Position numbers and translations under genes: made by a program
Notes under the pieces: generated by a model
The model's database searches: none
The model's input: the letters and a program-made list of their open reading frames with translations, nothing else
Told to the model about the DNA's origin: nothing
Source of the DNA: Nitrospinales bacterium
Lineage (GTDB): Bacteria > Nitrospinota > Nitrospinia > Nitrospinales > JAJDAT01
Direction of reading: 5' to 3'
DNA: 64,000 bases
Assembly: GCA_046757665.1 (NCBI GenBank)
Contig: JBHHYO010000003.1
Coordinates: 1-64,000 of the forward strand
Shown here: positions 1 through 64,000 of the stretch, piece after piece
How the letters are laid out: every line of letters starts with the position of its first letter
Position numbering within the stretch: position 1 is the stretch's first letter

Positions 1-9
1 CATGTAGGC

Positions 10-73
10 TTGCCACCCTTCGACAAGTTCAGGGTGACAATCTCACATCTTTCTCAGGATTTTTCAGCGCCCT
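10..73. repeat. Family-B palindromic repeat / MITE-like end (probably cut by window edge)
   Basis: TGCCACCCTTCGACAAGTTCAGGGTGACAA...CAGGATTTTTTCAGCGCCCTG matches the copy at 38999-39063; hairpin CACCCT...AGGGTG. Confidence 0.7.
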
Positions 74-104
74 GATAACTTAACCCACTCAAAAAATTCC
101 CACC

Positions 105-1298
105 GTGACGAAAATCCTCACCGGACTCGACGTACTTCTGGCGGACCCCGGGCGTTTCCTCAAGGGGACCCGGCTTGGCCTGGTCGCAAACCACACCAGC
201 CTGGCGGGCGACCGGCGGCATTCGGTATCGCATTTCCGGCAAGACAAGCGGTTCGACCTGAAAAAGCTGTTCGCTCCGGAGCACGGGTTTTACGGAACCG
301 ACCAGGACATGGCGCCGGTGGCCGGCCGCACCGACCCGACTTCCGGGCTGACCGTGATCAGCCTGTACGGCGACCGCGCCGACTCCCTGCATCCCGATCC
401 TGAAATCTTGCAAGACATCGACGTTCTAGTTTTCGACATTCAGGACATCGGCGCGCGCTATTACACATTCATTTACACCATGGCAAACTGCATGGCGGCC
501 TGCCGGGAGGCGGGGGTTGCCATGGTGGTCTGCGACCGTCCCAACCCCGTCAACGGACGGCAAGTGGAAGGCAACCTGATACAAGACGTCTGCCGGTCCT
601 TCGTCGGCCAATATCCGATTGCCAACCGTCACGGCATGACGTGCGGCGAGCTGGCCTTGTTGTTCAACGATCATTTTGCCATCGGTTGCGACCTGACGGT
701 GGTTGCCATGCAGGGCTGGAACCGGGAGATGTGGTTCGACGAGACGGGCCTGCCGTGGACGCCGCCGTCGCCGAACATGCCCAGCCTGGCCACCGCCACC
801 GTTTATTCGGGGATGTGCCTGGTGGAGGGCACGCAACTTTCCGAGGGCCGCGGCACCACCCTGCCCTTCGAGCAATACGGCGCACCCTATATCGACGCCC
901 ACCGGCTGGCGGAACGCCTCAACCGCGAGAACCCGCCGGGAGTGTTCTTCCGCCCGCATTATTTCAAACCCGCTTTTCACAAATGGGCCGGCGAAACCTG
1001 CGGCGGCGTCCAGCTTCACATCACCGACCGCCGAACCTTCAAACCCGTCATAACCGGCATCGCCGCCACCATGGCCGTTGCCGGCCTTTATCCCAAAGAG
1101 TTTGCCTGGCGAACGGAGCCTTACGAGTTCGTGAAAGACCCGCCGGCCATCGACCTGCTGTATGGAAACTCTCAACTGCGGAAAATTTTCACGCAACAGC
1201 AAACTCCCCTGGCTACCATCGAAGAGTCCTGGAAGGACGACCTCGACGCCTTTTTGACGCTACGAGAAAACTTTCTCCTTTATAAAGAAGACAATTAG
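105..1298 (+). CDS. namZ: DUF1343 family exo-beta-N-acetylmuramidase (NamZ-like)
   Basis: Motifs LGLVANHTS, LFAPEHGF, FDIQDIGARYYTF, DRPNP, RHGMTCGE, PPSPNMP, SEGRGTTLPF. Confidence 0.88.
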   Translation: MTKILTGLDVLLADPGRFLKGTRLGLVANHTSLAGDRRHSVSHFRQDKRFDLKKLFAPEHGFYGTDQDMAPVAGRTDPTSGLTVISLYGDRADSLHPDPEILQDIDVLVFDIQDIGARYYTFIYTMANCMAACREAGVAMVVCDRPNPVNGRQVEGNLIQDVCRSFVGQYPIANRHGMTCGELALLFNDHFAIGCDLTVVAMQGWNREMWFDETGLPWTPPSPNMPSLATATVYSGMCLVEGTQLSEGRGTTLPFEQYGAPYIDAHRLAERLNRENPPGVFFRPHYFKPAFHKWAGETCGGVQLHITDRRTFKPVITGIAATMAVAGLYPKEFAWRTEPYEFVKDPPAIDLLYGNSQLRKIFTQQQTPLATIEESWKDDLDAFLTLRENFLLYKEDN

Positions 1299-1455
1299 CC
1301 GGAATTTTATTTCCCGCCGGCGGGGAACCGGAGAGAAAAAACCCCGGCGATTCAATTAAAAATGCCGCTTTTTGAAAAAAATCCGGCAGGTTTCGGCAAA
1401 AAATCCGGGAAAACGGCAAAATTCCCTGAAAAAACGGGAATTGTGTCCGGCGGTA

Positions 1456-1484
1456 TTGACAAAACCGTGGTGGGTCTGTATATT
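1456..1484 (+). promoter_or_regulatory. sigma70 promoter for the dnaG-rpoD region
   Basis: TTGACA (1456-1461), 17-bp spacer, TATATT (1479-1484); phased A-tracts upstream. Confidence 0.7.
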
Positions 1485-1812
1485 CAGTACACTGCCGGTA
1501 GAATGCGGTTTTGCGGATCGAGCTTTAATCGAAAGAGTCATTTCAACCAAGCCTCCATTGAATAAGGTGCCTGTTTCAACTCCATTTCGAGAGTTAATAA
1601 GCCCTCGTTCTCCTTATCGCCACAGGGCCGCAAGGTCTGTGTCGAAAGGGATGTTTCATGCGTTTTTCGCCGAGTTTTCGGAGAACGGTCCGTCGGGAAA
1701 ACACAGGGGGAATTCGTTTCCGTAAATTCTAGCGGCGCCCAGGTTTTTGTTTCCACTCCCGGCCAAGCAGGAAATGCTTTGCCGAACTGGCACTCTTTTT
1801 TTTCTGAAGACT

Positions 1813-3618
1813 TTGGAATATTACATCCCGGAAACGGTTATCGAAGAGATCAGGGTGCGTGCCGATATCGTCAAGATCATTCTTGACCATGTCGTGATCA
1901 AAAAGAGCGGGCAAAACTACAAAGGCCTCTGCCCCTTTCATCCGGAGAAGACCCCCTCGTTTGTTGTGAGCCCCGCAAAGCAGATTTACCACTGCTTCGG
2001 CTGTTCGGCAGGCGGGAATGTGTTCAAATTCCTGATGGAAACAGAGGGCATCACCTTTATCGAAGCGGTTAAAAAGCTGGCGGCCCGGTGCCATGTCGTC
2101 CTTCCGGACGCTCCCGGGAAACGGCGGAACCCGGCAGTGGCCGGAGAGCGCGAGGCTCTTTTCCGTTTACACACCGAGGCGGCCGATTATTTTGTTTCCC
2201 TGCTTCGCCATCCGGCCAAGGGCAAGGAGGCGCGGGAGTACTTGCGGGCGCGCGCCTTCGACGATGCGACCATCGAGAAATACCAATTGGGCTGGGCTCC
2301 GCCGGGCTGGAGGGAGTTGCTGACGCATTTTGAGCAGGCGGGAAAAACCTCCCGCGCCCAACTGGAAAAAGCCGGGCTCGTCAAGCGAGGCAACACAAAC
2401 CAGGACGCTTTTTACGACCGCTTCCGCGGACGGATCATTTTCCCCCTGAAGGACGCGCAGGGGCGGATCATCGGTTTCGCCGGCAGGGTCCTGGCCGAAA
2501 ACGACAAGGAACCCAAATACCTGAACTCTCCGGAGACGTCCTTATACGTCAAGGGTCATCATCTGTTCGGGCTGGACCGTGCCAAAGCGGATATCCGCCG
2601 GGCAAACCGGGCGCTGATCGTGGAGGGTTATTTTGACCAGTTGCGCGCCGCCCAGGCGGGAATCCATCATGTGGTCGCCACCAGCGGCACGGCACTGACG
2701 CCCCGGCAGGCGGCGCTTCTGAAAAACCACACGCTGAACGTCGTTTTGGTTTTCGACGCCGACGCGGCCGGCCAATCCGCCGCCGAACGGGGTTTCGACC
2801 TGCTTTTGGACCAGGGCATGGACGTCGGCATCGTCGCCCTGCCCGAGGGGCACGACCCGGACTCCTTTCTCCGCGAGCACGGCGCGCCGGCGTTTTTGCG
2901 GCTGGTGGACAACGCCGAACCCTACGTCGAGTACTTCATTCGCAAAGCCGCCGATGACGGAGACACCGGCAAACCCTCCGGGCGCATCGAAATTGCCAAC
3001 CGCGTTCTGCCTCTGCTGTGCAAAATCAAAAACAGCGTGGCGCGCGCCGAGGCTCTCCGGCTCCTCTCCGAGCAACTGGGGACGGACGACCGGGCTCTGC
3101 TCGCGGAGTTGAAAAAAGCGGTTAAAAAGGAGAAACCCTTTATCCGCCAACCGGAATCTAAACCAACAAAGCTGGACACCCCCGAAGAACACTATTTGAT
3201 CCACCTCCTGCTTTCCGGAGGTGAAACGGCGGAGGCTATCCGCCGGCAGATTCCCTTGGAAGCATTTCAGAACGAGAGGTTGCGCTACATTGCCGGGCTG
3301 TTTTACACCATGATGGACGAAGGTGCCCCGGCGCGCGTCGACCGGGCGCTGGACCAGATCGCGGCGCCGGAGGTCCGGACCTTGCTGACCCAAATCAGCC
3401 TGTCTCCCTTGCAGTTCGACAATGCCGACAAGGCCGCCGCAGACTGCATCCGCAAAATCAAGCGGAGAAACCTGGAAATAAAAATCAGGGAATTGAAAAA
3501 AGAACGCAATGAAGCCGAAAAAACCGGACAAACCGAGCGCTCGCGCCAGCTACATCAATTAGTCCGCGACATGCAAACGTCCCTCGACCGAGACGAAGCC
3601 GGCGCGGCCGTTTACTAG
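1813..3618 (+). CDS. dnaG: DNA primase
   Basis: Zn finger CPFHPEKTPSF...CFGC, PKYLNSPET, TOPRIM VEGYFD and FDADAAG; likely TTG start at 1813 (ORF is open from 1747). Confidence 0.96.
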   Translation: MEYYIPETVIEEIRVRADIVKIILDHVVIKKSGQNYKGLCPFHPEKTPSFVVSPAKQIYHCFGCSAGGNVFKFLMETEGITFIEAVKKLAARCHVVLPDAPGKRRNPAVAGEREALFRLHTEAADYFVSLLRHPAKGKEAREYLRARAFDDATIEKYQLGWAPPGWRELLTHFEQAGKTSRAQLEKAGLVKRGNTNQDAFYDRFRGRIIFPLKDAQGRIIGFAGRVLAENDKEPKYLNSPETSLYVKGHHLFGLDRAKADIRRANRALIVEGYFDQLRAAQAGIHHVVATSGTALTPRQAALLKNHTLNVVLVFDADAAGQSAAERGFDLLLDQGMDVGIVALPEGHDPDSFLREHGAPAFLRLVDNAEPYVEYFIRKAADDGDTGKPSGRIEIANRVLPLLCKIKNSVARAEALRLLSEQLGTDDRALLAELKKAVKKEKPFIRQPESKPTKLDTPEEHYLIHLLLSGGETAEAIRRQIPLEAFQNERLRYIAGLFYTMMDEGAPARVDRALDQIAAPEVRTLLTQISLSPLQFDNADKAAADCIRKIKRRNLEIKIRELKKERNEAEKTGQTERSRQLHQLVRDMQTSLDRDEAGAAVY

Positions 3619-3666
3619 AAAATGACAAAGAAGATGACTATTCAACTTAAACCATCAGGAGATTCC

Positions 3667-5457
<1,791 letters not shown>

Positions 5458-5464
5458 CCCGTTG

Positions 5465-5537
5465 GGGCCCATAGCTCAGTTGGTAGAGCCCCCGGCTCAT
5501 AACCGGTTGGTCCCAGGTTCGAATCCTGGTGGGCCCA
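5465..5537 (+). tRNA. tRNA with CAT anticodon, most likely tRNA-Ile2 (lysidine)
   Basis: Cloverleaf: GGGCCCA/TGGGCCC acceptor, CTCATAA anticodon loop, GGTTCGAATCC T-arm; paired 1-72 argues against fMet; position after rpoD as for E. coli ileX; CCA not encoded. Confidence 0.9.
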
Positions 5538-5599
5538 CTTCGCTCCCGAAACGGTCTGCGGTATAATATTGTTTTACGTTCATCATCGAAAGGAAAACC

Positions 5600-5953
5600 G
5601 TGAAGTCCCTGGCTTCTATAACCACAAAAGATATCGAAACCATCAAGATGGCGCTCAACGATTCCGTCTCGGACATCAATGAGGAACTCAAGCGAAACCC
5701 TTCCGAAAGGAAAAAACAGGACCTGCTCAATTACAAGATAAAATACGTCCGGGTCCTGAGCAAGCTCCGGCAAAGCCCGTCGATTTACGCGCTTGCGGAA
5801 CACGACCTCGATCTGGCCGCCAGCGGATTGAATGATGCCATCGAATTACTGGACAATTATATAGAGTCGGACGACCTGACCGAAAAGGAAACGGCAGAGA
5901 TTCTGGCTCATAAAAGCGACTGCGAACGACTGCTCAATTTGCTGGCCGGCTGA
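5600..5953 (+). CDS. Hypothetical helical protein with internal duplication
   Basis: AAGGA RBS, GTG start, two ~58-aa repeats. Confidence 0.75.
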   Translation: MKSLASITTKDIETIKMALNDSVSDINEELKRNPSERKKQDLLNYKIKYVRVLSKLRQSPSIYALAEHDLDLAASGLNDAIELLDNYIESDDLTEKETAEILAHKSDCERLLNLLAG

Positions 5954-5990
5954 TTCCCCCTGCCCCCTGGCAGAGGGTTGACATCCGCAT

Positions 5991-6230
5991 CTACTCGCCG
6001 AGGAGAATCCTCATAATCGTCGGCTGGTTGGCGTAGTAACCGTAGTAAAACATCCAGAAGGTGATTCCCAGCCCTGCCGCCATGCTCAAGGTCCAGGCTG
6101 TTTTGCTGTCTTTCTTGATGTTTCTTTTGTCTTCATACATGAAGGCGGAGTGGATCAGCATTCCCATAAAAAATGCGATGGCGAGAAACGACAGCGCCAG
6201 CACCAGAACCATGAAGGGGGAAAAATTCAC
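5991..6230 (-). CDS. Small hypothetical membrane protein (2 TM)
   Basis: Two hydrophobic segments; GTG start at 6230 inferred. Confidence 0.65.
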   Translation of the reverse strand: MNFSPFMVLVLALSFLAIAFFMGMLIHSAFMYEDKRNIKKDSKTAWTLSMAAGLGITFWMFYYGYYANQPTIMRILLGE

Positions 6231-6291
6231 AGGACCTCGATCTTGCCGGCGGGTTTCGCCCCACTGCCATTCCACCCCGCCGGTTCCACGA

Positions 6292-6501
6292 TTATAAAAC
6301 AAACCCCTTTTCGGCGATTCCCAGGGCCACCAAAAGCCAGGACGCACCGACAACCAGGCCGGTCAACAAAGCCATTCCGCCGGCGACCCAGCACAGAATA
6401 ATCAAAACGTCTTTTCGAGACCGCCTGTGCGTGGCGAAACTGATCGCGGCCGTGAAGGCCACCAGAATCAAGGCGGAAATCCAATAATAGCGGGGAGGCA
6501 T
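6292..6501 (-). CDS. Small hypothetical membrane protein (2 TM)
   Basis: 69 aa with two hydrophobic segments, co-oriented downstream of pyk. Confidence 0.55.
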   Translation of the reverse strand: MPPRYYWISALILVAFTAAISFATHRRSRKDVLIILCWVAGGMALLTGLVVGASWLLVALGIAEKGFVL

Positions 6502-6569
6502 AATCCAACGATTCTAAACGAATTCGCCGCGGCCCGCAAGAAACGCCGCTAATAACGGAAAGCGGCGCG

Positions 6570-7997
6570 TTACGGAACCACTTCCACGCGAATGACGTTG
6601 GTCCATTGCGGCACCCCCACCGGCAAGCCGGTGGTGATGACGACCCTTTGACCTTTTTTCACCAGCCGCCTGGCTTTCAGGATGCCAAAGATATCCTTGA
6701 GATCGCCCACGAAACTGCTTTTTTTGTTCACCAGAAACGGCGTCGTGCCGCGCAACAGGGTCAGCCTTCGCGCCGTCTCCAGCCGGGAGGTGAACGCAAA
6801 CAGAGGCGCCATGGGATGCGGCGAGGAAACCAGCCGCGCCGTCCTGCCGGTTTCCGTGAACACCAGAAGAGCCTTGGCATTCAGCAGTTCCACCATGCGG
6901 TTGGCGGAATACGTGATGCCGAGGCTGACTGGCGGGTCGTCATCGAAAAACCAGTGCCAGGGCACGATGTGTTGATGGATGCGTTGAAAGTTCTCCGTCT
7001 TTCTCGCCGCTTCCGCCATGATCTTCACGGCGGCCCGCGGGTGTTTGCCCACGGCCGTTTCCGCGGACAGCATGATGGCGTCGGCACAGGCCATCACCGC
7101 ATTGGAAACATCGGAAACCTCGGCGCGCGTCGGACGGCGGTTGGTGATCATGGACTCCAGCATCTGCGTCGCCACGATGACCGGTTTGCTCTGTGCCGTG
7201 CATTCCCGCAAAATTTTCTGTTGCACCACAGGAACCTCGGTGATGGGGATTTCCACTCCCAGGTCGCCCCGCGCCACCATCACCCCGTCGGACGCCTGAA
7301 TGATCTCCTCCAGGCGCTGGACGGCCTGTTTCCGCTCGATCTTGGCGATGATCTCAACATTTTTTCCCGATTTTTTGATCAGGTTGCGGAGTTGCCGGAT
7401 ATCCCTGGCCGAACCGGCAAACGACAACGCCACGAAATCGACCCCCTGTTGCAGACCGAACGCCAAATCCTTTTTGTCCTTGGACGTCAGGGCGGCGGCA
7501 GAGATGACCGAGTCGGGCATGTTCAATCCCTTGAAGTCGGACAAGCATCCGCCCTCCAGCACCTTCACTTCCACGTTTTGTCCGGAAATGTTTTCCACCT
7601 TCACGCATAAATTACCGTCGTCCAGATACACCAGACTGCCTGTCTTCACGTCCCGGTGAAAATTGCGGAACTGGACGGGAACCACTTTATCCCGCCCCAC
7701 CACCCGTTTCGTCGTGAAGGTGAGCCGGTCGCCCCGGTTGATCTGGATAAACCCTTTTTCGAACGTTCCCACCCGGATTTTCGGCCCCTGAAGGTCGAGC
7801 AGGATTCCCACCAGGACGTTCAGTTCCTTTTCCGCCTCGCGAATCCAGCGTATCCACAGGCGCAACAGGTCGTAATCCCCATGCGACAGGTTCAGCCGGA
7901 ACACATTGACCCCGGCTTGCACCAGGTCCCGGATCGTTTTCTTTTTTCCGCTCGCCGGCCCCAGGGTGGCGATGATCTTAGTTAACTTGATGGACAT
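6570..7997 (-). CDS. pyk: Pyruvate kinase
   Basis: TKIIATLGPAS, RLNLSHG, DLQGPKIR, IIAKIE, MVARGDLGVE, ATQMLESM, PTRAEVSD. Confidence 0.97.
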   Translation of the reverse strand: MSIKLTKIIATLGPASGKKKTIRDLVQAGVNVFRLNLSHGDYDLLRLWIRWIREAEKELNVLVGILLDLQGPKIRVGTFEKGFIQINRGDRLTFTTKRVVGRDKVVPVQFRNFHRDVKTGSLVYLDDGNLCVKVENISGQNVEVKVLEGGCLSDFKGLNMPDSVISAAALTSKDKKDLAFGLQQGVDFVALSFAGSARDIRQLRNLIKKSGKNVEIIAKIERKQAVQRLEEIIQASDGVMVARGDLGVEIPITEVPVVQQKILRECTAQSKPVIVATQMLESMITNRRPTRAEVSDVSNAVMACADAIMLSAETAVGKHPRAAVKIMAEAARKTENFQRIHQHIVPWHWFFDDDPPVSLGITYSANRMVELLNAKALLVFTETGRTARLVSSPHPMAPLFAFTSRLETARRLTLLRGTTPFLVNKKSSFVGDLKDIFGILKARRLVKKGQRVVITTGLPVGVPQWTNVIRVEVVP

Positions 7998-8065
7998 GGA
8001 CGGGCTCCTTCCCGGTCAACCTCGCCGGCAATGAAAATACGGATGATGCCGCTTCGCACCGGGAT

Positions 8066-8875
8066 TCACGGCGCGTTGGTGTAGGCTTGCGGCGTCCGGC
8101 CAAACGGCATCGACAACAATCTCATGAAAGTGACGTCGTCCCGCTTTTGAAACGAGTCCACGCCAATGAGGATTTCCGGCTGGCTTTTTTTGGCGTTTTG
8201 CAGATAGGTTCCCAACATGCGGTCCCAGATGGACAGGTTGAATCCAAAATTGGAGTTGGTTTCGTTCACCTCCACCGAATGGTGAATCCGGTGCATGTCC
8301 GGCGTCACGATCAGCCAACGCAGAGCATTATCCAGCGCCAACGGCAGTTTGATGTTGGAGTGGGAAAACTGGGCCATGCCGTTGAGGACGGCTTCAAAGA
8401 TCAGCACCGCCAGGGGCGAGGGCCCCAGGGCCAGGATGATGCCCATTTTATAAACCATGGAGGCCAGAATCTCCACCGGGTGGAAACGCAGGCCGGACGA
8501 AACGTCCAGGTCCAGGTCCGAATGATGCACGACATGGAAGCGCCAGAACAGGGGGACCATGTGGACGACGACATGTTGCAGGTAAATCATGAGGTCGAGG
8601 AACACGACGGTGGCGGCCGTTTCCAGCCAGCCCGGCCCGTCCAGCCAGTTGAGCAGACCCCAGCCCTTGCCCTGGGCGAACTGGGCGGTGCCCACCGCCG
8701 CCGCGCCAAGCGCCAGCCGCACCACGACAATGTCCACGCCCGTCAACGCCAGATTGATCCCCAACCGGCGGACCTTGGAGTCCACGATGGGGTGGCGCGG
8801 AATCAGCCGCTCCAATAACAGCATCAGCAGAAAAACCGCCAGGAAAATAACAAACCGCAACGCGCCGGCATCCAT
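8066..8875 (-). CDS. Sterol desaturase / fatty acid hydroxylase family protein
   Basis: His boxes HVVVH, FHVVHHS, FHPVE, FSHSN, HRIHHS; TM segments. Confidence 0.88.
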   Translation of the reverse strand: MDAGALRFVIFLAVFLLMLLLERLIPRHPIVDSKVRRLGINLALTGVDIVVVRLALGAAAVGTAQFAQGKGWGLLNWLDGPGWLETAATVVFLDLMIYLQHVVVHMVPLFWRFHVVHHSDLDLDVSSGLRFHPVEILASMVYKMGIILALGPSPLAVLIFEAVLNGMAQFSHSNIKLPLALDNALRWLIVTPDMHRIHHSVEVNETNSNFGFNLSIWDRMLGTYLQNAKKSQPEILIGVDSFQKRDDVTFMRLLSMPFGRTPQAYTNAP

Positions 8876-8974
8876 AAAACAACCGCCTCCATCATCCGTT
8901 CGTTGCAACAGTATAGGACAGGGACAAATTCGATCAAGCGGAAATAAAACGTGCCGGGAAAAACCGACGCCGCA

Positions 8975-10267
8975 TCAAGGGTCGCCGCACGCCCGGTCGC
9001 GGGAAACATCGGCCAGTTTGCGGCGGTAAACGCCTCGCAGGTCGTTGCCGAGATGGACAAAATCCGATTCGATCATCATCTCGCCGCTGTTCACGAATTC
9101 CAGGCCGCGGCGGATTCTCTCGCAGACCGGCGGGTTCCGCCCGGCAGACGGGCGCAGTAACATCAGGTCGCAAAATTCAATCCCCGCTTCCACCGTGCGG
9201 ATGAGGCGCGGGTTAAATCTGTACCCCCTCTTTTCCCGGAGAAAGGTCATGATCCGCAAAGCATTCCCGTACGCCTCGCGGGCGCGGGCATAATCGCCGT
9301 TGATGGAGTAATGAGCGGCTTTCATCACCTCCAGCGTCTTGTTGCCGATAAAACCGCCGTCCGGCGCTTCATTTTTGAAATAACGGTTTTCAAATTCGCC
9401 GATCCACTTGCCGGTATTGGCGCGGCAGGTTTCCGGCGACAGCGGGTGGCTCGCCGGCAGGTTGCGGTTTTTCTCGTTGAGCTGTTCGGAAATATAAAAC
9501 AGGATGAGCGCCTGGTAGGCGACCGGTTTGGCAAACGGTTGGGCGTTGACGGCCCGTATCAAATGGGAGAACCCCTCCTGCCGCCGGTCCCGCCCGCCCT
9601 GCATGAGGAAGTTGCCGATCCCTCCCAGCCGGCTGTTCACGTACCGGTACATCCCCAGGCCAATGTGGGCGTCCACCAGTTGCGGGTCCAGGGCCAGCGC
9701 CTTTTCCAGATAACGATCGGCCATGAATCCGTTGGTAAAAGCCTTGAGAGGGTTTCCGACGCCAAACTCGTATTTGCCGATATACCCCGCCGTTCCGCCC
9801 AGAATCAAATAGGCCAGGGCTCTCTGGCGCGGCGGGAGGTTCGGGTTGTCGATGAGCCACCGCACGGTTTGATTTGCCTTGTCGATGTTCCTGCGGTACT
9901 CCGCCTCGTTTTTTTCAAACCGGAACCGGCGGGTCAGCCCCATGCCGTAAACTCTTTCCACATTGATCGCCGCCAGCTGGAAATAGGATATCGTCAACTC
10001 CATTTTTTCCTGAATGCCCAAAGCCCGGCGTTGCAACCGCGAAATCCGATCCCGGAATACCGGCATCCATTTTTCGTCCCGGTAGTGCAACCGATCCACA
10101 ATAGCCCGCCGCCCCTCCTCCAGCAAAGCCGGGACCCCATCCGGGCGTTCTCCGGCAAGGGACAAGGGTTCGTCTCCCATGGCGACCGGGAGAGCGAACA
10201 GCGCCAGAACCAACGCCCGGGAAAAATGTTCCCGAAATTTTCGCATCATGAAGTGGCCTTTGGTCAT
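8975..10267 (-). CDS. Exported hypothetical protein with TPR-like segment
   Basis: GAGGAG RBS, signal-like N terminus, YLEKALALDPQLVDAHIGLGMY. Confidence 0.75.
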   Translation of the reverse strand: MTKGHFMMRKFREHFSRALVLALFALPVAMGDEPLSLAGERPDGVPALLEEGRRAIVDRLHYRDEKWMPVFRDRISRLQRRALGIQEKMELTISYFQLAAINVERVYGMGLTRRFRFEKNEAEYRRNIDKANQTVRWLIDNPNLPPRQRALAYLILGGTAGYIGKYEFGVGNPLKAFTNGFMADRYLEKALALDPQLVDAHIGLGMYRYVNSRLGGIGNFLMQGGRDRRQEGFSHLIRAVNAQPFAKPVAYQALILFYISEQLNEKNRNLPASHPLSPETCRANTGKWIGEFENRYFKNEAPDGGFIGNKTLEVMKAAHYSINGDYARAREAYGNALRIMTFLREKRGYRFNPRLIRTVEAGIEFCDLMLLRPSAGRNPPVCERIRRGLEFVNSGEMMIESDFVHLGNDLRGVYRRKLADVSRDRACGDP

Positions 10268-10512
10268 TTGGGTTTTCTCCTCGTTCCGGGCTTCTCCCCG
10301 CAGTATATTAACCGAAAGATTTCGTTAATCTCAAGGATTACGACGCTTGGCCGGGCGCGTCAAAATTCCGCCGCACACGCTGGAAAAAATTTCCTTGCAT
10401 CCGGGAAAACCTGCCGGAAACTTTCCTTTTGCGGGCGCAGATTATAAAATAAATACAAATAAAAACAACTAGTTACATAAAGTCATCACCGTTCGTCCAC
10501 AAGGCCCTACCA

Positions 10513-10527
10513 TGGCACGGGAATTGC
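10513..10527 (+). promoter_or_regulatory. sigma54 (-24/-12) promoter of flgB
   Basis: TGGCAC-GGGAA-TTGC; IHF-like AAACAACTAGTTA at 10463-10475. Confidence 0.85.
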
Positions 10528-10554
10528 TTCTTGGGGGATAAAGGAGGTGGGAAA

Positions 10555-10977
10555 ATGTTTATCGACCGATTGCTGTTTTCCGACAAGGTTCCCTTGTTGC
10601 TTAAAAAGAACCTGGATTTTCAATCCGAGCGCAACTTGTTGATCGCCGGCAATACCAGCAACATCAACACACCGGGCTACAAAGCCCAGGACCTGGATTT
10701 TCAGTCCCAGTTGGATGAAGTTCTGGACTCGGGCAACCAACTCAAAATCGAGACCACGAATGTCAAGCATTTCGGCCCCTCAAAAGACGCGCTGAAAAAC
10801 CTCGAACCCACGGTGATTGAAGAGCCGGACGCCGCCCGCTCCAACGGCAACAACGTGAACCTGGACAAGGAAATGTTGAAGCTGGCCGAAAACCAAATCA
10901 ACTATACCGCTACGGTTCAATTGATGAGCAAGAGAGGATCGACTATTCGCGCCGCCATCACGGAAAACGCAACCTGA
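10555..10977 (+). CDS. flgB: Flagellar basal-body rod protein FlgB
   Basis: IAGNTSNINTPGYKAQDLDF and NGNNVNLDKEM; AGGAGG RBS. Confidence 0.95.
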   Translation: MFIDRLLFSDKVPLLLKKNLDFQSERNLLIAGNTSNINTPGYKAQDLDFQSQLDEVLDSGNQLKIETTNVKHFGPSKDALKNLEPTVIEEPDAARSNGNNVNLDKEMLKLAENQINYTATVQLMSKRGSTIRAAITENAT

Positions 10978-10999
10978 CCTCCGGGCCGGGCTTGAAAGA

Positions 11000-11145
11000 A
11001 AGCTTCGCATAAGTGTACTTGTTTGATTGTCATTGCGAGGAGCGGAGCCGACCAAGCAATCCAGAAGGCTGGATCGCCACGCCGCCGGTAGCGGCTCGCG
11101 ATGACACCGGAGCGGCGAAAAATCTCGGGTTATGCAACGCCTCGG
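11000..11145 (+). mobile_element. Family-A MITE/REP-like element, copy 1
   Basis: Imperfect TIRs GCTTCGCATAA / TTATGCAACGCC around the GTCATTGCGAG...CTCGCGATGAC core. Confidence 0.75.
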
Positions 11146-11267
11146 CTTGAGGAGCCCGGAACGCAGTGCCCAAAAAATCACTCAACCCGCCAGCGGGAAC
11201 GGCCGTAAAGAAAGTTGACAAAAAAACAGTAAAGCCTTAATTTATAGAAAAAAGAAGGACAACCGGC

Positions 11268-11579
11268 ATGACAGACATCACCACGGAAAGCAATCTGAAA
11301 GCCGTTCTGGGAACCGGCGCCCGCAAGTTAAAAAGCCCAGGCCTGGGAACCGAAGGCGGCAAATCCTTCACCGATACGCTTGCCGAATCCCTCAACCGGG
11401 TCAACGAAATCCAGCAGGATGCCGACAAGGCCATCGAAAAACTCGTTTCCGGGAAAACCCAGAATATCCACGAAACCATGCTCGCCGTAGGAAAAGCCGA
11501 TATGGCCTTCCGGATGACCATGCAAGTGCGTAACAAAATTGTCGAAGCCTATCAGGAAGTCCTGCGAATGCAAGTTTAA
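11268..11579 (+). CDS. fliE: Flagellar hook-basal body protein FliE
   Basis: SFTDTLAESLNRVN, IHETMLAVGKA, QVRNKIVEAYQEVLRMQV. Confidence 0.95.
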   Translation: MTDITTESNLKAVLGTGARKLKSPGLGTEGGKSFTDTLAESLNRVNEIQQDADKAIEKLVSGKTQNIHETMLAVGKADMAFRMTMQVRNKIVEAYQEVLRMQV

Positions 11580-11613
11580 CCGTATCCATAAATCACAAAA
11601 AAAATCGCAAGCC

Positions 11614-11650
11614 AAAAAGCCCCGTGGGACTTCCCAGGGGCTTTTTTTTG
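11614..11650 (+). terminator. Rho-independent terminator after fliE
   Basis: AAAAAGCCCC-gTGGGA/TCCCA-GGGGC followed by a T8 tract. Confidence 0.8.
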
Positions 11651-11670
11651 TGGGATAATTTTCTTCTGGG

Positions 11671-11699
11671 TTGACAACTTTATGGAAGCAACACATATT
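11671..11699 (+). promoter_or_regulatory. sigma70-like promoter for the His-rich protein pair
   Basis: TTGACA, 17 bp, CATATT. Confidence 0.55.
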
Positions 11700-11813
11700 T
11701 GAGTTTTACGGAAATTTCCCGCGGCCCGCGCTTTCCTCCGTGGCGGGCCGCCGTGCGGAGCGTTTTTTTAAAACGATCTGTTTTTTTAAAGACCTTTAAA
11801 TCCCGGAGGTCTC

Positions 11814-12287
11814 ATGAAAACATTCATGAAAGTATTAATGTGTAGCAGTCTGGTTTTAGGATATGCGGCAATCCTGCCATTGCTGGCGGCGGCTTCCGGC
11901 GAGCTGTCGGACTTGGACCGGCACGCCAAAAGGGGCATACAGCATGGTCAGAGAGGGTTTGTTCATTTTCAGGAGATGATTGCGCAATTGCAATACATCC
12001 AGAAAAAGCGGGCCGAGCAAGCCGGAGCGAAGGAAGACAAGGGGGATGAGGAACTTGCCCTGGCCCTGAGACACGCCAAGGAGGCCTTTGTGCATTATGC
12101 CGAGGCGTTGCGGATTGCCGGGCAATCGTTCGGGTTTTTCGACAAAAGCGCCCTGGAGAAGCATGGCGGCGTCCCCCATGAAGAAACAGAGAACGTGGCG
12201 CGCAAGGAAGTTTTCAAGCCGGTTCCCATGCCGGTGCGGCCCCAGCGCTCGAGAGCGGGCGGCCCCTTGTTGAAGGACGGCTCCTGA
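11814..12287 (+). CDS. Exported His-patterned helical protein (SmbP-like), paralog 1
   Basis: GGAGG RBS, signal peptide, HAKRGIQH / LRHAKEAFVHYAEAL. Confidence 0.7.
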   Translation: MKTFMKVLMCSSLVLGYAAILPLLAAASGELSDLDRHAKRGIQHGQRGFVHFQEMIAQLQYIQKKRAEQAGAKEDKGDEELALALRHAKEAFVHYAEALRIAGQSFGFFDKSALEKHGGVPHEETENVARKEVFKPVPMPVRPQRSRAGGPLLKDGS

Positions 12288-12308
12288 ACCCTTGAAGAGG
12301 AATGCGTA

Positions 12309-12683
12309 ATGAAAACGCGGACACGTTTTGCGGCGGTCCTGGGGTGCGCGGCGATTTTCGCCCTGTTGTACACCGGCCCCGTCTGGGCACAGGCGAAAGG
12401 CCATGCCAGCGTCGGCCTGGGACACGGCGAGGAGGGCTTGCATCACCTGGAGGAAATGATCCGGCATCTGGAGTTCAGCCTGAACGTTCCCGACGCCAGC
12501 CCCCAGTTGAAAACCCACAGCGCCGAGGCCTTGAACCACGCCCGGGAAGCCTTGAAACATTATGATGAGGCCCTGCGCCATGCGTCGGAATCCCTGGGCC
12601 GCCCCGTCAGGCGGGCCGAAGGTTCGGGAGGGCCTGCTTCCGGAATAACCCCGGACGGATACCTCGACGAGGGATCCCACTGA
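12309..12683 (+). CDS. Exported small metal-binding protein (SmbP-like), paralog 2
   Basis: Signal peptide; heptad His pattern HSAEALNHAREALKHYDEALRH. Confidence 0.75.
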   Translation: MKTRTRFAAVLGCAAIFALLYTGPVWAQAKGHASVGLGHGEEGLHHLEEMIRHLEFSLNVPDASPQLKTHSAEALNHAREALKHYDEALRHASESLGRPVRRAEGSGGPASGITPDGYLDEGSH

Positions 12684-12746
12684 CGCACGACGACACTGCC
12701 TCTGCGACGAAAAACCTCTGGCCGCGCGCGAATCCGGCGGGCATCG

Positions 12747-13691
12747 TTATCGCTCCACCGGCAGGGACCGGTGGGCGCTCCAGTCCCACCAGGAGCCGTC
12801 ATAATTGCGCACGTTGAACCCCAGGTAGCGGAAAACGAAGAACGCCATTCCGGACCGCACCCCGCCGGTGCAGTAAACAACAACATCCCGGTCGCGGCGA
12901 ATACCGTACCCTTTCAGCAAATCCAGCAAGGCCGAACGATTTTTCAGCAATCCCCGGCTGGTGAAGAACGCACGCCAGTCGATGTGAATCGCTCCCGGGA
13001 TGTGCCCCCCCCGCGGGGAACCGTAAGGCGTCGCGCCCTCAAATTCCTTGTGGTCCCGGTTGTCGACAAGCGCCAGCGCGGGCGATCCAAGCCGTTGTAA
13101 AATCCAGTCCCGGTCGGCGGCGACGCTGGAGTCAAACCGGATATCCTCCGGCATCAGCGACGAAGGCACGTCAACCCGCGCACCGCCGCGCTCCACGGCG
13201 CCCCCAGCCTTCAGCCACGCATCGTAGCCGCCTTCCAGGAGAAACACTTTTTCAAACCCGAAATAGCGGAACATCCAGAAAAAGCGGCCGTCGGTGCGCC
13301 AAAGCTCTTCCGGGTCGCCATAAACAATCAGCATTTTGCCGTGATCGATCCCCAGAGGGCGGAGTTTGCCGGCGATCCATTTGCGGTCCCGGATCAACAA
13401 CCCCGGCACACCGTCGCGGGCGCGGGTAAATTCCCGCCAGTCGCTCAAATTCACCGCGCCGGGGATGTGTCCCAAAAAAAACTTGAAGGACGACCGGGTG
13501 TCGATCAAAACCACATCTTCCGGAGGCAGGTTCCGCAACGAGTCGGCCCGCATCAGCGGGCTCGCCGGCGCCGGGTTTGAGGCCCACGAAACAGGCTGTG
13601 CCCACACCGCCGCGGCAAGAAAAACCGGCAAAAAAACGGCGGTAATTTTTCTTGACAAGCCGTTGCCGGCGCTTGTAAAATGCCCCCTCAT
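12747..13691 (-). CDS. Exported tandem-rhodanese sulfurtransferase
   Basis: GHIPGA twice, LEGGYDAW, catalytic CTGGVRS, YDGSWWDW; signal peptide. Confidence 0.92.
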   Translation of the reverse strand: MRGHFTSAGNGLSRKITAVFLPVFLAAAVWAQPVSWASNPAPASPLMRADSLRNLPPEDVVLIDTRSSFKFFLGHIPGAVNLSDWREFTRARDGVPGLLIRDRKWIAGKLRPLGIDHGKMLIVYGDPEELWRTDGRFFWMFRYFGFEKVFLLEGGYDAWLKAGGAVERGGARVDVPSSLMPEDIRFDSSVAADRDWILQRLGSPALALVDNRDHKEFEGATPYGSPRGGHIPGAIHIDWRAFFTSRGLLKNRSALLDLLKGYGIRRDRDVVVYCTGGVRSGMAFFVFRYLGFNVRNYDGSWWDWSAHRSLPVER

Positions 13692-13974
13692 TTTGCAACC
13701 AATCCTCCATAAAATCGCGGCCCGCGAGCCTGCGGTTTTGGGGACATATGTGGAATCGAAAGGATTTTAGTTCTTTCCTTCCGCCAATCCCTAGTGATAT
13801 TATATCCTAATCAAAACCCAAAAAAAGGATCTACAGAAAGACTACCTCGGTTGCCCGGCCAACCGGCGGGGATTATCGACGACACAAGCTTTTGATGTCG
13901 AACGATTCGGCAACAAGCGGAAATCAATCTTCCGCGGACACTCAATTTCAACCACCAAAAAACTGTGAGGAGCT

Positions 13975-14907
13975 ATGACGGCCAACGACAAGGATAAAGA
14001 AAAGGAATCCACCGAACAAACCGACGCCGAAAGGTTAGAGGCCATTAAGAGGGAAGAAGAAGCGGCAAGCGCTTATTACGGGCAGGCCGAAACGGAGCAA
14101 GAAGCTTCCGCCGATGATCTCTACAAGCCTCTGCCTGAAATCGACGACGAAAAAGAGGAAATGAGCTTTTTGAAAACCGTGGCGTTCCTCGGTTTCGGAC
14201 TGGCCGCCTTGGCCATCGTTTTTATCCTTTTCTTCATGCGCGACCTGGACGAGCGCGTGGTGAACATGAACTCCGCCGTCGCCAAACTGGACGAAAAAAT
14301 CGAACCGTTCAAAAAAGAGGTTAAAGAAACCGTCGATAAAATCGGCTCGGACGTTGCCCGCCTGGAAGGCAAGCTCGGCAATTACGAACGCACCCAGGCC
14401 ATTCTGGCGCTGAAGCGGGCATTGATTACCGTTAAAGAAATCACCTCGGAAGCCAATCCGGAAGTGCAATCCAAGTCGGGTGCCGTTGTAGCCGGCATTC
14501 AAGCGCTGTTGCAGGAGCTGGGCGGCGAGCCTTCCACTGCGCCTGCGACGGCCCAGCCCGCGCCCGCCGAGGCGCCGCCGTCTGCCGAAACCGCCGCGCC
14601 ACCGGCCGCTGAGCAAGCTGTCGAAACCGCTCCCGTTGAAGAAACAGCCCCCGCCGAGACGGCCCCTGCTGAAAGCGCCGTTGAGGAAGAACCAGCCGCC
14701 GAGCAACCGGCCGCTCAAGAAGACACTGTTGAAAGCGAAGCCACCGAGGAACATGGGGAAACCGCCGCCGAGGAGCAAGGGGAAGCCGCGGAACATGAGT
14801 CCGAAACCAATGTCGGCGAAATTGAATTGAGCTCGGATCAGGACGCCCCGGCGGAAACAACCGAAAGCGAGGCCGATGGCGGCGAGGAGTTAATTGAAGA
14901 CGAATAA
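13975..14907 (+). CDS. Single-pass membrane protein with coiled coil and long acidic Ala/Glu/Pro tail
   Basis: GAGGAG RBS, one TM, low-complexity C terminus. Confidence 0.75.
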   Translation: MTANDKDKEKESTEQTDAERLEAIKREEEAASAYYGQAETEQEASADDLYKPLPEIDDEKEEMSFLKTVAFLGFGLAALAIVFILFFMRDLDERVVNMNSAVAKLDEKIEPFKKEVKETVDKIGSDVARLEGKLGNYERTQAILALKRALITVKEITSEANPEVQSKSGAVVAGIQALLQELGGEPSTAPATAQPAPAEAPPSAETAAPPAAEQAVETAPVEETAPAETAPAESAVEEEPAAEQPAAQEDTVESEATEEHGETAAEEQGEAAEHESETNVGEIELSSDQDAPAETTESEADGGEELIEDE

Positions 14908-14953
14908 TGGCGAAATTTCGGATGCAAAAAAACCCGGCGGCCCACGATCCTCC

Positions 14954-15247
14954 ATGCCTGCCTTAAAATTTATTCTGTCAATTTGCCTGCTGATCCTGAT
15001 CGTCGCGTTCGCGGTTAAAAACACCGTTTCCGTGCCCCTTCATTACTACGACTACCAATTCAGGACACACACGGTCAAACTGCCCCTGTTGCTGGTGGTG
15101 CTGATTTCATTGTTCACGGGGTTTTTGACCGCCTGGGGCGTTGGGGTCTTCAAGCAGATGAAATTGAAGTCGCAGTTGAGAAAACAAAACAAAACGATCC
15201 GCCGGCTGAGCGGGGAACTGGAAAAACACAAATCCAGGGAAACCTGA
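14954..15247 (+). CDS. LapA / DUF1049 family membrane protein
   Basis: AFAVKN...V.L.Y...LPLLLVVL...GFL, basic coiled tail. Confidence 0.75.
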   Translation: MPALKFILSICLLILIVAFAVKNTVSVPLHYYDYQFRTHTVKLPLLLVVLISLFTGFLTAWGVGVFKQMKLKSQLRKQNKTIRRLSGELEKHKSRET

Positions 15248-15440
15248 CGTTCCCCAAACCTTCCCACCCTACCTTTCAAACGGTTTTTTGTCCCATTCCC
15301 ACCCGGCGGATAACCGCCGTTGTTCCACCCCGAGCCAGGCAAGTCCCCACCAAAAAATTGAATGGAAACCCTCCGAACAAACCGATATAATTTTTCTAAG
15401 CTCCTCGGTGTAACAATTCTACTCACTCGGCAATAAAAAA

Positions 15441-18266
15441 ATGATGGCATCCCTCGAACGCTTGAGCAAAACCCTGCAAAATTTCGGCAAGGAAAACCTG
15501 TCGGATATCATGCACTTCACAGCTACGGGCCTGAAGACCATTTTCAAATGCAAAATGGTGCGCATTTATCTGGAGGACCTGTACGAAGGGATGCTTATTT
15601 GCCAATACGTCACAGGTCAAAACCAAACGGGGAAAAACCGGATCACGCAGTATGTCTCACCGCGAACCTCGATCATTTCGCGGGCATTTTGCGAAAACCA
15701 CGCCATTTTATCCTGGAAGCCGTCGGAGAGTTTCCCCAAGGGGCCTTTTGAAAAGTTGTCCGGCATAAACGCTTCCGCGGCCTTTCCCATTCTTTTTCAA
15801 TTGCACCCCATCGGAGTGGTAAGCCTGGATTGGGAAAAAAGCGGAGAATTTCTGACTCCGCCGCAAATCGAACGGGTGCAATCTTTTTTAATCGACAACG
15901 GAGCGGTGATTGACCGGGCCAAGCGGTTTCATCAGAAGATAAATTTTTCCAAGCACCTGGACCTGGCGCGCAAAAAAGAAGCCGCCTGGATGATGTTGCG
16001 CTCCGCCGTCAAGCTGATCGACAAGCTGAGCCTGGCATCCGTTCTGGTTCCGGTTTCGCCGAAAAGCTCCTGGATTCCCGGCGAAGCGCCCACGGACATG
16101 GTGGAGGTTCTGGCGGCCTACTCGAAAAACGAAGAAGACGCTTTTATCTACAGCACCAAGGACAAGATGAGCGTCTTGAACGATCAAAACCTGATCAACC
16201 GGGTTTTAAACTACGACCCGGTCCAGGGGCTGGTGGCCCGCGAGGCCGGGCAACGTCCGGTGTACATCGAAAACGTGATGGACGAAAAGTTCACGCGCAA
16301 ATCCCTGGCCCGGAAAATCGACCTGGTGTCGCTTTATCAAGTTCCCAAATTCGATAAAAAATCCGGCCGGTTCATTTGCACCGTCAACTATTACACCAAC
16401 GCCCCGCACCATTTCAACCCGTTTGAAAAAAGGCTCCTGGAGGAACATGCCTCCATGGTGAAAAAACTGATTCTGGAAGAGGGGCAAGCGCGTGTGGAAA
16501 TCCAGGTGCTGAGTGAAATCGAGGAACTGCTGTCCGCCCGGGACGATTCCCTGCAATCCTTTTTGAACAAGATCCTCGACAAGACGTCCGAACTCCTGGG
16601 AGCCGACAGCGGCACAATCTCCATCATGAAACACCTTGACGGCAAACCCTGGCTGGTGGTGGAGGAGGACTCGGGGAAAATCGTCGGAGCAAAATCCCAC
16701 GGCTGGAAAAAAAACAAAATCCCGCCCCTGGCCGTCGGCGGCGAGGAAATCCCGAAAGAACAGCGCTCCCTGACAGGCTATTGCGCCCATACCGCCCGGC
16801 CGGTGCTTGTGAAAGATGTGTCGGACCCCGCGCAAACCCTGGGCTTCTACAAAAACCTGTCCTCGTCCATCCGGGCGGAGCTGGCGGTGCCTCTCATTTC
16901 CGGCAACAACGTTTTGGGCGTCATCAACCAGGACAGTTTGCAAAAGCACTATTTCACCAAGGAGCATCAGGATATCCTGCAAATCATCGCCCAGCTCATC
17001 AGCCAGAAGATGGCCACCCTCATCCGCATCGAGGACCTGAAACAGGAAATCAATTATCTGACCCGGGACATCGAATACCGCGACCCCAAGGTGTCCTCAT
17101 ATTATTTCGGCAACGTCATCGGCAAGAGCGAGGAGATCAACACCCTGGTGAGCCAGATCGACACGGTGGCGGAATCCATCTGCAACCGCATGTTGCGCTG
17201 GGAGAGCAGTCACCAGCGGGAAACGCTGACCGGGCTTCCCTCGCTGTTGCTCACGGGCAAGACGGGAACGGGCAAGGAATTTTTTTTCAACAACATTTAT
17301 TCCCGCCTGACGGAAATTTTTGAAAAGGAAAAAGGCGGCCAGTTCGAGTTGCCGCTCAAAAAAACCAACATCGCCGCCTACAGCGGCGAACTGACGTACA
17401 GCGAGCTTTTCGGCCATAAAAAGGGCGCTTTCACCGGCGCCGCATCGAACCGCCGCGGCATCTTTGAAGAAGCCAACGGCGGCGTGGTGTTTCTCGACGA
17501 GATCGGCGACGCCGACCCCAAAACCCAGGTGCAGTTACTGCGATTCCTGGACACCGGCGTTTTCATGCGGCTGGGGGAGAACGAACCGCGGTACTCCCGA
17601 ATCTTTCTGGTTGCCGCCACCAACAAAAACCTGCTGGACGAAATCGACAAGGGATTGTTCCGCGAAGACCTTTACCATCGCCTGAACGAACTGAGCTTCC
17701 ACATTCCTTCCCTGAACAAACGCAAGGAGGACATCGAAGACCTGGCCGTTCATTTTCTCGGAAAACTGTTCCACACCTATCGGAAGAAAAACACGGACGA
17801 ACCCAAGCCGTATCTGGGAAAGGACGCGATCGACTACCTGAAATCCCACCATTACCGCGGCAACGTCCGGGAGTTGAAGAACATTCTCCTGCGCGCCCTG
17901 CTGTTCCGGGACGGCCCTGCCTTGACCCGCGACAACATCATGATGGCCTGCCGCGTCAAGGAAAAACACACCGCATCGGAACCCGATTTTTCTCCGCACC
18001 ACATCGCCGAAAAGATACTGGACAAACTGGAAACGGGCGAAAGCAATTTCTGGGCGGAAGTACACCGTCCGTTCAAAAACAACGACCTGACACGGGACAC
18101 GGTGAAAACCCTCATCCACGCCGCCAAATCCAGGTACCGCACCAACCTGCCCGGCCTGGCCGTCAAACTGCGGGCTTGCGACAACCATATCGACCCGCCG
18201 GAAAAACAAAAATTCGTCAGCTTTAAAAATTTTCTCTATAAAACCGTGAAATTCAGCGATAATTGA
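15441..18266 (+). CDS. Multi-GAF sigma54-dependent enhancer-binding protein
   Basis: Walker A GKTGTGKE, SELFGHKKGAFTGA, FLDEIGD, FREDLYHRL, GNVRELKN; N-terminal GAF-like segments. Confidence 0.92.
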   Translation: MMASLERLSKTLQNFGKENLSDIMHFTATGLKTIFKCKMVRIYLEDLYEGMLICQYVTGQNQTGKNRITQYVSPRTSIISRAFCENHAILSWKPSESFPKGPFEKLSGINASAAFPILFQLHPIGVVSLDWEKSGEFLTPPQIERVQSFLIDNGAVIDRAKRFHQKINFSKHLDLARKKEAAWMMLRSAVKLIDKLSLASVLVPVSPKSSWIPGEAPTDMVEVLAAYSKNEEDAFIYSTKDKMSVLNDQNLINRVLNYDPVQGLVAREAGQRPVYIENVMDEKFTRKSLARKIDLVSLYQVPKFDKKSGRFICTVNYYTNAPHHFNPFEKRLLEEHASMVKKLILEEGQARVEIQVLSEIEELLSARDDSLQSFLNKILDKTSELLGADSGTISIMKHLDGKPWLVVEEDSGKIVGAKSHGWKKNKIPPLAVGGEEIPKEQRSLTGYCAHTARPVLVKDVSDPAQTLGFYKNLSSSIRAELAVPLISGNNVLGVINQDSLQKHYFTKEHQDILQIIAQLISQKMATLIRIEDLKQEINYLTRDIEYRDPKVSSYYFGNVIGKSEEINTLVSQIDTVAESICNRMLRWESSHQRETLTGLPSLLLTGKTGTGKEFFFNNIYSRLTEIFEKEKGGQFELPLKKTNIAAYSGELTYSELFGHKKGAFTGAASNRRGIFEEANGGVVFLDEIGDADPKTQVQLLRFLDTGVFMRLGENEPRYSRIFLVAATNKNLLDEIDKGLFREDLYHRLNELSFHIPSLNKRKEDIEDLAVHFLGKLFHTYRKKNTDEPKPYLGKDAIDYLKSHHYRGNVRELKNILLRALLFRDGPALTRDNIMMACRVKEKHTASEPDFSPHHIAEKILDKLETGESNFWAEVHRPFKNNDLTRDTVKTLIHAAKSRYRTNLPGLAVKLRACDNHIDPPEKQKFVSFKNFLYKTVKFSDN

Positions 18267-18307
18267 TTTTTACTTCTTGCTGATCCTTTTTCCAGGAAAG
18301 AAGAACT

Positions 18308-18709
18308 ATGGAATTCCTCACTTGGACCCTGGTTGCGGTCCTGGCGGCCCTGGCGGGGCTGAATTATTTCAAGACCCGTCAACTGGAACGGCAGATCATT
18401 TTAAGCGTGGCCGCGGTCAACAATTTGACTTTCCAGTTCGATGAAATGACGGCGTTTCTGGAGACCCAGCTGGCGCGCGCCTATTACGACCAGTTGCAAC
18501 GCCGCGGCGGGCTGATTTTCCGCGGCGACACCCCGGTGGACGAGGCGCTCTCCCGCCCCGGCGCCCGCGAGGTGCTGATCGCGCAAAAACTGATCAAGAA
18601 AAAGCAGTCGGGCCCCTTCGCCACATCGCTCGCCGAACAGGCCGGGCAGGCCGGCATCTCCCTGGAGCGGGTGCTGATCGCCCTGAACAACCTGGAGGTT
18701 TCCTCGTGA
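18308..18709 (+). CDS. Hypothetical protein with N-terminal membrane anchor
   Basis: N-terminal TM; GTGA overlap with next gene. Confidence 0.7.
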   Translation: MEFLTWTLVAVLAALAGLNYFKTRQLERQIILSVAAVNNLTFQFDEMTAFLETQLARAYYDQLQRRGGLIFRGDTPVDEALSRPGAREVLIAQKLIKKKQSGPFATSLAEQAGQAGISLERVLIALNNLEVSS

Positions 18710-19197
18710 CGGCGGCGCTGTTTTCCTTCGCGGCCCTCGCGGTCCTGACGTTGTCCGTCATGAAAACGTCCCGGCTGTTTCAGGAGTTTGAAACCCTGAA
18801 CAAGCAAATCGGCGGGTTGCGGGAGCAGTTCCAATCCACGCGCCTGCGCTTGAGAAAAAAAATCAACCGCCTGGTCGTTTTGCAAAAAGAGTCGGCTGGA
18901 GAAACCATCCCCACCGTAACGTTTCAAAAGCTGGGGAAAACCGTGAACGTCCTGTTTCCCGACGACACGATTTATTCCCTGGCCGAGGACGAGGGGTTCG
19001 GCCTGACCGGCACCTGCGAGGGCAACGGCGATTGCGCCCTCTGCGCCATCAGCATCGTGTCGGGGGCGGAAAACATCAGCCCCATGGAGGAGGAAGAAGC
19101 GGCGATTCTGAAACAGCTCGACCGTCCGGCAGGGTGCCGCCTGTCCTGCCAGGCCCACGTGAAAGGCGATATCGTCGTGAATTTCCTGGAACTGTGA
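18706..19197 (+). CDS. Membrane-anchored 2Fe-2S ferredoxin
   Basis: CEGNGDCALC...RLSCQ after an N-terminal TM and coiled coil. Confidence 0.85.
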   Translation: MTAALFSFAALAVLTLSVMKTSRLFQEFETLNKQIGGLREQFQSTRLRLRKKINRLVVLQKESAGETIPTVTFQKLGKTVNVLFPDDTIYSLAEDEGFGLTGTCEGNGDCALCAISIVSGAENISPMEEEEAAILKQLDRPAGCRLSCQAHVKGDIVVNFLEL

Positions 19198-19314
19198 AAT
19201 ATTAAAACTGGCGGCGGCGAGCAACATCGGCTAAAATTGACACGACGCGCCAATATCGTTCGCGCCATCCGTAAAACCGTTTTACCCAATCATTAAATCC
19301 TGGAAGGAGAAACC

Positions 19315-20625
19315 ATGCCCCCCACAGCGCTCGTCGCCGAAAAATTTAAAGTCAAGGACCTCTCTCTCGCCGACTGGGGCCGGGAGGAAATCATCCTGGC
19401 GGAAAAGGAAATGCCCGGCCTGATGGCCTTGCGGGAAAAATACGGCAAATCCAAGCCGTTGAAAGACGCCCGTATCGCGGGGTCCCTGCACATGACCATT
19501 CAGACCGCCGTGCTGATCGAAACCCTTATCGAACTGGGAGCGCGGGTGCGCTGGGCGTCGTGCAATATTTTCTCCACCCAGGACCACGCGGCGGCGGCCA
19601 TCGCCAAGGCGGGAATCCCCGTCTTCGCCTGGAAAGAGGAAACCGAGGAGGAATACTGGTGGTGCACCGGACAGACTCTTTTATTCGACGGCGGCCAGGG
19701 ACCCAACATGATCCTCGACGACGGCGGCGACCTGACTTTTCACGTGCACGAGCACCATCCGGAACTGCTTGCCGAAATCCGCGGCATCACCGAGGAAACC
19801 ACCACCGGCGTGCACAACCTCTATAAAATGCTGAACAAGGGAACGCTGAAAGTCCCGGCCATGAACGTCAACGACTCGGTCACCAAATCCAAATTCGACA
19901 ACCTGTACGGTTGCCGGGAATCGCTGGCGGACGGCATCAAGCGGGCGACGGACATCATGCTCGCCGGAAAAGTGGTGGTGGTCGCCGGGTACGGCGACGT
20001 CGGCAAGGGATGCGCCCAGTCGATGAAGTCCTACGGCGCCCGCGTCCTGGTCACGGAAATCGACCCCATCTGCGCCCTGCAAGCCGCGATGGAAGGCTAT
20101 GAAATCACCACCATGGAGGACGCGGCGAAAATCGGCGACATCTTCGTCACCACCACCGGTTGCCGGGACATCATCCGCATCGACCACATGGAAGCGATGA
20201 AGGATAACGCCATCGTCTGCAACATCGGCCATTTCGACGTGGAAATCCAGGTGGAGCCCTTGAACCGCTATCCCGGAATCAAAAAGCGCGTCGTCAAACC
20301 GCAGGTGGACAAGTACACGTTCCCGGACGGGCACAACATCATCCTGCTGGCGGAGGGGCGGCTGGTGAACCTCGGTTGCGCCACGGGGCATCCCTCGTTC
20401 GTCATGTCCAACTCCTTCACCAACCAGGTGCTGGCGCAAATCGAGCTGTTCAAGAACAAGTACGAAGTCGGCGTTTACATGTTGCCGAAACAACTCGACG
20501 AGGAAGTCGCCCGACTGCACCTGGAAAAACTCGGCGTCAAGCTGACCCGCCTGACCTCGGAACAGGCCGATTACCTGAACATCCCGGCCGACGGCCCCTA
20601 CAAGCCGGAGCATTACCGGTACTGA
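19315..20625 (+). CDS. ahcY: Adenosylhomocysteinase
   Basis: [59 protein letters not shown]. Confidence 0.98.
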
Positions 20626-20647
20626 CTAACGGAGACGGCGGGCTTGC

Positions 20648-20968
20648 TCAGGCCCGCGTCCAGAATTGGATGATCATCCCCCCGGCGACGATGAAGCCGC
20701 CGCCGACCAGCAGGGGAAGCGTGATTTTTTCCTGGAAAAACCAATACCCCGCCGCTTGGCTGGCTACGAAAAAGAGAACGATGTAGACGCCCATCATGCG
20801 GTTGAAATTCATGGGCGCCAGATTGATCAACGTGCCGTAGGCCGTCAACAAAGCCGCGCCGAGCAAAAGAAAATAGAAGGCGCCGTGAAGCCCCTTGCGA
20901 ATCAAGGCGTCGCCGCCGACCTCGAACGCCGAGGCAATAATCAAAAGAGACAAACTCAACCCGGACAT
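20648..20968 (-). CDS. Small 4-TM DMT/SMR-like (YnfA-like) membrane protein
   Basis: 106 aa, conserved FEVGGD in TM1, four hydrophobic helices. Confidence 0.7.
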   Translation of the reverse strand: MSGLSLSLLIIASAFEVGGDALIRKGLHGAFYFLLLGAALLTAYGTLINLAPMNFNRMMGVYIVLFFVASQAAGYWFFQEKITLPLLVGGGFIVAGGMIIQFWTRA

Positions 20969-21023
20969 AGCGTTTCCTTTATGAAGTTTTGCAGTTGCGA
21001 GGCGGGACGGGACAACATTCCCG

Positions 21024-21350
21024 TTAGCCTCGGGGATGGTCGTCACACTCGCGGACGGCGGCGCGGATCATCTCACTGGAAGGATAGCCCTTCGGAGTTC
21101 CATTCCACAGATAAATGCGGCATCCCCGGCCAAAATCGGCCGAGGCCCGCGCTTCTTTTTCAACGTCCCGCCCGTCAATGTGAATCGAGGGCGAGCCAAG
21201 AAACCGGCGCTCTACCGCCTGCTCGCCGGAAGTCACGTTGATCGTTTCCACCGGCGCGTCGATGCCTTCCTCCGCCAGAACCTGCCGCAGAAGTTCGAGG
21301 GCGGGTTCGTGGTTGGGACAACCGTCAAAATATAAAAACTCGATTTTCAT
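21024..21350 (-). CDS. Thioredoxin-like protein (DUF2703-like, mer-associated)
   Basis: LYFDGCPN, FLGSPSIHIDGRD, CRIY. Confidence 0.8.
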   Translation of the reverse strand: MKIEFLYFDGCPNHEPALELLRQVLAEEGIDAPVETINVTSGEQAVERRFLGSPSIHIDGRDVEKEARASADFGRGCRIYLWNGTPKGYPSSEMIRAAVRECDDHPRG

Positions 21351-21354
21351 GATA

Positions 21355-21627
21355 TCACTCCTTCCGCAACGATCCGGGAACAACCTCGCAGGTTGCCGCG
21401 CCGGCGCCGGACCCGCTTTTTCTCCGGCAACGCAAATAATACGACCAGCCGAAAAGCAGGCCGGCCAGGGCCAGCAGGGGCCAGTGCAAAAACCCGATAT
21501 CCCGGATGAAGCTTACAGCCCCCGCGCCGAGTCCCAGACCGGCCAAAACGGTGGGGCCCACGCAACAAACAGAGCCGACCCCCGCCGCCGTCAGTCCACC
21601 CAAAAAGGAAATATTTTCTTTTCGCAT
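21355..21627 (-). CDS. MerT-like mercuric transporter, short two-TM form
   Basis: GSVCCVGP TM1 Cys pair followed by LGLGAG; ends before a third TM. Confidence 0.72.
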   Translation of the reverse strand: MRKENISFLGGLTAAGVGSVCCVGPTVLAGLGLGAGAVSFIRDIGFLHWPLLALAGLLFGWSYYLRCRRKSGSGAGAATCEVVPGSLRKE

Positions 21628-21687
21628 TCGTGCCACCTCACAAAATTCTTTCAATGAATGATTCAAACGTTCGCGCTTCGTATTTCG

Positions 21688-22677
21688 TCAATCCGTGCCC
21701 CGCACAGCCTCTGGCCCCCGGTCGCGATCCGGCGGATAAATGGAGTTGATCACGTTTCCAAGCATTTTGGATTCGTTCAGAACGCGGGCTCCCTCGTCGC
21801 CGATAGGGTTCCCCCACATTTGCAAAATACGCAGATTGCGGAAAATCTTCGAACCCGCTATTGCAGTCGCTCCCTCGGCGGTAATTGCGTTCCATTGCAA
21901 ATCCAGTTCCCTTAGATTTTTGAGTGGAGAAGCCCGCGACAGTATTTTCACACCCCCGCTCCCCAAACGGTTTTTTCTGAGGACCAGTTTTTCCAGAAGC
22001 CGCACGGGCGAGTCCGGCAAAGCCTTTATCCCCTCCGGGCCTATATCGTTTTCGGGGACTTCAAAAACCGCAAGCCTGCCGAGAAGCGGCGATCGGATCA
22101 AAGCGGCAAACCCCGCGTCGCCAATGTTGTTTTTTCCCAAAACGAGTTCTTCGAGATGTTTCAATGTTTCGGATTGGGCGATCACTCGGGCGCCCGCGGT
22201 TTCTATGCCGTTTCCCGTCAGGTCCAGAGAAACCAGCCGGGTCAAAACGCTTGAATGCGCCAGGGCACGCGCGCCTGCCGGGCCAATATGACTTCCCCAC
22301 AAATTCAGCTTCCTCAATTGCTTGAAATTTTCGGACCGCGCAATGGCCTTTGCCCCTTCCACTCCAATCTGGTTATTGAACAAATTCAAAACCTCAAGAT
22401 TCTTGAGATACCTGGACTGCGCCAGGGCAATTACGCCTTCATCCGTTATGTCATGTCCTTGCAGAGCCAGGACCTTGACCTTCCCCACCATCCTCGACTT
22501 GGCCAGCAACTTGACTCCCGCGTCCTTGAGAATCCCGCTCCTTTCCATGGCAAGATAGGTGCCGTTTTTCTTAAGATCGCTATAGATCAGGGGATTGATG
22601 TCCAAAGCGGAAGCCGGAATGGGACCTGTCAGCAGAAACCCCAGGGTGGACAAACCCGCCAGTACCGATTTCGTCAT
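21688..22677 (-). CDS. Exported ribonuclease-inhibitor-like leucine-rich repeat protein
   Basis: ~28-aa repeats LxxLxLxxNxIGxxGAxALA; signal peptide from MTKSV (frame is open from 22821). Confidence 0.85.
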   Translation of the reverse strand: MTKSVLAGLSTLGFLLTGPIPASALDINPLIYSDLKKNGTYLAMERSGILKDAGVKLLAKSRMVGKVKVLALQGHDITDEGVIALAQSRYLKNLEVLNLFNNQIGVEGAKAIARSENFKQLRKLNLWGSHIGPAGARALAHSSVLTRLVSLDLTGNGIETAGARVIAQSETLKHLEELVLGKNNIGDAGFAALIRSPLLGRLAVFEVPENDIGPEGIKALPDSPVRLLEKLVLRKNRLGSGGVKILSRASPLKNLRELDLQWNAITAEGATAIAGSKIFRNLRILQMWGNPIGDEGARVLNESKMLGNVINSIYPPDRDRGPEAVRGTD

Positions 22678-22696
22678 AATGACCTTACCCCTAAAA

Positions 22697-22820
22697 AGAA
22701 ACTCTGTAAAAATCCTTGTTTGATTGTCGTTGCGAGGCGGCTCAGCCGACAAAGCAATCCGGAAGGCTGGATCGCCACGCCGCTGGTTGCGGCTTGCAAT
22801 GACGCCGGGATGGCGGCGCA
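22697..22820 (+). mobile_element. Family-A element, copy 2 (degenerate ends)
   Basis: CTTGTTTGATTGTCGTTGCGAGG...GCAATCCGGAAGGCTGGATCGCCACGCCG...CTTGCAATGAC. Confidence 0.75.
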
Positions 22821-24971
22821 CTAAGGGAAATCGTGAACCATCAGATTCACTTCCAGTCCGTCAAGTAAAAAGCCGAAATTCGCGTTGCCCGCCATGGTCG
22901 TAATAATCCCCTTTCGGTCAACCCGGCGAATCCTGTTGTTGATTCGATCGGTAAAATAGAGATCACCTGCCGCGTCAAACACCATGCGGCGGGGATGATT
23001 CAACTGCGCCAGGACCGCGGGGCCGCCATCACCGCTGAAACCGGCTTCACCGGTTCCCGCAACGAGAGTGATGATTCCGTTTTTGTCGATTTTGCGAATC
23101 CGATGGGTTTGTTCCTCGGCGACATACAATTCCCCCGCCGGGGAAACCGCCAGCCCGGAGGGAGAGCGAATGCCCGCCAACAGCGCCGGCCCGCCATCGC
23201 CGAAATCGTCGAAGTCTCCCGTTCCCGCGACGGTCGTGACATTTCCCGCAGTATCGATCTTTCTGATCTTGCTACTGCCGGAATCGGCAACATAAATATT
23301 TCCCCGTCCATCGACGGTCAAACCGTTGGGATGAATATCGCCTTCCAGGTCTCCCCATCGCTTTTCGGCCACCCGGGTGATGATGCCGTTTTTGTCGATG
23401 CGGCGGATGAAGGGGTTGGCGTTATCGGCCACCAGCACGTTTCCTTCCGGGTCCACCGCAAGGTCCCGGATCGCGTAAAAAGAAGCATCAATGGCAGGCC
23501 CGCCATCGCCGCCGGTGCCGACCTTGCCGTTGCCCGCAAACCGGGTGATCTTTCCCCGGGCATCTATTTTTCTTATATTCCAGCCGTTGGCCAAAGGCGA
23601 AACGAGATAGATATTATCCTCGCGGTCGATGGCCAGGGCGGAAGGCCGGAACAAGGAAGCGTAAGCGGCCGGTCCGCCGTCACCCAAATTTCCGGGTTTG
23701 CCGTTTCCCGCAAACCTGGAAATGTATCCGTGGGAATCGATCTTGCGAAGCTCGTGGTGCATCTGATCGGCGAAGACAATATTTCCCCTGCCGTCGATCA
23801 CCAGCCCTTGCGGCCCGTTCAAGGTAGCTCCCAGCGCCTCGCCTTGATCCCCTTTCAATAAAAATTTTCCGTTGCCGGCGATGGTCTCAACCCGGCTCCT
23901 TTGAAACTTCAACCGCCGAACACGAAAATGCGACCGGTCCACGACGACCAGACTGCGGCTCCCCGGCTCCACTTCCAGGGCAAACGGCAGGTGGAGATTG
24001 GTTTCCGAGGCCAGGCCCTGATCGCCGTTGTAATCGGTCTGCCCCGTTCCCATAAGCGTAAAAATAATTCCGTTGGTGTCGACTTTGCGGACGCGGTTGT
24101 TGTTTCGGTCGGCGATGTAAAGGTTGCCCGCATCGTCCACGGCGACATCGGTCGGATAGGCCAGGTTGGCCAAGGTCGCCGGGCCATAGTCGCCGCGGGA
24201 AGCGAACAAGCCGTCTCCGGCCACGGTAATGATGACTCCGTCTCTGCCCACCTTGCGGACCCGGTTATTGCCCCGGTCCGCGATATACAAATTTCCCGCG
24301 CCATCCAGGGTGATTCCAAAAGGAAATTTTAAAAAAGCATCCTCGGCGGGCCCGAAATCGCCGGCAAAACCGGCAACCCCCAAACCCGCGAAAGTCGTGA
24401 TGATCCCCCTGGAATCGACCTTGCGGATTCGGTGATTGGAGCGGTCGGATATATAAATGTTTCCGTCGCCGTCACAGGCCACGTCGGAAGGCAAGTTCAA
24501 GCTCGCTTGCGTCGCCGGCTCTTCATCTCCCGCATAGTCGGCGATGCCGTTGCCGGCGATGGTGGTGATGATCCCGGAAGGATCGACCTTGCGCACCCGG
24601 TGATTGTTGCGGTCGGCAATGAACAGGTTTCCCTGTTTATCGAAGGCCAGCCCCGCGGGGAAGTTGAGCGAGGCTTCCACGGCGGAGCCGCCATCGCCGC
24701 TGAAACCGGCCTTGCCGTTTCCCGCCACCGTTGCGATAATTCCGTTCTTGTCGATTTTCCGGACGCGGTTTTTGGAGCGGTGGGAAATGTAAATATTGCC
24801 TTCGGGATCCACGGCAATGCCGTCCACCAAAGTGAGAATGGCCGAAAGCGCGGACCGCCCATCTCCAACGTCCTTGAAGAACCGCACGGGAGCGGAGATA
24901 GCCTCGCCCACAAAAACCAGCAGTGCCAGGGCGCAAATCAGCCCCCTGTTCAAACAAGTTGTCATTTTCAT
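22821..24971 (-). CDS. Exported NHL-repeat (teneurin-like) double beta-propeller protein
   Basis: About 12 ~56-aa repeats of type RVRKID..GII.T.AG.G..G..GDGG.A..A.L..P; signal peptide. Confidence 0.9.
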   Translation of the reverse strand: MKMTTCLNRGLICALALLVFVGEAISAPVRFFKDVGDGRSALSAILTLVDGIAVDPEGNIYISHRSKNRVRKIDKNGIIATVAGNGKAGFSGDGGSAVEASLNFPAGLAFDKQGNLFIADRNNHRVRKVDPSGIITTIAGNGIADYAGDEEPATQASLNLPSDVACDGDGNIYISDRSNHRIRKVDSRGIITTFAGLGVAGFAGDFGPAEDAFLKFPFGITLDGAGNLYIADRGNNRVRKVGRDGVIITVAGDGLFASRGDYGPATLANLAYPTDVAVDDAGNLYIADRNNNRVRKVDTNGIIFTLMGTGQTDYNGDQGLASETNLHLPFALEVEPGSRSLVVVDRSHFRVRRLKFQRSRVETIAGNGKFLLKGDQGEALGATLNGPQGLVIDGRGNIVFADQMHHELRKIDSHGYISRFAGNGKPGNLGDGGPAAYASLFRPSALAIDREDNIYLVSPLANGWNIRKIDARGKITRFAGNGKVGTGGDGGPAIDASFYAIRDLAVDPEGNVLVADNANPFIRRIDKNGIITRVAEKRWGDLEGDIHPNGLTVDGRGNIYVADSGSSKIRKIDTAGNVTTVAGTGDFDDFGDGGPALLAGIRSPSGLAVSPAGELYVAEEQTHRIRKIDKNGIITLVAGTGEAGFSGDGGPAVLAQLNHPRRMVFDAAGDLYFTDRINNRIRRVDRKGIITTMAGNANFGFLLDGLEVNLMVHDFP

Positions 24972-25017
24972 ACTGCCCGCCAAATCGAAAGCTTCCCGCG
25001 GCAAGCCGTGCAGAGCG

Positions 25018-25449
25018 TCAGGGCGACCGGCTTGCCGTCTTGCCTTCAGCCTCCATCTCAAAATTCTCCAGGATCGGACAGTCGGAAGTCGGCGCGTTTG
25101 TGCGGCATTTCTCGATCAGCCCGGTCAGCGCTTTGCGCATCGATTTCAAGTTCCTGATTTTTTTCTCAACCTCATCCAGCTTGCCCTGGGCCTTCCGCAA
25201 AACCGGTCCGCAGGCCTTGCCCTTGCGCACGCGGAGCTTCAACAGCTCGGCGATTTCCTCCAGGGTAAACCCCAGTTTCTGGGCGTTTTTGATAAAGCGG
25301 ACCCGGGCGGCGTCCGACCCGGTGTAAAGCCGGTAGCCCTTCTCCGAGCGCAACGGCGGGTCGAGCAGTCGCCGGTTCTCGTAATAGCGGAGCGCCTCGA
25401 TGTTGATTCCGCATCGGCGCGCCAATTCGCCGCGTTTCAAGTATCCCAT
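25018..25449 (-). CDS. MerR-family heavy-metal-responsive regulator (Hg-MerR-like Cys triad)
   Basis: HTH GELARRCGINIEALRYYE, GYRLY, LGFTLEEI, KAC and C-x8-C (KCRTNAPTSDCPIL); AGGAGG RBS. Confidence 0.92.
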   Translation of the reverse strand: MGYLKRGELARRCGINIEALRYYENRRLLDPPLRSEKGYRLYTGSDAARVRFIKNAQKLGFTLEEIAELLKLRVRKGKACGPVLRKAQGKLDEVEKKIRNLKSMRKALTGLIEKCRTNAPTSDCPILENFEMEAEGKTASRSP

Positions 25450-25473
25450 GATTCCTCCTGCCTCTCTCTCAAT

Positions 25474-25504
25474 AATATATCCCTGTATCTTGATACAGGG
25501 TCAA
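25474..25504 (-). promoter_or_regulatory. MerR-type promoter/operator upstream of the merR-like gene
   Basis: TTGACC, 19-bp spacer, TATATT; dyad CCCTGTATC-TT-GATACAGGG at 25481-25500. Confidence 0.88.
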
Positions 25505-25556
25505 GGAGAAAATGCGCCGGGGGCGATTTTCTCCCAAGTCCGGCGGGCGGTTGCGG

Positions 25557-26549
25557 TCAGGGCAACCCGCTTTTCAAGTGGAATATCTGAACGCGGTTGT
25601 TGCCCCAATCGACGGCATAGAGCCGGTTTTGCGAGTCCAGGGCGAGGTCGGTCGGCGCGTTGAACCGGCCCGGCTCCTCTCCCTTGCCGCCCCACTGGGC
25701 GAGATACGAACCCTGATCCGAGAAGACCTCGACGCGGTGGTTGTAGAAATCCGCGACGTACACGCGGCCGTCCCCGCCGACGGCAATTCCGGCAGTGACC
25801 CGGAACTGCCCGCCCAGGTACCCGGCGCCCCCCCATTGAAACAGGAACTTTCCCCCGGAGGTGAAAACCTGTACCCGGTTGTTGTAGGCGTCGGAAACGT
25901 AAACCCTGTCTTTCGGCCCCACGGCGATGCGGGCCGGATAATTAAAATTGCCCTCGGCGCCGGGATTGATCATGAAGGAAAAAAACGACCGCACCACATT
26001 GATGGGCCGGTACTCGCCCCATGCCTGCAAAAAGTTCCCCTGTGAATCGAATTTTTGCAGTCGATGATTGTAGGTCTCGATGACGTACAGGTTGTCGTGG
26101 GAATCGACGGCCACGCCGCCGGGGGAATCGAACTGGCCATGCCCTTTGCCGTTGCCTCCCCACTGTTTCAGAAAGCGCCCCTCGGCGTCGAATTTCTGGA
26201 TGCGGTCCAGATCGTAATCGCTGACATACACGTTGCCCCGCGAGTCCACCGCCAGGCCGGACGGTTTTTCAAATTGGCCCGGCGCGTCGCCCTGCCCGCC
26301 CCATTGCCGGACGAATTTGCCGCTGGCGTCGAATTGTTGCACGCGGTGGTTGCGCACGTCTCCCACATAGACCCGGCCCTTGCCGTCAACGGCAATGGCG
26401 TAGGGCTCATCGAACTCGCCCGGCCGCTCGCCTTTTTTGCCGAATGCGTCAACCCCGGAAAACGGCGGCGCCCCGCCCGAACAGCCGCCGAGTAAAAGAA
26501 CAACAAGAAAACCCAAGAGGAGGCAGACCATGCGGAAGCGTTGCATCAT
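25557..26549 (-). CDS. NHL-repeat six-bladed beta-propeller lipoprotein
   Basis: Lipobox LLGGC; repeats GQF..P.G.AVD..G.VYV.D..N.R.Q.F; ATGA overlap with the HMA gene. Confidence 0.88.
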   Translation of the reverse strand: MMQRFRMVCLLLGFLVVLLLGGCSGGAPPFSGVDAFGKKGERPGEFDEPYAIAVDGKGRVYVGDVRNHRVQQFDASGKFVRQWGGQGDAPGQFEKPSGLAVDSRGNVYVSDYDLDRIQKFDAEGRFLKQWGGNGKGHGQFDSPGGVAVDSHDNLYVIETYNHRLQKFDSQGNFLQAWGEYRPINVVRSFFSFMINPGAEGNFNYPARIAVGPKDRVYVSDAYNNRVQVFTSGGKFLFQWGGAGYLGGQFRVTAGIAVGGDGRVYVADFYNHRVEVFSDQGSYLAQWGGKGEEPGRFNAPTDLALDSQNRLYAVDWGNNRVQIFHLKSGLP

Positions 26550-26875
26550 TTGCCTCCCTTCGTTGCGGAGCGCGTGATGGGTCCGGGCGTAAATCCGGCG
26601 TCGTCCACCGCCCGGTTGACCGCCGCGTCGCTGAGCGTGGCGCCGGGCCTGAGATAGAGCTTGGCCACGCCCTGTTTCAAATGAACCTCGACCCGCGCCA
26701 CCCCCTTCAGCCGCTTCAATTTTTTCTCGACGCCATAGGTGCAGAACGGACAAAACATGCCCTTCACTTTTACGGTGATGACCTCCTTGCCGTCCTGCGC
26801 GAAAACGGGCGGCGCCGCTTGCAGGAGAAAGGCGGCCAGCACGGCGATCCAAAAAACGGATTTTGTATTTGTCAT
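26546..26875 (-). CDS. Periplasmic HMA-domain metal-binding protein (MerP-like)
   Basis: Signal peptide; VKGMFCPFC; DAGF. Confidence 0.88.
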   Translation of the reverse strand: MTNTKSVFWIAVLAAFLLQAAPPVFAQDGKEVITVKVKGMFCPFCTYGVEKKLKRLKGVARVEVHLKQGVAKLYLRPGATLSDAAVNRAVDDAGFTPGPITRSATKGGK

Positions 26876-26891
26876 GGAGTCCTTCTCCTTT

Positions 26892-27785
26892 TTAAAAGGT
26901 GTAGCGAAAACTGAACGCAAGCTGATAATCGGATTCCAACTGGTTGCCGTTCAAGTCTTGCACGATCGGAACTTGAATGGAAAACCCGAAAATCGTCTGC
27001 TGATCGACGAACTGGATTCCCGGCGAAAGGAACAGCGTGTTGCCGCCGGAGGCCTCGACGGTACTTCCCCCGGCCGCATTGCGCCGGGTGTAGACGCCAT
27101 TGAGTTCCAGGACGGCATTCCACTGGGTGTAAAGCCCCTCGTCGGGAAACGTCCAGGGCCAGAACCTTCTCTGGTAGGCGAAGTTGTAATTGAATTTGTC
27201 GCCGAAGTCGAAATCATTTGCCTCGCGATTAAATTTGTAGACGACGTTGATGTCCACCTCCTGGGAGAGCGAACCGAAGGTGTACAATCCGCCGGCAATA
27301 AAATCCACGGAGCCGGACCCCAACTGCAAGGGCGCGGGGAGAACGCCCGCGGAGTCGCGCTCCTCATTGTCGCCCGTCGGCAGTTCCAGCCCGCCGATCA
27401 CGGAAAACCGCGAAGTCGTTCCCTTGTAATCCAGGGTATAAAACCGGTACTTGCCCAGAAGCGTGGTGTCGCCCACCCCCTGGTTGCTCCGGGTGGAGCC
27501 GCCGGCGGTTCGCAAATCCTTGTTGATATAAGGCGCCTTCACCAGCACCGCGGCCCGGGACGTAATCCCGTAAACCCCCACCACCGGCAGGGTGAAAACG
27601 TCCAGCTTGCGGTTCCGGCCGGAAGGGTCGTCGGCCTTGCGCACGAACCGCGCCTGAGTGCGCACAATGACCTGTCCCTTGAAGGGAGTGAGGCCGACGT
27701 CGCTGTTGATCGGCGCGGCAAAAACCGGGCCGCCGCAAAACATGAGAACTATTAAGGACGATAATAAAAATTTCGGTTTAAACAT
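26892..27785 (-). CDS. Outer-membrane beta-barrel transporter (MetA-pathway/SphA-like family)
   Basis: Signal peptide, GVGD, LPTG, QLGSGSVD, LSPG, C-terminal FRYTF. Confidence 0.78.
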   Translation of the reverse strand: MFKPKFLLSSLIVLMFCGGPVFAAPINSDVGLTPFKGQVIVRTQARFVRKADDPSGRNRKLDVFTLPVVGVYGITSRAAVLVKAPYINKDLRTAGGSTRSNQGVGDTTLLGKYRFYTLDYKGTTSRFSVIGGLELPTGDNEERDSAGVLPAPLQLGSGSVDFIAGGLYTFGSLSQEVDINVVYKFNREANDFDFGDKFNYNFAYQRRFWPWTFPDEGLYTQWNAVLELNGVYTRRNAAGGSTVEASGGNTLFLSPGIQFVDQQTIFGFSIQVPIVQDLNGNQLESDYQLAFSFRYTF

Positions 27786-27820
27786 AATCGGTTCCTTCCT
27801 TTTTGGACCTTTCAATATGC

Positions 27821-27852
27821 AGTATAGACTCTGTATTTAAGTACAGGGTAAA
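27821..27852 (-). promoter_or_regulatory. Second MerR-type promoter/operator, upstream of the barrel-HMA-NHL genes
   Basis: TTTACC, 20-bp spacer, TATACT; dyad CTCTGTATTTAAGTACAGGG with the same CTGTA-N6-TACAG geometry. Confidence 0.8.
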
Positions 27853-27907
27853 GCATTAACCGGCCGCGTGGGCGGACATTCGGACGAAAGAAAAATGGAG
27901 GAACGGC

Positions 27908-28372
27908 TTAAAGGCGGAAAACGGATTGGAGCAGAAACAGCGGCGGCGTCTTTCCGGCCCGCACATGACCGGACGCAAGGCGGTCCGATGTGGACGATGT
28001 CCGCGGCAGAAGCCCGGCGGCGGCGCAATCGGCGGCACAGGGGAAGGCAATGGATTTGACCGATGGAGCCGAGGGCAGGATTTTCGCTACGGCGATAGTG
28101 GGAAAACGCTTGACTCCCATAACCGAGGCGCAACGGTCCTGGCAACACTGGACATGCGCCGCGCCGCTTTCGCCGCAATTCTTCATGTCCCCATGCCCGT
28201 GCGCCTTCATGGCCGGTATCTTGTGGGAGCAGAAGATTTTGCAACACAGCCGGGCCTCGCCCGAGGCCACGGGAGCCTTGATGGGAAGTATCAAACCCGT
28301 TAAAACGAGGCCGAGAGCCAGCTTGTATGCAAACGATTTTTTAATCATAAAATAGACGGAAACCGATTTCAC
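27908..28372 (-). CDS. Cys/His-rich exported-type small protein (DUF2946-like architecture)
   Basis: Signal-like N terminus, CC/CH clusters, C-terminal PPLFLLQSVFRL; start GTG 28372 or ATG 28348. Confidence 0.6.
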   Translation of the reverse strand: MKSVSVYFMIKKSFAYKLALGLVLTGLILPIKAPVASGEARLCCKIFCSHKIPAMKAHGHGDMKNCGESGAAHVQCCQDRCASVMGVKRFPTIAVAKILPSAPSVKSIAFPCAADCAAAGLLPRTSSTSDRLASGHVRAGKTPPLFLLQSVFRL

Positions 28373-28384
28373 ATGTTCGGTTTA

Positions 28385-28415
28385 AATATACTCCCCGCAC
28401 GGGGCGCAAAGTCAA
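28385..28415 (-). promoter_or_regulatory. Promoter with 19-bp spacer and GC dyad
   Basis: TTGACT, 19 bp, TATATT; CCCCG-CA-CGGGG in the spacer. Confidence 0.55.
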
Positions 28416-28539
28416 TCAAAAAAACACCCGCCGGGAGAAAACCGGGAACCGATGTCCGCCGCCTTATTGAAAGGGAACCTTAGCATAACCCGATACTTCG
28501 CCGCCCTCGGTGTCATCGTAGCTACCATGCGGAGCGGCT

Positions 28540-28703
28540 ATTGCGCTTTCTGTTGTCTGACAGCAGTCAAAAGTTCAGCATATCTCCCGCGGGCGTATGC
28601 CCGCCTGGATTGCTTCGCTACGCTCGCAATGACAGGCAAACAAGGAGACTTGGTGGCTAAAACTTTTTTTCTTTCCTTTGCGTCCTCCGCGCCTTCGCGG
28701 TGA
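28540..28703. repeat. Composite repeat remnants (family D, family-A half, family C)
   Basis: GCAGTCAAAAGTTCAGC...CCCGCGGGCGT shared with 52699-52765; GGATTGCTTCGCTACGCTCGCAATGACA; CTTTGCGTCCTCCGCGCCTTCGCGGTG. Confidence 0.65.
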
Positions 28704-28739
28704 AAATGGTTTCCCCGTAGTTTTTCCCCTCCAGGAAAA

Positions 28740-29639
28740 TTATCCGTCGGTATGATTTAGCGGGTGGTTGTCGAAAAATTTTTGCATGAGGGGAACGATG
28801 CGCTCGTGGGCGTCCTCGACGACGTAATGTCCGGCGTCCGCAAATTCGTGCAATTCGGCTTGGGGAAAATATTCCAGCCAGCGTTCCAGGTAGTGGTCGT
28901 TGAAGCAAAAATCCTTTTTCCCCCAGAGGATCAAAACGGGCCGGTCGGCGAACTGGGTCAATTGCTCCTGCATGGATTTGACGAGGGGGAAGCTCGGCGT
29001 TTTTCGCGACATCGGAATGTCCTGCACGAAGCGCAGGATGGCGACGCGGTTGGCGTAGGTGTCGTAGGGGAAAAGGTAGCCGGCCTTGACTTGCGGGCTC
29101 ATGGGCCGCCGGCAGGCGCGGGAAACCGCCAGGCCCGCGAAGGCGTTCAGGCCGCGGACGGCCAGGGGGCCGAATAGCGGCAGTCGGCACAGGTTGATGC
29201 TCCAGGGAATCTCCCGCGACAGGAAGGCGGCGGTGTTGAACAGCACCAGGCGCTTGACGCGGCCGGGATGGCGGACGGCGTACCCCATGCCGATGGCGCC
29301 GCCCCAGTCGTGCAGAACCAGCGTCAGGCCGGTCAGGCCCAGATGCTCCACCAGCGCCTCCAGGTTGTCGACGTGCCGCGCCAGGGTGTAGTCGTATTGT
29401 TGCGGTTTGTCGGACAGGCCGCAACCCATGTGGTCCGGCGCCACGCAACGGCACTGCTCCCTCAACCCGAGGATGAGGTTGCGGTAATAAAAAGACCAGG
29501 TGGGGTTGCCGTGCAACATCAACACGGCGTCGCCCTGGCCCTCGTCCAGGTAGTGGTATCGCAGGGAGTCCAGGGAGAGGGTTCTGGATTGGAAGGGATA
29601 CAACTCGGCGAACGCCCGCCGTTTGTCATCGGTCACCAT
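28740..29639 (-). CDS. oleB: Haloalkane-dehalogenase-like alpha/beta hydrolase, OleB-like beta-lactone decarboxylase
   Basis: HGNPTWSFYYR, DHMGCGLSDKP, LHDWGG, WGKKDFCF, AGHYVVED; overlaps the oleA stop. Confidence 0.8.
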   Translation of the reverse strand: MVTDDKRRAFAELYPFQSRTLSLDSLRYHYLDEGQGDAVLMLHGNPTWSFYYRNLILGLREQCRCVAPDHMGCGLSDKPQQYDYTLARHVDNLEALVEHLGLTGLTLVLHDWGGAIGMGYAVRHPGRVKRLVLFNTAAFLSREIPWSINLCRLPLFGPLAVRGLNAFAGLAVSRACRRPMSPQVKAGYLFPYDTYANRVAILRFVQDIPMSRKTPSFPLVKSMQEQLTQFADRPVLILWGKKDFCFNDHYLERWLEYFPQAELHEFADAGHYVVEDAHERIVPLMQKFFDNHPLNHTDG

Positions 29640-30679
29640 TCCAACCCGAGCATCAGGCAGTTCAAGCCGCTGCCGATGCCGAGGAGCGCGGCCTTGTCGC
29701 CTTTTTTGAGGCACCCCGCCTCCTCGCCCAGGGCCAGGGTGGCCGGCAGGGAGGCGGCGCCCGTGTTGCCCAGAAACTCCAGGGTCGAGAAGTCCTTTTC
29801 CATCGGCAGGCGCAGGGTTTCGTACATGAGCTTGCGGTGCAGGTGACCGACCTGATGGCAAAACACGCGGTCCACGTCGTCGTTGCTCCAGGCAAGCGTG
29901 GCCTTGGTTTTCTCCCAGGTTTTTCCCGCCAGCAGGCATCCTTGTTTCATGAGGGTTTCCGAATCGGTTGTCATGAGCGGCGTGGATTCGGCGTTCATGC
30001 CGCCGTCGGCGTTGCCGCGGCAGAGGTCGTTGAACTCGGTGGCGGCCCAGGCCTCGCCGCCCAGGAGTTTGTGGTAGGACCGGGACAAACTGCGGTGCGT
30101 CAGCAAGACCGCCGCCGCGCCGGAGCCGATGGTCAGCGAGGCGAAGGAGGATTTCACGTCGGCGCGTTTGAGTTCGGGGTTCGAGCGAAGCGTTTCGATG
30201 GTGTGGTCGATGAGGGGGCCGCCGTTCTCGCCGGCCACCACCAGGCCGGCGCGGATTTGCCCCAGCTCGATCATGTCGGCGATAATCACCATTCCGTTGA
30301 GCACGCCCAGGCAAGCGTTGGACACGTCGAACAGCAGGGCCTCCCGCGACAGGTCCAGATTGTGATGGATGACCGAGGCGGTGGCGGGCTCCAGAAAGTC
30401 GCGGCACACCGAGGCGCAAATCAGGCAACCGATTTCGCCGCGGTCCAGCCCGGATTTCTCGATGGCCTTTTCGCCGGCGACGGAGCTGATTTCGCTGGGA
30501 TAGACGCCGTTGTTCCAGAACCGGCGCTCGCGGATGCCGCTCATCATCTCCAGGCGGCCGTAGGGCAGTTTCAACCGGTCGTAAACCTCCGCCAGCCGCT
30601 GTTCCAGCTCCGCCGAGGGCACGATGTTTTCCGGCAAATGGCAGGCCACGGCCTCGACGCAAACATTTTCAAATTTCAT
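29633..30679 (-). CDS. oleA: OleA-type acyl-CoA Claisen condensing enzyme (KAS III-like)
   Basis: GIRERR, RDFLEPATA (OleA-type Glu), DVSNACLG, HQVG, GNTG, GIGSGLNC. Confidence 0.85.
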   Translation of the reverse strand: MKFENVCVEAVACHLPENIVPSAELEQRLAEVYDRLKLPYGRLEMMSGIRERRFWNNGVYPSEISSVAGEKAIEKSGLDRGEIGCLICASVCRDFLEPATASVIHHNLDLSREALLFDVSNACLGVLNGMVIIADMIELGQIRAGLVVAGENGGPLIDHTIETLRSNPELKRADVKSSFASLTIGSGAAAVLLTHRSLSRSYHKLLGGEAWAATEFNDLCRGNADGGMNAESTPLMTTDSETLMKQGCLLAGKTWEKTKATLAWSNDDVDRVFCHQVGHLHRKLMYETLRLPMEKDFSTLEFLGNTGAASLPATLALGEEAGCLKKGDKAALLGIGSGLNCLMLGLEW

Positions 30680-30701
30680 AATTGCCGACGCCTTTCAAAA
30701 A

Positions 30702-30838
30702 AGAGCTTTGCATAAGTGTACTTGTTTGATTGTCATTGCGAGGGGCGAAGCCGACGAAGCAATCCAGAAAGGACCCATTCCTACCGGGCGTGGCCCGGCT
30801 GGATCGCCACGCCGCCGGCGCGGCGAAGAACCTCGGGC
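30702..30838 (+). mobile_element. Family-A element, copy 3
   Basis: GAGCTTTGCATAAGTGTACTTGTTTGATTGTCATTGCGAGG...GCTGGATCGCCACGCCG. Confidence 0.78.
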
Positions 30839-30858
30839 AGGGGAGCACCCGCCGCAAG

Positions 30859-32607
30859 TCAATTCCGATGCGGAACGTCAACAAACTGCATTTCATAATA
30901 TTTTTGATAAATTCCACAGTTGGCGAGAAGTTCCTCGTGCGACCCTTCCTCGACGATTTGCCCGCTGTCGATGACGATGATGCGGTTGGCGTGCTTGATG
31001 GTCGACAGCCGATGGGCGATCACGAAGGTGGTGCGATTTTCCATCAAGCGGTCGAGCGCGTCCTGCACCAGTTTTTCGGATTCCGAGTCCAGCGACGAGG
31101 TCGCCTCGTCCAGCACCAGTATGGGGGCATCCCGCAACAGGGCGCGGGCGATGGCGATTCGTTGCCGCTGTCCGCCGGACAGTTTCACGCCGCGCTCGCC
31201 GATGACCGTATCATACCCTTTTTCCAGGGGGTCGACAAACGAATCGACATGGGCCGCCCGGGCGGCGTTCAGGACAGCCTCCTCCGATGCCGCCCCGGTT
31301 TCTCCAAAAGCGATGTTGTTGCGAATCGTGTCGTTGAACAGAAACGTTTCCTGAGTCACCAGGGCCAGGTTGCGCCTCAGCGACTGCACGCTGAACTCCT
31401 GGATATCGACGCCGTCGATGAGGATTTTCCCCTCGGTGACGTTGAAAAAGCGGAACAGGAGATCGACCAGGGTAGTTTTCCCGGCGCCGCTCATGCCGAC
31501 GATGGCGACGATTTCGGATTTTTTCACGGCAAGGTTGATGTCCTTCAACACCCAGGCGTCCCGGGAGGGATAACGGAAAGACACGCCGCGAAATTCGATG
31601 CAGTCCTCGAATCGGGCCAGCTCCCGCCGGCCGCCATCCACATCCTCCTCCTCCCGGTCGAGGATGGAAAAGACCCTTTCGGCCCCGGCGAGGGCGTTCT
31701 GGAAATTCGCGTAAATTTTGAACAACAGGCGGATGGGGCCATACATCATGAACAAGGCGACGATGAAGCCGATAAACGTTCCCTGCGTCACTTGCCCCGT
31801 GAGCACCTGACTGCCGCCGTACCAGAGAATCAAGGCGCCGCTGAGCACGCCCAGAAACTCCATGAACGGCGAGGGGATTTCGATGTACTTGACGTTCTTT
31901 TTCATGACCTCCAGAAAACGCCGGTTCTGCTCGCCAAGTTTTTGCTTCTGCCGGTTTTCCAGGGAAAACGCCCGAACGATTTTTATCCCCGAAAAGGATT
32001 CCAGAATCGTCGAGTGAATGTCCGAGAGAATCTCCTGCCCCCTGTGGCTCAAGCGCCGCAACTTGCGCGCAATGTTGGAAATGGGGAAAACCGCCAGGGG
32101 AAAGATAATAAGCGCCAGCACGGCCCAGTCCCATTTCAGATAAAAAACCCAGCCGATCAGCCCCAGAAGCATGATGAAGTTTTGCAGGGACTCCTTGACC
32201 AGATTGGTGATGGAGGACTGCATGATGGAAACGTCGTTCATGATTCGGGAAATGAGCTGGCCGGTCGGGGTCTCTTCAAAGAAAACCAGCGGCAGGCGCT
32301 GAATGCGCTGGAACATTTTTTCCCGCAGAGACACCACCAGGTCCCAGGAGATTCCGAAAATGATTACATTTTGAATATAGGAAAAAATCCCCTTGACCAG
32401 AAACAGCGCCACCAGGGCCAGGGGGATCAGCTTGAGCATCAGAAAATCTTTTTCGAGGAAGATGTCGTCGAAGGTTTTTTTGATCAAGGGAACCGGCGAG
32501 GTGGCGATCACCCCAACCACGATGGAACAAAAAATGGCAAACGCCACCTTGCCCCGGTAGGGATGGAGGTATTGAAGCAACCGCTTGTAAAGTTTCAGGT
32601 TCATCAC
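30859..32607 (-). CDS. msbA: Lipid A export ABC transporter (MsbA-like)
   Basis: Fused TMD-NBD; GMSGAGKT, LSGGQRQR, LDEATSSLD, IAHRLST. Confidence 0.85.
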   Translation of the reverse strand: MMNLKLYKRLLQYLHPYRGKVAFAIFCSIVVGVIATSPVPLIKKTFDDIFLEKDFLMLKLIPLALVALFLVKGIFSYIQNVIIFGISWDLVVSLREKMFQRIQRLPLVFFEETPTGQLISRIMNDVSIMQSSITNLVKESLQNFIMLLGLIGWVFYLKWDWAVLALIIFPLAVFPISNIARKLRRLSHRGQEILSDIHSTILESFSGIKIVRAFSLENRQKQKLGEQNRRFLEVMKKNVKYIEIPSPFMEFLGVLSGALILWYGGSQVLTGQVTQGTFIGFIVALFMMYGPIRLLFKIYANFQNALAGAERVFSILDREEEDVDGGRRELARFEDCIEFRGVSFRYPSRDAWVLKDINLAVKKSEIVAIVGMSGAGKTTLVDLLFRFFNVTEGKILIDGVDIQEFSVQSLRRNLALVTQETFLFNDTIRNNIAFGETGAASEEAVLNAARAAHVDSFVDPLEKGYDTVIGERGVKLSGGQRQRIAIARALLRDAPILVLDEATSSLDSESEKLVQDALDRLMENRTTFVIAHRLSTIKHANRIIVIDSGQIVEEGSHEELLANCGIYQKYYEMQFVDVPHRN

Positions 32608-32682
32608 AAGGAACTTTACGACAAAACGGCGTTCAGGGCAAATCGGGAAATGGGCTCAAAGCCGGCGGCGCGGGCAACCCAT

Positions 32683-32718
32683 AAAAAAGCCCCCGCCCTT
32701 GAGGCGCAAGAGCGGGGG
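32683..32718 (-). terminator. Rho-independent terminator after the USP gene
   Basis: CCCCCGC.CTTG / CAAG.GCGGGGG stem with a T6 tract on the minus strand. Confidence 0.65.
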
Positions 32719-32764
32719 TATTGGCGTTCACGCGGGAAAGGAAACCTTCCCCTTTTTCGATTTT

Positions 32765-34735
32765 TCAGGAGGAACTCACGCTTTCCTTCTTGGGCAGGAA
32801 ATCCTCGATCGTCGCTCCGTTGGCGACGGCTTCCGCCATCATTTTTTTCGATTCCTCGATACCCTGCTCGGCCACCTGCAAGGTGATCTCGGTGGCATGA
32901 ATCGACTCGGCGTATTGCAGGACGCGCTTTTTGGTGCTGTCCCTCATGAACCCCTGGGGCACGAGTTCCAGCCGCTTGGTGGCTTCCGGGGTCCAGCGGA
33001 ATTTGGACTCATCCACGGGCGCCGGCGCGTAGGGCGAACCGTTGCCGCCCTTGTCGCTACCCTTGGCGGTGGTTTTCTCGTTAAAAATCCTGTCGACGAA
33101 AGCCAGGGTGATGACGGGGACGTTTTGGACGCGGGCATTTTTCTCCACGCGGGCCTGGGCTTTTCTGCGGATGTGCCCCTTGGGGTAGTCATCGAGCCGT
33201 TCCCAGGCGCGCCGGGTCCACTGGTTTTCCTTGCCGTCGAAGGAGGTGACGATGGTGACTCCGCCTTCTTTTTCGGCATCGGCCTTGAAGGCTTCCTCGT
33301 CCACGGGCAGTAACCGCTCGGCGCCGGCGTTGCAGACGCCGCACTGGACGGCGCCGCCGCCCATCACCGCGCCGCAATTGGTGCATTGGAGTTTGGCGTC
33401 CGCCGGAGCCTTTCCGGCATGGGCCTTCGCCATTTCATCCTTCAGCATGTCAAGGTTGCCGGCGGCAAGGGGATCTTCTCCCTCCTTGGCCTGCTCCCGG
33501 AGTTTTTGGCCGATCATGTTCATCGCCTGCATGGCGCCGGCGGGAAGAATGTTCTCGCAGGCTTCGGTGATGACGCTGGAGGTGATCATGCTGTGGCCGC
33601 GCTCCAGGGCATAGCGCAAAATCGCCGCCGTCGCCATGGGCCGGACAAAGCCGGGGATTTTCTGCAACCGCTCTTTCGACTCGGCGGTCCATTCGATGGT
33701 TTCCTCGGCGATCATGTCGATTTTCGGCTTGAACACGCGGCTGGAAATCAGGGTGTTGCACGGCACCATGCGGAGCAGGTTCTCGGTGTTGCCGCCGATA
33801 TCCATATCCTGCGCGCTGTGCACGCCGATGCGGCCGAGGATCAGCAGGAAGGGGTTTTCCTCCCGGGCGTATTGCAGAACTTTTTCGAACACCTTGCCGT
33901 CCAGCAGACGGACGGTGCAATCCAACTCCTCCTCCTCGGCGATCTGGCGGGAGATTTCCAGGTGCGCCTGGTAAATCTTCGCCAACCCCTTGTCGATGAT
34001 GTCTTCATGCAGTTTTTCCTGTTGCTCGAACTTAAACACCTTGCCGGCTTCCTTGGACAGAACGCCGGTGAGGCTGTTGAACATGGCGTAGTGAAAATAG
34101 GGATCGAAGGAGGAGATAATTTCCAGGGGACGGCCCAGCAGTTTCGCCAGTTCGATCCCGGTTTTCAGGCCGCCAAAGGCCTGGCCGCTACCGTCCACGG
34201 CGACGACGATTTTTCCGCTGGACGGTTTCTCCCCGTGCAGTTCGGGAATGTGCTTGACGATCAGGGTGTCGGTCTTGACGCGGCGGATCACCCGCTCGCA
34301 AACCGTGCCGATCTGGCTGTCCTTGATGGCGCCCAGCCCCATGACCCCCATGATGACGAGGTCGTACCGGGATTCATTGATATCCTTCACCATCTCGATC
34401 CAGTTTCTTCCCTCCAGGGACTTGCCGACAAAGGGGACATTCTCCTTCTCGCACCGGAACCGGGGAACGTCCAGATAAGAATCGGTAATCACTTCCATGC
34501 CCTTGGTGATCAACTGGTCGTGAATGTTGCGCTGTTTTTCGAGTTCCTGCTCATCCTGATATTCTTCCGGCAGGCCGCTTTCCATTTGCCGGAAGCGCAC
34601 GTCGTGCATTTTGGCGGCGTACACGTGGCTGGCCGTCAGGGTCGCCCCGGTCTTTTTGGCCAGCTCCAACCCGATGTCGATACAGGCGTTGGAATAATCC
34701 GAATTGTCCACCGGTAAATAAATATTTTTAAACAT
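32765..34735 (-). CDS. Tandem universal stress protein domains fused to three PCP_red-like repeats and a Zn ribbon
   Basis: IYLPVDNS and IVVAVDGS USP starts; three WT..A/S..RL...P.G..R repeats; CTNC...CGVC. Confidence 0.85.
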   Translation of the reverse strand: MFKNIYLPVDNSDYSNACIDIGLELAKKTGATLTASHVYAAKMHDVRFRQMESGLPEEYQDEQELEKQRNIHDQLITKGMEVITDSYLDVPRFRCEKENVPFVGKSLEGRNWIEMVKDINESRYDLVIMGVMGLGAIKDSQIGTVCERVIRRVKTDTLIVKHIPELHGEKPSSGKIVVAVDGSGQAFGGLKTGIELAKLLGRPLEIISSFDPYFHYAMFNSLTGVLSKEAGKVFKFEQQEKLHEDIIDKGLAKIYQAHLEISRQIAEEEELDCTVRLLDGKVFEKVLQYAREENPFLLILGRIGVHSAQDMDIGGNTENLLRMVPCNTLISSRVFKPKIDMIAEETIEWTAESKERLQKIPGFVRPMATAAILRYALERGHSMITSSVITEACENILPAGAMQAMNMIGQKLREQAKEGEDPLAAGNLDMLKDEMAKAHAGKAPADAKLQCTNCGAVMGGGAVQCGVCNAGAERLLPVDEEAFKADAEKEGGVTIVTSFDGKENQWTRRAWERLDDYPKGHIRRKAQARVEKNARVQNVPVITLAFVDRIFNEKTTAKGSDKGGNGSPYAPAPVDESKFRWTPEATKRLELVPQGFMRDSTKKRVLQYAESIHATEITLQVAEQGIEESKKMMAEAVANGATIEDFLPKKESVSSS

Positions 34736-34838
34736 ATGCCGACAATCTCCCCCCAAGCTGGTTGGGTATGTTTTTATATAACGATGTGCCCTCAAATCTA
34801 ACCCCCCGCAAATTCCTTGTCCAAAAGCGGGAGAGTAA

Positions 34839-34866
34839 ATTCTAGCAAAATAACGACGGCTGTCAA
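34839..34866 (-). promoter_or_regulatory. sigma70 promoter for the USP gene
   Basis: TTGACA, 16 bp, TG-c-TAGAAT extended -10. Confidence 0.55.
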
Positions 34867-35229
34867 CGCTGTCTGTCCAATGCTCTAAGGATAAACGATT
34901 TCGTCCGCCGTTTTCAAAAAAAAATTCATTCGCGGACTTCCCGTTTTCTTATGTCGTTCCGAAACACCAAAACCTTTCCCGGTGCGCGCAACGTATCGGC
35001 GCATATTAACGGGGCTTTGCGCGGAGCGGGGGTTGCGGGCCGCAGATAGTTTTGCCGGAGACGGGGATTTGAGTTAAAATAACCGCAAAAACTATTCTCG
35101 TTCGCATCGGCAACCAACAAACAGAAACTGTATTTTAAAAGACAATGGAGGATGGGCTTTTCCGGCCGCCTGCCGCCGAACGGGGTTTTTCCCGCGCCCG
35201 GCCGCGCCTGCCTCCAAAAGGAGAACACC

Positions 35230-36627
35230 ATGCCGGCAGTCAGCAAAGACGATCTTTTAAACGGGTTAAAAGGAATCATCGTCCTCAACGACGGCAACGC
35301 AATCATCGAGGACGCGGAAAAGTTGCGCGGGTCGCCCCTGGACCATCTGCTGGCGGAAGCCGTGCTTAATAAAAATAAAGACGTCAGGGGAATGGCAAGG
35401 TACCTTATCAAATCGGCGGCCCGGCAGTTGGGAATTTTCCCCGCCAGCATTCAGGGGTTGTACGAAGCGCGGGGTCGGGGCGAGATGGGCGGCTTCACGG
35501 TTCCGGCGATCAACATCCGCGGCATGTCCTACCAACTGGCCCGGGCCATTTTCCGCGCCACCCACAAGATAGACTGCGGCGCGCAAATCTTCGAGATCGC
35601 CAAATCCGAGATCGGCTACACCTTCCAGCGGCCGCACGAATATGCCACCGTGATCCTCGCCGCCGCCATCAAGGAAAACCATAGCGGGCCGGTGTTCATC
35701 CAGGGCGACCATTTCCAGGTGAACGCCAAAAAGTTCGCCGAGAACCGGGAGCAGGAACTCGCCGGTTTGAAAAACCTGATCCGCGAGGCCATCGCCGCCG
35801 GGTTTTACAATATCGACATCGACACGTCCACGCTGGTCGACTTGAGCCAACCCAGCGTCGCCGAACAGCAACGCGCCAATTTCGAGATCGGCGTGGAGCT
35901 GACCGCCCGAGTCCGCGAACTGGAACAGGAAGGCATCACCATTTCCGTGGGCGGAGAGATCGGCGAAGTCGGCAAGGAAAACAGCAATCCGGAAGAACTG
36001 AAAGCCTACATGGACAACTTCAACACCTGCCTGGAAGCCCTGAACAAGGGCTATAAAAGCATCAGCAAAATTTCCGTGCAAACCGGCACGTCGCACGGCG
36101 GCGTGCCCCTGCCCGACGGCTCCGTCGCCGAGGTGAAACTCGACTTCGACACGCTGGAAGTGTTATCCAGAATCTCGCGGGAGCAGTACGGCCTGGCGGG
36201 GGCGGTGCAACACGGCGCGTCCACCCTGCCCGCCGAACTGTTCCACCGCTTCCCGGAACTGGAAACCGCGGAAATTCACCTGGCCACCGACTTCCAGAAC
36301 ATGATCTACGAAAGCCCGCATTTCCCCGCCGACCTGAAAGCGGAAATCTACAAGCACCTGCATAGCCGCTTCGCCGACGAAAAAAAATCAGGCCAGACCG
36401 ACGAGCAGTTCATCTATAAAACGCGGAAGAAGGGGTTCGGCGAGTTCAAGAGCGCTTTCTGGAATTTGCCGGAGGAAGTCAAAACGGAGATCGGCAAGGA
36501 AATAGAAGCGCGGGTGGATTTCCTGCTCGACCAGCTCAACGTGAAGAACACCCGCCAACACACCGACCGCACCATCCAACCGGCCGACGTCAAACCCGAC
36601 CTGCAATCCGAAATCGAGTGGAGTTGA
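35230..36627 (+). CDS. Class II fructose-bisphosphate aldolase family protein (long form)
   Basis: FTVPAIN, IQGDH, GGEIGEVG, GTSHGG, VQHGAST; GGAG RBS. Confidence 0.88.
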   Translation: MPAVSKDDLLNGLKGIIVLNDGNAIIEDAEKLRGSPLDHLLAEAVLNKNKDVRGMARYLIKSAARQLGIFPASIQGLYEARGRGEMGGFTVPAINIRGMSYQLARAIFRATHKIDCGAQIFEIAKSEIGYTFQRPHEYATVILAAAIKENHSGPVFIQGDHFQVNAKKFAENREQELAGLKNLIREAIAAGFYNIDIDTSTLVDLSQPSVAEQQRANFEIGVELTARVRELEQEGITISVGGEIGEVGKENSNPEELKAYMDNFNTCLEALNKGYKSISKISVQTGTSHGGVPLPDGSVAEVKLDFDTLEVLSRISREQYGLAGAVQHGASTLPAELFHRFPELETAEIHLATDFQNMIYESPHFPADLKAEIYKHLHSRFADEKKSGQTDEQFIYKTRKKGFGEFKSAFWNLPEEVKTEIGKEIEARVDFLLDQLNVKNTRQHTDRTIQPADVKPDLQSEIEWS

Positions 36628-36670
36628 AATAAATAAGCAGTTGCTCAGCCGACCGTCCTCTAAAACTGGC

Positions 36671-36707
36671 TTGCCTTATGGTTACAAATGCTATACAATT
36701 GTAACCA
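36671..36707 (+). promoter_or_regulatory. TA promoter with overlapping palindromic operator
   Basis: TTGCCT, 17 bp, TACAAT; IR TGGTTACAA-N11-TTGTAACCA. Confidence 0.75.
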
Positions 36708-36722
36708 CAAGGAGGTGCTCAA

Positions 36723-36977
36723 ATGCCCACGGAACCGACAAATTTAAGACTGGATATAGAAGCCAAGAAAAAAGCGTACGCTATTTTTGCCAAAGTTGGT
36801 ATTAAACCTGCCCAGGCGGTCAATCTTTTTTTTCGTCAGGTGGAGTTACACAAAGGTCTTCCCTTTGACGTTAAAATTCCAAACGCCGAAACCATTGAAG
36901 CCATGGACGAACTCGCCAAGGGCGGTGGGAAGCTTTACAAGAATTCCAAAGCCATGTTTAAAGACCTTGGCATTTAA
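36723..36977 (+). CDS. dinJ: RelB/DinJ family antitoxin
   Basis: RHH N terminus, AVNLFFRQV...GLPFDVKIPNAETIEAM; AGGAGG RBS. Confidence 0.88.
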   Translation: MPTEPTNLRLDIEAKKKAYAIFAKVGIKPAQAVNLFFRQVELHKGLPFDVKIPNAETIEAMDELAKGGGKLYKNSKAMFKDLGI

Positions 36978-37252
36978 TGTACCAAACACGGCTTTCCACA
37001 AAATTCAGGCGTGATATCCGGCGTTGCAAAAAACAACGTAAGGATATGCAACTTTTCAAAGATATTGATGCGTTGCTAACCGCCGGTAAACCGCTACCCA
37101 AAAAGAATAAAGATCATAACCTCTCGGGCAACTGGAACGGATACAGGGAATGCCATATAGGACCTGATTGGCTTTTAATCTACCGCGTTAATGAGGATGA
37201 AATGGTTGTTGAATATGCTCGTACGGGAAGCCATTCAGAGCTTTTCAGTTAG
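36977..37252 (+). CDS. yafQ: YafQ family mRNA interferase toxin
   Basis: KDHNLSGNWNGYRECHIGPDWLLIY, RTGSHSELF; TAATG overlap. Confidence 0.92.
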   Translation: MYQTRLSTKFRRDIRRCKKQRKDMQLFKDIDALLTAGKPLPKKNKDHNLSGNWNGYRECHIGPDWLLIYRVNEDEMVVEYARTGSHSELFS

Positions 37253-37399
37253 GAGTGAAGGCGTCAGAAACAATGACGATAGCAGGTGTGACCTTCCTCC
37301 AATCCATGAACACCTACCCCCATTGCCCTTCCAAGCCGCCGGATTTGCGGGCGTTGTTTCACCGCATACCTGCTCTGTGCGCTATATGTAAGGGATAAA

Positions 37400-37680
37400 A
37401 AACAGGAGACGGGAGGCTGGAGACGGTCAATGGTCACGCTTCGACGGGCTCAGCGTGACGGGGAGTCGGAAAAAACGGAGATCGGAGACCGGGGAAAAAC
37501 GGGAACCGCAAAGGCGCCAAGGGCGCAAAGAAAAAATCCCCCCAGCCCCCTTCCAGAAGGAGGAGTAAATTTCAAATGGGATTTTTCTGTGTCCATCTGT
37601 GCGCCCTTTTGTAAGTCAGGGACAGGTATCGTGGTTAGATTTTTTGCTTTTCTCCGTGCTCTCGGTGGCTCCGTGGTGAT
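37400..37680. repeat. Mosaic of short repeat motifs (families B and C and others)
   Basis: GTCACGCTTCGACGGGCTCAGCGTGAC hairpin, ACCGCAAAGGCGCCAAGGGCGCAAAG, TCCCCCCAGCCCCCTT, TCTGTGTCCATCTGTG, CTCCGTGCTCTCGGTGGCTCCGTGGT. Confidence 0.6.
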
Positions 37681-38033
37681 TTCGGTATGGTAAATTTTAA
37701 TCTTCAAACGGCGGCCTTCGACATGCCAAAACCAGTTCTTATAAATCGTTTTAAATCATTGGGATGCGCCGCAAAATGCGATCCGGTTTTTGGGCGATTT
37801 TCCGCGAAATTCGCTGATTTTTTACCTGACCGGAAACCCGGTAAACAGCTTGCGGTGCAAGGGGTTGCCGGGTTTATGACCTGACATTTCGACTATTTCG
37901 TTCCTCGTTTTTCAAAAATTTTTTTTCCGCAAAATCGGCCCCGGTCAGGTGCAACCGACAGCACAAGCTTTCGTAAGGGGACGGCGAGGGCGGGATCGGT
38001 CAGGTAGTCGAATTTCCCAAGCCGGCCCCGGCT

Positions 38034-39107
38034 CTAATCGTGGGTTTGTAATTCGGCCAGCGTGTCGGCGAGGACGGTGAACACCGCGGACAGGCTTTCG
38101 GAGGAGCATTTGTCCAGGGTGTCGGCCTGGGTGTGCCAGTGGGGATAGTCGAAGTCGATCAGCAGGACCGACGGGATACCGCGCGCGATGAATGGATAGT
38201 GATCGTCCAGGATGCTGTATTTGGCTTTTGACTTGAACTGGCGGAAGTTGTTCTTCTGGCGGGCGACGCGGTCGATGATGTCTATCAGCCAGGGAGCGCT
38301 TTTTACGGAATGGCTCTCCCGGTAAATTTGCAGGTCCTTGTCGCCTATCATGTCGATCACCACCACGGCGCGGGGCCATTGGGTTTTGTCCCCTTTTCGC
38401 AGTTGGCGGGCATAGTGCATGGAGCCCAGGAGGTACTCGGACGATCCCTTGGCGCCATAATCCTCGCCGTCGAAAAAGACCAGGTGGACGGGGTTTTTCG
38501 GTTTGTGGTCATGAAGCAGTTGGGCAAGCGCCAGCAGGACGGCGGTTCCGGAGCCGCCGTCGTTGACGCCGGGGATGGGCCTTGTCCGCAGGGTGGGGTC
38601 GGGCTCTTCGTCGGCGAAGGGCCGGGTGTCGTAATGGGCGCCGATGAGGATGGGCGCTCCGCTGTCGCCGTTAAAGCGCATTTCAATATTCGCCAGCGGC
38701 ACCGGCGCCTGGCCGCGCACCCGATGGGTGAAGGGTTGCGGTACAACGGCGTCGGCGAATCGCCTGCCGGTTTGCAGGATGTATTCTTTGAGCATTTGGT
38801 GACCCGGACTGCCTGGGTTGCGCGGCCCCATGCCGGCAATGGTTTGCAGGTAGCGCCAGGGAACGTCCCGATACTTTGCCAGGTCCGCCGGTTCGGCGGC
38901 GGCGGGCGCAAACAAACCCCGCGACAGCAACAGGAGAACCACCGGCAACAGGACACGGGATGTGATAAACCGCCTCCCGCCCTCTCTGGCAGATGGTCTG
39001 CCACCCTTCGACAAGCTCAGGGTGACAACCCTGTTCCCTTCACAGGACTTTTTCAACTCTCTGTCAGGGCCGGATTTTAACGGCGGGAGACCAGGTGGAA
39101 CGGACAT
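38034..39107 (-). CDS. M28 family Zn peptidase / glutaminyl-cyclase-like exported protein (start uncertain: 39107 or ~38948)
   Basis: [37 protein letters not shown]. Confidence 0.88.
38999..39063. repeat. Family-B palindromic repeat
   Basis: TGCCACCCTTCGACAAGCTCAGGGTGACAA...CAGGACTTTTTCAACTCTCTG, similar to 10-73. Confidence 0.72.
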
Positions 39108-39492
39108 GAAAATAATCCTGAAGAATTTGAGCATGGTCGAAGACGAGCGGCCGCGGCAGGGTGTCTTTCGAGAACACGCCGACGGCTTTGGCGTCGGACG
39201 CGGCCCGCGGACTGCCGGAAGCGCCGGCGATGAATACGGTGGATATGTTGTGCCGGCGCGGGTCACGCGCCGGGTCGGAATAGCTGTGAAACTGGCCGAT
39301 CAGCTGTACGTCCAGGGAGGTTTCCTCCCGGGCTTCGCGGACGGCCGCCGCCTCCAGGGACTCGCCGTAATCGACATATCCGCCCGGCAAGGCCCAGCCG
39401 TGGGGCGGGTTACGACGCTCGATCAAGACGATCCCCCCGCCCGGCAATTCTATGATAACGTCCACGGTGGGGACAGGGTTTTTGTAGGCCAT
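39064..39492 (-). CDS. Nudix hydrolase
   Basis: Nudix box [28 protein letters not shown]. Confidence 0.92.
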
Positions 39493-39647
39493 GATTCGAT
39501 GCTTGTCGGAACCTGTTGGAACACCCGCGCTCCCTGGCAAAAGGCCGCCCCCAGCCGCCGCGAATGCGTTGACAACTTTTATTTTACTGGTATTTTGGCG
39601 AATAGCAAAGGGTTAAAGATCGGGCCTCAATCCGGCGCAAAAAAAGC

Positions 39648-39674
39648 TTAAGTTCCTGTGCGAGATTCCGATAA
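39648..39674 (+). promoter_or_regulatory. sigma28 (FliA)-like promoter upstream of flgM
   Basis: TTAA-N15-TCCGATAA versus consensus TAAA-N15-GCCGATAA. Confidence 0.65.
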
Positions 39675-39847
39675 GAAGCTGTGGAAAGGCTCTTCGTTAC
39701 ACGCCGGAGCGCTAAAAAAAGTTGCACACAAGCGGCAATTGTTTTAAAATTCAATAAAATCAGTCGGTTATGACCGGATGATTTTGAAACCATCGCAAGA
39801 AGGGCCAGCGACGCTATTTCACCATAAAGAAAGGTCTAGTGGGCGGC

Positions 39848-40177
39848 ATGGAAATTCCAGGCAACGAACTTAGCAGAAAAGTCGGTCAGCAAAAAGTCGT
39901 GGGAAAGCCATCGGTCAAAAAAGACGGCGGCGCGCCGGCGGCGGCAGACTCCAAGCCCGTCTCGGGACAACCTGTTGCCGAGCAGGTCAGCGTGTCTTCC
40001 AAGGCCAGGGACATTCAACGGGCGCACGAGGTCATAAAATCTTCCCCCGACATCCGCACTGAAAAGGTTAACCGGATCAAGCAAGCCATCGCCGACGGCA
40101 CGTTCAAAGTGGACAGTGAGAAGCTGGCGGGCAAGATTTTAGAGGATATTATCACGCAGAGCGCCTTCCTCAAGTAA
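39848..40177 (+). CDS. flgM: Anti-sigma28 factor FlgM
   Basis: EQVSVSSKA, PDIRTEKVNRIKQAIADGTFKVDSEKLAGKIL. Confidence 0.92.
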   Translation: MEIPGNELSRKVGQQKVVGKPSVKKDGGAPAAADSKPVSGQPVAEQVSVSSKARDIQRAHEVIKSSPDIRTEKVNRIKQAIADGTFKVDSEKLAGKILEDIITQSAFLK

Positions 40178-40323
40178 CTCCCGCGGACGCCGGAAACGGA
40201 CGCCAGTCCCTGCGCGTGCGATTTTTTTCCAGCGGGCATTTCCTCCGTATTTCCGTATTTTTCAGATGACAAACGAAAGGCGCGCCGCCTGCTTTTCGGC
40301 AAGGCAACGGTGGCGGGGCAGTC

Positions 40324-40569
40324 TTACGGCTTGTTGGAAAGGGAAATGACTTCCGGGGGGGCGTCTGAAGGCAAATTGCGGATGAATTGCTTGAGTTTGC
40401 TGACCAGCAGATTGACATCCATGCCGTGCATCAGGGCGCCGTTTTCGAGGGTATCGAAGTTCACCGCAAAACATCCTGAACAACTCATGTTCAGGTCATT
40501 AAAGAATTTCAGGGTTTCGGGGTATTTGTGAAGGATGTCGTTGATTGTCGTGTCGCTTCGGATAACCAT
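40324..40569 (-). CDS. DUF1858 domain protein
   Basis: TINDILHKYPET...CSGC...TLENGALMHGMD. Confidence 0.82.
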   Translation of the reverse strand: MVIRSDTTINDILHKYPETLKFFNDLNMSCSGCFAVNFDTLENGALMHGMDVNLLVSKLKQFIRNLPSDAPPEVISLSNKP

Positions 40570-40578
40570 GATTCAAAT

Positions 40579-40607
40579 TTGACTTATAAAATTATTACCG
40601 TTATATT
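40579..40607 (+). promoter_or_regulatory. sigma70 promoter of rpmB
   Basis: TTGACT, 17 bp, TATATT. Confidence 0.65.
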
Positions 40608-40653
40608 AGCATCCATTCTCGATCAACACAACGCTTAAGTACAGGAGCAATTG

Positions 40654-40845
40654 ATGTCCAGGAAATGTGACATTTGTGGAAAGGGCCCGATGTTCGGCCA
40701 CAACGTAAGCCATGCCAACAACAAGACCAACCGGCGGTTCAACCCGAACCTGAAGAAGTTGCGCGTGGTGCTCAAGGGTTCGATCAAGACCAAGAAAGTG
40801 TGCACCCGTTGCCTGAAGGCGGGCAAAGTCAAAAAAGCCGTATAA
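40654..40845 (+). CDS. rpmB: 50S ribosomal protein L28 (Zn-binding type)
   Basis: CDICGK...[17 protein letters not shown]...VCTRCLK. Confidence 0.97.
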
Positions 40846-40847
40846 TC

Positions 40848-43121
40848 TCAGCCGGCCGCCAATTTCCCGCCGCCCGCGGGATTCAAATCCGCAGACAGTT
40901 TTTTTGGGTTCATCTTGGGGGAGACCTTTTTGCGGAATTTTTTCACCCGCTCGACGTGGATCACCCCTTGCGTTTTGGCGACTTCCTGCAGAGTCCGGTT
41001 AAGATGTTCCAGGTCGCAAACCTCGATGGAAAAATCGAAATAGGCTCTTTTGTAAGCGCCCTGTGTAATGGCGGCGCGGGTGATGTTGATATCGCTATTG
41101 GCCAGCACACCGCTGATTTCTGCCAGCAGACCGGGTTTGTCTTCTGAAACGATGGAGATACGCATGGGGTAGCAGGTTTTCCGGGCGGAATCCCATTCCA
41201 CCTCTATCAGTCTTTCCGACTCCCCGGCAAGCTTGCCTATGCTGAGGCAATCGACGGTATGGACTGAAATCCCGCGGCCCCGGGTGATGTAACCCAAGAT
41301 CTTGTCTCCCGGCACCGGCGAGCAACATTTCCCCATTCGCAACAGCAGGTCGTCGTTGTTGAAGTTTTTGACCTTGATCCCGATATCGCGGCGCTGTTGA
41401 GACGCCGTTCTCACTGCGGGTTTCAGATGCGGGGCGTCGCCTGCCTTCTGGCTTGCCAGCTTCTCCTTGGGGATAAGTTTTTCGGCAAAATGCCGGGCGG
41501 AGATTTTTCCGAACCCGATGGCCGCCAGCAAGCTGTCGAACGAGTTGAATCCACACGCTTGGATAGCGGCTTCCAAAGGTTTTCCCTTGAGCAGGGAAGC
41601 GGGATTGAGGTCGCACCTGGAAATTTCTTTTTCCAGCAATGTCTTGCCCAGCTCCAGGTTGCGTGCCTTTTCACGGCTGTTTAAAAAACTCAGGATTTTA
41701 CTGCGCGCCCTGGAAGTTTTGACCAGGGCCAGCCAATCGCGGCTGGGCGTTTTTTGCTTGGAGGTGAGAATTTCGACGCGGTCGCCATTGCGGAGCTTGT
41801 ATCTCAAGGGAACGATTTTGCCGTTCACCTTGGCGCCGAGGCAATGGTGTCCGATATCCGTATGCACGAAATAAGCGAAGTCCACCGGGGAGGCTCCGTC
41901 GGGCAGGGCGACCACCTCTCCCATGGGAGTGAAAACGTACACTTCATGGGGATATAAATTTACCTTGAAGGCGTCGAGGAATTCTTTCGGGTTTTTGAGT
42001 TCTTCATGGCCTTCCAGCAAGCGGCGCACCCAGACCAGTTGCTGTTCCATTTTTTTTGGCTGGCCACCGCCGCCTTCCTTGTATTGCCAATGGGCGGCGA
42101 TGCCTTCCTCGCAAACCTTGTGCATTTCTTCAGTGCGGATTTGCACCTCCACCCGTTGCCCGTCCGGCCCCATGACCGTCGTGTGAAGCGAGCGGTACAT
42201 ATTGGGTTTGGGCATGGCGACGTAATCCTTGAATTTGCCGGGGATCGGTTTCCACAGAGAATGGATCAGGCCTAATATGGCGTAACAGTTTTTTACCGTA
42301 TCCGTCAGCACACGCACACCGACCAGGTCGTACACGTCGTTGAAGTCAATGCCCTGGTCCTGCATTTTTTTGTAAATGCTGTAAAAATGCTTCGGCCTGC
42401 CCACAACGGTTCCATGGATGTTGGCCGCTTTCAGTTCCTTGGAGACAAGGTCGCAAATGCCTTGCACGTATTTTTCGCGGGCTCCCTTGGCCTGGGCGAT
42501 TTTTTGCCGAATCATCCGGTCTTCTTCGGGATAAATATACCGGAACGCATCGTTTTCCAGTTCGGCTTTCAACCAGCCGATACCCAGTCGATTGGCCAGG
42601 GGCGCGTAAATTTCCAGGGTTTCCTTGGCGATTCTTTGTTGCGCTTCCCGGGACATGGAATCGAGTGTTTTCATATTGTGAGCACGGTCCGCCAGCTTGA
42701 TCAAAACAACGCGGATGTCGCGGGCCATGGCAAGGATCATTTTGCGAAAATTTTCCGACTGTTTTTCCTCGCGGGTGGCGACTTCCATTCGTCCGGAAAA
42801 TTCCATTTTGCTGATTTTGGTGACACCGTCCACCAGTTGAAACACCTCTTCGCCGAATAGTTCCTTGATTTCTTCCGGCGTTGCCGTCGTATCTTCCACG
42901 GTATCGTGCAAGAGGCCGACGGCTACCGTGATTTCGTCCAGTTTTAATTTGGTAAGATTGAAGGCGACCGCCAAGGGGTGGGAAAGATAGGCGGCTCCGG
43001 ATTGCCGGCTCTGCCCTCTGTGGGCCTTCGCGGAAAACACATAGGCTTCCAGGATGATATCCAGGTCCGCCTCTGGATGGTAACTGAGAACCGCGTTGGT
43101 GATGTCATCCAGTTTCAACAT
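40848..43121 (-). CDS. spoT: Bifunctional (p)ppGpp synthetase/hydrolase (Rel/SpoT)
   Basis: Intact HD motif LLHDTVED, KFKDY, YRSLHT, EVQIRT, TGS and ACT domains. Confidence 0.95.
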   Translation of the reverse strand: MLKLDDITNAVLSYHPEADLDIILEAYVFSAKAHRGQSRQSGAAYLSHPLAVAFNLTKLKLDEITVAVGLLHDTVEDTTATPEEIKELFGEEVFQLVDGVTKISKMEFSGRMEVATREEKQSENFRKMILAMARDIRVVLIKLADRAHNMKTLDSMSREAQQRIAKETLEIYAPLANRLGIGWLKAELENDAFRYIYPEEDRMIRQKIAQAKGAREKYVQGICDLVSKELKAANIHGTVVGRPKHFYSIYKKMQDQGIDFNDVYDLVGVRVLTDTVKNCYAILGLIHSLWKPIPGKFKDYVAMPKPNMYRSLHTTVMGPDGQRVEVQIRTEEMHKVCEEGIAAHWQYKEGGGGQPKKMEQQLVWVRRLLEGHEELKNPKEFLDAFKVNLYPHEVYVFTPMGEVVALPDGASPVDFAYFVHTDIGHHCLGAKVNGKIVPLRYKLRNGDRVEILTSKQKTPSRDWLALVKTSRARSKILSFLNSREKARNLELGKTLLEKEISRCDLNPASLLKGKPLEAAIQACGFNSFDSLLAAIGFGKISARHFAEKLIPKEKLASQKAGDAPHLKPAVRTASQQRRDIGIKVKNFNNDDLLLRMGKCCSPVPGDKILGYITRGRGISVHTVDCLSIGKLAGESERLIEVEWDSARKTCYPMRISIVSEDKPGLLAEISGVLANSDINITRAAITQGAYKRAYFDFSIEVCDLEHLNRTLQEVAKTQGVIHVERVKKFRKKVSPKMNPKKLSADLNPAGGGKLAAG

Positions 43122-43384
43122 ATGTTATGCCCATTGTGGCGAAATTTTCCGTATCGGTTTTCCGGTCTGCAAAAAAACCTGCAGGCACGCCGAATGGCCG
43201 GAATAAACGCATTTTTTTCAATGAGTTCCCCATAAACATAAATACTCCGGAACTTTGTAGTTGTCAACTTTCTTTTTTTCCGGTAAATGTTTGACGGCAA
43301 ACGCCTCTGCCGCCGAACGAGCTTTTTCCGACCCGCGGGTTTGCAACCGGTCGGCGGCACAACTGGAGAAATAATTCAATAAAC

Positions 43385-45514
43385 ATGAAAGTGCGCTCAA
43401 AACATATCAGCCCGCGTTCCCTGGACGACCCGATCCGATTCATCAAGGGCGTCGGGCCCAAAAGGGCCACTTTACTTCAAAAACGCAATCTTTTTACGGT
43501 CCGCGACTGCCTGTATTTTCTCCCTTACCGCTACGAGGACCGAAGCCACATGCAAAAAATTTCCCAACTGGTTGCCGGAGAGCAGGCGACCTTCACGGGA
43601 ACCGTCGTCAATGCAGGTTCCTTTTCCGCCGGGAGTAGAAGAAAAATTTTTGAGATGATCATTCAAGACGATTCGGGCGTTATCCGCGCCAAGTGGTTTC
43701 GCTTTAACGAACCCTACCTGCGTGAAAAATTCAAACCCCGATCGACGGTCATTGTTTCCGGCAAACCCGGCATCAACCGCTATGGCGGTTCCGGCCTGGA
43801 AATCATCCATCCCAATATCGAAATCTTTTCCTCCGGCGACGATCCGAGCCTGGAAATGGGCAGGATCGTTCCGGTTTATCACAGCACGGAAGGTTTGCAC
43901 GCGAAAAGCCTGCGGACTATTTTTAAATATGTGATCGATCATTATTGCGATCTGATCGAAGAGATTCTTCCCGACGACATTCTTCGACGCAACCGGATGA
44001 TGCCGCGGCAAAAGGCTGTTGCAGAGGCTCATCTGCCGCCCAACGGCACGTCCTTGACCCGTCTGCAAAATTTCACTTCGCCCGCCCAGCAACGCATTAT
44101 CTTCGACGAACTGTTCCTGATCCAGTTGGGTCTGGCCTTCAAAAGGAAACACCGGACCAAACAGACACGCGGGCACAGCTTCAAAACCCGCGGCCCGACC
44201 ATCAAAAAATTTGTCAAACGGTTGCGGTTCGAGCTGACCCGGGCGCAGAAAAAGGTTCTCAACCAGATCATGAACGATCTGGAGAAGGACACACCCATGA
44301 ACCGGCTTCTGCAGGGAGACGTGGGTAGCGGCAAGACCATCGTTGCCCTGATCACCCTGCTGACCGGCGTGGACAACGGTTATCAAGGCGCCTTGATGGC
44401 CCCGACGGAGCTTTTGGCCGAACAGCACTTCTTGAATTTGCAAGCCGATTGCCAGGCCCTGGGCGTCGGCATCGAGTTGATAACTTCCGGCATCAAGGGA
44501 AAAACTCAAATTCTAAACGATATTCACGCCGGGAAAACCGCGATTATCGTGGGCACCCATGCGCTGATTCAGAAACAGGTCCGGTTCCACAATCTGGGCG
44601 TGGCAGTCATCGACGAACAGCACCGGTTCGGCGTATTGCAACGCGAGGCGCTGGCCAGGAAAGGGTTGCACCCGCATACGCTCGTCATGACCGCCACCCC
44701 CATTCCCCGGTCGCTGGCCCTCACGCTGTACGGAGACCTGGATGTTTCCATCATCGACGAATTGCCGCCGGGCCGGATGCCCATTGATACGAAACTCAGT
44801 TTCGGAAACAAACGCCACGAGGTTTACGAATCCGTTCGCCGGGGAATTTACGAAGGCCGGCAAGCCTACGTCGTCTGTCCCTTGATCGAGGAAACCGAAA
44901 CCCTCGATCTGCAAACGGCGGTGGAGGTGCGGGAAGATTTAGCCTCCCTGTTTCCCGGCTTGACGGTCGGCCTGATCCACGGCAAGATCAAACCCGACGA
45001 GCGTAGCCGTATCATGTCCCGGTTCAAGGCCGGCGACATACATATTCTGGTTTCCACCACCGTCATCGAAGTCGGCATCGACGTTCCCAACGCCACGGTA
45101 ATGATTATTGAACACGCCGAGCGTTTCGGCTTGTCCCAGCTTCATCAGCTTCGTGGCCGGGTGGGCCGGGGCGGCCATTCGTCCCAATGCCTGCTGATCG
45201 CCTATTATCCGCTGACCGACGAAGCCAAGGCTCGCCTTCAAGCAATGCTGAAGACCGGCGACGGCTTTCGGATAGCGGAGGAGGATATGAATATCCGGGG
45301 GCCTGGCGATTTCATGGGCACCCGCCAGTCGGGCCTGCCTGAGTTGCAGGTTGCCGACCTCGTCCGCGATATTCGCATCCTGGAAGTAGCCCGCAAGGAG
45401 GCTTTTGCTCTTATAGAACGCGACCCCAACTTGCAAGACCACGGCAACCACAAGCTCAAGGACGATTTCCGCCGGTTCATGGGCAACCGGCTGGACCTGA
45501 TGGACATCATTTGA
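43385..45514 (+). CDS. recG: ATP-dependent DNA helicase RecG
   Basis: QGDVGSGKT, IDEQHRFG, MTATPIPR, QLRGRVGRG, TRG motif. Confidence 0.97.
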   Translation: MKVRSKHISPRSLDDPIRFIKGVGPKRATLLQKRNLFTVRDCLYFLPYRYEDRSHMQKISQLVAGEQATFTGTVVNAGSFSAGSRRKIFEMIIQDDSGVIRAKWFRFNEPYLREKFKPRSTVIVSGKPGINRYGGSGLEIIHPNIEIFSSGDDPSLEMGRIVPVYHSTEGLHAKSLRTIFKYVIDHYCDLIEEILPDDILRRNRMMPRQKAVAEAHLPPNGTSLTRLQNFTSPAQQRIIFDELFLIQLGLAFKRKHRTKQTRGHSFKTRGPTIKKFVKRLRFELTRAQKKVLNQIMNDLEKDTPMNRLLQGDVGSGKTIVALITLLTGVDNGYQGALMAPTELLAEQHFLNLQADCQALGVGIELITSGIKGKTQILNDIHAGKTAIIVGTHALIQKQVRFHNLGVAVIDEQHRFGVLQREALARKGLHPHTLVMTATPIPRSLALTLYGDLDVSIIDELPPGRMPIDTKLSFGNKRHEVYESVRRGIYEGRQAYVVCPLIEETETLDLQTAVEVREDLASLFPGLTVGLIHGKIKPDERSRIMSRFKAGDIHILVSTTVIEVGIDVPNATVMIIEHAERFGLSQLHQLRGRVGRGGHSSQCLLIAYYPLTDEAKARLQAMLKTGDGFRIAEEDMNIRGPGDFMGTRQSGLPELQVADLVRDIRILEVARKEAFALIERDPNLQDHGNHKLKDDFRRFMGNRLDLMDII

Positions 45515-45584
45515 GCGCGAAAAAAAATTCCTGCTACGGATTTATGAGATAATCGGGTAGAAGAAAAACGGGAGCTGTTTCATC

Positions 45585-46367
45585 ATGAAAATCATCGTCT
45601 GCGTCAAACAGGTTTTAGATACCGCCGCGAAAATCCGCATTGCGGACGGCGTGGTGGAGGCTGAAGAAATCCCGCGCATCCTCAACCCCTACGACGAGTA
45701 TGCCGTCGAGGAGGCCGTCCGCATCAAGGAAAAAATGCCGGACACCGAGGTTACGTTGCTCACGGTCGGGCCGGAAGGTTTCCGCAAGGTTTTGCAGACC
45801 GGCCTGGCGATGGGCGCCGACCGCGCGGCGCACCTGCTGGACAAGGCTTTTGAGGGGTTGGACCATTATGGCGCCGCCCGCGTTTTGGCCGATGCCGTTC
45901 GCTCCATGCCTTTCGACCTGATCCTGTGCGGACGTCAGGCGGTGGATGACGACATGGCGCAGGTGGGGCCTGCATTGGCGGTACTGCTTGGCATTCCCTT
46001 CGTATCCGTCGTCACCGACTTGTCCCTGACAGCGGACGGAAAACGGGCCGTCGTCACCCGGCAGATTGAGGGCGGGTCGGAAACCCTGGACGCACCCTTG
46101 CCGCTCCTCTTGACCTGCCAAAAAGGCCTGAACGAACCTCGGCTTCCTTCTCTCAAAGGAATCATGGCCGCCAAGAAAAAAGAAATCCAGGCGCTGGATG
46201 CTCAGGCCATTGGGTTCGACCCCGCCACCCTGGGGCCAGGCAAGGCGAGGCAGGTCGATTTGTCCTTGCCCCCGCAAAGGAAAAAGGGCATTATCTTGGA
46301 AGGCCCCGCGGAGGAATCCGCCGCCAAGCTGGTAAAAATTCTGCGCGAGGACGTCAAAGTCGTTTGA
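45585..46367 (+). CDS. etfB: Electron transfer flavoprotein beta subunit
   Basis: IVCVKQV, NPYDEYAVEEA, AMGAD, CGRQAVD, NEPRLPSL. Confidence 0.93.
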   Translation: MKIIVCVKQVLDTAAKIRIADGVVEAEEIPRILNPYDEYAVEEAVRIKEKMPDTEVTLLTVGPEGFRKVLQTGLAMGADRAAHLLDKAFEGLDHYGAARVLADAVRSMPFDLILCGRQAVDDDMAQVGPALAVLLGIPFVSVVTDLSLTADGKRAVVTRQIEGGSETLDAPLPLLLTCQKGLNEPRLPSLKGIMAAKKKEIQALDAQAIGFDPATLGPGKARQVDLSLPPQRKKGIILEGPAEESAAKLVKILREDVKVV

Positions 46368-46407
46368 TGAACCGCAAAATCAGCCCTCGAACAAACGCCA
46401 TGGTCCC

Positions 46408-46572
46408 ATGATCACCCAATTAAAGGAAACCACCCGAAAATACAAAAGCGAGATCGGCCTCGCCGCGCTTGTCATTTATATTTTCTTGCTCGGCCTGGGC
46501 ACCGTCGGCGAGCTTTGGGACATCGAATGGATTCTCGACCTGCCCATTTTCCGTCCCCCCGGCAAGTATTGA
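46408..46572 (+). CDS. Uncalled 54-aa single-TM membrane protein
   Basis: MITQLKETTRKYKSEIGLAALVIYIFLLGLGTVGELWDIEWILDLPIFRPPGKY; basic N terminus plus TM; below the ORF-track cutoff. Confidence 0.6.
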   Translation: MITQLKETTRKYKSEIGLAALVIYIFLLGLGTVGELWDIEWILDLPIFRPPGKY

Positions 46573-46631
46573 CCCGACGGGCGGCCCCTGCCCTGTCCAC
46601 CGGTTTGTTTAGCGGAAGGATGCGATGAGCT

Positions 46632-47840
46632 TCATACGACTCGAAATTCCGGGACGGGAACGATGAATTTGCCGCCGGCCTCGCGCCATTGGGTTTCGCG
46701 GACATAGAATTCATCGAAAAACGCCCACGGCAGTACCAGAAAATAATCCGGGCGCTCCCGCCGGGCCTGTTCCTCGGAGATGATGGGAATCATCGTTCCC
46801 ACGGTGTACTTTCCCCATTTTTCCGGACTGCGTTCGGCGGCGGCCTTGATCCAGGAGTGGTCGAGCCCGTAATACTGCAAGATCGTGTTGCCCTTGGTGG
46901 AAGCGCCATAGACGTAAACCGTTTTTCCGCGCCCGACTTCCCGCTTGATGAAGTCCACGCACTTTTTTTTGTTTTCCTCGATGCGGCGGGAAAAGGCCTG
47001 GTAGTCGTCTTTCGTGTAGCGTTCGTCGAATGTGATTCCACCGCCCCGGTAATGCCGGCAGTAAATCCGGTAACTGCCGCCGTTGACATCGTTTTCTTCC
47101 AGCTTGAACATTTCCAGGCCATTGTGTTCAAAAAGGTAGCGCAGGGATTCGAGAGAATAAAACTCCAGATGCTCATGGCAAATGTTGCCGACGTCATTTT
47201 TTTCCAGCATGGGGCGCAGGCACATCAACTGCGCCACGAACACGCCGTCATCGGCAAGCACCCGGGTTACGTCGGCCACAAACTGGTTGGGATTCTCCAT
47301 GTCGTAGAACATGCCGATGGCGGTGACGACTTTCGCCTTGCCGAGCCCATGGGCGCGGGCCAGGCTGTCGTACGCTTCGTAACTCCAGAAATCGTGAATG
47401 ACGAAATCGGCGTTCTGCTTCAATTGGTCGATCAGGTTGTCGGCCGGTTCGCAACCCACCTTGCGGATGCCCTCCGCGGTAAAGGTTGTCAGCATGGTGC
47501 CGTCGTTGGCGCCGATGTCCAGCACCACGTCGCCCGGATTCAAGGGCGTCATCGCCTCGACGCTTGCCGTGATATCGCGCAGGGCGTTGCGCATGGTGTC
47601 CGTCACGCCGGACCGGTACCAGTAAAAACGCGAGTACATGAGTTCCATCGGCGCGGTGTGCCGCAATTGCAACAAGGAGCAGTTTTCGCATAAAATCATA
47701 TCCAGCGGCGCCTTGATGCCTTCATCCTTACTGCTCACAAAGGTAGAGACGTACAGGTTGCCCAGCGTGAAGATTTCCTCCAGGCTTTCCGATCCGCACA
47801 GCCGGCAGGTAGTGCGGGTTATTATTTTTTTTTGATTCAT
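46632..47840 (-). CDS. NDP-sugar C-methyltransferase-like SAM-dependent methyltransferase
   Basis: CRLC...CENC Zn site, LDIGANDG, HEHLEFYS, YGASTKGN, FIVPVP. Confidence 0.85.
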   Translation of the reverse strand: MNQKKIITRTTCRLCGSESLEEIFTLGNLYVSTFVSSKDEGIKAPLDMILCENCSLLQLRHTAPMELMYSRFYWYRSGVTDTMRNALRDITASVEAMTPLNPGDVVLDIGANDGTMLTTFTAEGIRKVGCEPADNLIDQLKQNADFVIHDFWSYEAYDSLARAHGLGKAKVVTAIGMFYDMENPNQFVADVTRVLADDGVFVAQLMCLRPMLEKNDVGNICHEHLEFYSLESLRYLFEHNGLEMFKLEENDVNGGSYRIYCRHYRGGGITFDERYTKDDYQAFSRRIEENKKKCVDFIKREVGRGKTVYVYGASTKGNTILQYYGLDHSWIKAAAERSPEKWGKYTVGTMIPIISEEQARRERPDYFLVLPWAFFDEFYVRETQWREAGGKFIVPVPEFRVV

Positions 47841-48080
47841 CGGATTCCTCTGGTGGAGCGGCCTTTTCCGCTTCCGCGGTCGATTGTGGTTGAAAGCCCG
47901 TTGCGGCTTTTGCCCGCCTATCTGATTTCCCGACACTTGGCGGGGCAAATGGATTAAACTACAAGGATTATCGTTACCCTTGGACGCTCGTCAAGGTTTT
48001 TTTCTCAGAAACCGAAAGCCGCTTGTTGCGTTCTCCAACAAAGCTTCGGTGAAAATCAATCCCCAAGGCTCGCTTGCCGG

Positions 48081-50405
48081 ATGAAAGGTCCTGTCGTTTC
48101 ACTTTCAATTAAAACCCGGGTTTTGTGCTTGTTTGTGCTGACCCTGCTACCAATGGCGGCGTATTTTAACTCCCTGCAGGGATCGTTTCAATACGACGAC
48201 GCTCAGATACTCGAACAACCCTGGACTTCCGATTTCGACCATTTCCGGAGAGACGTTGTTTTTCTGTTCGGCAAAGAGGGGCTGGACTTAAGCGCAATCG
48301 CCCATCGCCCCGTCCTTCTTTTGACCTTCGTCATCAACAACGTTCTCCATCCTCGCCAGGTTCTTGGCTTTCATTTGGTCAATCTTCTTCTCCATGTATT
48401 GGTGACGGTTTTGGTTTTCATGATTGTCGGGCTGTCAGGGGAGCTTCTTGATCGTGCCAGCGGCGCGGCGCGTGGCCAAGCAGAGGCGGCATCCCGATCC
48501 GGCGAGCAGGGAAATCCTTGCCGCTCGACGGCTATGCCGTTGACGACGGCGCTCCTTTTTGCCCTGCATCCACTGGCCACCGATTCGGTATCTTATATTT
48601 CTTCCCGATCGACGCTTCTGGCGACGTTTTTTTATCTTGCGGGCTTGTATGCGTTTCTTCGCGTATTTTCTCTTCCAAAGGGCCGGGGCCGCTGGATTCT
48701 CCAAACCACTTTGGCGGTGGCCGTTGCCGTCTTGTACTATCTCGCCGTTGCTTCGAAACTGACGGCGGTGACGTTTCCCGTTCTGCTGGGCGTCTGGTTT
48801 GTCTTGATCGTCAGTCCCGGATGTTTTCCCCGCCTCCATGCCCGTTTGCTCAGCCCGGGGATGCTGATCGTTTATGCCATAGTACTGCTGGTTGCTTTAG
48901 GCGTGGCTCTCGGCTTCAAGCCGCGGGACAAGGGACTGGACATGTACGGACAGTGGGGCTACTTTTCGACGCAACTTAAAGTAATCTTGTTTTATTACCT
49001 GAAGCTGTTTTTTCTCCCCTTCAACCAAAACGTGGACATTGGATTTCCTTTTGCCGCCGGAACGGACCTCAAAACTCTTCTGGCCATAATGGTTCTGTCC
49101 GGCATGGTGGTTGGGGTACTGCTGAAAGGCGGCCCGTTACTCAAGGCGGGGACAGCCTGGTTTTTTCTGACCCTTGCCCCCACGTCCAGTTTTATTCCGC
49201 TGAATGACCTTGCGGTGGAACACCGGATGTACCTGCCCATGTCGCTGGGGCCATGCCTGATTGCGGGGCTTTGGGCTTCTAAAATGGCCCGGCCGCGCCG
49301 ATTGTGCGTCTGGATGCTCCTTTTCCTGACGGCGGGAGTTTTGACCACCGCCCGAAACCGGGTCTGGCTCAGCGAAATATCCCTGTGGCAGGACGCAATG
49401 GCCAAGTCGCCCTATTCTCCGCGACCCTACAATAATCTAGGGAAAGCCTACTACGAAAAAAATGAGAAGGAGCGCTCCATGGCGTTTTTCCTCAAGAGTA
49501 CCCGCTTGTCTTCAAACTTCGCCGAGCCTCACTACAACCTGGCTAACGTCTACATGGATTTGAACCGTTTTGCGGATGCCGAGCGGGAATACCAAACCGC
49601 TATCCGCTTGGACCCGGAATATTACGCCGCCTACCTGGGTTTGGGATCGATCTATAACCAAACCGGACGATACGAAGAAGCTGTTAAAAATTACCACCTG
49701 GCCAACGACGCCTGGAAACTTTACCGACCGGGCAACTATGCTTTGGCAAAACTAAACCTGGGCGAAACTTACGGTAAACTTGGCCGTCTCGAAGAGTCCA
49801 TAAAAGAATCGCGGCAGGCCCTGGACGTTTTCCCAAAAATGCACAAAGCATATTTCAACCTGGGAACGGCATACATGAAGCGGGGCGACCTCGAAAACGC
49901 CGAGCGATCTTTCCTCGCCTGTCTGGATATTAACAGCGATTTTGAGCAAGCCCAGTTCAACCTGGCTCATCTTTTTCAGTTGAAAAAAGACTGGGGAAAA
50001 TCAATCCAATGGTTCGAAAAATTTTTACAAACCCAGGGGCCCGATGCCAAGGCGTATTTTGGAATTGCCTGGAGTTATCAACAAATGAAGCAGTGGGCTC
50101 AAGCCCGAATGTTCTATGAAAAAGCCCTCACCGCCAGGCCGGATTATCTGAGCGCCCAAATCAATTTGGCTAACGTGTATATTCAACTGCAACAGTTCGA
50201 CCAGGCCCTGGCTCATTTTGCCAAGGCCCTGGAGCAACAACCGGGACAGTTCCGGATTCACGTTCAGATGGGACTTCTGTACTGGAAAACCAGGCAGGAT
50301 AAAATCAACGCCAGGGCTCATTTCAAAAAAGCCCTTGAACTAGCTCCCGGAGCCCCAGAACAAAAACAGGTGGCCCAACTGATCCGGGCTTTATCGCAAT
50401 CGTGA
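48081..50405 (+). CDS. TMTC-like GT-C membrane glycosyltransferase with C-terminal TPRs, paralog 1
   Basis: FQYDD, RP, HLVNLLLH, HPLATDSVSYISSRS, EHRMYLP, many TPRs. Confidence 0.85.
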   Translation: MKGPVVSLSIKTRVLCLFVLTLLPMAAYFNSLQGSFQYDDAQILEQPWTSDFDHFRRDVVFLFGKEGLDLSAIAHRPVLLLTFVINNVLHPRQVLGFHLVNLLLHVLVTVLVFMIVGLSGELLDRASGAARGQAEAASRSGEQGNPCRSTAMPLTTALLFALHPLATDSVSYISSRSTLLATFFYLAGLYAFLRVFSLPKGRGRWILQTTLAVAVAVLYYLAVASKLTAVTFPVLLGVWFVLIVSPGCFPRLHARLLSPGMLIVYAIVLLVALGVALGFKPRDKGLDMYGQWGYFSTQLKVILFYYLKLFFLPFNQNVDIGFPFAAGTDLKTLLAIMVLSGMVVGVLLKGGPLLKAGTAWFFLTLAPTSSFIPLNDLAVEHRMYLPMSLGPCLIAGLWASKMARPRRLCVWMLLFLTAGVLTTARNRVWLSEISLWQDAMAKSPYSPRPYNNLGKAYYEKNEKERSMAFFLKSTRLSSNFAEPHYNLANVYMDLNRFADAEREYQTAIRLDPEYYAAYLGLGSIYNQTGRYEEAVKNYHLANDAWKLYRPGNYALAKLNLGETYGKLGRLEESIKESRQALDVFPKMHKAYFNLGTAYMKRGDLENAERSFLACLDINSDFEQAQFNLAHLFQLKKDWGKSIQWFEKFLQTQGPDAKAYFGIAWSYQQMKQWAQARMFYEKALTARPDYLSAQINLANVYIQLQQFDQALAHFAKALEQQPGQFRIHVQMGLLYWKTRQDKINARAHFKKALELAPGAPEQKQVAQLIRALSQS

Positions 50406-50424
50406 ACAAATCGCACCCAACGCC

Positions 50425-52350
50425 ATGCTAGGTATGCCCGCGAAAAAGTTTTCCGCCATGCTCATCCTTGCCGGCCTGGCGTTTCTGGGGTACTTGGGAA
50501 CCCTGCACTCTCCGTTCCTATATGATGACGCACACGCCATTGTTCATAATCCCCACATTCAGGAACTGGAGAAGTTTCAGGAAACCGTCGGCATCGGCAA
50601 CATTCTCAACCGCTCCTTCGTGTTGCTGACCTATGCGTTGAATCGGGAACTCGGCAGGCTGGACGTTTTCGGTTATCATTTGTTCAATCTGGCGCTTCAC
50701 GTTTTCGTGGGTATCGTTCTGTTCTTCCTGACCGCGGAACTACTGCGCCTGGAACCGCCCGAACGCCGAGGCCGATTACAAAACCTGCCGCTCCTGGTTT
50801 CGGTCATCCACGTGTTCAACCCCATGGCCGTGGAATCGGTCACCTATCTTTCCAGCCGGTCTTCTCTTCTGGCAACCTTGTTTTTCCTGTTGTCGTTTTA
50901 TTATTGGGTACGTTTTTTGGGGCCGGATGCCGAAGTCCGGCTCTCGAAAGAAAATTTTTACTGTCTGCTCCTGATCGGCGGATTTTTTTTCCTGGGTTGC
51001 GCCAGCAAGGAAACCATCGTCACCATGCCTCTCATGGGCGTTGTGTATCTTTGGCTCAAATCTCCGGGCTTGCCAACCGGCAAGAGCCGGACCGCCGGGA
51101 TATTTATTCTGCTACCCCTTGTTCTCTATCTCGCCTACCGGACGGCCATGACAGGGAATCCTTTCGCCCTCCCCGCTGACTCGTCTTCCCATACCATGGA
51201 CAGAGTCCTTTACCTTTTTACCCAGGCCGGGGTCATGGTTTTCTATTACGGATTGAAGTTACTGCTACCGGTCAACCTGAATTTTGAACCGGACTTGAAA
51301 ATGGTTTCAGGAGCGGCGGACCCGGTGTTTCTGGCGGCGGTTGGTGTCATTCTGCTGATTGGCTGGTACGGTTGGCGTCAGGAATCCCGCCTGGTTCGGT
51401 TTGCCCTGATCTGGATGTTAGTGACCGTTTTGCCGACCTCGAGTTTTATTCCCCTCAAACAGTTGGCGGCCGAGCACCGCGCCTACCTCCCCGGCCTCGG
51501 TCTCAATATCCTGGTCGGCGTCTGGTTTTTAAACTGCGCCCACCGGACTTCCTGGATAAAACCTTTGGCGCTCTGCTTTCTTGTGTTGATGTCTACCCTG
51601 ACCGTTTTCCGGGGACTGGATTACCGGACGGCGGTCTCACTTTGGCGGGACACCGCAAAAAAATCTCCCGGAAAAGCGCTGGTGCATAATAACCTCGCCA
51701 CTGTCTTGATCGACGAAAATTTATATGACCGGGCGTCGAAGGCCATTGAAACCGCGTTGAGTCTGGACCCCCAATTCACCCTGGCTCTTAACAACCAGGG
51801 TCATATGTATTTCAAAATGGGCCGATTTGAGCAAGCTCGGGAAGTATTCGACAAACTCATATTTTTTGGCGCTCAAGATGCGAACACCTATTACAACGCC
51901 GGGATGGCCCGCGTACGGCTGGGTCAAACCAGGGAAGCCCTCCCCTTTTTCCAAAAAGCCGTGGCAATCGACCCCGATTCCGCCGCCTTTCGATTTAGCT
52001 TGGGGAATGCCTATAAAAAAGAAAAACTCTACGACCGGGCTCTGAAAGAATTCAAGCTGGCCTTGAAATACCAGCCGAATTATCCCGACGCCATTAATAA
52101 CATCGGAGTGATCTTTTGGGAGCTAAAATCTTTTGAATTGGCGGCGGCGGAGTTTCGACGAGTTCTCGCCATTCAAAAAAACCATATGGGAGCTACTAAA
52201 AACCTGGCGTCGGTCTATATGTTGCTGGGAAAATACCGGGAAGCCATTCCCTATATTAGGCGCTCTATCGCCCATGACCCGGAAGATGCCAATGCCAGGG
52301 GTTTGCTTCATATCGCGGAAACCTTGCAACACGAGGAACCGCCCGGTTGA
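50425..52350 (+). CDS. TMTC-like GT-C membrane glycosyltransferase with TPRs, paralog 2
   Basis: FLYDD, HLFNLALH, ESVTYLSSRS, SKE, EHRAYLP, TPRs. Confidence 0.85.
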   Translation: MLGMPAKKFSAMLILAGLAFLGYLGTLHSPFLYDDAHAIVHNPHIQELEKFQETVGIGNILNRSFVLLTYALNRELGRLDVFGYHLFNLALHVFVGIVLFFLTAELLRLEPPERRGRLQNLPLLVSVIHVFNPMAVESVTYLSSRSSLLATLFFLLSFYYWVRFLGPDAEVRLSKENFYCLLLIGGFFFLGCASKETIVTMPLMGVVYLWLKSPGLPTGKSRTAGIFILLPLVLYLAYRTAMTGNPFALPADSSSHTMDRVLYLFTQAGVMVFYYGLKLLLPVNLNFEPDLKMVSGAADPVFLAAVGVILLIGWYGWRQESRLVRFALIWMLVTVLPTSSFIPLKQLAAEHRAYLPGLGLNILVGVWFLNCAHRTSWIKPLALCFLVLMSTLTVFRGLDYRTAVSLWRDTAKKSPGKALVHNNLATVLIDENLYDRASKAIETALSLDPQFTLALNNQGHMYFKMGRFEQAREVFDKLIFFGAQDANTYYNAGMARVRLGQTREALPFFQKAVAIDPDSAAFRFSLGNAYKKEKLYDRALKEFKLALKYQPNYPDAINNIGVIFWELKSFELAAAEFRRVLAIQKNHMGATKNLASVYMLLGKYREAIPYIRRSIAHDPEDANARGLLHIAETLQHEEPPG

Positions 52351-52389
52351 AAAGCGATAGAAGATTGTGATAGTTTTGGTGGCAAACAT

Positions 52390-52473
52390 GCCGAAGTGGT
52401 GAAACTGGTAGACGCGCTGGACTCAAAATCCAGTGGGGGCAACCCCGTGTCGGTTCGACTCCGACCTTCGGCA
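52390..52473 (+). tRNA. tRNA-Leu(CAA)
   Basis: GCCGAAG/CTTCGGC acceptor, CTGGA-CTCAAAA-TCCAG anticodon arm, long variable arm; CCA not encoded. Confidence 0.95.
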
Positions 52474-52483
52474 CTTTTCAAAG

Positions 52484-52641
52484 AGAGCTTTGCATAAGTC
52501 GAGATTCCTCGGCATCCCTGGAGTCATCGCGAGCCGCGACAAGCGGCGTGGCGATCCAGCCGGGCCACGCCCGGGGCGCTTTTCTGGATTGCTTCGCCTC
52601 CGCGCAATGACAATCAACCAAGGATATTTATGCAAAGGTTC
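52484..52641 (-). mobile_element. Family-A element, copy 4 (both TIRs, inverted orientation)
   Basis: GAGCTTTGCATAA...TTATGCAAAGGTTC ends; core GTCATCGCGAG...GCAATGAC. Confidence 0.8.
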
Positions 52642-52642
52642 C

Positions 52643-52765
52643 TTCCCGCGGGCGTTGCCCGCCCCTGTCATGGTGAGCCAGTCGAACCATGACACCCATT
52701 GCGCTTTTCGATGTTTGATTGCAGTCAAAAGTTCAGCCCACTTCCCGCGGGCGTTGCCCGCCTCC
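52643..52765. repeat. Direct repeat TTCCCGCGGGCGTTGCCCGCC (two copies) plus family-D segment
   Basis: Identical 21-mers at about 52643 and 52742; homology with 28540-28605. Confidence 0.7.
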
Positions 52766-53016
52766 GGTCTCCGTTTTTTGTCCCTCATATATAGCGCCAG
52801 GTGCAGGTATGCGGTTGCAATAGCCTTTTTGTTCCGGCGGGTTGACGAGGCATAGGGGGGAGGTATCGGCCCGGATTTTGATATGCCGTCCGCCTTTTGC
52901 CGCTTTATTTTTTCGCGGTTTTGGGCTATTTTGATGTTCACGGCGGCATTTGCCGGTCACGAGCCGTGATGCGCCTTGCGTATTCACAAAATTTTCAACG
53001 AGATCCGTCACGAGTC

Positions 53017-55035
53017 ATGAACCATTCCGCACCCGCGAAAACCCGCAACCCGGAGCCGTCCGCCGATCCCCTTGCCATCAGCGAGGCGGCAGGCCGCGGT
53101 CCGAACGCGGAAGCGCTGGACCGCGCCATCGACCGGTCGCGCCGCTTTCTGCTTTCCCAACAGGATGAGGACGGATTCTGGGTTGACGAACTGGAGGCCA
53201 ACGCCACCATTACCGCGGAGCTGGTGTTTCTCATGCACTTCACGGACCGGGTGGACCTGGAAAAGCAGAAAAAATGCGTCCGCTACCTTCTTCATCAACA
53301 GCGGGCCGACGGCAGTTGGGCGCTTTTCCATGGCGGCGCGGGCAACGTCAGCACCACCGTCGAAGCCTACATGGCCTTGAAAATCGCCGGCAAGCCTCCG
53401 GACCGGCCCGAAATGGCCCGGGCGCGAGAGTTCATTCTGGCCAGCGGCGGCATCAAAAAAACCCGCGTCTTCACGAAAATCTTCCTCGCCATGTTCGGAC
53501 AGATTTCCTGGAAATGGCTCCCCGCCATGCCGGTGGAGTTCACCCTGTTGCCGAACTGGTTTTTCATCAACATTTATGAAATGTCGAGCTGGTCACGGGG
53601 CGTCATCGTTCCCCTGCTCGTGGTTTACGCGCACCAGCCCGTGCACCGCCTCGAGGACGACCGGGGCGTCCGGGAACTGTTTACGGAAAACGACCGCGAC
53701 CTGTCGATCCCCTACAGCGGCACGGGGCTTTCGTGGCGCAACTTTTTTGTTTTTCTCGATGGCGTCATCAAGTTTCTCGGCAAATCGCCCTGGAAACCAC
53801 TGCGCCGCCGGGCGCTGAAAAAAGCCGAGCAATGGGTGCTGGACCACCAGGAGGAACAGGGCGATTGGGCGGGCATCCAGCCGGCCATGTTCAACGCCGT
53901 CCTGGCCCTGCACTACCTCGGCTATCCCAAGGACCATCCCGCCCTCGTCAAGGGTTTCGAGGCCATCGACCGGTTCATCATCGACAAGGGCGACCACCTG
54001 GTGATGCAATCGTGCATTTCGCCGCTGTGGGACACCGCCATCGCCTGCAACGCGCTGATGGACGCCGGTTTGCCCGCCGATCACCCGGCGCTGGTCAAAT
54101 CGGGTCAATGGATGTTCAGCAAGCAGGTGGTCAAGCCGGGCGACTGGAAAATCAAAAACCCGCATACCGAACCCGGCGGCTGGGCGTTTGAGTTTTTCAA
54201 CGAGTGTTACCCGGACACCGACGACACCGCCGAAATACTGATGGCCCTGCACCGCATCGAGAATCGGGATACGCGCTTCAAGTTAAGGGAGTTTCAGCGG
54301 GCCTTGACCTGGCTACTCAGTATGCAAAGCAAAAACGGCGGCTGGGGGGCCTTCGACCAGGACAACGATCTGGAACTTTTAAACAAGATTCCCTTCGCCG
54401 ACCATGGCGCCATGCTCGACCCGCCAACGGCGGACGTGACCGGGCGCATCCTCTGGTTGCTGGGAATCCTGGGTTACAAAAAGGAACATCCGCAAGTCCG
54501 GCGAGCTATCGCCTTTGTCAAGCGCAACCAGGAAGCCGACGGCAGTTGGTACGGCCGGTGGGGCGTCAACTATGTTTATGGAACCTTCCTCGCGCTGACG
54601 GGACTGCGCTCGATCGGCGAGGCCATGGACCAGGCTTTCGTCCGCAAGGCGGTTGACTGGCTCGAGGCGCACCAGAATGAAGACGGCGGCTGGGGGGAAA
54701 CCTGCGACACCTACGAAGACCCCAGCCTGCGCGGCGCCGGCGCAAGCACCGCCTCGCAGACCGCCTGGGCCGTCATGGGACTGCTGACCGCCGGGCAAGC
54801 CAACGGCGAACCGGCGCGCCGCGGCGTCGAATACCTGATCGCCCGGCAAAACGAGGCCGGCACCTGGTGGGAAGACCAGTTCACCGGCACCGGCTTTCCG
54901 GTCCACTTCTTCATCAAATACCACATGTACCAGCACTATTTCCCGCTGATGGCCCTGGCCCGCTACCGCGCCGCCATTCGCGACGGCGCCGTCGAACCGA
55001 GAAAAAAACCACACGACGAAAAAAAGTCTGTTTGA
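53017..55035 (+). CDS. shc: Squalene-hopene cyclase
   Basis: QW repeats (QRADGSW, QSKNGGW, QEADGSW, QNEDGGW), SPLWDT, catalytic YPDTDDTA. Confidence 0.96.
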   Translation: MNHSAPAKTRNPEPSADPLAISEAAGRGPNAEALDRAIDRSRRFLLSQQDEDGFWVDELEANATITAELVFLMHFTDRVDLEKQKKCVRYLLHQQRADGSWALFHGGAGNVSTTVEAYMALKIAGKPPDRPEMARAREFILASGGIKKTRVFTKIFLAMFGQISWKWLPAMPVEFTLLPNWFFINIYEMSSWSRGVIVPLLVVYAHQPVHRLEDDRGVRELFTENDRDLSIPYSGTGLSWRNFFVFLDGVIKFLGKSPWKPLRRRALKKAEQWVLDHQEEQGDWAGIQPAMFNAVLALHYLGYPKDHPALVKGFEAIDRFIIDKGDHLVMQSCISPLWDTAIACNALMDAGLPADHPALVKSGQWMFSKQVVKPGDWKIKNPHTEPGGWAFEFFNECYPDTDDTAEILMALHRIENRDTRFKLREFQRALTWLLSMQSKNGGWGAFDQDNDLELLNKIPFADHGAMLDPPTADVTGRILWLLGILGYKKEHPQVRRAIAFVKRNQEADGSWYGRWGVNYVYGTFLALTGLRSIGEAMDQAFVRKAVDWLEAHQNEDGGWGETCDTYEDPSLRGAGASTASQTAWAVMGLLTAGQANGEPARRGVEYLIARQNEAGTWWEDQFTGTGFPVHFFIKYHMYQHYFPLMALARYRAAIRDGAVEPRKKPHDEKKSV

Positions 55036-55151
55036 TTGTCATTGCGAGGCGGCAACCGAAGCAATCCAGAAAGGATCATTCCCACCGGGCGTGGCCCGGC
55101 TGGATCGCCGCGACACCGGAGCGGTAAAGTTTCGGGTTAGGCAAAGGTCTC
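55027..55151 (+). mobile_element. Family-A element, copy 5 (overlaps the shc stop)
   Basis: TGTTTGATTGTCATTGCGAGG...GGGCGTGGCCCGGCTGGATCGCC...TTAGGCAAAGGTCTC. Confidence 0.78.
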
Positions 55152-55153
55152 TT

Positions 55154-55708
55154 TTAGAAGTGGCGCAACATTTCCACGGCGAACCGGGTGCGGTTCAGCG
55201 GTTCCGTGGCCGACGCGATGACCTCGCCGGTCGCAATATCCACCATGACCAGCTGGACGTCCAAGTTGGTGCCCAGGTCGGTGATCTTGCCGTTGACCAG
55301 GGCTTGCGCCTTGAGGGCTTCGCCGATTTCCCGGGTTTCCTCCTTGGCGTAAAACAGCGCTGGTTGCAGGTCGAGCCGAGTCAACACCTCCTGCACCTCG
55401 CCTTTTTGCGCGACGCGGAACGACTGGTCATGCGTTATTTCCTCCACCAGCCGCTGGGCGAAATAACTGCCCAGGATCGGCGTCCGGTCCTTTTCGTCCA
55501 CCAGGTCGATCACCGCCACCTTGTTGATCTCGTATTCCTCCACTTTCCCGGCGAGTTTTTTCACCAGAATGCGCGCCCGGTTGCGGTAGTATTCCGAGTC
55601 GCTTTCCGACTTGAAAACATTTTTCACCAAGTTGGAAGGCGCCATGTAAACCTCACAGGCGGAAAGAAAAATGAAGGCGGTCAGGGCGAAAAGAAATTTG
55701 GTTTTCAT
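55154..55708 (-). CDS. FlgO/CsgG-like outer-membrane lipoprotein
   Basis: Lipobox LSAC; AVIDLVD...LG.YFAQRL...IG..L.A.ALV.G...VDIATGEVIA. Confidence 0.75.
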   Translation of the reverse strand: MKTKFLFALTAFIFLSACEVYMAPSNLVKNVFKSESDSEYYRNRARILVKKLAGKVEEYEINKVAVIDLVDEKDRTPILGSYFAQRLVEEITHDQSFRVAQKGEVQEVLTRLDLQPALFYAKEETREIGEALKAQALVNGKITDLGTNLDVQLVMVDIATGEVIASATEPLNRTRFAVEMLRHF

Positions 55709-55768
55709 AAGGGTCCCGGTTGTTCGTTGGCTGAATTGAGATGCACGTTTCATGTCGAATCTGATTAA

Positions 55769-55784
55769 TGCAAAACAAATGCCA
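55769..55784 (-). promoter_or_regulatory. sigma54 promoter of the FlgO-like gene
   Basis: TGGCAT-TTGTT-TTGCA on the minus strand; IHF-like TTACAATAAGTTA at 55821-55833. Confidence 0.8.
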
Positions 55785-55979
55785 AAGACCAGCCCGCAAT
55801 CGCCCCTAGCCCAATCATCATAACTTATTGTAAAATAATGTGTTATTTTTTAGTTCGAGAAGAGGCTCCGGGATGCCGATGGCGGTTTTTTCCGCATCGC
55901 CCTGCAAATTTCTCCCTAAAGCCAAAAGTTTGACGAGCGGCACGGGCGATTGATGGGGACAGTGGAGCGCAGTTGCGGG

Positions 55980-58387
<2,408 letters not shown>

Positions 58388-58388
<1 letters not shown>

Positions 58389-59635
58389 CAGCTGGCCTGT
58401 TTTTGTTTGGTGAAGAGCAGGATCGGTTTTTCGCTGTGCAAAATCACTTCCTCGGTAATCACCACTTCGGCGATATCCTGGCGCGAGGGCAGTTCGTACA
58501 TGGTTTCCAGCATGGCCTCCTCGAGGATGGAGCGCAGACCGCGGGCTCCCGTTTTGCGCTCGTAGGCCTGCTCGGCAATGGCCCGCATCGCGCCGTCGGT
58601 GAATTTCAGCTTGACCTGCTCAAATTCAAACATTTTCTGGAATTGCTTGATGAGAGCGTTTTTCGGTTTGCTCAACACCTCAATCAAGGCTTCCACGTTC
58701 AGCTCGTTCAAAGTGGCGACAACCGAGAACCGGCCGACGAATTCCGGGATCAAACCATATTTCAACAAATCCTCGGCCTGAACTTTCACCAGGGTTTCGC
58801 CGATGTTTTTCCGGTCGCGCGCCTTGATTTCCTGGCCGAATCCCATGGATTTTTTACCGATCCGGTTGCGGATGATCCGCTCCAGGTCCACGAACGCGCC
58901 GCCGCAGATGAAGAGAATATTGGTGGTATTGACCTGCAAAAACTCCTGATGGGGGTGCTTGCGGCCGCCCTGCGGAGGAACGCTGGCGTTGGTTCCCTCG
59001 ATGATTTTCAGCAGGGCCTGCTGTACGCCTTCACCGGAAACGTCCCGCGTGATGGAGGGGTTCTCGGATTTGCGGCTGATCTTGTCGATCTCGTCAATAT
59101 AAATGATGCCGCGCTCGGCCTTTTCGACGTCGTAGTCGGCGTTCTGCAACAATTTCAGGATGATGTTCTCCACATCCTCGCCGACGTAGCCCGCCTCCGT
59201 CAGCGTTGTGGCATCGACGATGGTGAAGGGAACGTCAAGAATCTTCGCCAGGGTCTGCGCCATCAAGGTTTTGCCGGAACCGGTGGGGCCAATCAGCAAG
59301 ACGTTGCTCTTTTGCAGTTCCACATCCTCCAGATCGATTCCCGAATCGATCCGCTTGTAATGGTTGTGCACGGCTACGGAGAGAATTTTTTTGCACCGTT
59401 CCTGGCCGATGACATACTGGTCCAGGTGTTTGTAAATATCCTTGGGTTTGGGAAGATGCTTGAAATCCTCCTTTTTCTCCTGGGCCCATTCCTCGATCAT
59501 CACCTCATTGCAGAGTTCGATGCACTCGTCGCAAATATAGACCGTAGGTCCGGCTATCAGCTTTTTGACTTCCTCCTGGCTTTTGCCGCAAAAGGAACAT
59601 CGATAGTTCCCCGAACCGGCGCTTTTTTTTGCCAT
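58388..59635 (-). CDS. clpX: ClpX ATPase
   Basis: CSFCGK Zn domain, [26 protein letters not shown]. Confidence 0.98.
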
Positions 59636-59715
59636 TTATGCCCCCCAAGCCATGTTGAAAAATGGTTTCATGGTATTAACAATTCCTGCCGCTTGTCGAT
59701 CAGTCAAAGGACTCT

Positions 59716-60345
59716 TCAATTTTTTTCGGACTTTGCCGACGGCGTTTCGTCCCTGCGGGCGATCACGTTATCGATGAGGCCGTATTTCTTTGCCTCCTCG
59801 CCGGTCATGTAGTTATCGCGTTCCGTATCCGTGTGGATTTTTTTCGGGTCCCGCCCGGTATGCTTGGCAAGAATGGTATCGAGCGCGTTACGCACCTTGG
59901 AAATCTCCTTGGCCTGAATCTCGATATCGGAATGCTGGCCCTGAAAACCTCCGGAAGGCTGATGGATCATGATCCGGGAATTGGGCAGGGCAAAACGTTT
60001 GCCCTTGGCTCCCGCCGCCAGAAGCAAGGCGCCCATGCTCGCCGCCTGGCCGATACAAATGGTTTGCAAGTCCGGCTTGATATACTGCATCGTATCATAA
60101 ATCGCCAACCCCGAGCTGACGTTGCCGCCCGGACTGTTGATATAAATGAAAATATCCTGCTCCGGTTCGTCCGATTCCAGAAACAGGAGTTGAGCAATAA
60201 TCAGATTGGAAATGTGATCATCAATGGCGGTCCCCACAAAGATAATCCGGTCTTTAAGCAAACGTGAGTAAATGTCATAAGAACGCTCCCCCCGGCTGGT
60301 CTGCTCGACCACCATGGGGATTAATTGGTTGTAAGTATTGCTCAT
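59716..60345 (-). CDS. clpP: ClpP protease
   Basis: [28 protein letters not shown]. Confidence 0.98.
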
Positions 60346-60484
60346 AGGCCTCTCGTGTTGGGGTGTCTGGGGGAAAAATGCTTCGGGCGGCGAACGCCGT
60401 CCCGGGAAACCGGCGGAATCCGCGGAATCACTTTTACGGCTAACTCTTTAAAAATCAACTTAATCAATGGGTTTGACCTCTCAT

Positions 60485-61819
60485 TTAATTATCGGCAATT
60501 ACCTTTTCCCTGTCAACCATTTCTTCCTTGATCTTGATTTTCTCCATCAGGCGGTCCAAGGTTTTTTCACGAATCATGCGGGTTCGCAGGCGGGCCACGG
60601 TGCCGTTTTTCTGCCAGTCCCTCTGGGTTTTTTTCGGGGTGTTGGCGCCGATGACTTTGAGAAAACTTTTGATTTCCCGGTTGAGTTCGTTTTCGCCGAC
60701 TTCGATGCCGAGGTCTTCGGTGAGTTTGCCGATAATGATTTCCTGTTGCAGGATTTTGATGGCCGCCTCACGGTGGGCGCTCTCGTCTTCAGCGGAAACC
60801 GGCAAGGCTTTTCCGGGCGTCCGGCCCGATTCGCTCTCCGCGCCCGAACGGCTTTTGGCACGCTCCGCCATGAAGCGGATCTGCTCCTGCACCAGGGTTT
60901 CCGGCACGTCAATGGGATTCATTTCCGTCAGGGTTTCGGCGAGCCGTTTTTTCACCAGTTTTTTGGCGGCCTTGTGCTCTTCCTCTTCCAGCAGGTCACG
61001 GATTTTGGTTCGCATCGCCGCCAGGTCCGCGAATTTCCTTTCCGGGTCGGCGGTGCGGGCAAACTCGTCGTCCAACTCGGGCAACTGCTTTTCTTGTATT
61101 CCCTTTAGCGTCACCTGGAAATCCAGCGTTTTGCCGGCGATTTCCCGGCCGGGATAATCGTCCGGCGCTTTAATCCGGATGTCCCGGGTTTCGCCGATGT
61201 TCATGCCGACGAGCTGTTCCTCAAACCCTTCAATGAACCGCTTCGCCCCCACTTGCAGGATATGCTCCTTGCCTTCCCCGCCGGCAAAAGGCTTGCCGTC
61301 CATCGTACCCTTGAAATCGATTTTGACAAAATCCCGGTCCCGGACCGGCCGGTCCGTCACCGGAACGCTTTTGGCGGCACGGTTTCTGTAATGCTCGATC
61401 ACTTTCTCCACGTCCTCGTCCGTCACCCGCGCAATTTTCATTTCCATTTCAATGCCGGCGTAATCCTTGATCGCGATTTCAGGAAAAACTTCCACCATGG
61501 CGGAAACCCGGATATCCGTGCCCTCCTCGGCCTGCACGTCGATATCGGCGGGCAACCCGGCGGCATTGATCCCCTTCTCCTCAATGGCGGCATGAAGGCT
61601 TTCGGAAATCAACTGGCTCAAGACCTCCTTCCTGGCATCCGGCCCCACCATTTTTTCGATGATGGATTTGGGAACCTTGCCCTTGCGGAAACCGGGAATT
61701 TTCGCCTGGTTCCCAACCCGCATCAGATAGGCATCGACTTTTTGCCGATAGACCTGATGGGGGATTTGCAGGGTCAGCTTCTTGGTGCAGGAATCAATGT
61801 CTTCGATTTCTATTTTCAT
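60485..61819 (-). CDS. tig: Trigger factor
   Basis: IPGFRKGKVP, FKBP domain FIEGFEEQL; start MKIEIED. Confidence 0.95.
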   Translation of the reverse strand: MKIEIEDIDSCTKKLTLQIPHQVYRQKVDAYLMRVGNQAKIPGFRKGKVPKSIIEKMVGPDARKEVLSQLISESLHAAIEEKGINAAGLPADIDVQAEEGTDIRVSAMVEVFPEIAIKDYAGIEMEMKIARVTDEDVEKVIEHYRNRAAKSVPVTDRPVRDRDFVKIDFKGTMDGKPFAGGEGKEHILQVGAKRFIEGFEEQLVGMNIGETRDIRIKAPDDYPGREIAGKTLDFQVTLKGIQEKQLPELDDEFARTADPERKFADLAAMRTKIRDLLEEEEHKAAKKLVKKRLAETLTEMNPIDVPETLVQEQIRFMAERAKSRSGAESESGRTPGKALPVSAEDESAHREAAIKILQQEIIIGKLTEDLGIEVGENELNREIKSFLKVIGANTPKKTQRDWQKNGTVARLRTRMIREKTLDRLMEKIKIKEEMVDREKVIADN

Positions 61820-61838
61820 ATCCGATGGTTCGGCGGTA

Positions 61839-61918
61839 TGCGAGAGGGGGGATTCGAACCCCCACGGTTGCCCACTGGATCCTAAATCCAGCGCGTCTGC
61901 CAGTTCCGCCACCCTCGC
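61839..61918 (-). tRNA. tRNA-Leu(TAG)
   Basis: GCGAGGG/CTCTCGC acceptor, CTGGA-TTTAGGA-TCCAG anticodon arm, short type II arm; upstream of tig; CCA not encoded. Confidence 0.93.
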
Positions 61919-62069
61919 TGGTTAACGGCTTGCGCCCCAAGCCGGCAAAAATTTATTTTTCCATCTTTTGCGGCGATTGTCAATTTTACCGCCGCCGCCG
62001 AAATCCGGGAAAAGGCCGCGGCCCAACGGCAACCATCCGCAAACGTTCTCCAGCGATAACCGGTGTCTT

Positions 62070-62879
62070 TTACCTGTCTCGAGCTTTGATTTTCCTTTTC
62101 GTCGGGGCGAGGAAGGAGTCGGGCCGGTAAAACCCCTTGGACAGGGTGGTGTTGGGATAAATCCAGCTGTGCTTGCCCACCAGGGTGCCGGGACATGTAA
62201 CGGTATTGCAACCCAGTTCCACATAGTCTCCCAGAACGGCGCCCAGTTTTTCCATCCCGGCGCTCATTTCCTCCCCGGACAATTGCAAGGTGATGGGATG
62301 AATGAACTCCTGATCCTTTTCCTCCGCCGTGCGGAATTGCAGATTGGCCAGGCGCGACCCGGCGCCCAGGTTCACGTAGCTTCCGAGTATGCTGTCGCCG
62401 ATATAATTGAAATGGCCGGCTTCGGTGTGGTTCATCATGATGGTGTTTTTGAGTTCGGTGGCGTGGCCGATGACGCAACGGTCTCCCACCAGGGCGTTGC
62501 CGCGAATGTAGGCCCCCTGGCGGATTTCGCAGTTTTTGCCGATGACCGCCGGCCCCTTGATGATCGCCGTCGGTTCCAAAATCGTCCCTTCATCCAGGAA
62601 AATGCCGAGCTTTTCGAAATACACCGGCGCAACGGTCTGCGTCCAGTCGTTGATGAGAAGACAAGACTCCCGGTATCGGCCTTGCCGCGCGGAAAATTCC
62701 TTCTGCGTCGTACCCTCCAGAACACCGGCCCGGTTTTCCCCGCCGGAGATTTCGGACAAAATTTTATCAAGCGCCTCGGCAAGGCATTTCAAGGGGTCCC
62801 AGATGAATTCGATATCCTCGAATATCTCCTTGTGAGCGAAATCATCCAGATGGTCGAAGTATGTGTCCTGGTTATTCAT
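62070..62879 (-). CDS. Stand-alone left-handed beta-helix acetyltransferase (GlmU C-domain-like)
   Basis: IKGPAVIGKNCEIRQGAYIRG, HFNYIGDSILG, NLGAG, KLGAVLGD. Confidence 0.82.
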   Translation of the reverse strand: MNNQDTYFDHLDDFAHKEIFEDIEFIWDPLKCLAEALDKILSEISGGENRAGVLEGTTQKEFSARQGRYRESCLLINDWTQTVAPVYFEKLGIFLDEGTILEPTAIIKGPAVIGKNCEIRQGAYIRGNALVGDRCVIGHATELKNTIMMNHTEAGHFNYIGDSILGSYVNLGAGSRLANLQFRTAEEKDQEFIHPITLQLSGEEMSAGMEKLGAVLGDYVELGCNTVTCPGTLVGKHSWIYPNTTLSKGFYRPDSFLAPTKRKIKARDR

Positions 62880-64000
62880 GACTCATTATACCAAGATACC
62901 ATTTCCCCCGCGCCGCCAAACGGCAACCGTCTTCGTCCGCGCGAATCAGAAGTTGTTTTTGCATTTCAGCCAGGAGGCGGACGGCGACCGCCCGCTCCAG
63001 GCCGATTTGGCTCCCGCGCAAACATTTCCCCCGACACCGGCGCAAGAAGTCCCGTTCCCACCGGTAAAAGGGATTGCCCGGGTCTTTCATGGAGGAAAAC
63101 AGGAGACGGACGACCTGTTCTCCGAGAGATTTCAATTTCCCGGCGCTTTTGTTCGTACCGCGCAGGTTGACGCCGATCTTGTTTTCCGTGCCCGAATTGC
63201 GGACAAACACCGCCGCTTCCGGTGGCGTTGCGCCTGCCGGGCGCCGCGCACCGGACGGTTGAACAGCAAGCAACATATAAAGCATGTCCGGGTCCTCGGG
63301 AAACGCCACGGTTCGACAACGCATCCCGCGCTCCCCGGCCCAGGCGGAAACCTGCCGTTTCACCAGCCGCCACACCCGGGAGTTTTTGCAAAACAGTTCC
63401 TTTTTGACGTAATAGGCATAATGCGTTTGCTTGAATCCCGGCGCAAAGGGAGGGCGGAACCATCGGGAAGGCGGCGTGGTACCGCGGCGGATCAAATGCG
63501 CCTCCGCCGAAAACGTGTTCAAGGCGCTTTTCAATCCGTTACCGGCAAACACCTCGACCCGCTCGCCCGTTTCCCGCTCCAGCCAGGCCGATGTAACGTT
63601 GTGCCCGGTCTCCTCGCCGCCAACGGCAAAAAACGCCGACACATCAGCAACGCTTTTCGCCGGAACCCTCTTGTCCAGGGCCGTTTCGATGGCTTCCAGC
63701 CGCCTGACATCGAAAATTCCGCGCCTTTGAATTTCCCGAAACTCCCGCGCAAGACGATTGACGGCGCTCTTCTGCTTTGTGGAGACCGCATTTGCCGGAG
63801 AATTTTTCATCTGCCGGGCGCAAACATTCAACCGGTTTTCGATAAACGCGGCGGCGATACGCGACAAAATCCACTTGTCGCCCACCGGCGTAACGCGCGG
63901 CTTCAACCCCAGCTTGCCGGCGGCCGACGCGGCATTGAAATCGCTTTCCACGGTGTTCAGATAAATAAAGTCCCGGCGCCGGCCGGGGTCCCGCTCCAAA
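62872..64000 (-). CDS. Divergent alpha-D-phosphohexomutase family protein, C-terminal part (5' end outside window)
   Basis: TPVGDKWI, GGEETGH, VRNSGTENK (RxSGTE motif). Confidence 0.72.
   Translation of the reverse strand, partial: LERDPGRRRDFIYLNTVESDFNAASAAGKLGLKPRVTPVGDKWILSRIAAAFIENRLNVCARQMKNSPANAVSTKQKSAVNRLAREFREIQRRGIFDVRRLEAIETALDKRVPAKSVADVSAFFAVGGEETGHNVTSAWLERETGERVEVFAGNGLKSALNTFSAEAHLIRRGTTPPSRWFRPPFAPGFKQTHYAYYVKKELFCKNSRVWRLVKRQVSAWAGERGMRCRTVAFPEDPDMLYMLLAVQPSGARRPAGATPPEAAVFVRNSGTENKIGVNLRGTNKSAGKLKSLGEQVVRLLFSSMKDPGNPFYRWERDFLRRCRGKCLRGSQIGLERAVAVRLLAEMQKQLLIRADEDGCRLAARGKWYLGIMSHE

Follow-up and report, generated by a model that had tools for sequence, protein, structure and literature searches.

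The closest described systems are metal-response operons and, for single parts of the locus analysed here, known protein folds. In the mercury (mer) operons of Tn21 and Tn501, the membrane protein MerT has three helices. The pbr operon of Cupriavidus metallidurans (PbrR, PbrT, PbrD) places uptake, handling in the envelope and a Cys-rich binder in the cytoplasm under a three-Cys MerR-type sensor, without any reductase; it also encodes a P-type ATPase and a phosphatase, and is not known to include an outer-membrane barrel or propeller. Channels of the COG4313 group have been linked to hydrophobic substrates and FapF to amyloid export; neither is known for a link to metals. NHL propellers such as TRIM71, Thin and the sensor domain of PknD bind their ligands on the top face, round the axis.

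The locus lies at positions 20648..28415 of a 64,000-nucleotide stretch of a Nitrospinales genome, referred to as the window. Its ten co-oriented minus-strand ORFs are all present and the genes are real, as an earlier note on this DNA had stated; the gene starts used here deviate from those of the longest ORFs (Table 1). The host is a nitrite-oxidiser-type bacterium in which the cluster stands under a mercury-type sensor, with the reductase missing. "Mercury-type" is used here for a MerR-family system directed at a thiophilic divalent metal. The locus very probably represents a real MerR-type soft-metal envelope system, and chances are even that it consists of two adjoining units of a mercury-type system without reductase. 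Unit A comprises promoter P1, a secreted Cys-rich protein, an outer-membrane channel, an HMA protein and a six-blade NHL lipoprotein (NHL6), with the DF protein placed further along. Unit B, located between NHL6 and DF, comprises promoter P2, merR, NHL12, an LRR gene and a two-helix MerT.

Table 1. Features of the locus, in order along the minus strand.
Feature	Position	Strand	Evidence
P1, promoter-like site (TTGACT, 19 nt, TATATT)	28385..28415	-	upstream of the Cys-rich ORF
Small secreted Cys-rich protein, 146 aa	27908..28348	-	ORF; signal peptide by eye
12-strand outer-membrane channel	26892..27785	-	AF2 model and Foldseek
Periplasmic HMA metallochaperone, invariant C-P-F-C metal loop	26546..26875	-	Pfam HMA, 28.9 bits
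NHL6, six-blade NHL propeller lipoprotein	25557..26549	-	NHL, 162.6 bits, 6 stretches
P2, MerR-type promoter (TTGACC, 19 nt, TATATT)	25474..25504	-	upstream of merR
MerR-family metal regulator, three Cys (C80, C115, C124)	25018..25449	-	MerR-DNA-bind, 70.1 bits
NHL12, secreted protein, ~12 NHL repeats	22821..24971	-	TEN_NHL, 280 bits
Dispersed repeat, ~95 nt, REP/MITE-like, NHL12-LRR spacer	22700..22812		103 blastn-short matches in the genome
Secreted LRR_6 (RNI-like) leucine-rich repeat protein	21688..22677	-	LRR_6, 130.4 bits
Two-helix MerT-like membrane protein	21355..21627	-	Pfam MerT, E 9.7e-4, below cut-off
Cytoplasmic DF-family thioredoxin-like protein (DGCPNH)	21024..21350	-	NF049942, 120.6 bits, cut-off 70
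YnfA/UPF0060-like small membrane protein, 106 aa	20648..20968	-	Pfam E 0.0037, below cut-off

Gene products and promoters

After its signal peptide, the Cys-rich protein carries the motifs LCCKxxC and CCxxxC and a conserved C-terminal PLFL..S.F. It has no match in Pfam or NCBIfam and belongs to no named Atlas family; six Nitrospinales homologues in the same position share the signal peptide, KLCCKxxC and CCxxNC, so that the gene noted earlier as a Cys/His ORF is real and conserved. The AF2 model of the channel (pLDDT 88.3, pTM 0.81) forms a 12-strand barrel that Foldseek matched to FapF (5o65; E 3.8e-11, TM 0.68) and to the COG4313 channel 4rl8 (E 1.8e-9, TM 0.66). The earlier assignment as an outer-membrane barrel is thus borne out, even though the protein itself matches no NCBIfam model and no Pfam model even at E 10. 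It has 462 homologues, many with PF13557, and belongs, as a distant member, to the PF13557/COG4313 "transporter" group. Conservation falls on Asp, Glu, Arg, Gly and Ser; Cys, His and Met are absent among the conserved residues.

The HMA gene, which starts 16 nt past the barrel stop, encodes an HMA-family protein with the CPFC motif, as had been read from the sequence. G39, C42, P43, F44, C45 and G48 are invariant in 45 cassette HMAs. The protein falls below the cut-offs for both CopZ and MerP, and the CopZ models (43.2 bits) outscore MerP (33.7 bits), which counts against a mercury reading. The ATG of NHL6 overlaps the HMA stop codon (ATGA). Its NHL repeats and, by eye, the lipobox LLGGC agree with the predicted NHL lipoprotein; it has no Cys except that of the lipobox and no conserved cluster of His or Met, which counts against the explanation preferred below. 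The earlier note had also proposed a complex prediction, and HMA with NHL6 scored 0.67 as compared to 0.02 for the best of three controls. Of 157 solved complexes, 116 attained this mark, as did 2 of 215 mismatched pairs, rates that apply only approximately here, as own alignments were used. The runs share at least 79% of contacts, with a partner pLDDT of at least 82. The HMA metal loop is predicted to dock on the propeller through the invariants C42, P43, F44, Y47, G48, E50, K51 and G94, facing Y112, Y160, Y204, F268, Y269 and W315 of NHL6, positions at which 39-43 of 43 sequences keep the residue or have an aromatic one.

The regulator contains the three Cys that had been noted, at spacings of 35 and 9, and has the only MerR-DNA-bind domain in the whole genome. 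Against a mercury reading, it scores higher with the ZntR model (124.8 bits) than with the MerR model (122.5 bits), every model remaining below its own cut-off. Among 33 cassette MerRs inspected by eye, the first Cys is kept in 29 and the C-terminal Cys pair in all, and MerR TIGR02051 is the best NCBIfam model for eight of the ten tested. Taken together, the sequences support a probable mer-type regulator.

P1 and P2 have in common TTGAC(C/T), a 19-nt spacer and TATATT. Their dyads are unlike, and the "matching operators" of the earlier note do not hold. The P1 dyad is a short G+C element (CCCCG-TG-CGGGG) centred at spacer position 11.5, whereas P2 carries the perfect dyad CCCTGTATC-AA-GATACAGGG (25481-25500), centred at position 8.5 and found only once in the 2.97-Mb genome. 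P2-type promoters also precede merR in five related operons (L111, L112, L113, L115 and L059). In the regions upstream of 33 cassette merR genes, TTGACN, 19-20 nt and TAnnnT occur in 25, and the spacer dyad is the best inverted repeat in 20. One cassette, L039, contains CCGTACATGAGTACGG, which PMC11049809 gives as the symmetrical MerR-binding sequence of the Tn501/Tn21 mer promoter. P2 is a variant of this binding sequence, and similar Tn501-like operators precede many cassette MerRs. A mer-type operator is apparent only at P2, in the merR-headed half. P1, in front of the genes for channel, HMA and NHL6, has none, which again weighs against the preferred explanation. The equivalent promoters of six relatives have, by eye, 17-18-nt spacers and no common dyad, and MerR is absent within 8 kb in six close relatives. 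Since P1 lacks a mer-type operator and these close relatives lack a nearby MerR, control of Unit A by metal is only putative for this lineage.

In Unit B, the ~12-repeat protein contains 11 TEN_NHL stretches and 11 DNA copies, spaced mostly at 168 nt, and the LRR protein belongs to LRR_6, both much as expected. The "short MerT" stands as a truncated relative: hhalign against 12 MerT sequences gives 98.85% (E 4e-17, 79 columns), while the Pfam match remains below cut-off. A CC pair lies in helix 1, and the C-terminal tail has two more Cys. DF starts 4 nt past the MerT-like stop, and its family assignment confirms the thioredoxin-like protein. It directly follows NHL6 in L030 and L032 and was originally part of Unit A. 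The SMR-like label of the last gene is weak; it leads to UPF0060/YnfA. In the Atlas, the nearest clusters (score 0.99) have PF02694 in 31-65% of their members. No homologue occurs in any of the loci retrieved. A partial inverted copy of the dispersed repeat lies at 28623-28646.

Cassette distribution and the proposed relay

A gene-neighbourhood search found MerR, barrel, HMA and NHL together across many phyla, and Unit A is the Nitrospinales form of this widespread cassette. Among 80 barrel loci, 69 have HMA, 54 NHL6 and 41 a MerR within 2.5 kb; among the 55 that are fully flanked, the counts are 49 for HMA, 41 for NHL6, 39 for both and 32 for a three-Cys MerR within 2.5 kb. The HMA-barrel-NHL6 core is thus not confined to the window, and it usually has its own MerR. 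A description of such a barrel, HMA and propeller cassette under a mercury-type sensor without reductase was not found in the literature. After the four core families, unbiased clustering gives MerA as the commonest neighbour (14 members in 13 loci; representative 852.7 bits, cut-off 600), and tblastn at 300 bits or more places it in 12 of the 80 loci. Cassettes often adjoin canonical merTP(F)A, as in Thalassospira (L089), where the cassette lies directly beside merR-merT-merP-merF-merA, and the transporters within cassette operons are MerT- or MerC-like. Because the flanks also carry CzcB (11 loci), CzcA (7), ArsR (8) and P1B ATPases (7 of 80), part of the MerA link may only mirror mixed metal islands.

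In this genome, the best MerA profile match (400.6 bits) is below the cut-off of 454.45 and none passes; across the order, one of 102 genomes has a MerA above cut-off. The locus is thus not a split ordinary mer operon, and the P2 operator occurs nowhere else in the genome. Other parts of the earlier interpretation that stand are the mer-type regulator, the synteny in relatives and the uptake or envelope-handling reading, which fits the parts.

The leading explanation, to which we give about an even chance, is a relay of the mercury type that takes up or sequesters metal. This metal, for which Hg(II) is the likeliest candidate, would cross the acid-lined outer-membrane channel and be picked up by the CPFC loop of HMA, which would then dock, loop first, on NHL6 at the top face of the propeller. 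From there, the metal could pass to the paired Cys of the MerT-like protein and on to the DF thiols in the cytoplasm. Bound to the P2 dyad, within the 19-bp spacer, MerR would activate its own operon upon metal binding. Gene content, promoter architecture, conservation and fold are established by the analysis, whereas the metal, its direction of travel, the induction and the sequence of hand-offs are inferred. As MerA is missing, the end point would be sequestration or hand-off to a reductant, not volatilisation. Mercury is slightly favoured as the main metal, and inward transport is an evenly balanced judgement; Hg(II) uptake without MerA should harm the cell, which counts against the relay.

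Alternative explanations

It is improbable that the triad of HMA, NHL6 and channel instead buffers periplasmic metal and lets it exit, or bars its entry, across the outer membrane together with an inner-membrane exporter. The missing MerA, the one P1B ATPase of the genome (C10:34041-35804), the CzcCBA or P1B exporters in some flanks and the closest fold of the channel, FapF, which is a secretion channel, would agree with export, as would the 38 of 54 NHL6 loci in which tblastn finds no MerT or MerT-like match, a search that leaves MerC-like genes to inspection by eye. However, exporter genes were not seen inside the cassette operons, where the transporters resemble MerT or MerC, and the P2 operator is absent at the P1B ATPase gene. 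The cassettes also each encode a cytoplasmic thioredoxin-fold Cys protein (TrxCC in 27 of 80 loci, DF in 4 of 80), which would be senseless unless metal reached the cytoplasm. Rather unlikely, too, is a general soft-metal module for Cd(II), Zn(II), Pb(II) or a coinage metal, its mer likeness being due to ancestry. The ZntR model is also best for two of the ten cassette MerRs tested, the window HMA is nearest to CopZ, Czc, ArsR and multicopper oxidase genes occur in the flanks, and three Cys at these spacings are compatible with PbrR-type sensors as well. On the other hand, the regulator has Cys at a position which is Ser in Cu(I) sensors, the partner transporters are of the MerT, MerC and MerF type and MerA is the commonest neighbour. 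The dyad in L039 is identical to that of Tn501, and those of most cassettes are nearly so.

The NHL12-LRR pair of Unit B goes back to a core gene pair of the Nitrospinales, of which it is a captured copy; the window copy is the only one in this genome. A search of 120 Nitrospinota genomes gave NHL12 orthologues in 97, which all belong to a single taxonomic order, mostly without a MerR within 1.5 kb; the ancestral context is GT2-LRR-NHL12-LRR-Aldedh-M50, beside the trp genes. The LRR that follows NHL12 at this site in G019 is 47% identical to that of the window. It is possible, albeit somewhat unlikely, that the pair consists of passengers, housekeeping envelope proteins moved behind merR by rearrangement without any role in metal handling. 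LRR_6 paralogues on many contigs would fit this, and as the ancestral site here lacks NHL12 and LRRa, the window copy must fill the housekeeping role. Against it, MerR-NHL12-LRR(-MerT) recurs in four other genomes, with conserved order, short spacers and P2; G023, G077 and G030 have MerT, whereas G024 lacks it. Three of the four also retain the ancestral copy, so that the window-type pair looks like a maintained metal-linked paralogue. The converse proposal of the earlier note, a single ten-gene MerR regulon in which both propellers and the LRR protein serve a new soft-metal system as scaffolds or targets, is very doubtful. The shared orientation, the lack of convincing terminators between the genes, the recurrence in four genomes and one string, MerR-NHL12-LRR-MerT-HMA-barrel-NHL6-DF-LRR in L048, speak for it, but the operator is missing from P1, the pair has its ancestral site near the trp genes and the dispersed repeat parts NHL12 from LRR. 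Only one of the 80 barrel loci contains NHL12 and LRR, which are therefore not general cassette parts.

Comparison with known systems

Compared with the preferred relay, the Tn21/Tn501 mer operon has the same overall plan: a three-Cys MerR-family regulator heads the operon, the promoter combines a 19-bp spacer with a mer-type dyad, a MerT-related membrane protein carries a CC pair and a secreted HMA protein stands where MerP would be; relatives of the cassette adjoin true merTP(F)A. Unlike it, the window has no MerA, its MerR, MerT-like and HMA proteins are all below the equivalog cut-offs, the HMA loop is CPFC, the third MerT helix is missing, and an outer-membrane channel, NHL propeller, DF/Trx-like protein, NHL12 and LRR are added. 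The pbr operon, as described above, similarly has a three-Cys MerR-type sensor over uptake, envelope and cytoplasmic binding functions without a reductase, whereas the window adds the barrel and propeller and pbr the ATPase and phosphatase. The channel shares the 12-strand fold of the COG4313/PF13557 channels (Pput2725, PDB 4rl8) and FapF (PDB 5o65) at TM 0.66-0.68, and PF13557 with the former through many homologues, at only 15-17% identity to the two structures. NHL6 is six-bladed by sequence (E 3e-59 to TRIM71, 1.8e-22 to PknD). In contrast to TRIM71, Thin and PknD, the cassette propellers are bacterial and periplasmic with a lipid or helix anchor, the D-x-Y-N position of each of blades 2-6 is taken by an aromatic residue (Tyr/Trp), and the predicted partner is the metal loop of HMA.

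Gene content, promoters and origin of the cluster

All ten of the co-oriented minus-strand genes claimed in the earlier note are present between 20648 and 28415 (table below), with starts chosen by eye as the first Met that either precedes a signal peptide or follows a ribosome-binding site. The barrel stop lies 16 nt from the HMA start, the HMA stop is overlapped by the start of NHL6 (the six-blade propeller), and 4 nt separate the MerT-like stop from the start of the thioredoxin-like DF gene. The genome comprises 2.97 Mb in 160 contigs and is 97.56% complete; its relatives are labelled Nitrospinales and Nitrospinaceae, and the sequencing runs with the window's DNA carry the label hydrothermal vent metagenome. 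None of the runs listed for the stretch is an RNA run. No island signal was found in the sequence composition.

Genes and promoter-like sites of the cluster, with the basis of each assignment
Feature	Position	Strand	Basis
P1, promoter-like site before the Cys-rich ORF	28385-28415		
Cys-rich secreted ORF	27908-28348	-	ORF
Barrel	26892-27785	-	ORF
HMA with CPFC loop	26546-26875	-	Pfam HMA, 28.9 bits
NHL6, six-blade NHL lipoprotein	25557-26549	-	NHL, 162.6 bits
P2, promoter before merR	25474-25504		
MerR	25018-25449	-	Pfam match
NHL12, NHL protein of ~12 repeats	22821-24971	-	Pfam and DNA repeats
LRR_6 protein	21688-22677	-	Pfam
MerT-like protein	21355-21627	-	Pfam, under cut-off
DF-family thioredoxin-like protein	21024-21350	-	NF049942, DF family (seleno)protein, 120.6 bits vs cut-off 70
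YnfA-like protein	20648-20968	-	weak match

The Cys-rich ORF has no Pfam or NCBIfam match. Its dismissal as spurious was considered and rejected because the ORF is kept in six relatives, with CC, K and C positions invariant. At the other end of the cluster, the YnfA-like protein scores 17.9 bits vs cut-off 24.9 with the Pfam YnfA/UPF0060 model and 16.9 vs cut-off 114 with that of NCBIfam (Atlas lead 0.99), and no homologue occurs in any fetched locus.

The promoter P2 reads TTGACC, 19 nt, TATATT, and its spacer is filled by the perfect 9+9 dyad CCCTGTATC-AA-GATACAGGG, which is centred as in Tn501 and is a variant in sequence (CTGTATC, not CCGTAC). A 19-bp spacer with a MerR dyad, as in the mer operon, is the geometry of MerR-activated promoters. 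P1 reads TTGACT, 19 nt, TATATT, and its dyad, CCCCG-TG-CGGGG, is displaced downstream by 3 bp. The promoters at the corresponding place in six close relatives have, by eye, spacers of 17-18 nt and no dyad in common. A genome-wide search with the P2 dyad for a distant regulon member returned P2 itself only, plus weak chance-like sites. Since the P1 and P2 dyads are unrelated and that of P2 occurs once in the genome, the two promoters proposed earlier to have matching operators could not be confirmed as such. Judged from sequence, only the merR-headed half of the cluster is demonstrably mer-type. The terminator scan between the cluster genes gave no convincing site, two of its matches being the promoter dyads themselves; read-through from P1 is therefore possible.

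Two relative loci, L030 and L032, share the order alpha/beta hydrolase, Cys-rich ORF, barrel, HMA, NHL6, DF and convergent AhcY (flanks by eye). These flanks recur in the window, where merR, NHL12, LRR and MerT-like genes additionally stand between NHL6 and DF and the YnfA-like gene after DF. Upstream of the cluster, at 28740-30679, a KAS III-like gene stands with the alpha/beta hydrolase. Synteny of the hydrolase with the HMA-barrel-NHL6 gene group (the cassette) in L030 and L032 suggests that the Cys-rich ORF, barrel, HMA, NHL6 and DF were inherited vertically at this site.

NHL12 orthologues (56-76% identity) were found in 97/120 Nitrospinota genomes, all of one order, and in none of 18 genomes of other families, and an LRR gene adjoins NHL12 in 11/11 other loci. 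The usual site, beside trp genes, reads GT2, LRR, NHL12, LRR, aldehyde-dehydrogenase-like and M50 peptidase. Four genomes (G023, G077, G030 and G024) hold a second, closer NHL12 copy (66-76% identity) after a MerR (53-61% identity) behind a P2-type promoter, followed in three of them by a MerT-like gene; in G030, the operon continues with an HMA-like protein, a DsrE-like protein, DF and two FGE-sulfatase/TPR proteins. In the window's own genome, NHL12 and the LRR after it have been lost from the ancestral site (C7:39686-43421), which now reads GT2-LRR-Aldedh-M50. The window's MerR-linked copy is thus the sole NHL12 orthologue found in this genome.

LRR_6 proteins like that of the window form a large paralogous family in the same genome, with members on contigs C14, C111, C27, C7, C13, C39, C142, C24, C29, C32, C77, C20, C5, C8 and C107. 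The NHL12-LRR spacer is filled by a dispersed intergenic repeat of ~95 nt (22700-22812), REP/MITE-like and with internal hairpin potential. Partial copies lie in the window at 28623-28646, 11018-11110, 30721-30765, 52523-52561 and 55029-55053, and 103 blastn-short matches are spread across the genome. The repeat lengthens the N-termini of several longest ORFs, e.g., the LRR ORF and ORFs near 30.7 kb.

The HMA-barrel-NHL6 cassette across bacteria

In the window, the CPFC-HMA, barrel and NHL6 genes are adjacent on one strand (25557-27785). A scan with the barrel alignment, using one genome per species, matched 196 stretches, of which 146 encode relatives and 80 loci were kept. The co-occurrence of MerR, barrel, HMA and NHL genes, for which the earlier note had proposed a neighbourhood search, is borne out by these loci, as counted below.

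Genes accompanying the barrel, in all loci and in those with full flanks
Neighbour	All loci	Fully flanked loci
Secreted HMA beside barrel	69/80	49/55
NHL6 beside barrel	54/80	41/55
HMA and NHL6 both beside barrel		39/55
MerR within 2.5 kb of barrel	41/80	32/55
Small cytoplasmic CxxC..CxxC..CC thioredoxin-like gene beside barrel	27/80	21/55
DF beside barrel	4/80	4/55
NHL12 beside barrel	1/80	
LRR beside barrel	1/80	

Carriers belong to the Nitrospinota, Nitrospirota, Thermodesulfobacteriota, Alpha- and Gammaproteobacteria, Planctomycetota and others, and include the cultured Halomonas elongata, Litchfieldella rifensis, Halomonas flagellata, Sedimenticola selenatireducens and Thalassospira profundimaris. 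The C-P-F-C loop is invariant in 45/45 aligned cassette HMAs. In the cassette layout, a co-oriented MerR gene of its own stands directly upstream and is followed by the small CxxC..CxxC..CC thioredoxin-like gene. The window deviates from this: its MerR gene comes after NHL6 as the first gene of a separate unit, and DF takes the place of the thioredoxin-like gene.

Several features tie the cassette to mercury resistance genes. Upstream of the cassette merR genes, 25/33 regions fit TTGACN, 19-20 nt, TAnnnT, and in 20/33 the best inverted repeat is the spacer dyad. The promoter at locus L039 contains CCGTACATGAGTACGG, the exact Tn501 site; according to the available part of PMC11049809, this is the symmetrical sequence that MerR binds in the Tn501/Tn21 mer promoter. 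When all ORFs in the 80 loci were clustered without bias, MerA was the most frequent neighbour apart from the four core families (14 members, 13 loci; representative 852.7 bits vs cut-off 600), followed by CzcB (11 loci), ArsR (8), MerT (8) and CzcA (7); P1B ATPases occur in 7/80. At L089, the cassette abuts merR-merT-merP-merF-merA (MerA 530.6 bits). The transporters inside cassette operons are MerT- or MerC-like, and no exporter was seen there. From the sequence comparisons, the cassette is best described as mer-type.

In three loci (L098:8956-9294, L105:9474-9809 and L106:2270-2626), a MerT gene alone separates NHL6 from the barrel or HMA gene, physically tying an inner-membrane importer into the cassette. 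A longer one-strand version in a Nitrospinota groundwater MAG (L059:5244-9894) encodes MerR, a MerT-like protein, a second HMA whose CxxC loop is of the ordinary kind, a protein of 198 aa bearing CC and CPCC motifs, a Trx-like CC protein, the CPFC-HMA, the barrel and NHL6.

No description of the HMA-barrel-NHL6 cassette was found in the main texts of the papers searched. The available portion of PMC10839748 holds no account of the cluster. Papers found for mer operon and NHL, including PMC7760498, are unrelated and, in the parts available, do not describe the cassette; in the accessible text of a Gallionellaceae paper (PMC10734462), NHL proteins appear only in an unrelated cytochrome pathway.

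Envelope components and a predicted contact

The barrel has no match in Pfam or NCBIfam, the PF13557 model gives none at E up to 10, and a PDB sequence-profile search with the barrel alignment returned nothing. Homologues at E 0.001 or better number 462, from Nitrospinota, Omnitrophota, Verrucomicrobiota and others, and many of them (40-84% identity) carry the precomputed annotation PF13557 or 'transporter'. The plasmid collection holds distant relatives only (24-31% identity, 11 records). An AF2 model from an alignment of 50 sequences has 12 strands (pLDDT 88.3, pTM 0.81). Its nearest fold is FapF (5o65; Foldseek E 3.8e-11, TM 0.68), and the 12-strand fold is common to the COG4313 channel 4rl8 (E 1.8e-9, TM 0.66/0.72). 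Conservation in the barrel falls on acidic residues, Arg, Gly and Ser and on no Cys, His or Met.

NHL6 is a lipoprotein in Nitrospinota; in Proteobacteria it has, by eye, an N-terminal helix that looks uncleaved. Neither Cys nor His nor Met forms a conserved cluster in NHL6. Complex prediction for residues 34-330 of NHL6 and 28-104 of HMA, both entered as alignments, gave a score of 0.67 vs 0.02 for the best control. This mark is reached by 116/157 solved complexes and 2/215 mismatched pairs, a calibration that is only rough here because the input alignments were made for this analysis. At least 79% of contacts are shared between the runs, and the partner pLDDT is 82 or more. On the HMA side, the predicted contact comprises the family invariants C42, P43, F44, Y47, G48, E50, K51 and G94; on the propeller side, one or two top-face residues per blade, including Y112 (42/43), Y160 (40), Y204 (43), F268 (39) and Y269 (41). 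The model thus supports binding of HMA to NHL6.

Proposed function and relation to the mer operon

The system may be regarded as akin to that part of a mer operon which senses and takes up the metal, with a channel, a carrier and a docking propeller as an outward extension; its end point would be cytoplasmic thiol proteins and not a reductase. Hg is most likely the metal, although we infer both this and the direction of transport. Several points weigh against such mer-like uptake. P1 is not mer-type and the closest relatives lack a nearby MerR; the HMA protein scores higher with CopZ models than with MerP models, and the window MerR slightly higher with ZntR models than with MerR models; and the adjacency of MerA may in part reflect mixed metal islands only. 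A split ordinary mer operon was rejected because the genome has no MerA above the cut-off and no second operator.

Within the mer-like uptake reading, a bolder and rather improbable idea is that CPFC-HMA and NHL6 constitute a new kind of periplasmic metal hand-off station, with the tyrosine ring and the CPFC loop as working site, and form with the dedicated outer-membrane channel a purpose-built Hg(II) entry route in cells without mercuric reductase. If true, station and channel would answer how Hg crosses the outer membrane and would make it testable whether Hg is taken up deliberately by Nitrospinota, a group that the available part of bioRxiv 10.1101/648329 discusses as Hg methylators in the ocean. 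The hgcA motif N[VI]WCA[AG] is absent from the window's genome. As the relatives include cultivable Halomonas, Thalassospira and Sedimenticola, the mer-like system as a whole is amenable to the bench.

The three Cys claimed for the window MerR are present (C80, C115 and C124) and align with 33 cassette MerRs, the first being kept in 29/33 and the C-terminal pair at the same spacing in 33/33 (by eye). They match the canonical metal-binding Cys of MerR, one at the start of the dimerisation helix and a C-terminal loop pair nine residues apart. This protein is the only one in the genome with a MerR-DNA-bind domain. Unlike MerR of the mer operon, it scores below the TIGR02051 cut-off (122.5 bits vs 150.85); ten cassette MerRs scanned also stay under it (122.8-140.9 bits), with TIGR02051 as best model in 8/10.

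MerT has three helices, CC in the first and a cytoplasmic Cys pair; the MerT-like protein has two helices only, aligns with MerT over helices 1-2 and the Cys loop (hhalign 98.85%) and scores 17-21 bits with NCBIfam models vs cut-offs of 130-375. The HMA protein, with its CPFC loop, reaches 33.7 bits vs the MerP TIGR02052 cut-off of 92.55. The absence of merA noted from the window extends to the genome, where at this completeness no MerA exceeds the cut-off (best 400.6 bits vs 454.45). The best match ends ...HAWRR, without the C-terminal Cys pair that is a MerA hallmark. A genome search for MerB gave no match, but control genomes were silent too, so the result says little.

The 400.6-bit protein and a second MerA-like pyridine-nucleotide disulfide oxidoreductase (366.8 bits, likewise under the cut-off) are encoded on C48 at 18782-20140 and 16086-17429 (L001, L002). 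Homologues at E 1e-100 or better occur in 98/102 genomes of the order, and such proteins may lie behind the 'mercuric reductase' annotations in Nitrospina. Outside the cluster, locus L131 (C10:33000-52900) holds the single P1B ATPase of the genome together with two multihaem cytochrome-like proteins of large size and an NHL12 paralogue of full length (51% identity), all within 16 kb of one another.

MerA exceeds the cut-off in only 1/102 genomes of the order; the cassette may therefore be the main way in which Nitrospinales deal with thiophilic metals. Classical mer biology covers Hg(II) sensing, inner-membrane uptake and reduction, and to our knowledge it holds no explanation for outer-membrane passage or for mer-like genes in many MerA-less genomes. 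In the cluster and in its relatives, a mer-type regulator and operator are joined by three conserved components of the envelope, namely a channel, a carrier with the CPFC loop and a propeller that is predicted to hold this metal loop.
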